In this document: one piece after another, positions 1-64,000 of the stretch
Layout of the letters: every line of letters begins with the position of its first letter
How positions within the stretch are numbered: the first letter of the stretch is position 1
DNA from: an uncultured Candidatus Cloacimonadota bacterium
GTDB lineage: Bacteria > Cloacimonadota > Cloacimonadia > Cloacimonadales > TCS61
Reading direction: 5' to 3'
Length of the DNA: 64,000 bases
NCBI GenBank assembly: GCA_964604155.1
Contig: CAZRXY010000096.1
Location: 5,592 to 69,591 of the forward strand
Position numbers and translations under genes: made by a program
Notes under the pieces: model-generated
The model's input: only the letters and a program-made list of their open reading frames with translations
The model's database searches: none
Told to the model about the DNA's origin: nothing

Positions 1-1479
1 ACGATAGCCAAAGAGATTGAATTGGAGAACGAATTTGAGAATATGGGAGCTCAGCTTTGCAAGGAAGTTGCAGAGAGGACGCATGACAATGCCGGAGATG
101 GCACGACCACAGCGACAATCTTAGCTCAGGCAATCATAGAAGAGGGTCTTAAGCATGTAACGGCTGGAGTAAATCCCATGTATCTTAAAAGGGGTTTGGA
201 AAAGGCATCTAAGGCAGTAGTAGCAGAGATTCATGCATTAAGCAAATCGATTCAGGACAGCAAGGAGATAGCACAGATAGCTGCGATATCAGCTAATAAT
301 GACATAGAAGTTGGTGAATTGATAGCGAAAGCGATGGACGAAGTAGGCAGAGATGGCATCATCAATGTAGAGGAAGCCAAATCGATTGAAACCTATATGG
401 AGAAAGTGGAGGGCATGCAATTTGATCGTGGTTTTATTTCTCCGTATTTTGTAACAGACAGTGACAAAATGATCACAGAGTTTGATGATCCCTACATATT
501 GATGTATGATAAGAAGATCAGTGTAATGAAAGACCTTCTTCCTATTCTTCAGGAAGTAGCACAAACAGGCAAGCCTTTGGTGATCATCTCAGAGGACATC
601 GAAGGAGAAGCTTTAGCTACGCTGGTAGTAAATAAATTGCGTGGCACCTTAAATGTGGCAGCCGTGAAAGCTCCCGGTTTTGGTGATCGTCGCAAAGCGA
701 TGATGCAGGATATTGCCATACTCACTGGTGGCACAGTGATCTCGGAGGAATTGGGTCGCAAGCTTGATAGTGCTTCTATGGAAGATTTGGGATCAGCCCG
801 CAAAGTAGTGATCGATAAAGACGATACGATCATCCGTGAAGGAGCAGGTTCTCAGGGAGATTTGGCAGCTAGAGTGAGCCAGATAAAAGCACAGATAGAA
901 GAGACAACTTCAGATTATGATAAAGAGAAGCTGCAGGAGCGGTTGGCAAAATTATCAAGTGGCGTGGCAGTTATCAAGATAGGAGCAGCTACAGAAACCG
1001 AGATGAAAGAAAAGAAAGCAAGAGTGGATGATGCTTTGCATGCCACGCGAGCTGCAGTGGAAGAAGGGATAGTGACGGGCGGAGGCACAACTCTGATTTA
1101 TGCTTCCAGAGTGATAGACCATTTAAAGCTGGATACACATGAAGAGAGAGTAGGAGCCCAGATATTGAAGACAGCCTTGACAAAACCTGCCTATCAGATA
1201 GCGACTAATGCTGGAGAAGAAGGTGCCATAATCGTAGAGAAGATCAAAAAGACTAAGGATACCCATTTTGGTTATAATGCAGCAATTGGCAAATTTGAAA
1301 ATCTTTATGAAGCAGGTGTGATAGACCCGGCAAAGGTAGTTCGCAGTGCACTTCAAAATGCGGTCTCAATAGCAGGATTACTTCTTACCACAGAATGCAT
1401 AATCACAGACATCAAGGAGCCCGAACCTCCTATGCCGGCAGGTGGCGGCATGGGTGGCGGCATGCCAGGCATGTATTAA
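1..1479 (+). CDS. groEL: Chaperonin GroEL (Cpn60), 5'-truncated by the window edge
   Basis: Frame 1 is open from nt 1 ([19 protein letters not shown]...). Hallmarks include [15 protein letters not shown], full-length colinearity with GroEL, and the Gly/Met tail [12 protein letters not shown]. Stop at 1477-1479. Confidence 0.97.
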
Positions 1480-1514
1480 AAAATATCCGATTTCGGATAG
1501 ATAAGATTACGAAG

Positions 1515-1549
1515 ACAGCCGCAGGAATTTCCTGCGGCTGTTACTTTTA
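1515..1549. terminator. Intrinsic terminator hairpin between convergent groEL and the C25-A gene
   Basis: Perfect 11-bp stem acagccgcagg / cctgcggctgt (1515-1525 / 1531-1541) with a 5-nt loop, followed by a T-rich tract (tacttttat). It lies between two convergent stop codons. Confidence 0.6.
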
Positions 1550-1566
1550 TAACTTATTAAAATACC

Positions 1567-4500
1567 TTATTTTTTGTGGGTTTCTATACTAATAGGAGAA
1601 GAAATTATCCTCCCGGGAACCTGCCTTGGTTCGCAGGGGAAATGATCTATAATACCCACTATATATTGAACGATCAGAGAGGCATCATAAGCCTCCATAT
1701 TGCCATTACCATCCACGTCTCCGAGGTAGAATCTCCAATCTTCCCATGGTCTGGGGTCTATATCCGGGATAGGATCAAGCCCTACGAAATATTGAAGAAT
1801 AATGGCAGCATCAAAGGCATCTACTACAGAGCTTTCATTGACATCTGCGAAATGTATTTCACCATCATACCAGGTAGAGGCAGTATTAGAGGGCAGAGTT
1901 TCGCCGCTTTCGGTATAGAAAGCCGTAACGTAATAGCTGTACTCACCAGGCAGATAGGGTTCATGCAGATATGATAGTTCTACTGAATCGCCGGCTAAAA
2001 CAGGATTACCATTATTAAAAGCACAATAGATATTAAAGTAATCAATTTCACGAGACAGACGGCGGGTTTCCTCAGGGCTAAGCTCCCATTCTAATAGAAT
2101 GCCATTTTCCTGGGCAGAAACTGTAAGATTTTCGGGAGAAGGAATATAGCCCAGGACAATATTTTGCTGTGTGATCTGAGTCTCTATAACCTGCAGATTT
2201 TCTACCACAAAATCATCAAAACCAGCCAGAGTAGCTGTGAGAGTATATATACCAGGAGCCAGAATCACACTGTATTCCCCATAGATATTAGGATGCACTA
2301 TCTGGTTTGCGATAGAGATGGATACATCTTCAACATTTCCTGGACCATTGATTATCACATTACCACTCACATAACCGAGAGGCTCCATACTTACGCCTTC
2401 TATAAGCACATTATCAATATACCAGTAATTAATATTATAAGAATTACCGGAGAATGTGAAGGCAAAATAGAAATTTGGCGAGCCTACATCAGAATTGCTG
2501 ATATTAACGCTGCTGAGGGTAGCTCCCTGATTCTGCGGTTGATAACTGGCAGCAGTCTGCCAGGTAGAGCCATTTGAGGAGGTTTCCACGAGCAGAGAAT
2601 AGGTGCCGCTAAAGTGATTAACGTTTTGCCGGAAGGACAGGTCAAGCTCGCTGGAGCCGGAAGTAGAGAAAGGCCCGCAAACCAGTCTTTGGGTTCCGGT
2701 GACCGATGGGCTCCAATTGAACCTTGCTTCCGGCGCAGAGCCACCGGCATTTGAGGAATTATTGCTACCCCAGTTCTGTCCACTCACGAACCAGCCATCA
2801 GGAGGGAAAGTTCCCGAAAAATCTTCATCAATCAGGACAGGTATCTGGCTGATCACAAAGCTGAAACTCCCTTCTGCGGAGTAGTTTTGCCCCGCTGCCA
2901 GAGACCAGTTTATCGTGGCAGCATGCCCGGCAGGAGAATTTATGGCTGCGGAGAAACTAAATATCCCGCTGGCAGTATTGCCACCCGGGATTAAGCCCGG
3001 CATCGTGACATCATTATTTATGGTAAGGTAAGGATCATTTGTAGAAAGCGTAATCTGAGCATTATAAACAGGTGCTCCGCCATTATTGAGGAAGTTAACA
3101 AGCACATCTGCAGTTTCACCCGGATCAAGAATATTATCCACTCCGTCATTGACCATATAATCCAGAAATCCCAGATCGGGCGCATTAAGAACGATCTGCG
3201 TCAATAATTGCCACTCGCCGTCATTACAGGAAATATTAATTGTGAAAGGAGCCAGATGCCCATCAGGCGCATTATTATCTACTGTGAGGTGGAAAGGTGT
3301 AAGATTTGCCGCCATATTACCAGCGGGAATATCGGGATATGAGCTGAAATTTGAAGTCAAAGTAATCCAGGGATCAGAAGATTCCACCAAAACGGTAACA
3401 TTGCCGGCAACATCAGAGCCAATATTACTGAGCACGAGGTCAAAATCAATACTTTCGCCATAGTCTGCCTGACCATTGCCATTTTCATCATCCAGAATAA
3501 TGCTTCCAAGAGTGAGATACGCCCCATCCGGCGGTATGGGCATAGTTGTAAAAAGTATAGCAGATTGATTTGTGATTGGTCTTGCAGCGGTGGGATAGCT
3601 ATTATTGAAAGTGTATTCCAGTCCAATCAAGCCGCTTGGATCTTCAAGCCCTACTGTGCAGTATTGACCATGATTCGCCCGATATGAGCCTTGATTCACA
3701 TTATTGAAAACCTTGTATTGGATTTTTATCATACTATCCATTGTACTTGTGGGATAAAAATTTGCGTCATAGAGTACAATCTGGAATGTTTCTTCTGCTG
3801 CGCCAACCTCGTTCTGAAAGTGATCCCACTCAATAATAAAATAGTGCATACTGGGATCATAATAGGTGTATATGCCACCGGAACTGCCATTATAGATATC
3901 GTCCCAGAAAGCAGCTATCATAGGTGAAGGGCCAAGAACATCGGGGAGATGCCAGTTCATAAATGATTTGTTTTGAGTGCCGCCGGGAGCTATCCACCCG
4001 GCAGTGGCAACTGTGAACATAGAGTAATTTTGTCCGTAGAAATTAAAGGTGAACCCGGGCGGGAAATTTATATCGGCTATTTCACAATTATCGCTATTGG
4101 TAGATATCCCCACTGCACTGCCGTTACCTCCCAGACTGGGATTGATTTCTATCCAGTCATAAGTGGGAGCCTGCAGATAATCTGTATCTTCTTCATCATA
4201 GCACAGGTAACCATAGGCATCAGGTCCCAGAGGATCATTCACGGTTACAGTTCCCACATCTATGCTGAAGTGAACAGTTTGATTAAAGCCTTCGTCATTA
4301 GTGAGCAGGATATCAAAAGGTATCATTGTGCCTGGAATTGCAGTGCTGTTAAGGGAGACAGCCCAGCGGTTCTGAGAATTATCACCGTAGCTTCCTGGAG
4401 CAATATTGGCGAATTCTGCTGAGGCATTATCGATCTGAAGGAAGGGATTTGCCGTGGAGAGCAGAGCCTGAAGGATGCCGGAATCTGTATGCCCAAGATT

Positions 4501-6936
4501 ATGCAATTGCACAGAAAGCTCGGCTGATTCACCCGGATCTAAAACTGAGCCCACATTATACAAGGTGTATTCATCATGAGAGAGTCTGGGGGCTTGCACT
4601 ATCAGCTCCAGAATATCATAAAATTCTTGTCCGTTTGAGGAGATAATCACATTTAATATGATGCTAAAATTATCAATAATCGCAGGATCAAAGTAGATGA
4701 TAAAGCTTTCCTCACCTGGGATTTCTGCTCCTGGTGCGATATTTTGATAGGAAACCTCATCCAGAATGATATTTACCAGCGGTTGAGAACATTCTATGGA
4801 AGCTGTGATATCAGAGGCAGTTTGAGAGCCGGAATTGTTTATGAGGATATCGAGCTCAATCGTCTCCCCATTATTAATAATAGAATTATTATTACCGGAA
4901 GAATTCCCCAGATTATCATCATCAATGATATAATTACGCGGGTTAAGCTGCACATCTTGAGCAGAAATATTAAATGTGTCCTGGAACGACCTGTAATCCT
5001 GGGCTGTGACTGTGATAGTTACTTCTCCACTTTGATTATTATCAAGTGGCAGCCAGATTTGTCCTTCTGTATCAGTGTATCCGGTAGCAAAAATATCATC
5101 ATCACCCATAAGAATTGTCACCCAGGCATCTTCAACAGGGAAACCCTGAGCGTCTAAGACGGAAACCGGCATATTGAGAGTGCCCAAACCAACCTCATTG
5201 GGATACATCACATTAAGCTCCTGAGGAAAGCCGGTATAAAGCGTAACGCTTGGATCACCCATAAGGTTGTTCCAGTGAGAAAAAATATTTACCTGATTAT
5301 TTGGATTTTGGGGATAATTAAGGAAAAGTTTATATTTTCCATTCACTAAAGCTCCACCGGCGGAGAAGATATCCAGATTAAAAAGTGCTTCGTAGATACC
5401 AGCCGTAACGCAATTATTAAAGCAGGTATGAGTGCCGGAAGTAGCAGTTCCCACCGCAGCAATGGCACCTTTGGGGTTTGATGAAGTCCCCGCACGGGCA
5501 AAAACTTCACTAGTGGCAGTACCGGCAAAATTTCCGGTACTGCAGGTGAGTATAGTTACAAATGGCAACATCCAGCCATTATATAGATTATTAATATTAG
5601 TGATGCCAAATCCACTCATCCCAATATAGCCGCGATAACAGAAATGCAGGGTACCGGCATTGATTGCAGAGCTCATCTGAGAAGCAAAACTCCCAGAGAA
5701 AATCTCATTATAAGAGAACTGAGGATTATAATCCTGGGATAATTCCTGAACGTAACGACAGGTAGAAATGGTCGAAGGTCCCGAAGAAGATGGGTCACCC
5801 ACGAGAGTGATATTTTCAAGCCAGTTTTCGTTAACTGTATAGGGAGATTTTTCATAATTGATAGATTTTGCAATAAGGGTCTGCAATTCGGTTATCGTGC
5901 CGTAGGGCATTCTGCCCAAGAATACATCTGCCAGAACATCACCACCGGCAAGCTGGCTGTAAGGCTGGTCACCTTCGCCATTATACCAGCTCCAGGTCTC
6001 TATCCAGGTGGGAATATTATAGCTGCCTCCAACATCGCCGGCTAAAATCACGTATTCAGGTCTGTTCAGCCAGGTATTATAGGCATTTTGTATATAGTTC
6101 TTTATGGCGGTATTTGTGCTGCCGGTTTCGGCAAGACTGGCAGTGTGAATTTCAAAGCCGCGTTCGTGCTTCCAGTCCGTGAGATAAGCCAGATTAGCAG
6201 CAACCTGCGTATTTGCCGGATGAATCACCAGAATACAGGGTTGCTGAAATTCATCGCGGGAGGCAGTGAGCTCATAATTAATGATGTGAGCTTTATAAAA
6301 GGGCAAAAACGCCTTCGAGATATTGGCGTGGGAGATTAGTTCATTAGCAGCAGTTTGACGAGACATAGATATTTGAATAGAAAATTCCTCCGTGATAATA
6401 AGCTTTTTCGTCACTGGATCATACCGGAATGGACACACAGTAACAGGCACTATCCTGATATCTCTCATAATGGCGGGTTCACCAATAAATACCTGCGTCT
6501 CGGGGAAGATGCTGCCGGATCTGTAATATTCTTCATTCTTGGTAAAAATATCGCGATACGGTTCACTTTCTATCTGCAATTCCTGACGCGGATATATCTC
6601 CACATCACTGATAGCAGAGAATTCCGAAGCAGAAAAATTTAGGTGGGGCGTACCCTGGGGAGAAATCGCCACTAAAGTGGTGAAAACCGGAAGGTCAGGC
6701 AGCCCGATTTGCAAGAGGTCTCCCTCCTGAGGATGAGTAATATGCAGATACTCATTTCCTTCTTTTTGCAGAACTTCCAGATCATAGCCGTCAAGCTTGA
6801 ATTCCAGTTCTGTATTGCTTCGATCGGAAGCAGGACAATAAAAGAGCTTAGTTTCATGATCAGCAAGATTTATCCAAGCTGCATCTAAGCTGAAGATAAG
6901 CAGGATGATACTCAATAGGCATAAAGATTTTTTCAC
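1567..6936 (-). CDS. Giant secreted gingipain-like (peptidase C25 family) protein with C-terminal dockerin-like module (C25-A)
   Basis: GTG start at 6936 preceded by GGAGG, and an N-terminal signal peptide (KKSLCLLSIILLIFSLDA). C25 core motifs are colinear with RgpB: YVILAGDVGG, LPFVTILTCSTGNF (Cys motif), GDPSVTLYTGFP. The C-terminus is DVNESSVVDAFDAAIILQYFVG...GDVDGNGNMEAYDASLIVQYIVG (two dockerin-like segments). No NYPNPFNP tail. Confidence 0.8.
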   Translation of the reverse strand: MKKSLCLLSIILLIFSLDAAWINLADHETKLFYCPASDRSNTELEFKLDGYDLEVLQKEGNEYLHITHPQEGDLLQIGLPDLPVFTTLVAISPQGTPHLNFSASEFSAISDVEIYPRQELQIESEPYRDIFTKNEEYYRSGSIFPETQVFIGEPAIMRDIRIVPVTVCPFRYDPVTKKLIITEEFSIQISMSRQTAANELISHANISKAFLPFYKAHIINYELTASRDEFQQPCILVIHPANTQVAANLAYLTDWKHERGFEIHTASLAETGSTNTAIKNYIQNAYNTWLNRPEYVILAGDVGGSYNIPTWIETWSWYNGEGDQPYSQLAGGDVLADVFLGRMPYGTITELQTLIAKSINYEKSPYTVNENWLENITLVGDPSSSGPSTISTCRYVQELSQDYNPQFSYNEIFSGSFASQMSSAINAGTLHFCYRGYIGMSGFGITNINNLYNGWMLPFVTILTCSTGNFAGTATSEVFARAGTSSNPKGAIAAVGTATSGTHTCFNNCVTAGIYEALFNLDIFSAGGALVNGKYKLFLNYPQNPNNQVNIFSHWNNLMGDPSVTLYTGFPQELNVMYPNEVGLGTLNMPVSVLDAQGFPVEDAWVTILMGDDDIFATGYTDTEGQIWLPLDNNQSGEVTITVTAQDYRSFQDTFNISAQDVQLNPRNYIIDDDNLGNSSGNNNSIINNGETIELDILINNSGSQTASDITASIECSQPLVNIILDEVSYQNIAPGAEIPGEESFIIYFDPAIIDNFSIILNVIISSNGQEFYDILELIVQAPRLSHDEYTLYNVGSVLDPGESAELSVQLHNLGHTDSGILQALLSTANPFLQIDNASAEFANIAPGSYGDNSQNRWAVSLNSTAIPGTMIPFDILLTNDEGFNQTVHFSIDVGTVTVNDPLGPDAYGYLCYDEEDTDYLQAPTYDWIEINPSLGGNGSAVGISTNSDNCEIADINFPPGFTFNFYGQNYSMFTVATAGWIAPGGTQNKSFMNWHLPDVLGPSPMIAAFWDDIYNGSSGGIYTYYDPSMHYFIIEWDHFQNEVGAAEETFQIVLYDANFYPTSTMDSMIKIQYKVFNNVNQGSYRANHGQYCTVGLEDPSGLIGLEYTFNNSYPTAARPITNQSAILFTTMPIPPDGAYLTLGSIILDDENGNGQADYGESIDFDLVLSNIGSDVAGNVTVLVESSDPWITLTSNFSSYPDIPAGNMAANLTPFHLTVDNNAPDGHLAPFTINISCNDGEWQLLTQIVLNAPDLGFLDYMVNDGVDNILDPGETADVLVNFLNNGGAPVYNAQITLSTNDPYLTINNDVTMPGLIPGGNTASGIFSFSAAINSPAGHAATINWSLAAGQNYSAEGSFSFVISQIPVLIDEDFSGTFPPDGWFVSGQNWGSNNSSNAGGSAPEARFNWSPSVTGTQRLVCGPFSTSGSSELDLSFRQNVNHFSGTYSLLVETSSNGSTWQTAASYQPQNQGATLSSVNISNSDVGSPNFYFAFTFSGNSYNINYWYIDNVLIEGVSMEPLGYVSGNVIINGPGNVEDVSISIANQIVHPNIYGEYSVILAPGIYTLTATLAGFDDFVVENLQVIETQITQQNIVLGYIPSPENLTVSAQENGILLEWELSPEETRRLSREIDYFNIYCAFNNGNPVLAGDSVELSYLHEPYLPGEYSYYVTAFYTESGETLPSNTASTWYDGEIHFADVNESSVVDAFDAAIILQYFVGLDPIPDIDPRPWEDWRFYLGDVDGNGNMEAYDASLIVQYIVGIIDHFPCEPRQVPGRIISSPISIETHKK

Positions 6937-6956
6937 AAATCCTCCATTTGGTTTTG

Positions 6957-9900
6957 TTATTTTATTAAAAGCATTTTTCGTTTGGCAAGATAATCATCTG
7001 CAATACGGCAGGTATAGAAATAGATACCGCTGGCAAAACCATCCGCATTCCAGATAAGATAGTGATTACCCGCATCATAAATGGTATCTGTGAGTTTTTC
7101 CACAATCTGTCCTCTGATATTATAGATTCTTATCTCCACTGATGTATTATCTTCTTTCACACTGAAGGCAATATTCGTCTGAGGGTTAAAAGGATTGGGA
7201 TAATTACCCCTGAGCTCATTGACCATTATTATATCATTATCACCGGTAGTCACGGCACCAAAATCATAAGTGAGCTCAGTCCAGTTATCATTGTTAATCT
7301 GGATCAGAAAATTTTCCAAACCCGGATCACTGCCCATGGTTACTGGGATTCTGGCAATTAGCTCATTATCTTCATAGGCATTTGCTCTGCAGCAGGAGAA
7401 CATCCAGCCTTCGGGATTCCAGGCAAATAGCACATCTTGAGGATCAATAATTTCCGGTTCACCCAGGCTTACACTTTCCAGACCGGAAGCCATGAGCGAT
7501 AGCGCATATATACCCTCTTCAGCAATGAGATCAAAATACAATATATCTCCCTCATTAGTGCAATCCATCCTGATAGCCGTATCAGGCAGATTAACAGGGT
7601 CTCCATTCTGAGCAGGAAATTCATCAATTATGCCCACCACATACTGCAGGATCAATGAACCGTCAAAGGCTTCAATAAAATTATTATTATCCACATCGGC
7701 AGCTTCAAGACGTTCAATTTCCCAGGGAACAGGATCAATTTCCGGTAAGGGGTCAAGACCTACTATATACTGTAATACGCATGAGGCATCGTAAGAATCA
7801 ACTATCTGCGAACTGTCCACATCACCATAAATAATCCCGGTACCAATACTTAGAGTTACTGGGATTATCAAGGTCTGATTGAGCGGGTCATTGGTATTAA
7901 AAATAAGATCACAGTGATAAACAGCAGCAGTCAATTCGTCTGTGGCAGCGGTTATAAGGAGATTTTGCTCATCATTCATCAATATCTCGCCATTTGTTTC
8001 AGATATTTGAAGCCAATCTACTACTTTGCGGATTCCAATTGCCAGACCCTCCTCCAGATAATCATCATCATAAACAATCTGAAGTGCATGAAAAGCATCT
8101 GCATCTTGAAGTCCTATTGTGCAGGTGTCCATATCTCCGCTGAGCGAGTTATACTGGAACTTGATCTCTCCGGTTTCATAGATGATCACTTCAAAATCAT
8201 AGGTACCATTATAGCTGCCAGGATAATGGATAACGTTATGAAACATCACTACGAGGTGATCAGAAAAATTTTGATAATAAACCGTGCCGCCGCCATTTCC
8301 ACCAATAGCAGGATAAAGGTCATCCCAGAACGGCATAATCGCAGCCCGCGGAGCATCCTCGTCCGGCAATGATGAATTCGACCAGGCAGTATTATCGGAA
8401 GCAAAACCTATCCAGCCATTGGCATTGATGATAAATTCATCATAATCCGTGCCATAATAATTAAAACTGAAGCCAATAGGCAATGGCGAAGTACCCTCAT
8501 CATTATGTGGAAATGATACCGCAGTGCCCTCGCCGGATATATCTATCCAGTCAAATTCAATGTCGCCCATGTCGTTGCTGTCCATCCACATATAGCCATA
8601 TCCATCAGGACCACCGCTATCTCGGCTGTCATGATAATTCTTTGTAATACTCCAAAGCAGATTCTCTTCCCCGGCATTAGATATATTTATAGTCGCATAT
8701 CCGGTCTCTCCCTCTTCCAAAATAATGCTCAGCTCTTCGATATCAAGCACCATCACTGCAGGATCCGGTATGCCTATCGCAGGAAATATTATGTAATCCA
8801 GCCAGGCACAATCAGAACCGCTGGAAACATAAACATCCTTCTCATATCGCCATAAAAGATTATGCTCTCCCTGCTCTACCATAAATCCCGCCTGCGCCCA
8901 GGGTATTTCCCCAGACCACGAACCCATTTCTACACCATCGATATAGAAGCGAAGAAAGTCGTAGCCAGCTTCTGAAGATACACGATACATAAAACTTATC
9001 TCACTATTAAATAGTACATTTATATTGATTGATAGAATGCTGTTCTGGCTGTTACCTATTGAACCAGATTTTGCACTGTAAGACCCTTCATAAGCCAGAG
9101 TATTAATTATCCAATCCGCATTGCCACTAAATTCCCAGTCAAAACTGGAAAAATCACCGGTTTCAAAATCTTCTACTATCAAACCTACTGATTCCGTTAT
9201 TTCTTCTGTAAATGAATAATTATCCGCATTGCAAATGAGAGTCAGATGCACCGGAGTGCCAATCTCGATATCTGTACCCACAATAACCGTAAAAACTCCG
9301 GTGGCATTGCCGTTTGCAGATATCAGACCAAGATTACATACCGGATTTTCAATAACAAGCTCAGGATTAGCAGATATAAACTGGAGACTGGCAAAGGGTG
9401 AGTCGCTTTGACCAATATTAAGAATCTCAATTGTGACTTCAGCAATTTCTCCAGGATCCAGAATGCCGTCATTATCTCCATTATAGCTGTCATCTATAGA
9501 AATCCCGCCATAAATCAGATCAGGTGCGTTCACATTGATCTGAAAGTATGATACCCATTCAAACTGATCATCACCACTTACTGTCAAAGTGAAATTTACC
9601 TGATGCTGGTCTGGTATTGCATCGCTGATCATAAAACATACCGCTGCCGGGAGATCAATGATAGTCTCAGCAGTGATCGTGCCAATTTCCTCTTCCGCAT
9701 CAATAAATGTGATATATTCATCTTGAGTGCTTAGTGTGAGACTTGTGTTCTCTGCATCAAAATTACCCACATTATTAAGCTGCAAATCTAATGAAATAGT
9801 CTCTCCATAATCCGGCAGACCATCACCATTACCAGCAGTATCATCCAGAGTATGCCCTTGATAAACCACGTATGGCTGATCAGATACTACTATGATCATA

Positions 9901-18466: not shown

Positions 18467-19417
18467 ATGCAGAAGATTTTAGTAACTGGCGGAGTTGGTC
18501 AGATCGGCTCGGAACTGGTGATGGAATTACGAAGAGTATATGGAGCAGCAAATGTGATCTGTGGCGTGAATAGAACCAAGCCGCAGGGAGAACTTAAGGA
18601 ATCGGGTCCCTGTGAAATTGTAGATTGCACGAGGGCTCAGCAGGTTGCCGAAATAGTCCGGAAATATAAAGTGGATACCATCTATCATCTGGCGGCAATA
18701 CTTTCAGCGGTAGCGGAAGCTCAGCCAAATCTTGCCTGGAATGTGAATATAAACGCTCTATACAACGTGCTGGAAGTTGCCAGAGAAGAAAGTTGTGCCG
18801 TTTTTACTCCAAGCTCCATTGGTGCTTTTGGCTCTTCCACCCCGCTTGACAACACACCTCAGGACACTATTCAGAGACCTTCCACGATGTATGGCGTCAC
18901 CAAGGTAGCTGGTGAATTATTGTGCGATTACTATTATAAACGCTTTGGCGTGGATACTCGCGGTGTACGCTATCCGGGCATTATTTCTAATGTCACACTT
19001 CCGGGTGGCGGGACTACAGATTATGCAGTAGAAATATATTATGAAGCGATAAGAAAGAAAAAATATACCTGTAATCTGCCGGCAGGCACTTTTTTGGATA
19101 TGATGTATATGCCCGATGCCCTTAAGGCAGCAATAGACCTGATGGAAGCAGACCCTTCCAGATTAGTGCACCGCAATGCCTTTAACGTAACAGCTATGAG
19201 TTTTGACCCCGAAATTATTGCAGCCGAGATCAAAAAACATATTCCGGATTTTATCATGGATTATAAGGTGGATAAGGTAAAAGAAGCTATTGCCAATAGT
19301 TGGCCCAATTCCATGGACGATAGTGCTGCCCGTGAAGAATGGGACTGGGAGCCGGAATATGATCTGGTATCAATGACAGAAGATATGCTCTCAGTTCTCA
19401 ATCAGAAACTAAAATAA
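18467..19417 (+). CDS. tdh: L-threonine 3-dehydrogenase, SDR/epimerase-type
   Basis: ILVTGGVGQIGSEL Rossmann motif, YGVTKVAGELLCDYYYKRFG (YxxxK), RYPGIISNVTLPGGGTTDYAVEIYY. Colinear with the animal/Flavobacterium-type TDH, and the partner kbl lies in the same operon. Confidence 0.9.
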   Translation: MQKILVTGGVGQIGSELVMELRRVYGAANVICGVNRTKPQGELKESGPCEIVDCTRAQQVAEIVRKYKVDTIYHLAAILSAVAEAQPNLAWNVNINALYNVLEVAREESCAVFTPSSIGAFGSSTPLDNTPQDTIQRPSTMYGVTKVAGELLCDYYYKRFGVDTRGVRYPGIISNVTLPGGGTTDYAVEIYYEAIRKKKYTCNLPAGTFLDMMYMPDALKAAIDLMEADPSRLVHRNAFNVTAMSFDPEIIAAEIKKHIPDFIMDYKVDKVKEAIANSWPNSMDDSAAREEWDWEPEYDLVSMTEDMLSVLNQKLK

Positions 19418-19418
19418 A

Positions 19419-19790
19419 ATGATTATCGGAATCGGCACTGATATGATCGAGGTCTTGCGCCTGGAAAAAAATATCGGCAAACCGCAATTCCTCAGCAAAG
19501 TTTTTACGGAGAGAGAATTGGAAATCTGTATGTCTAAGCAATCACGCCTGCAAAGCCTGGCTGCCCGATTTGCTGCCAAAGAAGCATTTATGAAAGCACT
19601 GGGCACCGGCTGGAGTGAAGGCATTTCTTTTTCCCAGATAGAAGTGATCAATGATGAAAAAGGGGCACCCAGAATGATACTACACGGGAAATCACGGAGT
19701 TTTGCGGATCGATTGGGCGTGACTGATATTCACGTAACGCTCTCGCATCTAAAAGAAATCGCTTTAGCAACTGTAATACTGGAAAAATAA
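19419..19790 (+). CDS. acpS: Holo-[acyl-carrier-protein] synthase
   Basis: 123 aa. MIIGIGTDMIEV..., LAARFAAKEAFMKALGTG, ...IHVTLSHLKEIALATVILE. Classic AcpS. Confidence 0.92.
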   Translation: MIIGIGTDMIEVLRLEKNIGKPQFLSKVFTERELEICMSKQSRLQSLAARFAAKEAFMKALGTGWSEGISFSQIEVINDEKGAPRMILHGKSRSFADRLGVTDIHVTLSHLKEIALATVILEK

Positions 19791-19807
19791 AATTAACGGA
19801 GGATATT

Positions 19808-21034
19808 ATGGCTTTAGAAAAACTTAACAAAGCCTTGCAGCTTGAAATTGACGAATTATTTGAAAAAGGCACCGCAAAAGGTAAAGAGATGGTGATCACA
19901 GAAATCATCAAGCCGGCTGGAGACAAAGGGCCTCGCTACTTGATTGATGGATACGGTGATAAGCAATTTATAAAAATGAATGCTAATTCATATCTAGGCT
20001 TGAGTATGCATCCCGAGATAATAGCTGCTGAAGAAACTGCTGCCCACAAATATGGCGTCGGCCCCGGTGCTGTACGATTCATTAGTGGCACTCACTCACC
20101 ACATATCGAGCTCGAAGAGAAGCTGGCAGAATTTCATGATAGAGAAGCCGCCATGATATTCTCTTCTGCCTATGTTACTTCCTTGGGAGTGATATTTCCC
20201 CTTACAACCAAAGAGACCGTTTTAGTCTCTGATGAGCTTAATCATAACTGCATTATCCAGGCTATGAGATTATGCCGCCCGGCAGCAAAATTTATCTACA
20301 AGCATAATGATATGGAAGATCTCAGAGCTAAACTTGAAGAAGCTGCCGGCTTGGGGAAACGCTGCCTGGTTATCACTGACGGCATTTTCTCTATGAGAGG
20401 AGATCATTGCCCCTTTGATAAGCTTGTCCCGATCTGCCAGGAATTCCACGATAAATTTGAAGAAGGCGTTATCTCTATAGCAGATGATTCTCACGGCGTG
20501 GGTGCATTCGGTGATACCGGACGTGGCACAGAAGAATACACTGCCACCAAGGTAGATATCTTAATCGGCACTATGGGAAAAGCATATGGCGTTAATGGAG
20601 GTTATGTGGTTGCTTCCAAAACTGTCCTCGATTATTTGAGAGAAAAAGCTCCTATGTATATCTACAGTAATCCTATCACCTGCTCAGAAGCTGCCGCAGT
20701 GCTGAAAGTGCTGGAATTTGTGGATACACCCGCCGGCAGGAGCAGAATAGCTCACTTAGCAAAAATGACCAGAAAATTTGAAAAAGGACTGATTGATCTG
20801 GGGTATGAAACTATCCCCGGACCCCATCCTGTAGTCCCTCTTATGGTTCGTGATACCGCAAAAACTGCAGATATGGTGAAATATCTTACGGCAAATGGAG
20901 TTCTTGGTACTGGCTTGAATTTTCCAGTAGTACCCAAAGGTGACGAAGAGATTCGCTTCCAGGTTAATGGCGATCATACAGAAGCAGATATTGATGCAGT
21001 GCTGGCAATTCTTAAAAACTACAAAAATCAATAA
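19808..21034 (+). CDS. kbl: Glycine C-acetyltransferase (2-amino-3-ketobutyrate CoA ligase)
   Basis: Alpha-oxoamine synthase family (NSYLGLSMHPEIIAAEE, DDSHGVGAFGDTGRG, GTMGKAYG PLP-Lys). The kbl assignment is supported by tdh in the same operon. Confidence 0.87.
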   Translation: MALEKLNKALQLEIDELFEKGTAKGKEMVITEIIKPAGDKGPRYLIDGYGDKQFIKMNANSYLGLSMHPEIIAAEETAAHKYGVGPGAVRFISGTHSPHIELEEKLAEFHDREAAMIFSSAYVTSLGVIFPLTTKETVLVSDELNHNCIIQAMRLCRPAAKFIYKHNDMEDLRAKLEEAAGLGKRCLVITDGIFSMRGDHCPFDKLVPICQEFHDKFEEGVISIADDSHGVGAFGDTGRGTEEYTATKVDILIGTMGKAYGVNGGYVVASKTVLDYLREKAPMYIYSNPITCSEAAAVLKVLEFVDTPAGRSRIAHLAKMTRKFEKGLIDLGYETIPGPHPVVPLMVRDTAKTADMVKYLTANGVLGTGLNFPVVPKGDEEIRFQVNGDHTEADIDAVLAILKNYKNQ

Positions 21035-21047
21035 TCTATTTATTATA

Positions 21048-21073
21048 GTCCCGCAGCTCATTTGCTGCGGGAC
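21048..21073 (+). terminator. Hairpin downstream of kbl
   Basis: 10-bp perfect stem gtcccgcagc / gctgcgggac with a 6-nt loop, 14 nt after the kbl stop. The trailing T-tract is weak (atttgacttta). Confidence 0.4.
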
Positions 21074-21085
21074 ATTTGACTTTAT

Positions 21086-21901
21086 ATGACCGCCAAAGGG
21101 ATCCTCTATTTAGTACCCACACCTATCGGAAATCTTTCCGATATCACCTACCGGGCTGTGGAAACTCTTAAAAAGGTCGATTTCATCGGCGCTGAAGATA
21201 CCCGTAAATCTGCTGTTCTTCTTAAATATTACGATATCGTTACACCGCAGATAAGTTATCATAAATTTAATGAAGCAAAACGAGCAGAAGAATTTGTGAA
21301 GCTAATCAGCCAGGGGAAAAATATCGCCATCATCTGCGATGCCGGCTCTCCCGGCATTAGCGATCCCTCGGCAATAATCGTACGGGCAGCACTATTGGCG
21401 CATATCAAAGTGGAAGCATTACCAGGTGCCACTGCCTTTATCCCCGGGCTCACTGCCTCTGGTCTTGATCCAGACCGTTTCTGCTTCCTGGGCTTCCTGC
21501 CTGAGAAAAAAAAAGCTGCTGAAGAACTTTTAACAGATATAGCCGAGATGCCACTTACATTGATTTTTTATGTATCACCGCATGACCTGGAAAAATTTGC
21601 CCAAATACTCCTTAAATTCCTCGGGGATAGAACAGTATGCCTCGCTCGCGAAATATCTAAAATTTATGAGGAATATATTCACACAAACCTCAAAAATCTC
21701 ACTAACGCAAATGATATCACTCTCAAAGGAGAATTTGTCGCTATTGTCAGCGGTAAACAAAAAAAGGAAGTTTCAGATGAAACCTTGCTGAGACAGATCG
21801 TAGCCCTCACCGAGAAGGGATTATCAAAACGTGAAATTATCAATACTATCTCAACTAAGGAAAATATTTCGCCTAATAGAATTAAGAAAATTATCTATTA
21901 A
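21086..21901 (+). CDS. rsmI: 16S rRNA (cytidine1402-2'-O)-methyltransferase RsmI
   Basis: GILYLVPTPIGNLSDITYRAVETLKKVDFIGAEDTRKS and CDAGSPGISDPS motifs of the tetrapyrrole-methylase-fold RsmI. Confidence 0.92.
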   Translation: MTAKGILYLVPTPIGNLSDITYRAVETLKKVDFIGAEDTRKSAVLLKYYDIVTPQISYHKFNEAKRAEEFVKLISQGKNIAIICDAGSPGISDPSAIIVRAALLAHIKVEALPGATAFIPGLTASGLDPDRFCFLGFLPEKKKAAEELLTDIAEMPLTLIFYVSPHDLEKFAQILLKFLGDRTVCLAREISKIYEEYIHTNLKNLTNANDITLKGEFVAIVSGKQKKEVSDETLLRQIVALTEKGLSKREIINTISTKENISPNRIKKIIY

Positions 21902-21930
21902 CTAACGGAAGTTTATCTAAAAAATTTCCG

Positions 21931-24900
21931 TCAGTCCTTGATTTCCTTGAATAATTCTTCTATTGCCCGTTTAAGCTGGACATCGTTATCGGTGATATAA
22001 TCCTCCGGCGTCATTGGCACCAATATATCCGGCTGTGCACCACTGCCCTCCATATTCGTGTGATCCGTTTCCCACCACCCCGAAGAGGGCATCCTCATTG
22101 ATGACCCGTCCATAAAATTGATATGACCCGTACCTATCACTGAACCCGATGTGGGCATCCCGATCACTTTCCCAAGTTTGAGATGCTTGAATAGTATAGG
22201 AAATATCTCCGCATCAGAATAAGAATCCTCGTCTATCAGTAAAACTATGGGTTTTCCCCAGATATTTCGCGGCGTGGGATAGGGCACAGCATCGCTATAG
22301 CGTGATGATGACCAGCCATATTGTTTTTTTGTGAGCACTTCAAGAATGTCGTCATGGGTATTACCACCTCCATTAAACCGCACATCTATGATCAAAGCTT
22401 CCTTACTAAAATTTATCCCGAATAACTCATCTTCAAATTTCTGATAGCTCCTGTGATCCATTCCTCGAATATGAGAATAAGCGATGCGACCCCCCGATAA
22501 CGCATCCACCTGGGCGCGTCTTGTCTCCACCCAGTCTTCATACCAGAGATTATAATTCTCACCACTATTTATTCCTTTCACTTCCAGAATCCTTACACTG
22601 TCTCCCACATTGATTTCTAATTTTATCTTTTCACCGGTTTTATCCCTGAATAATTGATCAAAAGGCAGGTTTTTGCCGACTCCCACGCCATCAACACTCA
22701 AGAGTATATCACCTGGCTTAATATTGTGGTTTTTCGCCAGGCTCGAACTGCGGTACAGCTTCTGAAAGCGGACGCCTTTGTCCGGGTATTCACTGAAATC
22801 AAAGGTAACACCAAGTTCTGCTTTTCGTACTACGCGCTGACCATTATCTCTACGGGCATAAAAACCAGTATGTGAAGCATTTATCTCGCCAATCATCTCA
22901 TCAATTATATTGCCCAGCATCTCAGGCTGATAGGCATGTCGCAGATAGGGCGAATACTTGCGGTATAGCTTTTCCCAATTAATACCATGCATATCAGGAT
23001 CATAAAAACCACGCCCAAATCTCAACCATACCTGGTCGAATATATCCATGTTTAGCTGGTGAAGGTTATACTTATAGGTAAATTTGTTCTCGATCTTTTC
23101 GGGTTTTGTGCCCTCAAGCGACATACTGTAAATTGAATTGCGGTTATTGTAGTACCACTTTTTGTCGCGATTGCTCAGATTTTTTATATCTGCCCCCAGG
23201 TTTACTATAACTTCATCGTCTTCGCCATTATATTTCACCTTTCGCAAAGTAGTCTGTTCCTCGAAATTATTAATATAATAGACCATGTCCTCTGTGAGAT
23301 GGACTACATAATTATAACCCTTTTCTGTGACAATACTCTCTGAACGCAGGTGAAGCCCGGCAAATTCAATAGTAAATCCTTCACCGGCAACAGGATCACC
23401 TTCAGCCTCATCGGCAGGCTCGTCACCCTTTTTTTTAGCTTTAGATAGTTTTTTATCTTCTCGGAGAATCTCCTGCCAGCCGTCTTCCTCTTCATAAAAA
23501 TATTCATGCTTGGGATGTAAGTCAAGACGATAGATAGCTCCTGCCTTAGAATAAAAGGCACTCTTGCCGTCTTTACCCCAAACCGGCGTAGAAATCCAGG
23601 AAGTAGTCTTCTCTATTGTCCAGGAATTTTCACTTTCCAAATCAAAAATCTTTAACTCCCTATTCCAGATACTATAGTCTGTCTCGGAATATAAATAGTA
23701 ACGTCCACTCTCATCTAAAGCACCATAACCGGCTCCTTTAGCTAATGGTAATATCCTGAATTTATTTCCAGAACTATCCGATACGGCGATACTCGGCTGC
23801 CTCCTATCTTCTGTGGAAAAACTTAGCACCAGACGACCGCCTTGGTTCGCCATATATTCAATATATTTATCACGACCCCATTTAACCTCTTCTATCTCAT
23901 TATGATTACGTATATCAAATTTATGAAGCCGGGGAGCTCCTTTCACCAGTCGCGTAAAAAAAATGGTCTTATTATCTCCCATTATAGCAATATCTTCAAT
24001 TCCTTTTTGATCATAAGTGATCTGACGTACATCGCCACCCTTCACAGGCATGGCAAATAGATCAAATTTCCAGGAAAATACCAGCAGTTTCCCATCTGAT
24101 GATACGTCAAATTTATCACCGCTGTTAGCATATTTCTCTTCCTGTACCAGGCTGCCAATGATATCCTCCTTGATCATTATTTCCAATTTTTCTGCTTTCT
24201 TAACCCCAGGATCATATTTCCATATCTGATCAAAATATTCAAATACTATTCGATCATTGTCATGTGCAATATCAAGATCCCGCAGCGACCACTCCTTAAA
24301 ATTAGTTAGTTTCTTCTTAGTGCCAAAATCAAAATCGTCCACCTGATACAATTGAAATACTTCTCCATCTGACGCGCCAAAATATATCCTGTCACCCTGA
24401 TAAGAAAACTGGGCATAACGCTCCGTGTAATCCGTGTCCGTAAGCCTATGATAAACAGCCTGCTTTATATCATAAATCCAAAGATCACCATTAGCAGAAC
24501 CGCTATATTTCTCGCGATAAGGATAACCTCGATGCGAAAATAATATCTTGTCACCACTCCTGTTCAAATTTGAAAATATCCCCGAATAAGATGCTATCTT
24601 TTCGTAGCTTCCATCCAGATACAAACGAAAATACTCATTTCTGTAACGCTCCTGATAACGGGTTACCAAAAGACTCCTGCCGTCCGGATACCAGTCACAC
24701 AGTACAAAATCATCTTTGCTCACTGCCTCGGCAATCCCACCATCAGAGGGTAGCATGTAGATGCTCTGATATCCCTCACGCGATGTCATATAAGCTATCA
24801 AGTTACCACCCGGCGAGTATTGAGGTGATGATATATTCTTATCCACCGAAGTTAAACTCCTCGCCGCACCACCAGCAAAATCAACCGACCATAATCTATC

Positions 24901-25023
24901 CAGATAAACAAAACAAACTTCTTCACCGGAAGGCGATATGGCAGGATCATACATGAAACGCGGCTCAATGCCAAATAATGATTGCATGACCAGTAGCAGC
25001 ATTATTATGAAGTACTTTCTCAT
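21931..25023 (-). CDS. Tricorn-protease-like S41 peptidase (beta-propellers + PDZ + S41 domain)
   Basis: Signal peptide. Long N-terminal region of repeated propeller-like blades (YSPGGNLIAY, DGRSLLV, SGDKILF...). PDZ-like IKPGDILLSVDGV. C-terminal S41 region ALIIDVRFNGGGN...VLLIDEDSYSDAEIF. The ATG at 25023 is preceded by GAGG, while the track start at 25035 is TTG. Confidence 0.82.
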   Translation of the reverse strand: MRKYFIIMLLLVMQSLFGIEPRFMYDPAISPSGEEVCFVYLDRLWSVDFAGGAARSLTSVDKNISSPQYSPGGNLIAYMTSREGYQSIYMLPSDGGIAEAVSKDDFVLCDWYPDGRSLLVTRYQERYRNEYFRLYLDGSYEKIASYSGIFSNLNRSGDKILFSHRGYPYREKYSGSANGDLWIYDIKQAVYHRLTDTDYTERYAQFSYQGDRIYFGASDGEVFQLYQVDDFDFGTKKKLTNFKEWSLRDLDIAHDNDRIVFEYFDQIWKYDPGVKKAEKLEIMIKEDIIGSLVQEEKYANSGDKFDVSSDGKLLVFSWKFDLFAMPVKGGDVRQITYDQKGIEDIAIMGDNKTIFFTRLVKGAPRLHKFDIRNHNEIEEVKWGRDKYIEYMANQGGRLVLSFSTEDRRQPSIAVSDSSGNKFRILPLAKGAGYGALDESGRYYLYSETDYSIWNRELKIFDLESENSWTIEKTTSWISTPVWGKDGKSAFYSKAGAIYRLDLHPKHEYFYEEEDGWQEILREDKKLSKAKKKGDEPADEAEGDPVAGEGFTIEFAGLHLRSESIVTEKGYNYVVHLTEDMVYYINNFEEQTTLRKVKYNGEDDEVIVNLGADIKNLSNRDKKWYYNNRNSIYSMSLEGTKPEKIENKFTYKYNLHQLNMDIFDQVWLRFGRGFYDPDMHGINWEKLYRKYSPYLRHAYQPEMLGNIIDEMIGEINASHTGFYARRDNGQRVVRKAELGVTFDFSEYPDKGVRFQKLYRSSSLAKNHNIKPGDILLSVDGVGVGKNLPFDQLFRDKTGEKIKLEINVGDSVRILEVKGINSGENYNLWYEDWVETRRAQVDALSGGRIAYSHIRGMDHRSYQKFEDELFGINFSKEALIIDVRFNGGGNTHDDILEVLTKKQYGWSSSRYSDAVPYPTPRNIWGKPIVLLIDEDSYSDAEIFPILFKHLKLGKVIGMPTSGSVIGTGHINFMDGSSMRMPSSGWWETDHTNMEGSGAQPDILVPMTPEDYITDNDVQLKRAIEELFKEIKD

Positions 25024-25248
25024 TCTATTCCTCAACTATATCTATTTTTTTTAGAAGCAAGTCTTATCTGACTGCCTGATTTGTAAAGCTATTAAAATAT
25101 GAATGCTGATTTGATGATAGTGATATTATTAATTTCAAGCCAGTTAGCATAGACCATAAAAAAAATCTGCTCGTAAACTAATCTCCTGCTCAAAGCCGGA
25201 TAACGCGCAAATAAGTGAAGTGTCTTCTCATACTCATAAAACATAAAT

Positions 25249-25285
25249 CCGTCTGCTCAATTCGGGCAGACGGCTTTGCTTTTCT
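25249..25285. terminator. Hairpin with T-tracts on both strands, downstream of the small Lys-rich ORF
   Basis: 8-bp stem ccgtctgc / gcagacgg (25249-25256 / 25266-25273). Followed by ctttgcttttctc on the + strand and atttatgttttat on the - strand. Confidence 0.4.
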
Positions 25286-25348
25286 CTAAATACTTGATAC
25301 TGCAGTATCGATCTTTCCCCTGCAGATTTCATAACACCAAGCTGATTA

Positions 25349-25444
25349 CTACTTCTTGGGGCTTTTCTTCTTCGGTGCAGGTTTTGTAGCCGGTGCTGAA
25401 GCTTTTGCTACGCCACCACTGGTCTTCTTTTTAGAATTTGCCAT
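25349..25444 (-). CDS. Unannotated small Lys/Ala/Pro-rich basic protein (31 aa)
   Basis: Below the ORF-track cutoff. The minus strand reads GGAGGAAAC-ATG GCA AAT TCT AAA AAG AAG..., giving MANSKKKTSGGVAKASAPATKPAPKKKSPKK*. Strong RBS, with a hairpin ~75 nt downstream. Confidence 0.5.
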   Translation of the reverse strand: MANSKKKTSGGVAKASAPATKPAPKKKSPKK

Positions 25445-26178
25445 GTTTCCTCCTTTATTATTTATAAAATAATTATAATTCAAATTCTGTCAATAAATAT
25501 CTTAAAATTTCTAATAAAAAAATTTCCTATATACGTTTTGTGATGGTAAATTAGAAAAACACCATGATATATAGGAATATATGATATTGGATATATTTTT
25601 ATTGTAATTTAACAAGATTTCGTAAATAACTGTTTTAGACTAATAGATATTTAACTACCATAAGATTATAATTATTGAGATATTAGAAATTTATAATCAA
25701 AATTTTCCCATCTCCATGTTTCGTAATGCAATCTTATAAATCAATATTTTCGTGTCATCTAACACTATAATATATAGTGAATTATACCGCACAAAATCTT
25801 TTTCAGCATTTCTGTGCCCGGAGAATTGTGTCCTATTCAACTATATGGGTTGAGCTTAGAGAATTAGATACAAGATTTGATAAAACCTCAACGTATCAAG
25901 AACCCGCAGTCAATGGGCGTAGTTTCTGGATCTACCGGTTCCTTAATTGCCGTGTGGCATCTGAACCACGCACATTTAAACTTGGGGTATGCAAAAAAAA
26001 ATAAATCTTTACAAGATTAAGCGGAAATCTACAATCTGTTCGTGTTTATCGGGTGGCAGAAGAATGAATTCTTCAGAGGGCATCCTGGAAGCAGGAGGAA
26101 AAACGCAGGTATGGATATGAACGGAACAGCGAGATTCTAAGAAAGGAGTTAATTAAAAAAGAATTAAAGCAGGGAGAT

Positions 26179-27333
26179 ATGGAAAAGCTTACAAAAAATG
26201 GTGTTTATAAACAATCTCAGATCAATGATCCTGCCGGATTGCCGGAATGCAGCGAATTTATAACCGCATTGATTAATGAAAGCTGCGAGGGTATTGTAGT
26301 TCTGGATGCAAACCGTCAGTTTGTTTTGGGAAATCCTCTGGGAGAGAGGTACTTAAGAAAAATTGATTACAACCCCGGCAGTGGTTATCACATTCCTCTT
26401 TCGCACGAAACAAATAAAGCGATTGAGATACAAACAGGGGCGGACAAGAAATTGATGCTAAAAGTCCGATACCGGCCTGTCTTATGGAAGAAACATGATT
26501 CATGGCTGATATTTCTTCAGGAAGTTACCGATTCAGAGCACCCCACTCTGCAACAGGAGAGTAATGAAGAACTGCGCAGGTTAAAATCTAATCTGGAGCG
26601 AGAAGTTGCTGAAACGGTAGAAATGATGCTGAATAGAGACGCCATGCTGATATCTCAATCTCGCCAGGTGTTTACCGGTGAAATGGTCGCTAATATTTCT
26701 AATCAGTGGAAACAGCCTCTTAATGCTTTAAGTATAATTATTCAAAGTATCAAGGATTCTTATGATTATGACGAATTAACATCTGCACGATTAGATGAGA
26801 AGGTGAGATTGAGTGTGGAATTGATAGATTATCTTGCCAGAACGATAGACGATTTCCGTGATTATTTCCAGCCAGGCAAGCAAATGCAGATTTTTGATCT
26901 CAGAATTTTGATAGAGAAGACCATAAATTTTATAGAATACAGTTTTGAAACTGATTCCGTGAGACTGCAGCTCGATCTGGCAAATAATTGCCATACCACC
27001 GGTTATCCTAATGAATTTTCGCAGGCTTTATTGAATATTCTCATAAATGCCCGTGAAATAATGAAACAAAGAAATATTCCGGAACCTGAGCGGCTTTTAA
27101 AAATCTGTTTGTTTAGCGAAAATCATAATAGCGTGATTACTGTGGAAGATAATGCAGGCGGAATTTCTCCAGAGAACTTATCTCGGATTTTTGAGCCGTA
27201 TTTCACTACAAAGAAGGAAAAAGGTACCGGACTGGGCTTATATATGTCACGCAATATCATAGAAGTTAATATGAATGGCAGGCTCACAGTCTCTAATACG
27301 GAAAATGGAGCAAAATTCCGGATAGAAATTTAG
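26179..27333 (+). CDS. PAS-domain sensor kinase-like protein with degenerate H-box (Asn in place of His)
   Basis: PAS-like N-terminus, DHp segment ANISNQWKQPLNALSIIIQSIKDSYDYDELT, N-box LLNILINAREIM, and G-boxes VEDNAGGI / GTGLGLYMS. Paralogous to the kinase cores at 45436 and 47917, which read SSIAHHWRQPLN. Confidence 0.85.
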   Translation: MEKLTKNGVYKQSQINDPAGLPECSEFITALINESCEGIVVLDANRQFVLGNPLGERYLRKIDYNPGSGYHIPLSHETNKAIEIQTGADKKLMLKVRYRPVLWKKHDSWLIFLQEVTDSEHPTLQQESNEELRRLKSNLEREVAETVEMMLNRDAMLISQSRQVFTGEMVANISNQWKQPLNALSIIIQSIKDSYDYDELTSARLDEKVRLSVELIDYLARTIDDFRDYFQPGKQMQIFDLRILIEKTINFIEYSFETDSVRLQLDLANNCHTTGYPNEFSQALLNILINAREIMKQRNIPEPERLLKICLFSENHNSVITVEDNAGGISPENLSRIFEPYFTTKKEKGTGLGLYMSRNIIEVNMNGRLTVSNTENGAKFRIEI

Positions 27334-27352
27334 GATATTGTTGCCAAACTTA

Positions 27353-29422
27353 TCAGTCATTTCCCCTGAGTTTCTTTAAGATATCTTCCTGTATCTGGCT
27401 GGGAACTCTGTGATAATTGTGGAACTGCATATTATAATCTGCCTTGCCTTGAGTGAGTGATCTCAGATGAGTAACGTAACCAAAAATTTCTGCTAAAGGA
27501 ATATCTGCAACGATGCGCGTGAATTGTTCGTCAATCTCAGCCTCACTGATTATTCCCCTCCGCTGATTTATGCTGCCCATCACACTGGAACGGAATTCGT
27601 TGGGCGTTTCTATTTCTACCAGCATTACAGGCTCAAGCAGGTAAGGCTGAGCCTTGTTATACGCCTCCCTGAAAGCAAGTCTCGTAGCAATCTCAAATGC
27701 CATCTGCGATGAATCCACTTCATGATAGGCACCGTCATTGATTTCCATCTCCACCTGAACAACTGGGAATTCTGCCAGATGACCCTTACCAAGTGATCTC
27801 AAGAAACCTTTTTCACAGGCTGGAATATAGGTTGCAGGTATCACCCCGCCACTTATCTTGTCAATAAACCTGCTGTCCTCGTCATCAAGCGGTCTTATTG
27901 TTCCGGCTACACGGGCAAATTGTCCCCTGCCACCAGATTGTTTTTTGTGTGTATAATTAAATTTCACTTCTTTTGCTATGGATTCCCGATATGCCACCTG
28001 AGGTATTCCCGTGGTGAGCTTACAGCCATATTCACGCTTCATACGCTCCACATAAACGTCCAAATGTAATTCGCCCATCCCGGATATAATAGTCTCGCTG
28101 GACTCTTCATCAAAATATGTCTTAAAAGTGGAATCTTCTTTGCTGAACCTATTAAGAGCTTTTGCCATGTTATCAGCAGATTTTTTGTCAACAGGAGTGA
28201 GCGATATAGATAAAATAGGCTCCGGCACGTAAATATGCTTCATAGAAATATTTGCCCTGCCGGTAACAAAGGTGTCGCCCAGAGAACAATCTATGCCAAA
28301 AATAGCAGCTATATCACCGGCGGCTACTTCGTCGATATCTTCCATATTGCTGGCATGAAGTTTCACCAGCCTGCCTACTTTTATCTTCTTGCCTGTTGTC
28401 AGATTCACCAGATCTGTGCCTTTATTAATCCTCCCCTGATAAACTCTGAGATAGGTTAATTGACCATACTGCTGATTCTCGATTTTAAATGCCATTGCTA
28501 CTGCGTCCTTATCACGGTCACTAAAGATTTCTATCTCTCGGTCATGGTGGTCTACGTCATAGGCAATATTGATAATATCTGAGGGAGATGGCAAATATTC
28601 TACCACCGCATCTAATAAAGCACGAGTGCCTATGTTCTTGTAAGCAGACCCGGCAAAAACAGGCACTATCTGTCTGGCTATTGTAGCTTTGCGTATCGCC
28701 AAACGCAATAGAGATAAATCCAGATGCCCCTCAAGGTAGGATTCCATGAGAGTATCACAATACATAGAAACATTTTCAAAAAGCAAATCCCGATATCTTT
28801 CAGCTTCCGGCAACAATTCCTCCGGGATAGTCTCGCGATGGATCGTCTCGTTATTCACTCCACTGTAATAAAGTGCTTCCATAGTTACTAAATCGATTAT
28901 TCCCCGAAAATTCTCGCCACTGCCAATCGGCAATTGCACAAATACTGCATTCTTACCCAGCTTGTCACGTAATTGCGTAACTACTCTGTGGGCATCTGCC
29001 CCCGTCCTGTCCATTTTATTGATAAATGCCAGATTTGGCACTTTATGCCTGTGCATCTGACGCGCTACTGTGATGGTTTGTGATTGTACTCCCCCCACCC
29101 CGCAGAGTACCAGGATTGCTCCATCTAATACCCGTAAGGCGTTTTCTACTTCTATTGTGAAATCTACATGACCAGGCGTGTCGATTATATTGATCTCATG
29201 TTTCTTCCATGATACATTGGTGGTAGCAGATGATATTGTAATGCCACGCTCTTTCTCCAATTCCATGGAATCCATTGTGGCTCCCACTCCATCCTTACCG
29301 CGAACTTCATGTATTTTATGTATCCTGCCGGAATAATATAATATCCGCTCGGTAAGAGTCGTCTTCCCCGAATCTATATGAGCACTTATCCCTATGTTTC
29401 TTATCTTTGCTAATTCACTCAC
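27353..29422 (-). CDS. fusA: Elongation factor G family GTPase (standalone paralog, outside an rpsL-rpsG-fusA-tuf context)
   Basis: 689 aa. IRNIGISAHIDSGKTTLTERILYYSG, DTPGHVDFTIEV, FINKMDR, plus colinear domains II-V (MELHLDVYVERMKREYG, YHEVDSS). Confidence 0.92.
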   Translation of the reverse strand: MSELAKIRNIGISAHIDSGKTTLTERILYYSGRIHKIHEVRGKDGVGATMDSMELEKERGITISSATTNVSWKKHEINIIDTPGHVDFTIEVENALRVLDGAILVLCGVGGVQSQTITVARQMHRHKVPNLAFINKMDRTGADAHRVVTQLRDKLGKNAVFVQLPIGSGENFRGIIDLVTMEALYYSGVNNETIHRETIPEELLPEAERYRDLLFENVSMYCDTLMESYLEGHLDLSLLRLAIRKATIARQIVPVFAGSAYKNIGTRALLDAVVEYLPSPSDIINIAYDVDHHDREIEIFSDRDKDAVAMAFKIENQQYGQLTYLRVYQGRINKGTDLVNLTTGKKIKVGRLVKLHASNMEDIDEVAAGDIAAIFGIDCSLGDTFVTGRANISMKHIYVPEPILSISLTPVDKKSADNMAKALNRFSKEDSTFKTYFDEESSETIISGMGELHLDVYVERMKREYGCKLTTGIPQVAYRESIAKEVKFNYTHKKQSGGRGQFARVAGTIRPLDDEDSRFIDKISGGVIPATYIPACEKGFLRSLGKGHLAEFPVVQVEMEINDGAYHEVDSSQMAFEIATRLAFREAYNKAQPYLLEPVMLVEIETPNEFRSSVMGSINQRRGIISEAEIDEQFTRIVADIPLAEIFGYVTHLRSLTQGKADYNMQFHNYHRVPSQIQEDILKKLRGND

Positions 29423-29603
29423 TAATTTCTCCTGTTTCCTATTCCCTTCTTTGCTTTTAGCATCACTACTTATAAATTTAATGATTTTTTAAAGGAATGG
29501 CAAAACTTTTCGTCCACCGCTTATTGTCAACCAGAAGATAAAACCCGGCATACCACCGTAATTTATTTGTTAGTTTAAAATATTGAACTTATGAAGTTAT
29601 TGG

Positions 29604-29713
29604 TCGTCACCATTGCGAAGGTCTGGCGACCATTCGCAAAGTAACTTAGATTGAAGAAGTACCCTCATCCAAAACCTTGCGAATGGTCGAAAGATTTTTG
29701 CAATGGTTGACTT
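29604..29713. repeat. ~110-nt imperfect palindrome (four copies of a CGACCATTCGCAA-like 13-mer, two per arm)
   Basis: Left arm tcaccattgcgaagg (29607-21) and gcgaccattcgcaaag (29626-41). Right arm ccttgcgaatggtcga (29675-90) and ttttgcaatggttga (29696-710). The inner pair forms a perfect 13-bp match, and the outer pair 7 bp plus flanks. Confidence 0.7.
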
Positions 29714-29774
29714 TGACAACAATCTATATCTCACATAATATGAATCATTTAACAATACCAAAAATTATAAAAAA

Positions 29775-29814
29775 CAAGGGGATGCCTGGAAGATAAAACC
29801 CTCGCATCCCCTTG
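29775..29814. terminator. Strong hairpin with U-tracts on both strands, in a region with no annotated upstream gene
   Basis: 11-bp perfect stem caaggggatgc / gcatccccttg with an 18-nt loop. The minus strand continues TTTTTTATAATTTTT, and the plus strand continues aaatttttcttcttc. Confidence 0.5.
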
Positions 29815-29920
29815 AAATTTTTCTTCTTCTTTGCTCAATAACATCCTGCAAGAGTAATGGAACAATTCCGAATTTTGGATGTTGAATTTTGAATGAGTAG
29901 CCCCGTGCTTTAGTCGGGGA
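29775..29920 (-). repeat. Repeat family A, distal part (aligns with 47721-47830)
   Basis: The reverse complement (ccccgactaaagcacggggctactcattcaaaattcaacat...ttccattactcttgcaggatgtt...aagaagaagaaaaatttcaagggg) aligns with 47721-47830 at roughly 75-80% by eye, apart from an ~18-nt indel. Confidence 0.7.
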
Positions 29921-30067
29921 ATTTTATGCCCAGCATAAGCCCTCCCACCTCTTCTCTTATTCACCTCTTCTCCCGTCTTATCCCCGTTCACTTTCACTTA
30001 TACATCTCACTTCTCACACGCGAAGCAACACTTTCTCAATTTCAAAGAAATTCCCCAATCCCCAATC

Positions 30068-30104
30068 CCAAGTCCCGAGTTCCAAGTCCCGAGTTCCAAG
30101 TCCC
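30068..30104. repeat. Tandem 14-nt repeat (ccaagtcccgagtt x2.6), preceded by ccccaat x2
   Basis: Read directly: 30068-30081 and 30082-30095 are identical, with a partial third unit at 30096-30104. ccccaatccccaat lies at 30053-30066. Confidence 0.9.
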
Positions 30105-30255
30105 AATAATTTCACGAACCTATAAATTGCCTTATAGCTATATTATGATAACTATAATTAATTGATAAATAATAAAATAGTTTACTCAAAAATATAGTTA
30201 CCATAATGTTACCGGCTATTTATCTAATTTATAGTGGATTAAGTAGCATTCGTAA

Positions 30256-30553
30256 CATTTTTTAACGTTTTGAGATATGTAAACGCATTATTTTTATTTT
30301 TTTTTATCAATTTGCTGCACGTAATAACCTAAGCTTAATTTACTATTTTATATTTTATAACCAGACACAGTCCGCACCTCGTATCCTTCTCATTCTAACT
30401 TCCCCATAACATACATAATAACAGCATGCAACACTAAATAAACAAAGAGTGGCACCAAAGTGACATTGTATATAATTAATATACATAGCTTTAACCTCTG
30501 TTTGCCACACTTTTTCGTTTTTTGAGATATATTTATGCACTTTTTTGATTTTT
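30256..30553. repeat. Pair of ~45-nt direct repeats ~250 nt apart inside the 0.8-kb element
   Basis: acattttttaacgttttgagatatgtaaacgcattatttttatttt (30256-30300) versus acactttttcgttttttgagatatatttatgcacttttttgattttt (30508-30553). Confidence 0.6.
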
Positions 30554-30650
30554 GGCTATTGATTCATTCAATCCAAACCACTTGATGACTTATTTTTATA
30601 AACCGTACCGGTGTTGACTGCCAAAACTGTACCAATATAAAAAGCTATGC

Positions 30651-30687
30651 AGATGATCCCCGAGCTGAAGCTCGGAGCAATTCATTT
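30651..30687 (-). repeat. Repeat family A, proximal part (aligns with 47681-47718)
   Basis: agatgatccccgagctgaagctcggagcaattcatt versus the reverse complement of 47683-47718, agatgatcccggagctgaagctcggggcaattcatt (34/36). It contains the hairpin ccgagc-tgaa-gctcgg. Confidence 0.8.
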
Positions 30688-30790
30688 ATAAATAAAGAGA
30701 TAGGTGCCTTTTATTTAATGTTAACTGATATATGAGCTATATTTCTTGCCTATGCCTGCCGATTGAAGCATTTTGACGGGATGTTGCATT

Positions 30791-30890
30791 TTCCAAGGTA
30801 ATAGTTAAATTTACCTGGAGTAACCTGCGTAATTCCATTATTGCCAATGAGCTATCAGCCCGGTTAATTAGAAAATCGGGGATATGTCGG
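30791..30890 (+). repeat. Dispersed intergenic repeat family B, copy 2 (sense-upstream of etfA-queE)
   Basis: taaatttacctggagtaacctgcgtaattccattattgccaatgagctatcagcccggtta matches 63419-63481 at 52/63 positions. The tail ttaattagaaaatcggggatatgtcgg matches the reverse complement of the 18.1-kb copy. Confidence 0.75.
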
Positions 30891-30969
30891 CTGCTTAGAA
30901 AAACCTTGACTATTAAGCCAATAGGAAAGTCTTTATCCCTAGATTTATATAAAAATCAGGAGATACATA

Positions 30970-32151
30970 ATGATTGAAGTAATAGAACAGAGATGTGTTG
31001 GCTGCAAAGCCTGCCTGAAAGCCTGCGCCTATGGGGCAGTCACTATCATAGACAAACTGGCTGAGATCGATACCGATAAATGTGTGCTCTGTGGAGCCTG
31101 CGTAGATGCCTGCACCTTTGATGCCATCATGATCAGAAAGTATGGCCGCACCAATATTGACCGTTCTCAATACAAAGGAGTATGGGTATTCGCGGAGCAG
31201 CAAAGACAGCAATTAGCCCCGGTAGTCTTTGAATTATTGGGTAAAGGCAGAGAACTGGCAGATACTCGTGATACGCAGCTTACTGCTGTACTTATGGGCT
31301 TTCAGATAGAAAATCTGGCACAGGAATTGATTGAATCTGGTGCCGATCGCGTGATGGTTATTGACGATGAGATTCTGAAACACTTTATCGATAAGCCTTA
31401 TGCTTATGCCCTGGAGGTTCTGGCAAAAAAATATAAACCTGAGATTATACTCTCGGGTGCTTCCGTGATGGGCAGATCATTTATCCCCCGCGTGGCAGTA
31501 GGTTTGCATACGGGTCTCACAGCAGATTGCACAGGTCTGGAAATTGATTTTGCTACGGGTCTCCTCAAGCAGACAAGACCGGCTTTCGGTGGAAACATCA
31601 TGGCTACTATTATCACCCCGGATCACCTTCCGCAAATGGCTACCGTACGCCATAAAGTTATGGATGCATTGCCACGGGACGACAGTAGAAAAGGCGAAAT
31701 TATCAAAGAAGTGATTGATTTTTCCAATGTGAAAGCCTCATGCTTCTATCAGGAATTTATTAGCGATGATACCCAGGAGATCAATCTCACTGAAGCCAAT
31801 TTTGTGATATCAGGCGGTAGAGGTCTCAAAGCACCAGAAAATTTCAAGATGGTCTATGATTTAGCAAAAGCAATGGATGCCGCCGTTGCCGCTTCTCGTG
31901 CCGCAGTCGATGCCGGCTGGGTGCCTTATCCCCATCAGGTGGGGCAAACCGGGAAAACCATTAAACCTAAGGTCTATCTCGCTCTCGGAATCTCCGGGGC
32001 TATCCAGCACCTCGCAGGTATGCAAAGCTCAGATTATATTATCGCGGTAAACAAAGATCCTGATGCCCCGATATTTAAAGTGGCAGACCTCGGTATTGTG
32101 GGCGATATTTTTGAAATCGTCCCGCTGCTCACAAAAAAATTCGCGGGGTAG
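30970..32151 (+). CDS. etfA: Electron transfer flavoprotein alpha subunit with N-terminal 2x[4Fe-4S] ferredoxin domain
   Basis: N-terminus CVGCKACLKACAYGAV...CVLCGACVDACTFDAI (two CxxCxxCxxxC clusters). The ETF-alpha body follows, ending in the FAD-binding region SGGRGL...AASRAAVDAGW...QVGQTGKTIKPKVYLALGISGAIQHLAGM. Confidence 0.9.
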   Translation: MIEVIEQRCVGCKACLKACAYGAVTIIDKLAEIDTDKCVLCGACVDACTFDAIMIRKYGRTNIDRSQYKGVWVFAEQQRQQLAPVVFELLGKGRELADTRDTQLTAVLMGFQIENLAQELIESGADRVMVIDDEILKHFIDKPYAYALEVLAKKYKPEIILSGASVMGRSFIPRVAVGLHTGLTADCTGLEIDFATGLLKQTRPAFGGNIMATIITPDHLPQMATVRHKVMDALPRDDSRKGEIIKEVIDFSNVKASCFYQEFISDDTQEINLTEANFVISGGRGLKAPENFKMVYDLAKAMDAAVAASRAAVDAGWVPYPHQVGQTGKTIKPKVYLALGISGAIQHLAGMQSSDYIIAVNKDPDAPIFKVADLGIVGDIFEIVPLLTKKFAG

Positions 32152-32154
32152 ATT

Positions 32155-32796
32155 ATGCTGAAAGTCTGCGAAATTTATCTTAGCATCCAGGGCGAATCCT
32201 CCTATAGCGGTCTCCCATGCATTTTTATCCGCCTTTCAGGTTGTAATCTAAGGTGCAAATGGTGTGACAGCCGCTTCCACCTCGATGTCCAGCAGGAAAT
32301 GAGCATCGATGAGATTATCGAGACAATTTCTGAATACAAACCCGTAAACCTCATCGAAATCACCGGTGGTGAGCCACTTCTTCAAGATGATACACCAAAA
32401 TTAATTGAAACTTTGAGCCAGATTGGCTATCGCATTCTACTGGAAACAAACGGCTCGCTTTCCATCGCAGAACTGCCACCGGAAATTATCAATATCGTTG
32501 ATGTAAAATGTCCCTCCAGTGGTGAACAAGATTCCTTTCTGAAAGAAAATATCATCTATCTTGATCCCGAGAAAGATGAACTGAAATTCGTGATCGCAGA
32601 CCGTGAAGATTATGATTATGCCTGCCAGTTTATCATGTATAATAATATCTGGGGCTATAATATTCTCTTTTCTGTAGTCTCCGGCAGCCTGGAACCAAAA
32701 CAACTGGTAGAATGGATAATTGCTGACCGGCTGGCTGTGCGTTTCCAATTGCAGATACATAAATATATCTGGGATATCGGTACGAAAGGAGTATAG
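32155..32796 (+). CDS. queE: 7-carboxy-7-deazaguanine synthase (radical SAM)
   Basis: EIYLSIQGESSYSGLPCIFIRLSGCNLRCKWCDS, ITGGEPLLQ, and the LQIHKYIW tail. Typical QueE. Confidence 0.9.
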   Translation: MLKVCEIYLSIQGESSYSGLPCIFIRLSGCNLRCKWCDSRFHLDVQQEMSIDEIIETISEYKPVNLIEITGGEPLLQDDTPKLIETLSQIGYRILLETNGSLSIAELPPEIINIVDVKCPSSGEQDSFLKENIIYLDPEKDELKFVIADREDYDYACQFIMYNNIWGYNILFSVVSGSLEPKQLVEWIIADRLAVRFQLQIHKYIWDIGTKGV

Positions 32797-32821
32797 CCTA
32801 TCCTGATTAACTGGAAGCAAA

Positions 32822-33697
32822 ATGAGCAAAACAACTAATCATTCCAAGAGCCTGCCTGTCTCACTCAAAAACCCCATGCGCTTAGCTGTTATTGCTTTTC
32901 TTCTAGCCCTACTGGCACTTTTGACCTATGATCTGCACCACCTGGCTAACAGTCTGCTATCAATTATGCTGAACGTGATCCAATCCTTGGGGATTAGTAT
33001 TCTTATCTTCTTTGCCGCTTCTCTGATAAAAATCAGAAACGCCAGGCAATACAATGACGTCAATTCACTGGTTCACACTACGAACTATGTAGCTATATAT
33101 CTTTTGCTATCAGTCTTTATCGCCGGGTTCTATGCTGTGCTGATGCACGAATGGCTGGTGGTTTTTAATTGTGTGCTCACTTTCACTCTCATCTTCTTAG
33201 TGCTTTATCTGGAAAGACGCTACAGCCTCATTCTACCTCACAGTTTCAAATTCATCCTCCTGGTTTTTCTCTATCTTTCTCTCTACCTCGGAGAAGTGCG
33301 ATCATATTTCCATAAAATCCAATGGTGGGATATTGCCCTGCATTTCAGCTCCGCTATATTCATGGGTCTGATCGGTTTTGTGATTATATATATTATCTTC
33401 CGACGCCACAATATACGCTCCTCATATTTTGTAATGATTATCTTCACTTTCACCTTCTCTATGACAGTGGGTGCACTCTGGGAGATACTGGAATTCTGCA
33501 CAGACCTTATACTGGGTACAAATATGCAAAAATCAGGGCTCGTGGATACTATGCTTGATCTTATCACAAACGCTGCCGGCGCCCTGCTGGTGTCCCTAAG
33601 CTGCTATTTATACGTGAAATATAACCGCCGGGGTTTGATGACTGATATCATCAAAGAATTCGTGAACAGCAATCCCAGCTTAATGAAGCAAGATTAG
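32822..33697 (+). CDS. Polytopic membrane protein (possibly YjdF/DUF2238-like)
   Basis: About 7 hydrophobic helices. The GALWEILEF motif is reminiscent of the YjdF family, but the family assignment is unverified. Confidence 0.65.
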   Translation: MSKTTNHSKSLPVSLKNPMRLAVIAFLLALLALLTYDLHHLANSLLSIMLNVIQSLGISILIFFAASLIKIRNARQYNDVNSLVHTTNYVAIYLLLSVFIAGFYAVLMHEWLVVFNCVLTFTLIFLVLYLERRYSLILPHSFKFILLVFLYLSLYLGEVRSYFHKIQWWDIALHFSSAIFMGLIGFVIIYIIFRRHNIRSSYFVMIIFTFTFSMTVGALWEILEFCTDLILGTNMQKSGLVDTMLDLITNAAGALLVSLSCYLYVKYNRRGLMTDIIKEFVNSNPSLMKQD

Positions 33698-33768
33698 ACC
33701 TTTCACAAAATCCCAGATCTTCAAAAAATATTTTTTGCTGTTTATCCTCTTTTAATAACTAAAATAAA

Positions 33769-34122
33769 TTATTTTTGCTCCCCTTTCGGAATAGCGATAG
33801 ATGTCGTTTTGGTGCCACCCTTGTTACATTCTGCTTCTATCTCTATGACATCCCCTGCTTTTGCGTCAGGAATTGTATAACATACTTTGCCGCCCTCTTC
33901 GTTTTCCTGAAGTGTGAGAACTTGCGAAATGATTTCAGTATTATTCAAGAAAACTACGATGTTTTTTATATAATGATCTTCTGCTGAACGAACCCGATGT
34001 GAATATTCTAAAGTAAGTCCAAAAGAATCAATGTCAAAACTGGCTTGCAGTTTTACCGGGGGATGTGCGGACAGAAATAATACCGCTAATACGAATAGTG
34101 TGCTAAAAATTGTTCTTTTCAT
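33769..34122 (-). CDS. Small secreted protein with superoxide-reductase-like (desulfoferrodoxin Fe-domain-like) motif pattern
   Basis: Signal peptide MKRTIFSTLFVLAVLFLSA. The motifs AHPPVKL, SHRVRSAEDHYIKNIVVFL and EAECNKGG are colinear with the SOR motifs KHVPVIE, HPNTTEHHIRYIELYF and YCNIHGLW. The fourth His ligand is absent. Confidence 0.55.
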   Translation of the reverse strand: MKRTIFSTLFVLAVLFLSAHPPVKLQASFDIDSFGLTLEYSHRVRSAEDHYIKNIVVFLNNTEIISQVLTLQENEEGGKVCYTIPDAKAGDVIEIEAECNKGGTKTTSIAIPKGEQK

Positions 34123-34142
34123 AGTAACTCCTGATAATTACC

Positions 34143-34433
34143 CTATTTGGGCTTCTTTGACTTGTGAGAAAAATACATGCTTATAATCCACTTGCGATTA
34201 AGGATGATGTGGATGAAAGCCAAAAGGCTAAAGCTTAGTCCACCATAGCGATGGATATCATAAGCAATCATCGATCCCAATATAGCTTCGGGACCATAAA
34301 GATAGAGTATGATACCTGTTATGGTGGTTGCAAAGGCAAGAGCCAGCAGCAGATTTATGAATTTAAGTAATTTCACACGGTTTTCTCCTATCTCTTCTCC
34401 ACCATAATGTAATGCAGTTAACCGAATATGCAA
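34143..34433 (-). CDS. Small membrane protein, DUF4405-like (His-containing, cytochrome-b-like helices)
   Basis: Two or three TM helices. DIHRYGGLSFSLLAFIHIILNRKW resembles the DUF4405 signature. Start codon is uncertain. Confidence 0.5.
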   Translation of the reverse strand: MHIRLTALHYGGEEIGENRVKLLKFINLLLALAFATTITGIILYLYGPEAILGSMIAYDIHRYGGLSFSLLAFIHIILNRKWIISMYFSHKSKKPK

Positions 34434-34489
34434 GATTATTTGAAAGACAAATTAATTTTACATAAAAAAATACTATAAAATTCATCATT

Positions 34490-34531
34490 CTGAGCAACAA
34501 AATGGGGATCAGAAAAAATTCTCATCCCCAT
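34490..34531 (-). terminator. Terminator hairpin immediately 3' of tRNA-Arg
   Basis: 8-bp perfect stem atggggat / atccccat (34502-34509 / 34524-34531). The minus strand continues TTTTGTTGC. Confidence 0.5.
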
Positions 34532-34536
34532 GATTA

Positions 34537-34613
34537 TGGTGTCCCCGACGCGATTCGAACGCACGGCCTTTTGATCCGGAGTCAAACGCTCTATCCAACT
34601 GAGCTACGGGGAC
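34537..34613 (-). tRNA. tRNA-Arg (anticodon CCG), CCA encoded
   Basis: The minus strand reads GTCCCCG TA GCTC AGTTGGATA GAGC G TTTGA CTCCGGA TCAAA AGGCC GTGCG TTCGAAT CGCGT CGGGGAC A CCA. It has a 7-bp acceptor stem, a canonical D loop, TTCGAAT T-loop, and the anticodon loop CT-CCG-GA. Confidence 0.93.
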
Positions 34614-34828
34614 ATTCTGCGCATCTCGTATCTCTTTATCCCGAATCACAGCGAATGACATACTCTGCAGCCACCCATATTTGTCCAAGCTTTTTTTCTT
34701 AATTTTCTTTCGCACTGCTGATACCGTCTCATCTGTAGCTTCTGCTCGATAATTACCTGCCAGAAAAAAATTATCGACAGTTAAATAGTGAAGTGATACG
34801 GATTGCAATTCCGTTCAGGTATCGGGTA

Positions 34829-35746
34829 TTACTTTCTGGGATGGTATAACCTGTGTTCTTTGATTATGAAAGATTTATCGATATTTGCATAAATCTGAGT
34901 AGTATTAATGCTCACATGACCCAGTAATAATTGGACTATGCGAAGATTTGCTCCAGCTTCCACAAGATGCGTAGCAAAGGAATGCCGGATAGTATGGGGA
35001 CTCACCTTCTTGGAAATCCCGGCAGCTTTTGCCAGTTTATCAATAATTTTCCAGGCTCCCATTCGGGTTAGAGGTTTTCCCAGCCTGTTCAAAAAAAGCG
35101 TGTCATCATGATTAATACCAAGCAGCAAGGGACGATAGTTTTGCATATAATTATGCACGAAAGCCAATGATTTTTCGGCAATGGGCACCACTCGCTGTTT
35201 GCTGCCTTTACCAAAAACACGAACCACTTTCTGATCCCGGTAGATATCATGGATTGTGAGATTTATTGTTTCTGAAACACGTAATCCGCTGGCATACATT
35301 AATTCCAGCATAGCCTTACTGCGAATGTGCAAGGGTGTATCCTGAGGTATGGAGTCCAGCAGCTTAAGCATTTCTCTAAGACTCAGCACATCGGGGATTT
35401 TGTGGTCATAATGAATCGCGGGTATATCAGTGAAATTCAGCTTCAGAGGCACATCTTCTTCAATCATAAATTTCAGTAATGAGCGGATGGCTGAACGCTT
35501 GCGTGCCACACTGCTGGCAGCAAAACCAATTTCCTGCAAAGTGGCAAGGTATTCTATGATATGACCAGATTGCACATCTTCAAGCCAGCAATCCAGATAG
35601 TGGATAAATTCCTGACAATCCTGAAAATAAGAATAGACCGTATTCTCTGAAAGCCCCTGTTCTGATTCGAGATAAAATTTATAATTGTTGAGCCAACCCC
35701 TGTTATGATGTCCCTGAGAAGAATTACTTTCCTTCTTCCTCGTCAT
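34829..35746 (-). CDS. xerD: Tyrosine recombinase XerD/XerC-like
   Basis: The N-terminal SAM-like domain (GLSENTVYSYFQDCQEFIHYL) and the catalytic domain ASGLRVSETINL...GKGSKQRVVPI...PHTIRHSFATHLVEAGANLRIVQLLLGHVSINTTQIYANI give the R-K-H-R-H-Y pattern. The ATG at 35746 is preceded by GAGG, while the track start at 35773 is TTG. Confidence 0.87.
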   Translation of the reverse strand: MTRKKESNSSQGHHNRGWLNNYKFYLESEQGLSENTVYSYFQDCQEFIHYLDCWLEDVQSGHIIEYLATLQEIGFAASSVARKRSAIRSLLKFMIEEDVPLKLNFTDIPAIHYDHKIPDVLSLREMLKLLDSIPQDTPLHIRSKAMLELMYASGLRVSETINLTIHDIYRDQKVVRVFGKGSKQRVVPIAEKSLAFVHNYMQNYRPLLLGINHDDTLFLNRLGKPLTRMGAWKIIDKLAKAAGISKKVSPHTIRHSFATHLVEAGANLRIVQLLLGHVSINTTQIYANIDKSFIIKEHRLYHPRK

Positions 35747-35951
35747 CCAATACCTCAAATTCTGCATCCTCAATTGTGTCGGATTTACTCTTATCCACCT
35801 TTCTGGAACTGCTGCGGAACATAATTATTAGTATTACAGGAATAGTTATAAACCAGAATTTCACGGCTGCCACCAGGATAAAGGAAGCAAACCTGATGAT
35901 CAATACCAATATAAGTATGATCGTTATAAATACCCAGAATGAATTTCTCAT
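35724..35951 (-). CDS. Small membrane protein with acidic C-terminal tail
   Basis: 75 aa, with two hydrophobic helices followed by SSSRKVDKSKSDTIEDAEFEVLDDEEEGK. Tightly packed in the operon, 4 nt after the TPR gene stop. Confidence 0.5.
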   Translation of the reverse strand: MRNSFWVFITIILILVLIIRFASFILVAAVKFWFITIPVILIIMFRSSSRKVDKSKSDTIEDAEFEVLDDEEEGK

Positions 35952-35955
35952 ATTC

Positions 35956-37728
35956 TCACCTTCCTTCCCGCAATCTGTTCAACTCATTTCTAAAACGTGG
36001 TGCAAATATCGATTGCGGATTTTCTTTCAGAAAATCTGTGATCAATTCCTGCCTGGTGCTGTCAGACACACTATTTTCCATAATCTGTAGATGGGCATAC
36101 TCGGTAAGTAAATCGCTCTCATAATCCTTTTGCCACCAGATGAGGGAGCTTGCCAGGTTGTTTTCTTTCTGCCACTCGGCTGCCAGTAATTTTATCTCAT
36201 CATTTCCTGAAATTTCAAAGATCTCACTTAAAATTTCCACAGCTCTTTCAGTTTTGAACAAGCCTTTCAATCGCCAGGCTTCAAAAAGCCTGTCGTGATG
36301 TTCTGAAGGCAAACTGGCTGTTATCTGCGTAAGATACAATGCTTGCGTGGTAAGAGGACTGTCTGGCAGATTGAGGATCAACTCTCCTAAAAGACTGTCT
36401 GCCCTTGTATCTTTTTGCATCAGGGCTATCTGCCAGGTGTAATAGATGCTTTGCTTATAAATACTTGTTCCGGGAGATTCAGAAACCATAAGTTCCGATA
36501 ATTGTGCACCAGCTTCATCCAACTCTCCGGTTTTGATGCGATAATCTATCACACTGAATTCTATTTCCTTCTTTTCCATGGCATTCAGAGTGTATTGTGC
36601 AGCTTCCTGAAGATATTTTATCACAATCTCTGAGGGCTTATCCTGCCGGATTGCCAGCTCTGACAGCAGGAGTCTTGATTGCTTGGCAGATTGAGAACGA
36701 TAACGGTACTTACCCGTGTGCAGTTCTTCAGTATTATATACCTGCCAGAGCTCAGCTTCCGCTTCTTCATATTCATCAAGCTCCAGATAAATTTCCGCTT
36801 TTGATATCCGGGCTTCCGCCTTCAAATCAGGCTCCTTGACATCGTTCTCATACTGATCAAAGCCACGCAGGGCAATTTCATAATTGCTCATTTTTTTCAG
36901 TTCTTCTGCAAAATTTAATAGTTTGATGCTATCCAGGTTTCTGTATTGCTGCAGAGCTGCATCATAATCTTCTATATATGCCAGGCTCAAGGCATAAACT
37001 TCTATAATCTCCTGATTATCACTCAGTTCCCTTACCTTTTTAATTGTATTTATCACAGAAGCATCTCTATGAAGAATCCCTTTTAGATTATTCATCACAT
37101 AGTGCAGATAGTTTTTATTACGCTCCAGATGCTTGAGATATTCTCTCGCTGCCTTGTGGCTTTCTTCCTGGCTCTGATACACTCTTGCCAGATCGAGGGT
37201 AAATAAATATTTATCATCAGTCAATTTTCTGGCTTCTTCCAAAATCTCCCCCGCCTTTTCATATTCTCTACTGCCACTGAATAATCTCGATAATTCCAGA
37301 TAGATATTTACGTTTGTCTTATTGTTTTGCAGATACTCGTCAGATAACTTAAAGGCTGTGCGGGTGTCTCCATCTCTTATCAGAAGCGGAATTTTTAGTC
37401 TCAGATAATTTTGTTGCGGGAATATCTCCTTTTTCTCTTCCAGCAATTTTCCCGCAGCTTCAAATCTGGAGACACGCGTGAGATTTGTTATCAGATCCTG
37501 TACAATTTCCCAGTCTTCGGGATATTTTTCCATCAATTCACGATAGATTTGATTAGCCTTTTCATAGTCCCGCCGAGTTGTTAACCGCTCAGCCTGCTTC
37601 TTCATAATCTCTTTTTCGTTGTATCTGTTTTCCGGTGCCGGGTTTCCCTCTCGTGAGATGCTCTGGAATTGCTGACCAGATAGAACCACTGCGGCAATCA
37701 CAACTATAAATACTAATACCTTTTTCAT
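35956..37728 (-). CDS. Secreted TPR-repeat protein
   Basis: Signal peptide MKKVLVFIVVIAAVVLSG. Repeated 34-aa helical-hairpin pattern throughout (YEKANQIYRELMEKYPEDWE..., YEKAGEILEEARKL..., YDAALQQYRNL...). Confidence 0.78.
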   Translation of the reverse strand: MKKVLVFIVVIAAVVLSGQQFQSISREGNPAPENRYNEKEIMKKQAERLTTRRDYEKANQIYRELMEKYPEDWEIVQDLITNLTRVSRFEAAGKLLEEKKEIFPQQNYLRLKIPLLIRDGDTRTAFKLSDEYLQNNKTNVNIYLELSRLFSGSREYEKAGEILEEARKLTDDKYLFTLDLARVYQSQEESHKAAREYLKHLERNKNYLHYVMNNLKGILHRDASVINTIKKVRELSDNQEIIEVYALSLAYIEDYDAALQQYRNLDSIKLLNFAEELKKMSNYEIALRGFDQYENDVKEPDLKAEARISKAEIYLELDEYEEAEAELWQVYNTEELHTGKYRYRSQSAKQSRLLLSELAIRQDKPSEIVIKYLQEAAQYTLNAMEKKEIEFSVIDYRIKTGELDEAGAQLSELMVSESPGTSIYKQSIYYTWQIALMQKDTRADSLLGELILNLPDSPLTTQALYLTQITASLPSEHHDRLFEAWRLKGLFKTERAVEILSEIFEISGNDEIKLLAAEWQKENNLASSLIWWQKDYESDLLTEYAHLQIMENSVSDSTRQELITDFLKENPQSIFAPRFRNELNRLREGR

Positions 37729-37749
37729 TATTCTCCCAAATTATATTGC

Positions 37750-40700
37750 TTATTCATTAAGCCTTTTAAGGTATTCGCGGATCAGTTCCTGATACTCCGG
37801 CGGATAATCCTGATAATTCTCTTCCAAAAGAGCTTTCTGCCTGAGCTTATCAAATTTCTGCTTGATCTCCTCCGGCGTATCCCAATCCAGAAACTCACTG
37901 CTCTCTGATTTTCTTTGTTTACTGATATCTCGTTTATGGATAGATTTCTGGGCGTCCAGCAATCGTGATAGTATCCGCTCCTGGGTATCCAGTAAATCCT
38001 GAGTGATCCTGCCCTGTTTCAGGTTGCGGGAAATTGCTTCCAAATCCTCGATCATCTGATTGATTGCCCCCGTCTGTTTTTGAGCCTCCTGATCATTTTG
38101 CAGCATCCTTCTCAGATTGTCCGCCAGCCGCTGCTCCTCACCCGCCAGTCTCTGCATCTCTTCTCGCATCTGCTGGCTGGGTTTGCCCGTCTCCATCATT
38201 TGCTGATAGATTTGCTGCGTCATCATGTTCATCATCATCTGCTCTTCACTCATCTGCTGCAATTGCTGCATCAATGATTGCATACCACCACCTCCACCAC
38301 CCTGCTGCATGTTCTGGCTGCTCTGCATCAGATCATAGATCACCAGATTGATCCCCTTCTGAATGTCGCCCAGATAACCGGAAACACCCGTACTCTTGGC
38401 ATCATTTATATACTGGAATAATTCCCGGAAAGTAGTCATAGTATAATTTACATCATAAACAAATTTAGGTCCCAAAGCCAATACTATCATCGGCACAGAG
38501 TATAGTTTCTGCAGCGTGAGATTGATCCCTTCCTGCTCAGAAATAAGATCCGCCAAAATTACAAAGGGATCGCGGGAATAACGCTCCTGCACTTTCTGAT
38601 GATCCATACTCATAAATATAAAACTGCGTATGGCATCATCAAGAGCTTCCCCCATTGCCATTGAACCCATCATACTCATCATAGAGCTCATGTTCTCTAA
38701 TTGTGACCGCAGCTTTTGCATCTTGCTCATCGCACCTTGCTGAGATTGCTGGGCTTCCGTCATCTCCTGTGCCTGCAATTGCTCACTGGCACTATCTATA
38801 TCACTGCTCAAGCTGTCCATCATCCCAGATTCCATCAAGCTTTGCATCTGCTCACTGATCTTGCTGTCCTTTTTAGGATCAAGCATTCCCGCTGCTTCCT
38901 CCATCTGCTGCTGCAATTCCTCCAGCTTTTTCTGCTGGGCTGACTGCTCCTCTGCCAGTCTCTCACTGCTTTCACTGCCCTCTGCCGTACGCTCGTTAAG
39001 ATCACCTTGCATCTTCTCCATCTCTTCTGCTATCTGCAAGGCTTTCTGCATCGTCTGCTCCTTCTTGATGTCTTCCAGTAATTGTAAAGTCTGATCTATC
39101 TGCTGCGCAAAATCCTCCATCGAGAATTTCATGTTCTCCATAGCTTTCTGCATCACCTCCGGATCCATATTCTCCATCGCTTTCGCCAGTTCTTCCATCG
39201 CCAGCTTCATCTCATCACTGGAAATTTCTGACATCAGTTCCTGAATCCGCTGCATCTTTTCCAGAGTCTCCTGGGATAATGCCTGATTATTCTGCATCTT
39301 ATTAACCATATCCTGAAAACTCTCAGACATATTTTCTACATTCTCTGATAGCTCTTCCTGCTTCTGTAGAAGATTCTCCAGGTCCTTCTTGTCCTCCCAG
39401 TCATACTCTTCCTTCTTCATCAGTTCGCGACGCTTTTCCTCAAACTCCTTCCGCAATTCCTCGCTTTCAGAAGATAACTTTTCAAGAAATTCTGATTTTG
39501 AACGCTCTTCAGCCTCTATTTCCTGATATATCTCTGATATTGATGGAAATCTGGCTACATACTGCTCTGATCGTGAAGTCTGACCCCAGGGTGTAGTATC
39601 CGTTACTTCCAGCCAGTAATTTACCCTGTCTCCAGGGATCAGCCAGATATCTCTTAGACTAAAGAGATATTCCAGCTCCAGGGCACTGCCGGATATTTCT
39701 GACTGGATCATCACGCTGTCTGCTGCTTCATTATTTATATGATACTTGAGTTGCAATCTCTTAAGCCCGTAATCATCAAGAGCACGCAAGGTTATTGGCA
39801 ATAGCATATTCTGATCTAAAAGTGTGTCTTTACCCGGTGAAATTATGCTGATCTCCGGAAAGGCATCCGCTACCGAGGTTATTGTCTTCTCTACCCGCTC
39901 ATTCTTATTCCCCAGAAAATCCTGCAGATTGATATGATATGAACCGCTTGATTCTAATACAAATTCTTTGCTGAAATCACTCTTGCCAAGCCGCTCCATA
40001 TGATAAAATTCACCATCGCTAAAGACCATATGTGCCGTATCCACCGGATTATTAGCAGATATGGACAGCGTGATATTGGTGCCTCTAAGTGCCTTAAGGT
40101 GTCCACTCGCCTGAGTGACTAATTCACCCGGTATGCCCGTATACGACGGATAATCATATTTCACGGTGTATTCCCTGACTATCGGCAATTCATATATTTC
40201 CACTCTAAAGGTGTCACTCACGGCATAGGGCGTTTGCACGTAATAATCAAAGGAAAAATCCAGATTGCTGAACTTTTTTATGTTTTCATAAAGAACTTCT
40301 TCCCGCCACACTTTTTCCTGCCTCCATAAAAGCCTATGCTCTATATGCTCTTCGGCATTCAACACTTCCACAGCAAGATCGCTGCCACGCGTAAGCGAGA
40401 TATTACCCGGCTCTAATTCCACGAATTGCTTATGCTGCTCCTCAGGAAGCCGCATCTGTCTAAAATAATCAAATGACCGATAAAAACCTGCTCCATCGAT
40501 TATCAGAATCATGACTGTTGCAAAAAAAATGCCAACCGCAAGCTGAAGAACCTGCCTAAAAGGTTCTGTGTCACTCTTGATCTCCTGCACCTCTGCTCTT
40601 TTGTCTGCACGAGACAAAACCAGCTCTATAAGCTCTCCCTGCTCCGGCTCCAAATGATACAATTCCCAGGCATTTTGATAGGTGTCATACCGGTCTTCGT

Positions 40701-40971
40701 TATGTATATCCAATAGCCTCGCAGATTGCCTGTCGTTAAGAAGTGCCTGCAGGCAATGCACACAGATGTATAATAAACCCAGGACCAAGCCGATCTTAAG
40801 TGTTACTGCCAGATAAAATTCCGGTAATCTCCCCAGATCAAAGTGAGATAATCCCCAGAATAAAACCTGAACCACTACAATCAGACTTATACCCAAAACC
40901 AGGCTGCGCCCCGTTGTTACTATATTCTGCTTGTTTCGCAGTTCCTTTATTTTCGCTTCAAACTTTCGCAT
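37750..40971 (-). CDS. Large membrane-anchored protein with beta-rich ectodomain and long Glu/Lys/Gln/Met-rich coiled-coil / low-complexity region (DUF4175-like, unverified)
   Basis: Three N-terminal TM helices and a beta-rich region of ~300 aa. This is followed by ~500 aa of heptad-like EK/Q/M sequence, including MSSMMSMMGSMAMGE and GGGGGGMQSLMQQLQQMSEEQMMMNMMTQQIYQQMM. Confidence 0.72.
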   Translation of the reverse strand: MRKFEAKIKELRNKQNIVTTGRSLVLGISLIVVVQVLFWGLSHFDLGRLPEFYLAVTLKIGLVLGLLYICVHCLQALLNDRQSARLLDIHNEDRYDTYQNAWELYHLEPEQGELIELVLSRADKRAEVQEIKSDTEPFRQVLQLAVGIFFATVMILIIDGAGFYRSFDYFRQMRLPEEQHKQFVELEPGNISLTRGSDLAVEVLNAEEHIEHRLLWRQEKVWREEVLYENIKKFSNLDFSFDYYVQTPYAVSDTFRVEIYELPIVREYTVKYDYPSYTGIPGELVTQASGHLKALRGTNITLSISANNPVDTAHMVFSDGEFYHMERLGKSDFSKEFVLESSGSYHINLQDFLGNKNERVEKTITSVADAFPEISIISPGKDTLLDQNMLLPITLRALDDYGLKRLQLKYHINNEAADSVMIQSEISGSALELEYLFSLRDIWLIPGDRVNYWLEVTDTTPWGQTSRSEQYVARFPSISEIYQEIEAEERSKSEFLEKLSSESEELRKEFEEKRRELMKKEEYDWEDKKDLENLLQKQEELSENVENMSESFQDMVNKMQNNQALSQETLEKMQRIQELMSEISSDEMKLAMEELAKAMENMDPEVMQKAMENMKFSMEDFAQQIDQTLQLLEDIKKEQTMQKALQIAEEMEKMQGDLNERTAEGSESSERLAEEQSAQQKKLEELQQQMEEAAGMLDPKKDSKISEQMQSLMESGMMDSLSSDIDSASEQLQAQEMTEAQQSQQGAMSKMQKLRSQLENMSSMMSMMGSMAMGEALDDAIRSFIFMSMDHQKVQERYSRDPFVILADLISEQEGINLTLQKLYSVPMIVLALGPKFVYDVNYTMTTFRELFQYINDAKSTGVSGYLGDIQKGINLVIYDLMQSSQNMQQGGGGGGMQSLMQQLQQMSEEQMMMNMMTQQIYQQMMETGKPSQQMREEMQRLAGEEQRLADNLRRMLQNDQEAQKQTGAINQMIEDLEAISRNLKQGRITQDLLDTQERILSRLLDAQKSIHKRDISKQRKSESSEFLDWDTPEEIKQKFDKLRQKALLEENYQDYPPEYQELIREYLKRLNE

Positions 40972-40977
40972 TATTTC

Positions 40978-42231
40978 CTATTTCTTGTATTTTTCCTGCC
41001 ATTCTATCTCCGGTGCCGCATAAGTTAGATTCCAGATGTATTTCTCTATCTTCTCACGCAAACTGATATCTATTTCCCGGTCTATCGGATACACCAGAGC
41101 ATTATTGATCCGCTCTAAAAGATGGATCGCTACCTCTATACAACTTTTGTAGCCCCCCGGAGTTACATTTTTATAATTATCTCCCGATGTGTGGATCATA
41201 CGCGATGCCTTACCACCATATCTTGCCAGGTTTACCGAGGGAAATTCATATACACTAAAGGGCATACAATCACTGCTATAAATATCTAAACGCGGCTGGA
41301 ACATATAACCGCTCTCCCTGATCAAGCCATCTATATAACCCATTAATTGATTCGTGCCTATCACCGCCACGCCATCCATGCCCATGGCATCTCCACTCAC
41401 ATCTATATTGAGCATCATGCCCAGCCTCTCCTTCAGCTCATCCAGATGTCCCTTTACATATGCCTGACTCCCAAGCAATCCCAGCTCCTCTCCACCAAAA
41501 AATACCAGTCGTAAATCCCTTTCTAACTTTTTACTCCTAAAATACTCCGCTATCTTCAGTAAGGTGATTATTCCACCACCATTATCGCTGGCTCCGGGAC
41601 TGTGCGCCACGCTGTCCAGATGACCTCCCGCCAAAGTAAGTGTATCATCAAGTCCCCTCCCAGGAATATCCACAATTATATTATGACCCTTACTCTTTCT
41701 TACGCTTTGCTCTATCTTTAGATTTATCACTGAACCGCACTGTTTCTTTAGTTTTATCCCCGTTTCATGATCTATTGTCACAGAATGCACATAACCGCTC
41801 TGGTAAGTAGATTGTCGGTGACTGAGGCTCGTGGCATTGCGATAGGGCGATCCCACTCCTATATACCCTGCCACTTTCTGCTCTCTCAGGATCAATGCTG
41901 AACCCCTCGTGAAGCTGTTATTCATCACGATCTTGCCCCTGTAAGCTCCACGATTCTGCTGCACCTGCTCTATCCTGTCCACCCATACTAATTCACCACT
42001 TATATCACAGGAATCATTCAAACCGTAAGGTGTTGCCTGATACTCACGCTCCCCTGAACGTATCACTCCCAAACCGGGATCAAAAGTGTATAACTCAAAC
42101 TCCTCCAAAACAGGCTCCCAACCCAGACCACCTAAATACCCGCAAATTATCCCGATTGCTTTCTCTTCTCCTGATGTACCACTTAAACGAACAAAATCCA
42201 ATTCCCGGATCACTTTCATTGGACTAAGCAT
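40978..42231 (-). CDS. M28-family aminopeptidase
   Basis: GGHLDSVAHSPGASDNGGGIITLLKIAEYF and LVFFGGEELGLLGSQAYV metal-ligand motifs. The ATG at 42231 is preceded by GGAGGAAATAT, although the track ORF extends to 42291. Confidence 0.85.
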   Translation of the reverse strand: MLSPMKVIRELDFVRLSGTSGEEKAIGIICGYLGGLGWEPVLEEFELYTFDPGLGVIRSGEREYQATPYGLNDSCDISGELVWVDRIEQVQQNRGAYRGKIVMNNSFTRGSALILREQKVAGYIGVGSPYRNATSLSHRQSTYQSGYVHSVTIDHETGIKLKKQCGSVINLKIEQSVRKSKGHNIIVDIPGRGLDDTLTLAGGHLDSVAHSPGASDNGGGIITLLKIAEYFRSKKLERDLRLVFFGGEELGLLGSQAYVKGHLDELKERLGMMLNIDVSGDAMGMDGVAVIGTNQLMGYIDGLIRESGYMFQPRLDIYSSDCMPFSVYEFPSVNLARYGGKASRMIHTSGDNYKNVTPGGYKSCIEVAIHLLERINNALVYPIDREIDISLREKIEKYIWNLTYAAPEIEWQEKYKK

Positions 42232-42362
42232 ATATTTCCTCCAATTTCCTTTAACTTTTCGTCCTTTTATTCTCAGATAATATATTGTCAAGAATTCATC
42301 TCTGATAAACCGGTATTTCTCTCTCGCTAAAGTGCCACCCTTGTAGAATTATTAACTTTTAC

Positions 42363-42391
42363 TTGACGTGATATCCGGCTGATAAATATAA
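42363..42391 (+). promoter_or_regulatory. Candidate sigma70-like promoter for the sensor-kinase cluster
   Basis: TTGACG (42363-42368), a 17-nt spacer, then ATATAA, ~80 nt upstream of the first kinase ORF. Divergent from the M28 gene. Confidence 0.3.
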
Positions 42392-42470
42392 ATAGACTAG
42401 GTGTGTGGTATCGATAAAGCTCCAAGGAAAAGGAAGATATAAAAATGAATTTTGTATTTGTTTTCTATAA

Positions 42471-45413
42471 TTGGGTGAAAGGAACTCACAGGTAGAGTTT
42501 AGACTGGTGAAAATAAAAAGTGTTTCCCTCAAACAACGTATTGCTATGCTGGTCTTTGTGCTGGCAAGCCTAATGATCTCGATCGTGGCTGCAATTACTA
42601 TTCTAAGTTACAAATCAAACAAAGAAAAGTTCATGATCCAGCAAAGCACGATCATGGCTGATCTATTGAGCGATCTTTCTGCCATTTCCTTGATAAATAA
42701 AGATAGCTTTTTAGAACCTTACCGCGTTCTGGAAAAATTAAGAAATTATACCGGCGTTTCCCAATGTATTATCTATGATAACACAGAAAAAATAATAGCC
42801 AAATATTTTATAGAACCCTCAATAAATCTCTATTCCGAAACCGTTTACAAAGATACTCTCTTCTTTAGACCCGATCGCTTAATTATCTTTGAACCTATAA
42901 CGTATAACAATGAAAATCTGGGTACACTCCTTTTGATTGAGAACACCGATGAATTATATTTAAATGTCCTTATATTCGCCACAAAAACCGGTTTTATAGC
43001 ACTATTACTCATCACACTTTCCTTTGTGATCGCCAAAAATCTAAAAAAAAATCTCGCAGACCCTCTGCAAAAACTGCTGGAAACCGCAGAATCTAATTCC
43101 CAGTTCACAGATTTCAATACCAGAATCGAAAAACAAAATCTCGATGAAATGGGAAGACTTTTTCATAGCTTTATCGCACTCCTGCGGCATTTGGAAATCA
43201 GTAAAGAAGAAAAGAAAAATTTAAAACAGAAAACTGAGGCAATCATCCAGGAATTAGAAGCGAGCCGCGGAGAAATAATTGATCTGATGCACTCTCTCGC
43301 CAGCGAAGTCGAAGACAAAAATAATGCCCTGAAAATACTGGAAGAAACACGCCTACGCCTCGACCTCGCTGTTTCCGGCTCAAATGACGGATTGTGGGAC
43401 TGGAAAGATTTAAATGATGATAAACAGTGGTGGTCTCCCAGATTTTATCAGCTATTGAATTATCATGAGCAAACCATGAAATCAACCCGCAATAACTTTG
43501 TAAAATTGATTCACCCGGCTGATATTAATAAAGAAATGGAACTATTCAAAGACCATCTGGAAAATAATACACCATACAATATCAGGCTCAGATTACTAAA
43601 CCAAAACAAAGAATACAGATGGTTCCACCTGCGAGGACAAGCTCTCTGGGACGAATACCATAACCCAGTCCGCATGGCTGGCTCTTTACACGATATTCAC
43701 GAACAACAGAAATTGAAGGAACAGTCTAATTTTCATATCCGCGAACTTGAAATCATTTCTAATCTTACTTTCAGGCTCAATAAATCTGAAAATACCTCCG
43801 AAATCTGTGAGCTCCTGGGAAACGAAATCTTTATTCTGAACCCCGAAACTTATCTTCTGATTACCCTCTCCGACCCTCAAACACAAAAATTGAAAATTAA
43901 ATGTCTGAAAGGCTTTGATCCATATTTGCCGGAATTGAATAAAATACTCGGCTTAGAGCTTACAAATATCGAACCGGAACCAATAGATTATAACCCCGAA
44001 ACTAGCGATACAAATCTCAGGCAGTTACCGAATAATATCTGTGATTTCTTTGGAGCTGCCCTGCCGCTCACCGTGTGCCGGCTCTTTACCCGATTCCTGG
44101 GCGTGGAAACAACCTGGCATATTAATTTTAAAATCAATAACTCTCATTCATGCGGTGTGACAATCCTTGCTAAAACCGCTGAGCCACTTCATCACAAAAA
44201 GGTTATTGAAACTATCACCAGCTTCTCCAGTATTGTGATAGAACGCATAAATACTCAAATCCAGCTCAAACGTGAGCAGGAATTTCTCAACCTCGCAGTT
44301 GAAAGTACCGAGCTTGCTACCTGGGAACTAAATATTGCCACCGGAAAAATTTCCGGTAACGATTATATGTTCACCATCCCAGGATATAAGCCATTCTTCA
44401 AGGAAATCACCTTCGAATACTGGAAAAAACTCGCCCATCCCGATGATATTAACCGCATTCTTCAGGCGATTGATGATCACTTCCAAGGTAAAACTAAAAA
44501 CTATAAAGCTGAATACAGGATCAAAACCCAGTCTGGTAACTGGAAATGGGTGAGAGCTCAAGGTAAAGTCGTCCAAAAAGACAAAAATAATAAACCCCTC
44601 AGAATGATAGGCAGCTTTATCGATATCGATGACAGCAAAAAAAGAGAGATGGAATTCAAAAAATTGAATGAAGAACTGGAAGAACGTGTCTATGCCAGAA
44701 CTGCTGAACTGGAAAAATCATACAATGAATTAGAAGAATTTTCTTACACTATCTCACATGACCTTAGAACCCCGCTGCGGGCTATCGGCGGCTATGCAGA
44801 AATTCTTCTGGAAGAACAAAAATCTGAACTCAATTATGATGGTGTCCAGCTTCTGGAAATGATAGGATCAAATATTCGGTTTATGGGAAATCTCATCGAT
44901 GATCTTCTGCAATATGTTCGACTCAGTAGATTGACCTCAGATATGGCTGAAGTCGATCTCGGATTGATCGCCTGGAACGCCTATAGACACCTGCAAATCG
45001 GAGAAAAGAAAAAAGATATTGACCTCATAATTTCTGACCTTAAAAACGTGACAGGCGATGCGGCACAGCTAAAACTGGCATTTACGCACTTGCTGGAAAA
45101 TGCCGTGAAATATAGACACCCGAACCGCAAACTTAAAATTGTGATCGGGAGACAAAAAAAAGAAGATGTGTTTTTTTATTATGTGCAGGATAACGGAATA
45201 GGTTTTAATATGGACTATGCTCAACATATTTTTCAGATTTTTCATAGATTGCATACTATTGATAAATATGAGGGTACAGGAGTAGGACTCGCACTGGTTA
45301 AACGCATTATTGAAAAGCACGGTGGTGAAATTTTTGCCCGAAGCGAACCCGATATGGGCACCACTTTCTGGTTCTCACTGCCCGAAAGCGCCAGAGAGAA
45401 AAATATTACCTGA
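42471..45413 (+). CDS. Membrane sensor histidine kinase (periplasmic sensor-HAMP-PAS-PAS-HisKA-HATPase)
   Basis: Two TM segments flank a ~130-aa extracytoplasmic region. HAMP-like linker and two PAS_3-like units (GLWDWKDLNDDKQWWSPRFYQLL; ATWELNIATGKISGNDYMF). Classical H-box FSYTISHDLRTPLRAIGGY and G-boxes DNGIGF / GTGVGLALV. The start is uncertain: TTG at 42471, GTG at 42507, or ATG at 42546. Confidence 0.88.
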   Translation: MGERNSQVEFRLVKIKSVSLKQRIAMLVFVLASLMISIVAAITILSYKSNKEKFMIQQSTIMADLLSDLSAISLINKDSFLEPYRVLEKLRNYTGVSQCIIYDNTEKIIAKYFIEPSINLYSETVYKDTLFFRPDRLIIFEPITYNNENLGTLLLIENTDELYLNVLIFATKTGFIALLLITLSFVIAKNLKKNLADPLQKLLETAESNSQFTDFNTRIEKQNLDEMGRLFHSFIALLRHLEISKEEKKNLKQKTEAIIQELEASRGEIIDLMHSLASEVEDKNNALKILEETRLRLDLAVSGSNDGLWDWKDLNDDKQWWSPRFYQLLNYHEQTMKSTRNNFVKLIHPADINKEMELFKDHLENNTPYNIRLRLLNQNKEYRWFHLRGQALWDEYHNPVRMAGSLHDIHEQQKLKEQSNFHIRELEIISNLTFRLNKSENTSEICELLGNEIFILNPETYLLITLSDPQTQKLKIKCLKGFDPYLPELNKILGLELTNIEPEPIDYNPETSDTNLRQLPNNICDFFGAALPLTVCRLFTRFLGVETTWHINFKINNSHSCGVTILAKTAEPLHHKKVIETITSFSSIVIERINTQIQLKREQEFLNLAVESTELATWELNIATGKISGNDYMFTIPGYKPFFKEITFEYWKKLAHPDDINRILQAIDDHFQGKTKNYKAEYRIKTQSGNWKWVRAQGKVVQKDKNNKPLRMIGSFIDIDDSKKREMEFKKLNEELEERVYARTAELEKSYNELEEFSYTISHDLRTPLRAIGGYAEILLEEQKSELNYDGVQLLEMIGSNIRFMGNLIDDLLQYVRLSRLTSDMAEVDLGLIAWNAYRHLQIGEKKKDIDLIISDLKNVTGDAAQLKLAFTHLLENAVKYRHPNRKLKIVIGRQKKEDVFFYYVQDNGIGFNMDYAQHIFQIFHRLHTIDKYEGTGVGLALVKRIIEKHGGEIFARSEPDMGTTFWFSLPESAREKNIT

Positions 45414-45435
45414 TTATTAATGAGGAGATTTATCG

Positions 45436-47469
45436 ATGGAAGTTCATAATTTGAAAATTCTTCTGCTAGAAGATAGCGAATCAGATGCAAAATTATTAAA
45501 AAGATACCTCCTGAGAAAGTGGCAAAACCTCCATCTGGTAAGACTCTTTAATAAAGAAGATTTTAAGGATGCTCTTAAAAAAGATAAATGGGATATAATA
45601 ATCTCTGATTATTCCATGCCACAATTCACCGGACTGGAAGCCCTCGAAATATTAAAAGAAACGGGCTTTGATATCCCCTTCGTGATGGTTTCCGGTAAAA
45701 TGGGCGAAGAAGTGGCGGTGGAAGTTATGAAAGCAGGTGCCCAGGATTATATCATAAAAGACAAACTCGCCAGAATAGTGCCCACTATCGAACGCGAACT
45801 TAAAGAAGCACACAGCAGACTGCTCCGCATTCGAGCAGAAAATGCCCTGCAGGAATCGGAAATTGCCTGGAAAACTACTTTCACTTCCATTGCTGATGGT
45901 ATTTTGATTCTTGATACTGATGGCTGCGTTAAGCTTTATAATCAAGCCGCCCTTAATATTATCGGAATTCCGGAAAAAGATATAATTGGCACGAATTGCC
46001 GGAATTTGTTGAAAACAACTGAACAAAAGCCCGTCGAATGCCCATTTCTTAAACTAAAAAAAAGCATGAAGCGTGAAATCGAAGATGTCTTCTATAATAA
46101 TAAATGGTACGAGGTTAATATCGACCCCATTATCAATCAGAAGGGCGAACTCACAGGCGCCGTGCACATTATGAAAGATATCACTCCTCAGATGAGAGCC
46201 AATCAAATTCAGAATACTCTATACAACATCTCTACGGCAGTAAGAACCGCCGGCAATCTACAAGAACTCTTTCATAAAATTAGAGATTATCTCTCAGGTA
46301 TTATCGATACTACAAATATTTATGTGGCTCTATATGATGAACAGAGTAACAGACTATCCCTGCCTTTTATTGTCAGCAATAAAGAAATTCTCACGGCTAT
46401 CCCTGCAGGAAAAACACTCACCGCTTATGCACTTAGCCTCGGAGTCCCGCTTCTCCTCTATTCCGAAGATATTATTAATCTGGCTAATCAAGGTGAACTG
46501 GAAATAATTGGAGAAATGGCTGAAGTCTGGCTCGGCGCGCCACTTAAAACTGCTTCAAAAACTATCGGAATTCTGGCTCTGCAAAGCTATTCTGATAAAA
46601 ACCTCTATGATCATGATGACCTCGATCTCATTACCTTTGTCTCAAATGAAATCGCTCATGCCATTGAACGGAAACAGACCGAAGATAACCTCCGAAAGGC
46701 AAATAAAGAACTAAAAATTATGCACCGCGATCTGGAAATTAAAGTAGTAAATGCCGTCGAAAAACTCCGCGATAAAGACCATATCATCATGGAGCAATCA
46801 AGACAGGCTGCCATCGGTGAACTGGTCTCCAGCATCGCACACCACTGGAGACAACCCCTTAATAATATCGGTATCCTGGTGCAATCAATAGAAGAAGCAT
46901 ATAATTTTGATGACCTTGATGAAGAATTTCTGCGAAAAAAAATTGACGAAACTATGACTATCCTCAAAGACCTCTCCAAATCAATCGATGACTTTAGATT
47001 CCTCTATAACCAAAACGAAACTATCACCGATTTTGACGCTATCCAAAATCTAAAAAATGTCATCAAACTGATCAAAAGCAAATTCGAAAGTAATAATATC
47101 ACTATCAATACCGATTTCATAGGCGATTACCTGATCTGCGCCTACCCATCATACTTTGCCCATGCTCTCCTGAATATCCTCACTAATGCCTACGAAATTC
47201 TCCTCGAACGGAAAATCCCCCAACCCACTATTACTGTCCAATGCAAAATCATCGATGATCGCCTCACCATCAATATCTCCGATAATGCCGGCGGAATCGA
47301 TCCCGATATTCTACACAGAATCTTTGATCTCTATTTCTCTACCAAAAAAGGATTGAATAATACAGGTATGGGACTATATATGAGCAAGCTGATCATCGAA
47401 AAAAGCATGTCCGGAAATATCCAGGTCATAAATCACAATTCCGGAGCAGAATTCATCATCACACTATAA
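45436..47469 (+). CDS. Hybrid sensor: N-terminal receiver (REC)-PAS-GAF-histidine kinase with AHHWRQPL H-box
   Basis: REC: ILLLEDSESDAKLL...DIIISDYSMPQFTG...VMVSGKMGEEVAVEVMKAGAQDYIIKD. PAS, then GAF (IYVALYDEQSNRLSLPF...WLGAPLK...GILALQSY). DHp SSIAHHWRQPLNNIG, and HATPase ISDNAGGI / NTGMGLYMS. It starts 23 nt after the upstream kinase. Confidence 0.9.
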   Translation: MEVHNLKILLLEDSESDAKLLKRYLLRKWQNLHLVRLFNKEDFKDALKKDKWDIIISDYSMPQFTGLEALEILKETGFDIPFVMVSGKMGEEVAVEVMKAGAQDYIIKDKLARIVPTIERELKEAHSRLLRIRAENALQESEIAWKTTFTSIADGILILDTDGCVKLYNQAALNIIGIPEKDIIGTNCRNLLKTTEQKPVECPFLKLKKSMKREIEDVFYNNKWYEVNIDPIINQKGELTGAVHIMKDITPQMRANQIQNTLYNISTAVRTAGNLQELFHKIRDYLSGIIDTTNIYVALYDEQSNRLSLPFIVSNKEILTAIPAGKTLTAYALSLGVPLLLYSEDIINLANQGELEIIGEMAEVWLGAPLKTASKTIGILALQSYSDKNLYDHDDLDLITFVSNEIAHAIERKQTEDNLRKANKELKIMHRDLEIKVVNAVEKLRDKDHIIMEQSRQAAIGELVSSIAHHWRQPLNNIGILVQSIEEAYNFDDLDEEFLRKKIDETMTILKDLSKSIDDFRFLYNQNETITDFDAIQNLKNVIKLIKSKFESNNITINTDFIGDYLICAYPSYFAHALLNILTNAYEILLERKIPQPTITVQCKIIDDRLTINISDNAGGIDPDILHRIFDLYFSTKKGLNNTGMGLYMSKLIIEKSMSGNIQVINHNSGAEFIITL

Positions 47470-47680
47470 TTGCTTGTGGTTGTATGAATTGAGGGGCTTG
47501 GTGACATTAATGGTAGCTAATTGGTAATATTGTAGTTACAAAGGCTATCCCGAGCAAATTTTAAAAAAAAATGCACTGAAAAATGTCTCATCTCGTGAAA
47601 ATTCCTAATTCGGCAGGCATGAACCAGAGAGATAGCACATATACCAGCTAACATACAAAGTCACTTAACTCTATATTTAT

Positions 47681-47830
47681 GAATGAATTGCCCCGAGCTT
47701 CAGCTCCGGGATCATCTAACCCCAAGCTAAAAGCACGGGGCTATTCATTCAACATTCAACATTATTCCATCGCCCCTGCCGGATGTTTTTTAAGCTAAGA
47801 ATAAGAAAAATTTCGGGGGTATACCAGTCT
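47681..47830 (+). repeat. Repeat family A, compact copy (70-nt TIR-bounded unit 47681-47750 plus ~80-nt conserved flank), sense-upstream of the REC-kinase gene
   Basis: The termini gaatgaattgccccg (47681-95) and cggggctattcattc (47736-50) are 14/15 inverted repeats. The interior and flank align with 30651-30687 and 29775-29920 in reverse complement. Confidence 0.75.
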
Positions 47831-47916
47831 GAGTCAAATAAAAGGTTGACTATATTCAGGTGGTTAGGTGTTTGGGTAAGAATAGTTAGTGTGGGCAAAG
47901 GAGTAGCAGGAAGCGT

Positions 47917-50900
47917 GTGATGAATAGAAAGCTAAAGGTCTTGATGCTTGAGGATAATCCATCGGATGCGGCTTTGATATTGCGGGAATTGCGTAAAGTG
48001 TGGGACGTGATTTCTAATGAGAGGGTTTATGCTGCGGATGATTTCAAGAGGTTGTTATATTCAGAAGATTGGGATTTAATAATATCTGATTATTCCATGC
48101 CTCAATTTACGGGTATAGATGGTTTACATATTCTGAAAGAGAGTGGCTTGGATTTACCATTTATCATGGTTTCGGGGACAATGGGAGAAGATGTAGCGGT
48201 CGCGGTGATAAAAGCAGGTGCTCAGGATTATATATTGAAGGATAAATTGCACAGATTGATACCGGCGGTTGAACGGGAATTGGCAGACAAGGAATTGCGT
48301 TATAATCACAAGCTGACGAGTGAGGCACTATATGAGAGCAAGGCTCTTAGCCAGGCGGTGATAGAAGGTTCTCCGATAGGGATTTCAGTGAGAGACAGAT
48401 TTGGCACTTTGATCTTGAGCAACAAATCCTGGCAGGATATCTGGGGTTTCACAGATCAGCAAATAGAAGGATTCAGAAAGAAGCGGAATAAATTACATTT
48501 TGATGAATTAGATGAGTATCTGGGTGATTATAAGAGGGAATTGCTGCAGATATACCAAGGTGGAAATGAGCTGCTATTACCGGAGATACGGCTGAAGAAA
48601 AGTTCTCATTATCAGGCGGAATGGATATCACAGCATTTTTACTCTCTGAAGAATAAGAAGGGAAATACAGAACGCGTTGTAGTACTCACGGAAGATATCA
48701 CAAACAGGAAGAATAATGAAAAGCGGCAGGCTTTATCACGCCGGATTTTGCACATCCTTAATAAGCAGGGCGAATGGAATATAATTCTAAGGAAAATTCT
48801 GCAAGAAATACAGCAAGTGATGGAATATGAAAGTCTGGCAATCCGCTTATCAAGAGATGCTGATTATCCCTATATAGAGACAGTAGGCTTCACTGAAGAT
48901 TTTCTAAGAACAGAAACCTTTCTGAAGGTGGGATTTTCGGGAGAAAAAGCATCAGAGATTCCCCTTACAGGTAAAATGAACTGTTTCTGTGGCAAAGTGA
49001 TAGAGGGTAAATTAGGCATTGATAAGAGCTATTGCACGGAGAACGGCAGTTTCTGGACGAATAACTTAGGTGAGTTGGCAAAATCAAGTGAATTTATTAA
49101 TCAGGAATTTATCAGGCATTCCGGCTGCATACGAGAAGGTTATGAATCCATAGCACTTATCCCGATGATAGCGGGGAGCGAAGTTGTGGGCCTAATCCAG
49201 ATCAATGATCGTATCCCAAATATATTCACCAAAGAGATAATAAAATATTTAGAAGAAATAGGTTCAACATTGGCAATGGCCTTTCAGCGAATCCAATCTG
49301 AGAAACAATTAAAAAAGAGCGAGAAGCAATTTCGCAGTTTATTTGAAAATACCATAATGGGTATATTCCGTCTTTCAGATACGGGTAAGATATTGATGAT
49401 GAATCCATGCCTGCTTGAATTACTGGGATATTCGAGCATGTCGGATTTCAGCAGCTGTGTGGGATCGCCGGCGGATGATTTCAGGCGGATCACGCGGAAG
49501 CTATATAATAATACAAAGTTATTATCGGGTAATATCCAGCAATTTGAGGCAAGTTGGACGCGTAATGACGGCGAAAACGTTTATGTGAATATCTCGGTGA
49601 AGGTTATCAAGGACGAGCAAGGGAAGCTGATGTATCTTGATGGCACGATTGAGGATCAAACGGATGAGACAGCCACCAGACGTGAATTAATTGAAAGCCG
49701 CGAACTGTATCGCAGCCTGGTGGAAAAGGCAAATGTGGGGATAGTTACAGATGATGTAAATGGTGAGATAACCTACTTTAATAATACTTTCGCCGAGTTG
49801 TTTGGATATTCCTCTGAAGAGATGTCTCTTCTAACCTATAAAGATTTATTTCATCCGGATAACATTGAGATGATGAGATCATACCACAACCTGCGTATTG
49901 ATGGCAAGAAGGCACCACCCCATTATGAAATGCGCGGAGTGAAAAAAGATGGCAGTAGTGTATTTCTGGAAATATCTGTAGATCATATCATGGATGGAGA
50001 TTTTAAGATAATTGGCACGCGGGCTTTTCTCTGGGATGTAACGGAGCGAAAACTGGCAGATGCCATCCAACTGGCGCTTTATAACATATCTATGGCGGTA
50101 AATTCTACAGAAAACCTCAAGGATTATTATTTTCAAGTGAAAAAACATCTCAGTACCGTGATAGACACTACGAATATATTTGTAGCCATGTATGACAAGG
50201 ATAAGGATGAGCTGAGTTTGCCCTTTGAAGTGGATGAGAAAGATCATTTTGAGACATTTCCGGCTGGTAACAGTTTAACTTCCTATGTAATCAGACAGGG
50301 CAAGCCGATGTTATTCACCGAGGAAGAAGTGGATAAACTGGCAGAGCAGGGCGAGATAGACTTGATAGGCAGCAGTGCGAAATTGTGGCTGGGAGCACCT
50401 CTGAAGGTTCGTGGAGAGATTATCGGCATGATCGTAGTTCAAAGTTATGATAATCCTAATCTATATTGTGAGAATGATTTGAGGATTTTATCGATAGTTT
50501 CCAATGAGATTGCATCTTCTATAGATAAGAAACGGGCAGAGGACAGTTTATTGGCAGCTCATGACGAGCTGCTGATATTGCATAAGAGTCTTGAGCAGAA
50601 AGTGAAGCAGGCGGTGGAGGAATCGCGGAAGAAGGATTATCTCATCATTCAGCAATCACGTCAGGCGGCAATAGGGGATATGATATCCAGTATAGCTCAT
50701 CATTGGCGTCAGCCTCTTAACATCATTGGGGTAACCTTTCAGTCATTGCGTGATGCCTACGATTACGATGATCTCACCAGTGAATATATGGAAGAAAAGA
50801 CGCGTGTAGTGGTAGATAATCTCGATTCCTTATCGCATATGATAGATGATTTCAGGAAATTTCATCATCCTGATGAGGTTAGCGTAGATTTTGATCTTCG

Positions 50901-51327
50901 AGAAACTGTATTATCGACTATTTACACGGTAAAAAGCAAATTTAGCAACAGCGGTATAGACCTGATCACGGATGTGAATGAGAGCAAGATGCTGCATGGA
51001 TTCCGGAGCGGCTATTCTCAGGTGACCTTGAATATTCTAACTAATGCCTATGATATTTTGATAGAGCGGGGAGTGAAGAACCCTAGGGTGAAAGTGAAAT
51101 TAAAGATAAATTCCGATAAGACAATTTTATCGATCAGGGATAATGGCGGCGGTATAGACCCCTCGATCAGGGATAAGATTTTTGATCTTTATGTGTCAAC
51201 TAAACCTAATTTGAATAACACCGGTATAGGTCTATATACATCAAAATTGATCATTGAGCAACAGATTGGCGGGAAGTTATATGCCATAGACCATAGTGAT
51301 GGAGCTGAATTTATCATAGAAGTGTAA
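47917..51327 (+). CDS. Hybrid sensor: REC-(GAF-like)-PAS-PAS-GAF-histidine kinase with AHHWRQPL H-box, paralog of 45436
   Basis: The REC is ~60% identical by eye to that of 45436 (LIISDYSMPQFTG...IMVSGTMGEDVAVAVIKAGAQDYILKD). DHp SSIAHHWRQPLNIIG and HATPase IRDNGGGI / NTGIGLYTS. Start is GTG 47917 or ATG 47920. Confidence 0.9.
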   Translation: MMNRKLKVLMLEDNPSDAALILRELRKVWDVISNERVYAADDFKRLLYSEDWDLIISDYSMPQFTGIDGLHILKESGLDLPFIMVSGTMGEDVAVAVIKAGAQDYILKDKLHRLIPAVERELADKELRYNHKLTSEALYESKALSQAVIEGSPIGISVRDRFGTLILSNKSWQDIWGFTDQQIEGFRKKRNKLHFDELDEYLGDYKRELLQIYQGGNELLLPEIRLKKSSHYQAEWISQHFYSLKNKKGNTERVVVLTEDITNRKNNEKRQALSRRILHILNKQGEWNIILRKILQEIQQVMEYESLAIRLSRDADYPYIETVGFTEDFLRTETFLKVGFSGEKASEIPLTGKMNCFCGKVIEGKLGIDKSYCTENGSFWTNNLGELAKSSEFINQEFIRHSGCIREGYESIALIPMIAGSEVVGLIQINDRIPNIFTKEIIKYLEEIGSTLAMAFQRIQSEKQLKKSEKQFRSLFENTIMGIFRLSDTGKILMMNPCLLELLGYSSMSDFSSCVGSPADDFRRITRKLYNNTKLLSGNIQQFEASWTRNDGENVYVNISVKVIKDEQGKLMYLDGTIEDQTDETATRRELIESRELYRSLVEKANVGIVTDDVNGEITYFNNTFAELFGYSSEEMSLLTYKDLFHPDNIEMMRSYHNLRIDGKKAPPHYEMRGVKKDGSSVFLEISVDHIMDGDFKIIGTRAFLWDVTERKLADAIQLALYNISMAVNSTENLKDYYFQVKKHLSTVIDTTNIFVAMYDKDKDELSLPFEVDEKDHFETFPAGNSLTSYVIRQGKPMLFTEEEVDKLAEQGEIDLIGSSAKLWLGAPLKVRGEIIGMIVVQSYDNPNLYCENDLRILSIVSNEIASSIDKKRAEDSLLAAHDELLILHKSLEQKVKQAVEESRKKDYLIIQQSRQAAIGDMISSIAHHWRQPLNIIGVTFQSLRDAYDYDDLTSEYMEEKTRVVVDNLDSLSHMIDDFRKFHHPDEVSVDFDLRETVLSTIYTVKSKFSNSGIDLITDVNESKMLHGFRSGYSQVTLNILTNAYDILIERGVKNPRVKVKLKINSDKTILSIRDNGGGIDPSIRDKIFDLYVSTKPNLNNTGIGLYTSKLIIEQQIGGKLYAIDHSDGAEFIIEV

Positions 51328-51352
51328 AACAATATCTGGAGAGAGATGATAT

Positions 51353-51392
51353 AAAAAAACCCGGAAGCAAGTGCTTCCGGGTTTATTTGTTT
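51353..51392. terminator. Bidirectional intrinsic terminator between the kinase gene and the giant gene
   Basis: aaaaaaa-cccggaagc-aagt-gcttccggg-tttatttgtttg. A 9-bp GC-rich stem (51360-68 / 51373-81) with a tetraloop, flanked by an A-tract and a T-tract. Confidence 0.75.
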
Positions 51393-51393
51393 G

Positions 51394-54300
51394 CTACTTC
51401 AGCAGCAGAGCTTTGGAAGTATCAGTTTTATCAAGTGAGATTAGCCTGAAGTAGTATATTCCGCTTGGCTGCGGTTTCCCATAATTATCTTTACTATCCC
51501 AGGTTATGGAGTGCATCCCCAAAGGATATCTGCAATTGGTAAGATTTCTTACCATTTGTCCCTTGAGATTATAAACATCGATTCTAATATTCTGCTCTTT
51601 ACTGACTGAGAAATTGAGATTGGTAATGGGATTGAATGGATTAGGATAATTACCCAGAAGCTCAGTAACCGCAGGAGTAATTTGCGGCTCGTCATTTTCT
51701 GTTTCTTCCACAAATACTGTCCAGACGGTGCTTATACTGTAATCTTCATCAGATACAATCGATCTGATTGTGAAGGTGCCATGATCATTGAATTGATATT
51801 GCAGAAGGGCAGAATTTTCGTCCAAAGTGACGCCATTGATCCTCCAGAGGTAATCTAATTCACTATCAATATCGGTGACTTCTACCTGAAAATGCACGGT
51901 GGAATACTGGAGAGTGTCAAATTCGGTTTCCACGGGCTCAAAAGCGATCAGAACGGGTGGGTCATTAACGGGGAGGACTGTAACTATCATGTCATCTGCG
52001 GGGCGTCCCTGCTGATCATCGACCGTGATAGTGATTGTTTCGCTTCCAAACCAATCCGGCGTAGCTGAGAAGGTAATAGTGAGACCGGTGATTTCTGCTG
52101 TAATTTCAGTATTCCCGCTAAGACTTATCGTCAGAGGGTGTCCTTCTATATCGTAGCAGTATAGACTGGCATCAAAAATCAGAGTGCCGTCTTCATTGAA
52201 GAAGATTTCATCTGGCAGATTAATTTCCGGCAGGTCGTTTACGGGATTAACCAGCAGCGTGAAGGTATCGCTGATTTGAGCTCTTGCCTGTCCATCGCTT
52301 ACTGTGATAGAAATCTCAGTTTCTCCGAACCAGTTCTCTACGGGAGAAATTGTAGCGAGAGAGCCATTTAATTCTATCAGAACATGGGCCGGGACAAAAT
52401 CTACATCATAGCTGAGAGCGTCTCCATCTACGTCATCATAGTAGTCATCCAGATTTATAGTAACCGGATCAAAATCTTCATCTACGATGAAAGGATCTGG
52501 GATCTGCACAACAATATGAGGGGGATCATTAACGGGTATCACGATGATATCCATATCATCGGAGGCAAAACCGCCATCGAGGTCGCTTACATTTACAGTA
52601 ATCGAAGCAGTGCCATTCCAGTCCTGGGTAGCAGTGAAGATGGCATTCAAGCCAATTATCTGGGCATAGAGATTTTCGGTTGTATCTATGCTGATGATAA
52701 ACTGGTTACTATCTATATCTGAGATATAGGCAGAAAAATCTACCAGAAGGCTGGTATCTTCGAGGAATGTGAATTGTCCGGGCAAGTCAATTTGAGGTGG
52801 ATCATTAACCGGATTGACTATCACCAGGATATTATCGGAGACAGGTGGTGCCACGCCATCCGAAACCGCAAGAGTGATGTATTCATTCCCAAACCAGTCT
52901 GGCGGTGCTGAGAGAGTGGCGATCATGCCATCGAATTGGACATCGATCATATTTGCATTGATCAATAGAGGAATGAGCGGATCGCCTTCCACGTCATTAG
53001 CGTAAAGCTGGAGATCCAATTCCAGTGAAGAATCTTCATCAAAGCTGATACTGGCGGGTAGTTCAAAAACAGGCGGATCGTTTACTGGAGTAACAATCAC
53101 GAGGATATCATCTGAGGCTGTGGCTCTGCCCTGCTGGTCGCTGACGGTTATTGTGATAAGCTCTTCTCCAAACCAGTCGGGCGTGGCAGATAAATTAGCA
53201 ATCATTGCGTTAAAGCCTACAATAATTTCGCTATTTCCCGTAACCGAGAAGACAAGTTCATCCCCATCTACATCGAAGACATAATTACTAAGATTTATTG
53301 AAGTAGAAGAATCTTCAGCAAAAGTGACAGATTCTGGTAAATCAATAACCGGTGCGTCATTAACGGGAGCTATTGCAACCACGATATAACCGCTGATACT
53401 TAAGCGAGAGACACGGTCGAAAGCAGTGACCATGATAGAAGTATTGCCATACCAATCCATTACAGAACCAATGTCCAGGATGTTATCGGCAAGATCTACT
53501 GCAATTTCATCCGCATAGTAATCTATCTCATAACTCAGAATATCTCCATCAACATCTGCGAAGTAATCATCGAGATCGAGAGAAAAAGCTGCAAAATCTT
53601 CATCAAGATTATAAACCGGCAGCGGATTTTCTAGGTGTGGGGGATCATTGACCGGCGTTACCGTGATCTCAATGTCATGTGTGACAGTTATGCTTTCCAG
53701 ATCTGTAGCAGAGAGAGTGACCACTTCATAACCATACCAGTTTTCAGGAGCAGTTAGAAGAACGGAAGTGCCATTGAATTGGAAAGTGATGTACTCATTA
53801 CCTGCAACATCATAAGATAATTCATCGCCATAAACCAGGTCTGGATCAGCAAAAATAGAGCCAGTACTGAATTGGTAGCTTTCATCTTCCTCAAATATGA
53901 GCTGAGTGATGGGGTTATCAATGACAAATGGTGGATCGTTAACAGGTGTTACAGTAATCAAAGTCTGGCCTGATGCGGATAATCTTGTGCGAGAATCATG
54001 CACCGTGAAAGTGATATATTCTGAACCGTTATAATTTTCCGGTGCTGAGAAGGTTACAAGGAATTCATCAATTTCGATAAAAATAAAATTAGCAGGAGAG
54101 GCAGTGATGGAAAGATTATCACCGTCAACATCATATATATAAGGTTCAAAATCAACTGTGTGAACAGTATCTTCATCGAAGGGAATTTCCTCAGGTAGAT
54201 CTATCTGGGGCGCATCATTTTGAGGAAGCACTATAATATTGATCTCAGCAAAGGCCGGTTGATTTTCCAAATTATCATAAGCAGATATTTGTATAAGAGA

Positions 54301-57300
54301 AGTGCCGTTCCAGTCTTGTATGGAACTCACATAAATAATTTCACCAACCAGAACAACGCTGATCTCTTCGGGATTAAAATCAATCTGATAGATAAGGATG
54401 TCATCATCTACGTCATCAAAATGTCCTTGCAACGGGATATTGAAAGTGGCAAAATCCTCATTAACCGTTATATCCTCAAATGGTTCAACAAGGTATGGCA
54501 GATCATTAACCGGATTAACTGTGAGATTGAAACTATCGGATATTTGCAGAAGATTGTCTGAAGCAATCACCGTGATCTGAGTATTTCCAAACCAGTCCGG
54601 TTGAGGAGCCAGAGTGAGAAGGCTGCCATTGATGGTGATAGAGACATAACTGGGAACAAAATTTGCAGTGAATCTAAGAGAATCGCCATCGATATCAGTG
54701 AAATGTAAACCGAGATCGATATCAAAAGGTTCAGCATCTTCATCAATCACCAAATCAGGGAGTGGCAATGTGATAGCAGGCGGATCATTAACAGGTATCA
54801 CGCTAACTGGCACAGTTTGACTGGCGGTGCCACCCTGTCCGTCATGGACGGTAAATTCCAGATTTTCCGTTCCATTCCAGTTCTGTGGAGCAGATAAAAT
54901 AACCAGGAGATCGTTTTCTATCTGGACACTAATTTCACCTTGGCTGCCAGATGTAATAAAAAGCGGATCATTTTCAGGATCAGAGACATATTGACTAAAT
55001 TCAATCTCTAAAACCGAATCTTCATTAAAGAAAAAGCCGGCAAGTGGGAGATTAATCAATGGAGCCTGGTTCACGAAGGCATGAATAGGCAGTGGGTCTG
55101 CAGGAGAGCCTAAATCACCGCCTGGCAGTGTGAGCGTGGTATATACATAATCATAAACAAGATCATGGCTGGCGTCCCAGATCCTAAATTCTACTTCTTC
55201 AATAGTTTCGCCCTGGATATTCATTGTCACATAAGCCAGATCATCATAATGGAAGATATTTCCTACACCACGGCATTCATTATCTACAAAAGCTCCCACG
55301 AGGTCGTCTTCGGAAGCGAGCAGATCATTGATCATCACGGAGCCATAAGCCACAGTGCTGTTTGTGTAGATAACGGGTACCCAGAATTCATTGAGATAAA
55401 CTTCAATATTCCAGGTTTGTGTGACCTGGAATTCTTCATCCGAGACGATCACCTGAACCTGGGATGTTATCACGTTCCAGAATGTAATGCTGATCTGGTG
55501 GTCATTCACAGGAATCGGATTGGAATTAAGCAGCCAGGTGTATTGAATATCGGAATCAGGATCATAGGCATCAACGCTGAAATCGATGCTTTCACCTCTG
55601 AAGACGTTAAGATTTGTATTTTCAGGATGATAATTAGTGATCACAGGTCCATCATTGGCTGGTGTTACTGTCAGAGTGAAGCTGTCTGAAATCTGGAATT
55701 CTCCGTCTGAAGCAGTGACTATAATGGTCCCATTCCCAAACCAATTGGGAGTGTAGGCAATAGTGAGCAGATTTTCATCCAATGATATGATCAGATTTTC
55801 CTGATTACAGGAGAAATTGAAAGCCAGAACATCACTGTCGATATCAGTAAAGTAATTATTCAAATCAATTAGAGTGGGGATATAATCTTCCACTACTTCT
55901 ATATCGGGTAAAGGTGCTAATAGATAAGGCGGGTCATTAACTGGAGTGACAATAATCTGAGTTTGATCTGATGCGGTAGCACGGGACTGGTTATCGCTCA
56001 CTGAGAAGGTAACAATTTGGGTGCCATACCAGTCAGGAACTGAAGAAATTGTCACGGTATTATTATTTACAGCAGCATTAATGTAATCATTATCAAGCAT
56101 AGTGATAGAGAGAACATCGCCATCCACGTCATATATATAGGGTGAGAAATTCACGGTCAGGCTTTGATCTTCAGCAAAGGTGAAAGATTCGGGAAGGTTG
56201 ATTTGAGGAGGATCATTAACCGGTAATACAGTGATCAGGAATGAGGCATTAGTGATTGCCCGTGTGATATTATCACTGGCGCTTACGGTAATAGTAGTAG
56301 AGCCATACCAGTCGGGTAGAGAGCTTATAATTAAAATTGATTGCTCCAGGATTGCAGTTACTTCGTTTTGATCGTAATTAACGCTGAAAGTGAGAGGGTC
56401 ATTATCCACGTCAATGAAGTGGTCTTCCAGATCGATCGAGAAATCTGCGAAATCTTCATCTAAGACGAGATCAGGAAGTGGAGCAATAAGCTCGGGAGGA
56501 TCATTTACCGGTGTAACGTGCACAGTCATGATATCAAAAGAGGATTCTCCAGCACTTTCTGCCGTGACAATTACGGGAGCACTTCCATTCCAGTTATCTA
56601 TAGGATTTATAATAAGGGTAGTACTGATCAGGCTGGCACCTAATTCGGGGGCAGCTTCAATCGAGAGAGAATAAGCAGTTGTCCCTGTTACATAGTTTGC
56701 CAGATTAATAATACGCGAGCCGTCTTCCAGCATAGTGATAGATGGCGGTAGATCAATAACAGGTGGATAATTTATCTCATTACCCGTGAAGAAATATACC
56801 GGCAGAAAATCTGGGGGATAGCCAATATCATTACCGGGATCGCTCATGGTGATATATTCAGAGATATATACTTCATCGAGATCACTATCCCAGAGGGCAA
56901 ATTGAATAACTTCAGCGGTTTCACCCTGGATATTCAAGGATGAATACGAATTTCCATTACTGAAAGTGATATTGCCGGTTCCGCGGCATTCTGTGCCTGC
57001 AAAAGCTGCCAGTTCATCATTTATACTGGCAGTGCCATTATTGATCATTACGTGACAATAAGCCACCGTGCTATTTGGATAGACCACAAGGTCCCAGGGG
57101 CGTGGGAAATTTACAGGCAGGTCTTCGCCCACGTATATCGGTAACATATCCGGCGGATAGCCGATATCGCCACCCGGGTTAGTTACGGTTGAAAAATCTG
57201 ATACTAAAACCTGGTCTAAACTGGCATCCCAGACAGCAAATTGGACAGGTTCAGGTATTTCTCCCTGGATAGTTATTGTAGTAATTGCCAGATCACCACT

Positions 57301-60300
57301 GTAGGAAATGTATCCAATGCCGCGACATTCAGTGCCTACAAAAGCAGCTACTTCATCATTTAAGGAGGCTGGATTCCCAAAAGTCTTCACCTCCGCATAG
57401 GCAATAGTGCTATTAGTGTATACTACTACATTCCATGGTCTGGGAAAATCCTGCGGCATATCCTGTCCTACAAAAACAGGTAAGAAGTCGGGAGGATAAC
57501 CGATGTCACCTCCGGGATTGCTAAATGTAATGAATTCACTTACATAAACCAGGTTCGAAGAAGCATCCCAGATAGCGAATTGTAGTAATTCAGGTTCTTC
57601 TCCCTGGACGTTGATTGTGGAATAACTGCCAAATTCATCTGAGACCACGTAGCCGATTCCACGACATTCTTCTAAAACGAATACTCCCACCTCATCATCT
57701 TCAGTGGCTGGTAAGCCATTTATCATTAATTGACAATAGGCAACTGTGCTATTTGTATAAATAACAAGCTCCCAGGGTCTGGGGAAATCTGAGGGAAGCT
57801 GAGTTCCCACTTCAATTGGAAGATAATTCGGAGGATAACCAATATCGTAGCCAGGATTACTCATTATTGTATAATCGCTTACATAAACATGGTCTATAGA
57901 AGCATCCCAGACTGCAAACTGTATTAATTCGGGTTCATCTCCCTGGACATTGATTGTAGAATAACTCTCAGATTCGGACATTGCAATATTACCTATGCCG
58001 CGGCACTCATTACCCGCAAATACGCCAACTTCATCTTCTACAGCGGCAGGTAATCCATTGATTGTAACCTGGCAATAGGCGACAGTGCTATTTGTATAAA
58101 CAACTAGTTCCCACGGTCTGGGGAAATCTGTGGGTAAGGGCTCTGAAATATATACCGGCAGGAAATCCGGCGGGAAGCCAATATCATTACCGGGACTGCT
58201 CATTGTAGTAAATTCGCTGAGCAGCACCTGATCTTCGGAGGCGTCATACACGGCAAAATTAACCGGTTCGGGCATTTCTCCTTGAATATTTAGCGTGGCA
58301 TAGCTGGATACGCCATCAATAAATACTTCGCCGATTCCGCGGCACTCGTAATCCACAAAGGCACCCACTTCATCACCAGAGGCAGCCGGATAGCCGTCTA
58401 TCATCACTTCGCAATAGGCAACCGTGGAATTTGTATAGATAACCGGCAGCCAGGGACGAGCATAATCTTCAGAAGGTGGATAGCTAACCAGCCATTCGAT
58501 TGTGATTGTGTATTCTTCATCAGAAATTTCACAAGTAATAGAATAAGAACCCGTGGAAGGGAAATTAATCATAATATTTTCAGCATTATGTGATTGATCT
58601 ATTCCATTGACGAACCAGGAATAGGAGATTTCGCTATCAATATCAAGGGCTACAACAGAAAACTCAATACCCTGAGGTTCATCAATGATGATTTCAGGTT
58701 CTGTTGGCAGATAGCTTGATACTACCGGCATATCATTAACATTTTCGACAATAACTTCCACGTTGTCGCTGCTGACTAGTCTTCTTTGATTATCATCCAC
58801 GTAAAAAGTGATCAGCTCGGAGCCGAAGAAATTTTCTGCAGGGTAAAAGCCTACTTCCAGTCCGGTGATAATTATATCAATTTCCTGGTTGCCGCCGGCA
58901 GAAAGCGTGAGATTTTCACTTTCAAGATCATAAATAAACTCAGAGAAATCCATAATCAGGTAAGTGTCTTCGAGCATTACAATATTATCAGGCAGATCAA
59001 TAACTGGCGGGTCATTGATTTCTGCCACAATAACGAGGGCTGCATCAAAGGCTGGAGCTCCACCTTGATTATCATCAATAATAAAGGCAATCTCCGTACT
59101 GCCACTCCAATCTGGTAATGGGCTAAGGGTGACAAAATCGCCATCAATTCCAATCGTTATATAATCATTCTGGAAGCTGATGATCTCAAGCTCATCACCA
59201 TCTGCATCATTCATATAGCTGGTAAAGTCAAATGTCTGGGGAGTGTCTTCATCAAGGTAGAATGCTTCCGGCAGATCAAATAATGGATCATCATTAACTG
59301 GTGTTACATTAACTATCAGTTCATCGCTGGCTGAAGCTCTTTCCTGATTGTCAGATACAGTGAAAGTAAGAATCTCCGTCCCGAAAAAATCCAAATCCGG
59401 GATGAATGAAACGCTGAGGTCATTGATGATGACCTGCAGGTTCTCTGCTCCGGCTACACTAAGGCTGAGTTCATCATCATCTGCATCATATACGTAGGCA
59501 TTAAAAGGCATATCATAGACAGAATCTTCTGCGAAACTGATAGAATTCGGCAGGTTGATAACGGGTGCGTCATTCACATTGATCACATTCAGGTAAAAGC
59601 TTTCACTATCGCTTAAGCCGGCTCCATCTGTGCAATTGATAACTACAAGTGATTCCCCAAAGTAGTTCACTGAGGGAGAGATGATCAATTCAATAGAATT
59701 ATCGGTGATCTCTCCAAAATCTAACATACCGTCAATATTCGGATTGCTGATGATTGACCAGAAAGAAAGATTGGCAGCTTCATCGGGATTAGAATAAGAT
59801 ATTGATAATATTGCATTCTCTTCTTCCAGTATTTCAAAATCCGGTATGTAAGCAATCTGGGGAGCAATGTCTATCGCAGAGATATTGATAGTGAGTGTTC
59901 CCTGTGAGCTTCCATCACTTCCAGTTACGGTAAAGCCTATTTCTTCGGTGATATCCTGGTTGACAGCAGGAATATATGTGCCCAGATAAGTCGTGAGAGG
60001 TTCATTATATTGATAGAAGGCAAAATCTATCAATTCACCATAAATTGGCGGCTCAGTAATTGTTATAGTTAATTGCTCGAGAGGTTCGGTGAGATCGAGT
60101 CCATTAAAATCAAGCAGCACAGATTCACCAAAAGCAAGGTCAAAAGCTCCATTCAGAGCCAAAGGCTCTACACGTGCTGCCATACTTTCATAGCCATCGC
60201 GGGTGATTGTGAGAACTGCAGGTATAGATGCGGCACCCTGGGGATCTATTACTTTATAGATTATATAATCCATATTAATAGTCTCCGGCATAGTATAGGC

Positions 60301-64000: not shown

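Follow-up and report, generated by a model that had tools for sequence, protein, structure and literature searches.

Gene-less inverted-repeat elements at a fixed distance from promoters in an uncultured Cloacimonadota bacterium: a probable nest of promoter-targeting MITEs

Promoter-targeted insertion has so far been documented for transposase-encoding ISLre2 elements, the TnGBS conjugative elements, and some ISKra4 elements (PMC3942029). As described by Guerillot et al. 2014, the insertion sites of ISLre2/TnGBS (p-MULT 3) and ISKra4-group (p-MULT 4) elements lie 14-18 bp (mode 16) ahead of the -35 boxes of sigma-A promoters, and the asymmetry of their inverted repeats determines which way round they insert (PMC3942029). 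The published p-MULT elements are 1.1-52 kb long, encode a transposase, and duplicate 8-9 bp, and their repeats of 18-39 bp carry a conserved terminal cytosine, given as 5'-G...C-3' in Table S1; Cloacimonadota is not among the host phyla listed for them (PMC3942029). No gene-less MITE family described as inserting in a fixed orientation and at a fixed distance turned up in a limited literature search.

Bacterial MITEs such as Correia/NEMIS, RUP, and Nezha are short, non-coding, bounded by inverted repeats, multi-copy, intergenic, hairpin-forming, and often nested, and the elements described here are likewise. Correia elements duplicate TA and can themselves carry promoters. To our knowledge, there is no report of Correia/NEMIS, RUP, or Nezha standing at a fixed distance from, or in a fixed orientation to, -35 boxes.

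The window, i.e. the whole stretch of DNA analysed here, comprises 64,000 nt from an uncultured Candidatus Cloacimonadota bacterium (TCS61; GCA_964604155.1, contig CAZRXY010000096.1, positions 5,592-69,591, forward strand). It contains four copies of a non-coding module of about 330 nt, namely c18 (18091-18388, + strand), c47 (47506-47827, + strand), c63 (63281-63504, - strand), and c30-1 (29801-30893, - strand). A fifth element, c30-2 (29545-29788, - strand), is a putative 244-nt palindromic MITE with the same ends as the module and an unrelated interior. The sample consists of these five elements and four more from about 140 kb of relatives (loci prefixed L). The elements are 171-362 nt in size, with c30-1 counted without its insert, and they have no credible ORFs. 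The 224-nt copy c63 had been missed in the sequence-only reading of this DNA.

The module ends as inverted repeats, 5'-CAGGCATCCCCC ... GGGGGTATGCCTG-3'. In the sample the terminal inverted repeats are 13-19 nt long, 5'-CAGGCATCCCCC(G) ... (C)GGGGGRATGCCWG-3', and they are asymmetric sub-terminally, with GTTTTT after the left end and AAATTTC before the right end. Paired ends of the CAGGCATCCCCC / GGGGGATGCCTG type are present in c18 (left CAGACATCCCCCG, right TTTCAGGTGTATGAAAG), c63 (left CAGGACTCGCTCTG, right GAGGGGTATGCCTG), c30-1 (left CAGCCGACATATCCCC at 30893-30878, right AATTTCAAGGGGATGCGAG at 29819-29801), c30-2 (left CAGGCATCCCCTTG, right TTACGGTGGTATGCCGG), L008, L011, and L033; c47 has the right end only (TTTCGGGGGTATACCAG, 47811-47827, + strand), its left end being degenerate. 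The ends of the L008 element are complementary at 16 of 19 positions. In the window and in the relatives L008, L011, L033, and L040, the inverted termini fall at the homology boundaries. The interiors are largely palindromic and differ from subfamily to subfamily, the ends being common to all.

The 70-nt stretch at 47681-47750, which the sequence-only reading had taken for a unit bounded by 14/15 inverted termini, does have such arms (GAATGAATTGCCCCG / CGGGGCTATTCATTC, an inverted pair matching at 14 of 15 positions). It is one long palindrome within the module of about 330 nt and not the mobile unit; the element itself spans about 220-360 nt and ends in CAGGCATCCCCC / GGGGGTATGCCTG. The same reading had placed the two sub-terminal segments, reversed and split, near 30 kb, and this is borne out: 30651-30711 is 89% complementary to 47657-47717 (61 nt), and 29879-29911 is 94% complementary to 47730-47762 (33 nt). 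The homology beyond the palindrome proved longer than had been claimed, since 30651-30857 matches 47511-47717 on one side (74% over 211 nt, E = 2e-34) and 29801-29911 matches 47730-47827 on the other (E = 2e-12), with a 78% match of 29801-29841 to 47787-47827 at the end. Thus c30-1 has homology to 47506-47827 on either side of a 731-nt insert, here called the cargo; its 1093 nt are made up of a 362-nt module and the cargo, and with the cargo removed its alignment with c47 reaches z = 32. The copy near 18.3 kb, recognised earlier as a degenerate third one, is real and larger than claimed, with matching segments at 18093-18225 and 18302-18395. Its interior holds the B-box described below, an H2-like segment, and heptamers.

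Each of the seven elements that abut host DNA has a TTGAC[AT] -35 box at 14, 15, 16, 17, 17, 18, or 18 nt from its right end, the chance of a 14-18-nt distance being about 0.002 per element. These seven promoters come from four genomes. In the window, the -35 box TTGACT next to c47 lies at 47846-47851 (18 nt from the right end), that of c18 at 18405-18410 (16 nt), and that of c63, upstream of a 3944-aa gene, at 63258-63263 (17 nt). The promoter of the EF-G paralog (29501-29530, - strand, TTGACA-N15-AAAGTTTTG) has its -35 box starting 14 nt past the right end of c30-2. Every right end (AAATTTC-GGGGGATGCC) faces the promoter and gene, and the left ends run on with GTTTTT. The copies had been described earlier as sense-upstream of the next gene, which holds for all of them and would follow if the elements insert in one orientation, 14-18 nt ahead of a host -35 box. 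We infer that promoter targeting is the cause of the fixed spacing.

A motif fixed in position and orientation to -35 boxes at seven promoters of four genomes may also be read as a cis-regulatory module, in which GGGGGATGCC, at about -52 to -70, would be a transcription-factor site and the 'elements' duplicated upstream regions. The conservation of the B-box far above its surroundings fits such a reading, as does a sequence (AATTTTGGGGATTATATCCATCAG) at the tdh promoter of L042 and L043 that may be a decayed likeness of the right end, at 14 nt from the -35 box; because of it this promoter does not count as a clean empty site, and room is left for a promoter-associated cis element. However, an inverted copy of this 13-nt motif lies 170-1090 nt farther upstream, precisely where the homology between copies stops; elements with unrelated interiors have the ends alone in common, which counts against a regulatory module; and the downstream genes (EF-G paralog, tdh-like epimerase, REC-kinase, and a giant surface protein) are unrelated. 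A perfect duplication of 11-13 nt around c30-2 argues the same way, as do the orthologous promoters of five relatives, which function although the motif is missing, so that a cis-regulatory module appears very unlikely.

The relatives are informative in this respect. The EF-G promoter is conserved in relatives both with and without an element; its TTGACA box has no element end before it in L009, L010, L011, L025, and L033. L010 and L033, in which the rSAM-ETF/EF-G synteny is the same, have spacers of just 297 and 281 nt. In L008, a different, 171-nt element ends 15 nt from the same EF-G -35 box. Likewise, the orthologous REC-kinase spacers in L042 and L043 keep the TTGACT box but have no c47, which is therefore lineage-specific. 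Since the same TTGACA promoters occur in relatives without an element, the elements are apparently not the source of these promoters. No presence/absence polymorphism was seen within the population, in which all spanning contigs carry the elements.

The spacer at 29.4-31.0 kb is a nest composed of c30-1, c30-2, and a direct repeat that flanks c30-2. One copy of this repeat (GGTTTTATCTTC, 29789-29800, - strand) lies between c30-1 and c30-2, and the other (GTTTTATCTTC, 29534-29544, - strand), the duplicated target, lies between c30-2 and the EF-G promoter. The repeat GTTTTATCTTC is perfect (p ~ 0.003 in a 9-mer test) and measures 9 nt if the right inverted repeat takes in GGGT, otherwise 11-13 nt. 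At c18, AGATTTAGT / AGATTGAGT match at 8 of 9 positions (p ~ 0.02); the flanks of c63 and c30-1 match at 7 of 9 each, short of significance (p ~ 0.22 and 0.11), and the elements of L008 and L033 show no target duplication. The search for target-site duplications that had been proposed earlier therefore gave a mixed result, with a clear duplication at c30-2 only, a near-perfect one at c18, and the cargo as well as the elements of L008 and L033 without one. c30-2 folds into a hairpin (z = -4.1), and a palindrome related to it occurs in L043 at 2816-3002. On the far side of the nest, the promoter of the divergent ETF/rSAM operon (30906-30934, + strand, TTGACT-N14-AAAGTCTTT) starts 12 nt past the left end of c30-1, and its GTCAAGG.TTTTCT is kept in L010.

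Overall, it is probable that this spacer is a nest of non-autonomous elements with terminal inverted repeats (MITEs) of one promoter-targeting family, and the earlier suggestion of MITE-like elements is upheld to the extent that they are non-coding, bounded by inverted repeats, and sense-upstream of genes. A possible scheme is as follows. A MITE family without coding capacity would reside in a lineage of Cloacimonadota close to 'Ca. Stygibacter', and a transposase supplied in trans would insert its members 14-18 nt upstream of a sigma-70-type -35 hexamer, the right end being oriented to the promoter and about 9-13 bp of target being duplicated. Two such insertions into the same target before the promoter of the EF-G paralog, c30-1 and c30-2, may have expanded an ancestral ETF/EF-G spacer of about 290 nt to 1.55 kb. 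The 70-nt unit would be the central palindrome of a B-box subfamily (c18, c47, c63, and c30-1), and the cargo a later insertion at the apex of this palindrome in c30-1 only.

Transposition would be carried out by a DDE enzyme. No transposase was found in the window, none with matching ends in the fetched loci of relatives, and no p-MULT transposase candidate in either. An IS of the DDE_Tnp_1_6/DUF772 type in L012 was considered as the autonomous partner and rejected, its ends being unrelated. In viral contigs the right-end pattern gave one chance match, inside a GC-rich coding region. The termini, 5'-C(A/T)G followed by ATCCCC, are presumably of the kind found at the ends of IS10, and with a duplication of about 9 bp or more they may point to an enzyme of the IS4/IS10 or ISAs1 type, which we take as a lead only; we know of no promoter targeting by IS4/IS10 or ISAs1 types.

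The elements resemble ISLre2/TnGBS and ISKra4 in the distance of 14-18 bp from the -35 box, the right repeat directed to the promoter, the asymmetric repeats, and the AT-rich target, and the 9-13 nt of duplicated target, clear at c30-2 only, would be compatible with the published 8-9 bp. They differ in being gene-less and 170-360 nt long, and their termini are 5'-CAG...CTG-3' with repeats of 13-19 nt, which do not have the conserved terminal cytosine of the published repeats. This is probably a new promoter-targeting MITE family. Its presence in an uncultured phylum would indicate that the promoter-targeting strategy is more widespread, and that it can fill promoter-proximal DNA with repeats while the promoters are left intact. 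Promoter-targeting MITEs would explain why some spacers reach 1-1.5 kb and why assemblies break before genes in the Cloacimonadota source organism. The element ends may also serve as a marker for promoter positions in a lineage without experimental promoter data. A more far-reaching reading, that of an independent promoter-targeting lineage (5'-CAG...CTG-3', unlike the Mutator-like ISLre2/TnGBS/ISKra4 elements) which colonises the -50 region of many Cloacimonadota promoters, possibly bears a mobile promoter, and carries the cargo as a MITE payload, is in our opinion unlikely; if true, the B-box subfamily might bring a promoter of its own with each insertion, a second and mobile one ahead of that of the host, and the cargo would be an early case of a bacterial MITE carrying a non-coding payload.

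The best-conserved part of the module is the B-box, a 33-nt core (TAGCTCATTGGCAATAATGGAATTACGCAGGTT in c30-1, 30822-30854, - strand) with further copies at 18126-18158 (+), 47514-47546 (+), and 63436-63468 (-). The motif has four occurrences in the window where chance would give 0.00, 22 positions of its alignment are invariant, and the pattern is also found in seven contigs of the same population. A collection of genome contigs and one of metagenome contigs, neither of which includes this population, gave no match to the pattern. An origin from a tRNA, suggested by the likeness of TAGCTCATTGG to a tRNA D-arm, was dismissed; the sole tRNA reported by ARAGORN and Rfam is the tRNA-Arg at 34537-34613, and an 'anticodon-like' CTCCGG stands at the wrong spacing. 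Read from its letters, the B-box is a possible 'mobile promoter' within the module. It has ATTACA-N14-TAAATTTAA, which resembles the local TTGACA-N14-TAAAGTTTTG; a sigma-70 scan flags one copy (TACACA-18-TAAAAT, 9/12); and all copies are directed at the downstream gene. One might therefore regard the family as a mobile promoter or ncRNA cassette, with the B-box as promoter and the module or the cargo transcribed into a functional ncRNA. However, matches of the E. coli-type scan are not above shuffle expectation, and the B-box is unflagged in c47, c63, and c30. The RNA part of this proposal, which the sequence-only reading had also raised, found no backing: no Rfam family appears even at E <= 10, the cargo folds no better than shuffled sequences on either strand, and no compensatory changes are seen between the hairpin halves of c47 and c30. 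Such a cassette thus seems highly improbable.

As single-stranded DNA, the intact 70-nt palindrome of c47 folds into one hairpin (-21.9 kcal/mol, z = -8.2, equalled by 0 of 200 shuffles). In c30-1 its left half (AAATGAATTGCTCCGAGCTTCAGCTCGGGGATCATCT, 30651-30687, - strand) and right half (CCCCGACTAAAGCACGGGGCTACTCATTC, 29891-29919, - strand) are separated by the cargo (29920-30650, - strand). The right half is followed by an array of the heptamers ATTCAAA/ATTCAAC (29870-29894), and its motif GCTATT.TCATTCAAAATTCAACATTCA recurs in the relative L040.

The cargo consists of a purine-rich tract, tandem arrays of 7 and 14 nt, an AT-rich core, and two weak direct repeats of 125 nt. As had been stated before, it lacks a credible ORF; the longest in the spacer are 79 aa (within the cargo) and 82 aa (29749-29997, across one cargo edge), a Pfam search of the latter gave no match, and neither did an NCBIfam search of 8 of the 11 stop-to-stop cargo pieces of at least 30 aa. 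A hidden or decayed gene was accordingly rejected, the list of ORFs from 20 aa and the Pfam and NCBIfam searches having given no sign of one. The 14-nt tandem repeat reported earlier is present (30054-30104, 3.7 copies), and so is a pair of direct repeats, which turned out to be weak (30188-30312 vs 30440-30564, 61% over 125 nt). Only the tRNA-Arg exceeds the Rfam gathering threshold in the window, with nothing credible at E <= 10 in 29400-31000, and the fold of the cargo gives no signal against shuffles on the two strands (z = -0.6 and -1.1). Nothing similar to it was found elsewhere in the window, in the fetched relatives, or in plasmid and phage collections.

The sequence-only reading had proposed an internal deletion series; on this view the 1.09-kb c30-1 would be the long ancestor, and c47 would have arisen from it by internal loss of the 731 nt. 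The cargo does look unlike a clean transposon insertion, since it has no target-site duplication around it and its termini form just a weak inverted repeat of 9-11 nt (CTGCATAGC / GCTTATGCTG). Moreover, its junctions share a CAT microhomology (GATCAT|CTGCAT...GGGCAT|AAAATT), and the junction is not stable across the population, 21 nt being absent at this place in L001. Against a deletion series, the more distant c18, an outgroup copy, keeps CTAA-ACCCG contiguous as c47 does and aligns with c47 across the junction (CTAAACCCGAACTAAAA vs CTAACCCCAAGCTAAAA, z = 5-6) with no trace of cargo; c63 and the relatives' elements have no cargo-like sequence; and the halves in c47 form the continuous 70-nt palindrome that is the expected ancestral state. 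Because the palindrome halves are contiguous in c18 and c47, the cargo is more likely an insertion into one module copy than a remnant of a deletion-series parent, the direction being judged from the aligned copies, and the deletion series is rather unlikely.

The nature of the cargo was considered further. Tested as a member of the same MITE family, it has ends (CTGCATAGC... / ...GGGCTTATGCTG) that resemble the family ends just loosely, no duplication, and weak internal similarities in AT-rich alignments (z <= 4.5). A check for an IS200/IS605-derived element found a small hairpin (TTATGC-TGG-GCATAA) at 7 nt from one cargo end, no TSD, no protein remnant, no RNA family, and a single copy, so that a target could not be defined by comparison. 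Insertion of a IIC group II intron behind a hairpin was rejected for lack of an Rfam signal and of a GUGYG 5' end, and an integron attC site or cassette likewise, as the only nearby tyrosine recombinase scores as XerD.

The palindromes could also be seen as REP/BIME-like sequences moved by a RAYT (IS200-like) enzyme, with an attC site or a IIC group II intron behind the cargo. Within an AT-rich genome the elements abound in GC-rich hairpins, one of which has the cargo at its apex, and the heptamer ATTCAAC fits, as read from the sequence, the inverse-core pattern RYYYAAC of attC. Terminal inverted repeats and a target duplication, however, are not REP features, and no RAYT gene lies within the window; the XerD assignment of the recombinase (311 bits) stands against an integron-integrase score of 126 with a cut-off of 265 bits; RYYYAAC-like heptamers occur on one side of the palindrome only; and the intron has no Rfam signal. 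This set of explanations is largely refuted and extremely improbable. With the cargo taken as an insertion into one MITE, it is most likely inert DNA, and it remains an oddity without evident function.

Cyanobacterial STRR sequences are heptamer arrays, and tandem heptamers, including TCCCCAA, are present in the cargo and neighbouring spacers as well; the arrays here differ in being short (2-8 copies), in having many different units, and in belonging to another phylum. Breaks in assemblies of the same population fall at the B-box and the edge of the cargo, where repeats would be expected to cause them.

A sensitive self-comparison of the window aligned 47511-47717 with 30857-30651 (74% over 211 nt, E = 2e-34) and also 47730-47827 with 29911-29801. 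Therefore, a module of ~330 nt is common to both loci (copies c47 and c30-1), and the 30-kb copy is split by exactly 731 nt (29920-30650), here called the cargo. The sequence-only reading had described a 70-nt unit at 47681-47750 with inverted termini, its sub-terminal segments reversed near 30 kb, similarity past one terminus, and a further copy near 18.3 kb. All were confirmed: the termini pair at 14/15 positions, the segments lie at 30651-30711 (89%, 61 nt) and 29879-29911 (94%, 33 nt), the similarity extends to 29801-29841, and the further copy, c18, is diverged and spans 18091-18388 (+). Another more diverged copy in the self-comparison is c63, at 63281-63504 (-).

The best-conserved part of the module is the 33-nt B-box, TAGCTCATTGGTAATAAAGGAATTACACAGGCT; four matches were counted in the window, where chance alone predicts 0.00. 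Since it is strongly conserved, the B-box may have a function, possibly as a binding site for a transposase or a host factor, or as a promoter facing the gene (ATTACA-N14-TAAATTTAA); for the promoter reading, a generic promoter scan gave support not beyond chance. In other assemblies of this population, two contigs stop at or near a B-box (~18122 and ~30799), which suggests that the B-box is a high-copy genomic repeat; further contig ends lie at ~30642 (n=1, cargo edge), ~30431 (n=2, inside the cargo), and ~29608 (n=1, in the palindrome of c30-2). Inside some modules, a AATAGCCAC...GTGG hairpin (window 18204-18222 (-); also c63 and the compared locus L033) looks like an intrinsic terminator (CCACGGGATTCACTTGTGG then CTATTTTTAT) when read antisense to the downstream gene. 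In locus L040, a ~500-nt non-coding segment (17019-17517, minus), bounded by ~30-nt inverted repeats of CGAAATC-type repeats, adjoins GCTATTATCATTCAAAATTCAACATTCA, the motif 3' of the palindrome in window modules.

Folded as single-stranded DNA, the 70-nt unit gives a single unbroken, imperfect hairpin (-21.9 kcal/mol, z = -8.2). It therefore represents the palindrome at the centre of the B-box subfamily, rather than two independent hairpins or a separate mobile unit. The earlier proposal of MITE-like inverted-repeat elements is supported, but not with the 70 nt as the mobile unit, the hairpin being internal to the module. The cargo sits at the palindrome apex, where c30-1 reads GGGGATCATCT / cargo / CCCCGAC and c47 reads GGGATCATCTAACCCCAAGC. 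Since the diverged c18 aligns over this junction without any cargo (CTAAACCCGAACTAAAA, z = 5-6), parsimony favours an insertion in c30-1 as likelier than a deletion in c47. The long and short forms seen earlier at 30 and 47.7 kb, with and without the cargo, are real, but an internal deletion series is disfavoured.

Short tandem arrays, together with a purine-rich tract and an AT-rich core, make up most of the cargo; further long spacers in the clade show this style of composition too. The tandem arrays reported earlier were found again; the direct repeats are present but weak. The ORF listing bore out that no credible ORF lies between the two segments: an 82-aa ORF over one cargo edge has no Pfam match, and eight stop-to-stop reading-frame pieces searched for a protein remnant have no NCBIfam match. 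There is a weak terminal inverted repeat (CTGCATAGC / GCTTATGCTG), with no flanking duplication, no Rfam match, no fold signal on either strand, and no significant similarity to other elements, relatives, plasmids, or phages. The cargo is most likely inert. In one population assembly the sequence breaks off 9 nt into the cargo, and L001 (JGI contig ML8_10000328) lacks 21 nt across the palindrome/cargo junction (window 30649-30669, GCAGATGATCCCCGAGCTGAA), either as a population variant or as an assembly artefact at the hairpin; together, the break and the gap hint at a repeat or polymorphism boundary at this junction.

Left element ends read CAGGCATCCCCC(G)TTTTT, where inter-copy similarity stops, and right ends read AAATTTC(G)GGGGRATGCCWG, also at the similarity limit and forming an inverted repeat of 13-19 nt with the left ends. 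Parsed by these ends, the 1.55-kb spacer comprises, in order on the minus strand, the ETF promoter; c30-1 (30893-29801; 1093 nt = 362 nt of module + 731-nt cargo); GGTTTTATCTTC; c30-2 (29788-29545; 244 nt), which has family ends and an unrelated palindromic interior (fold z = -4.1); GTTTTATCTTC, then TGG; and the TTGACA promoter of the EF-G paralog. A perfect direct repeat of 11-13 nt flanks c30-2 (p ~ 0.003, 9-mer test) and is unlikely to have arisen by chance, while c18 has a near-perfect 8/9 repeat (p ~ 0.02). The 7/9 repeats of c63 and c30-1 are not significant, and none was seen around older or foreign copies.

The window organism is a Cloacimonadota near 'Ca. Stygibacter', and the same spacer occurs in independent assemblies of its metagenomic population at 98-99.9% identity. 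The rSAM-ETF/EF-G synteny is kept in L010 and L033, where the spacers are only 297 and 281 nt. Five relatives (L009, L010, L011, L025, L033) have a TTGACA EF-G promoter without an element end in front, clearly alignable with that of the window in L009, L010, and L033. Likewise, in L042 and L043 the orthologous REC-kinase spacer retains the TTGACT box and has no c47; their tdh promoters carry a possible decayed right-end-like sequence, and this site is not cleanly empty. By this comparison, the elements are insertions at sites empty in orthologues. The same promoter was hit in parallel in another lineage: L008 has a different 171-nt element (ends 16/19 complementary), its right end 15 nt from the EF-G -35 box versus 14 nt in the window. 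Further members sharing the family ends, with different interiors, occur in L011 (318 nt), L033 (312 nt), and L040 (upstream of tdh); that in L043 is a c30-2-like palindrome.

As noted earlier, all copies lie sense-upstream of the next gene, a position explained by their fixed distance from host -35 boxes. In seven of seven host-abutting elements, the right terminus lies 14-18 nt from TTGAC[AT] (14, 15, 16, 17, 17, 18, 18), with a background chance of ~0.002 per element. The hexamers belong to host promoters, locally TTGACA-N14-(T)AAAGTTTTG, conserved in element-free relatives. Promoters of this type appear at window 18405-18433, 29501-29530, and 30906-30934 and upstream of EF-G in L008, L009, L010, and L033; their -10 region appears nearer Bacteroidetes-type TAnnTTTG than TATAAT.

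The ISLre2/TnGBS and ISKra4 groups insert, oriented, 14-18 bp (mode 16) upstream of sigma-A -35 boxes with 8-9 bp duplications, their orientation being ascribed to asymmetry of the two inverted repeats (Guerillot et al., PMC3942029). The window elements resemble them in promoter-proximal, oriented insertion; however, the repeats of the published elements are 18-39 bp with a terminal cytosine (5'-G...C-3', Table S1, PMC3942029), whereas the window elements have 5'-CAG...CTG-3'. No transposase with matching ends was found in the window or the fetched relatives' loci, and membership in either family is not established. In the favoured scheme, a DDE-type transposase, acting in trans and recognising two slightly different ends, would place the elements ~16 nt ahead of -35 boxes; the nest would have grown by repeated insertion at one target, with the cargo arriving after element insertion. 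B-box pattern searches of genome and metagenome collections that lack this population returned no match. On the basis of nine elements across about 200 kb, these are best filed as a new Cloacimonadota MITE family with ISLre2/ISKra4-like insertion and different termini, including one unexplained 731-nt non-coding insertion. In L012 (complete Cloacimonadales chromosome OY762964.1), the EF-G paralog lies between two inverted IS copies, 7997-9475 (-) and 12258-13736 (+), with a 492-aa DDE_Tnp_1_6/DUF772 transposase and ends AGAGTTATAGCTGGCTATAACTCTT; the pair looks like a composite transposon.

Short tandem arrays of period 7 or 9 nt lie just 5' of promoters across the clade (window 29870-29894, 29988-30017, 30052-30106; L010 ~2790-2840; L043 9750-9830; L042 9820-9860; also upstream regions of L025, L011, and L040). 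Units include GAATTTT, TCACTTC, TCCCCAA, CCCAAGTCCCGAGT, ATGGACAnn, CGACTCA, and TCTCCCG, and TCCCCAA varies in copy number from one assembly of this population to another. The arrays are reminiscent of cyanobacterial STRR heptamers. In the deltaproteobacterium Desulfosarcina alkanivorans (L014), at least five palindromic AATTTTGAATT-rich units occur in 22 kb around the EF-G paralog (6415-6555, 7438-7545, 13100-13300, 18887-18975, 20334-20444), one followed by CTCAATCCCCCAATCCCTCAATTCCCG, in the same style as the window heptamers and CCCCAAT run.

A second long spacer of the window (25036-26178, 1.1 kb) is very AT-rich, shows no MITE ends, and holds a lysine-rich ORF of 44 aa on the minus strand (about 25311-25445), called as a gene by one pipeline. 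Three giant ORFs are present: 51394-63228 (3944 aa), 1567-6936 (1789 aa), and 6957-11936 (1659 aa). The first is made up of internal repeats (periods ~276-339 nt), and its product is probably a surface adhesin-like protein; since the -35 box is only ~30 nt from its annotated start codon, translation may in fact begin further downstream.
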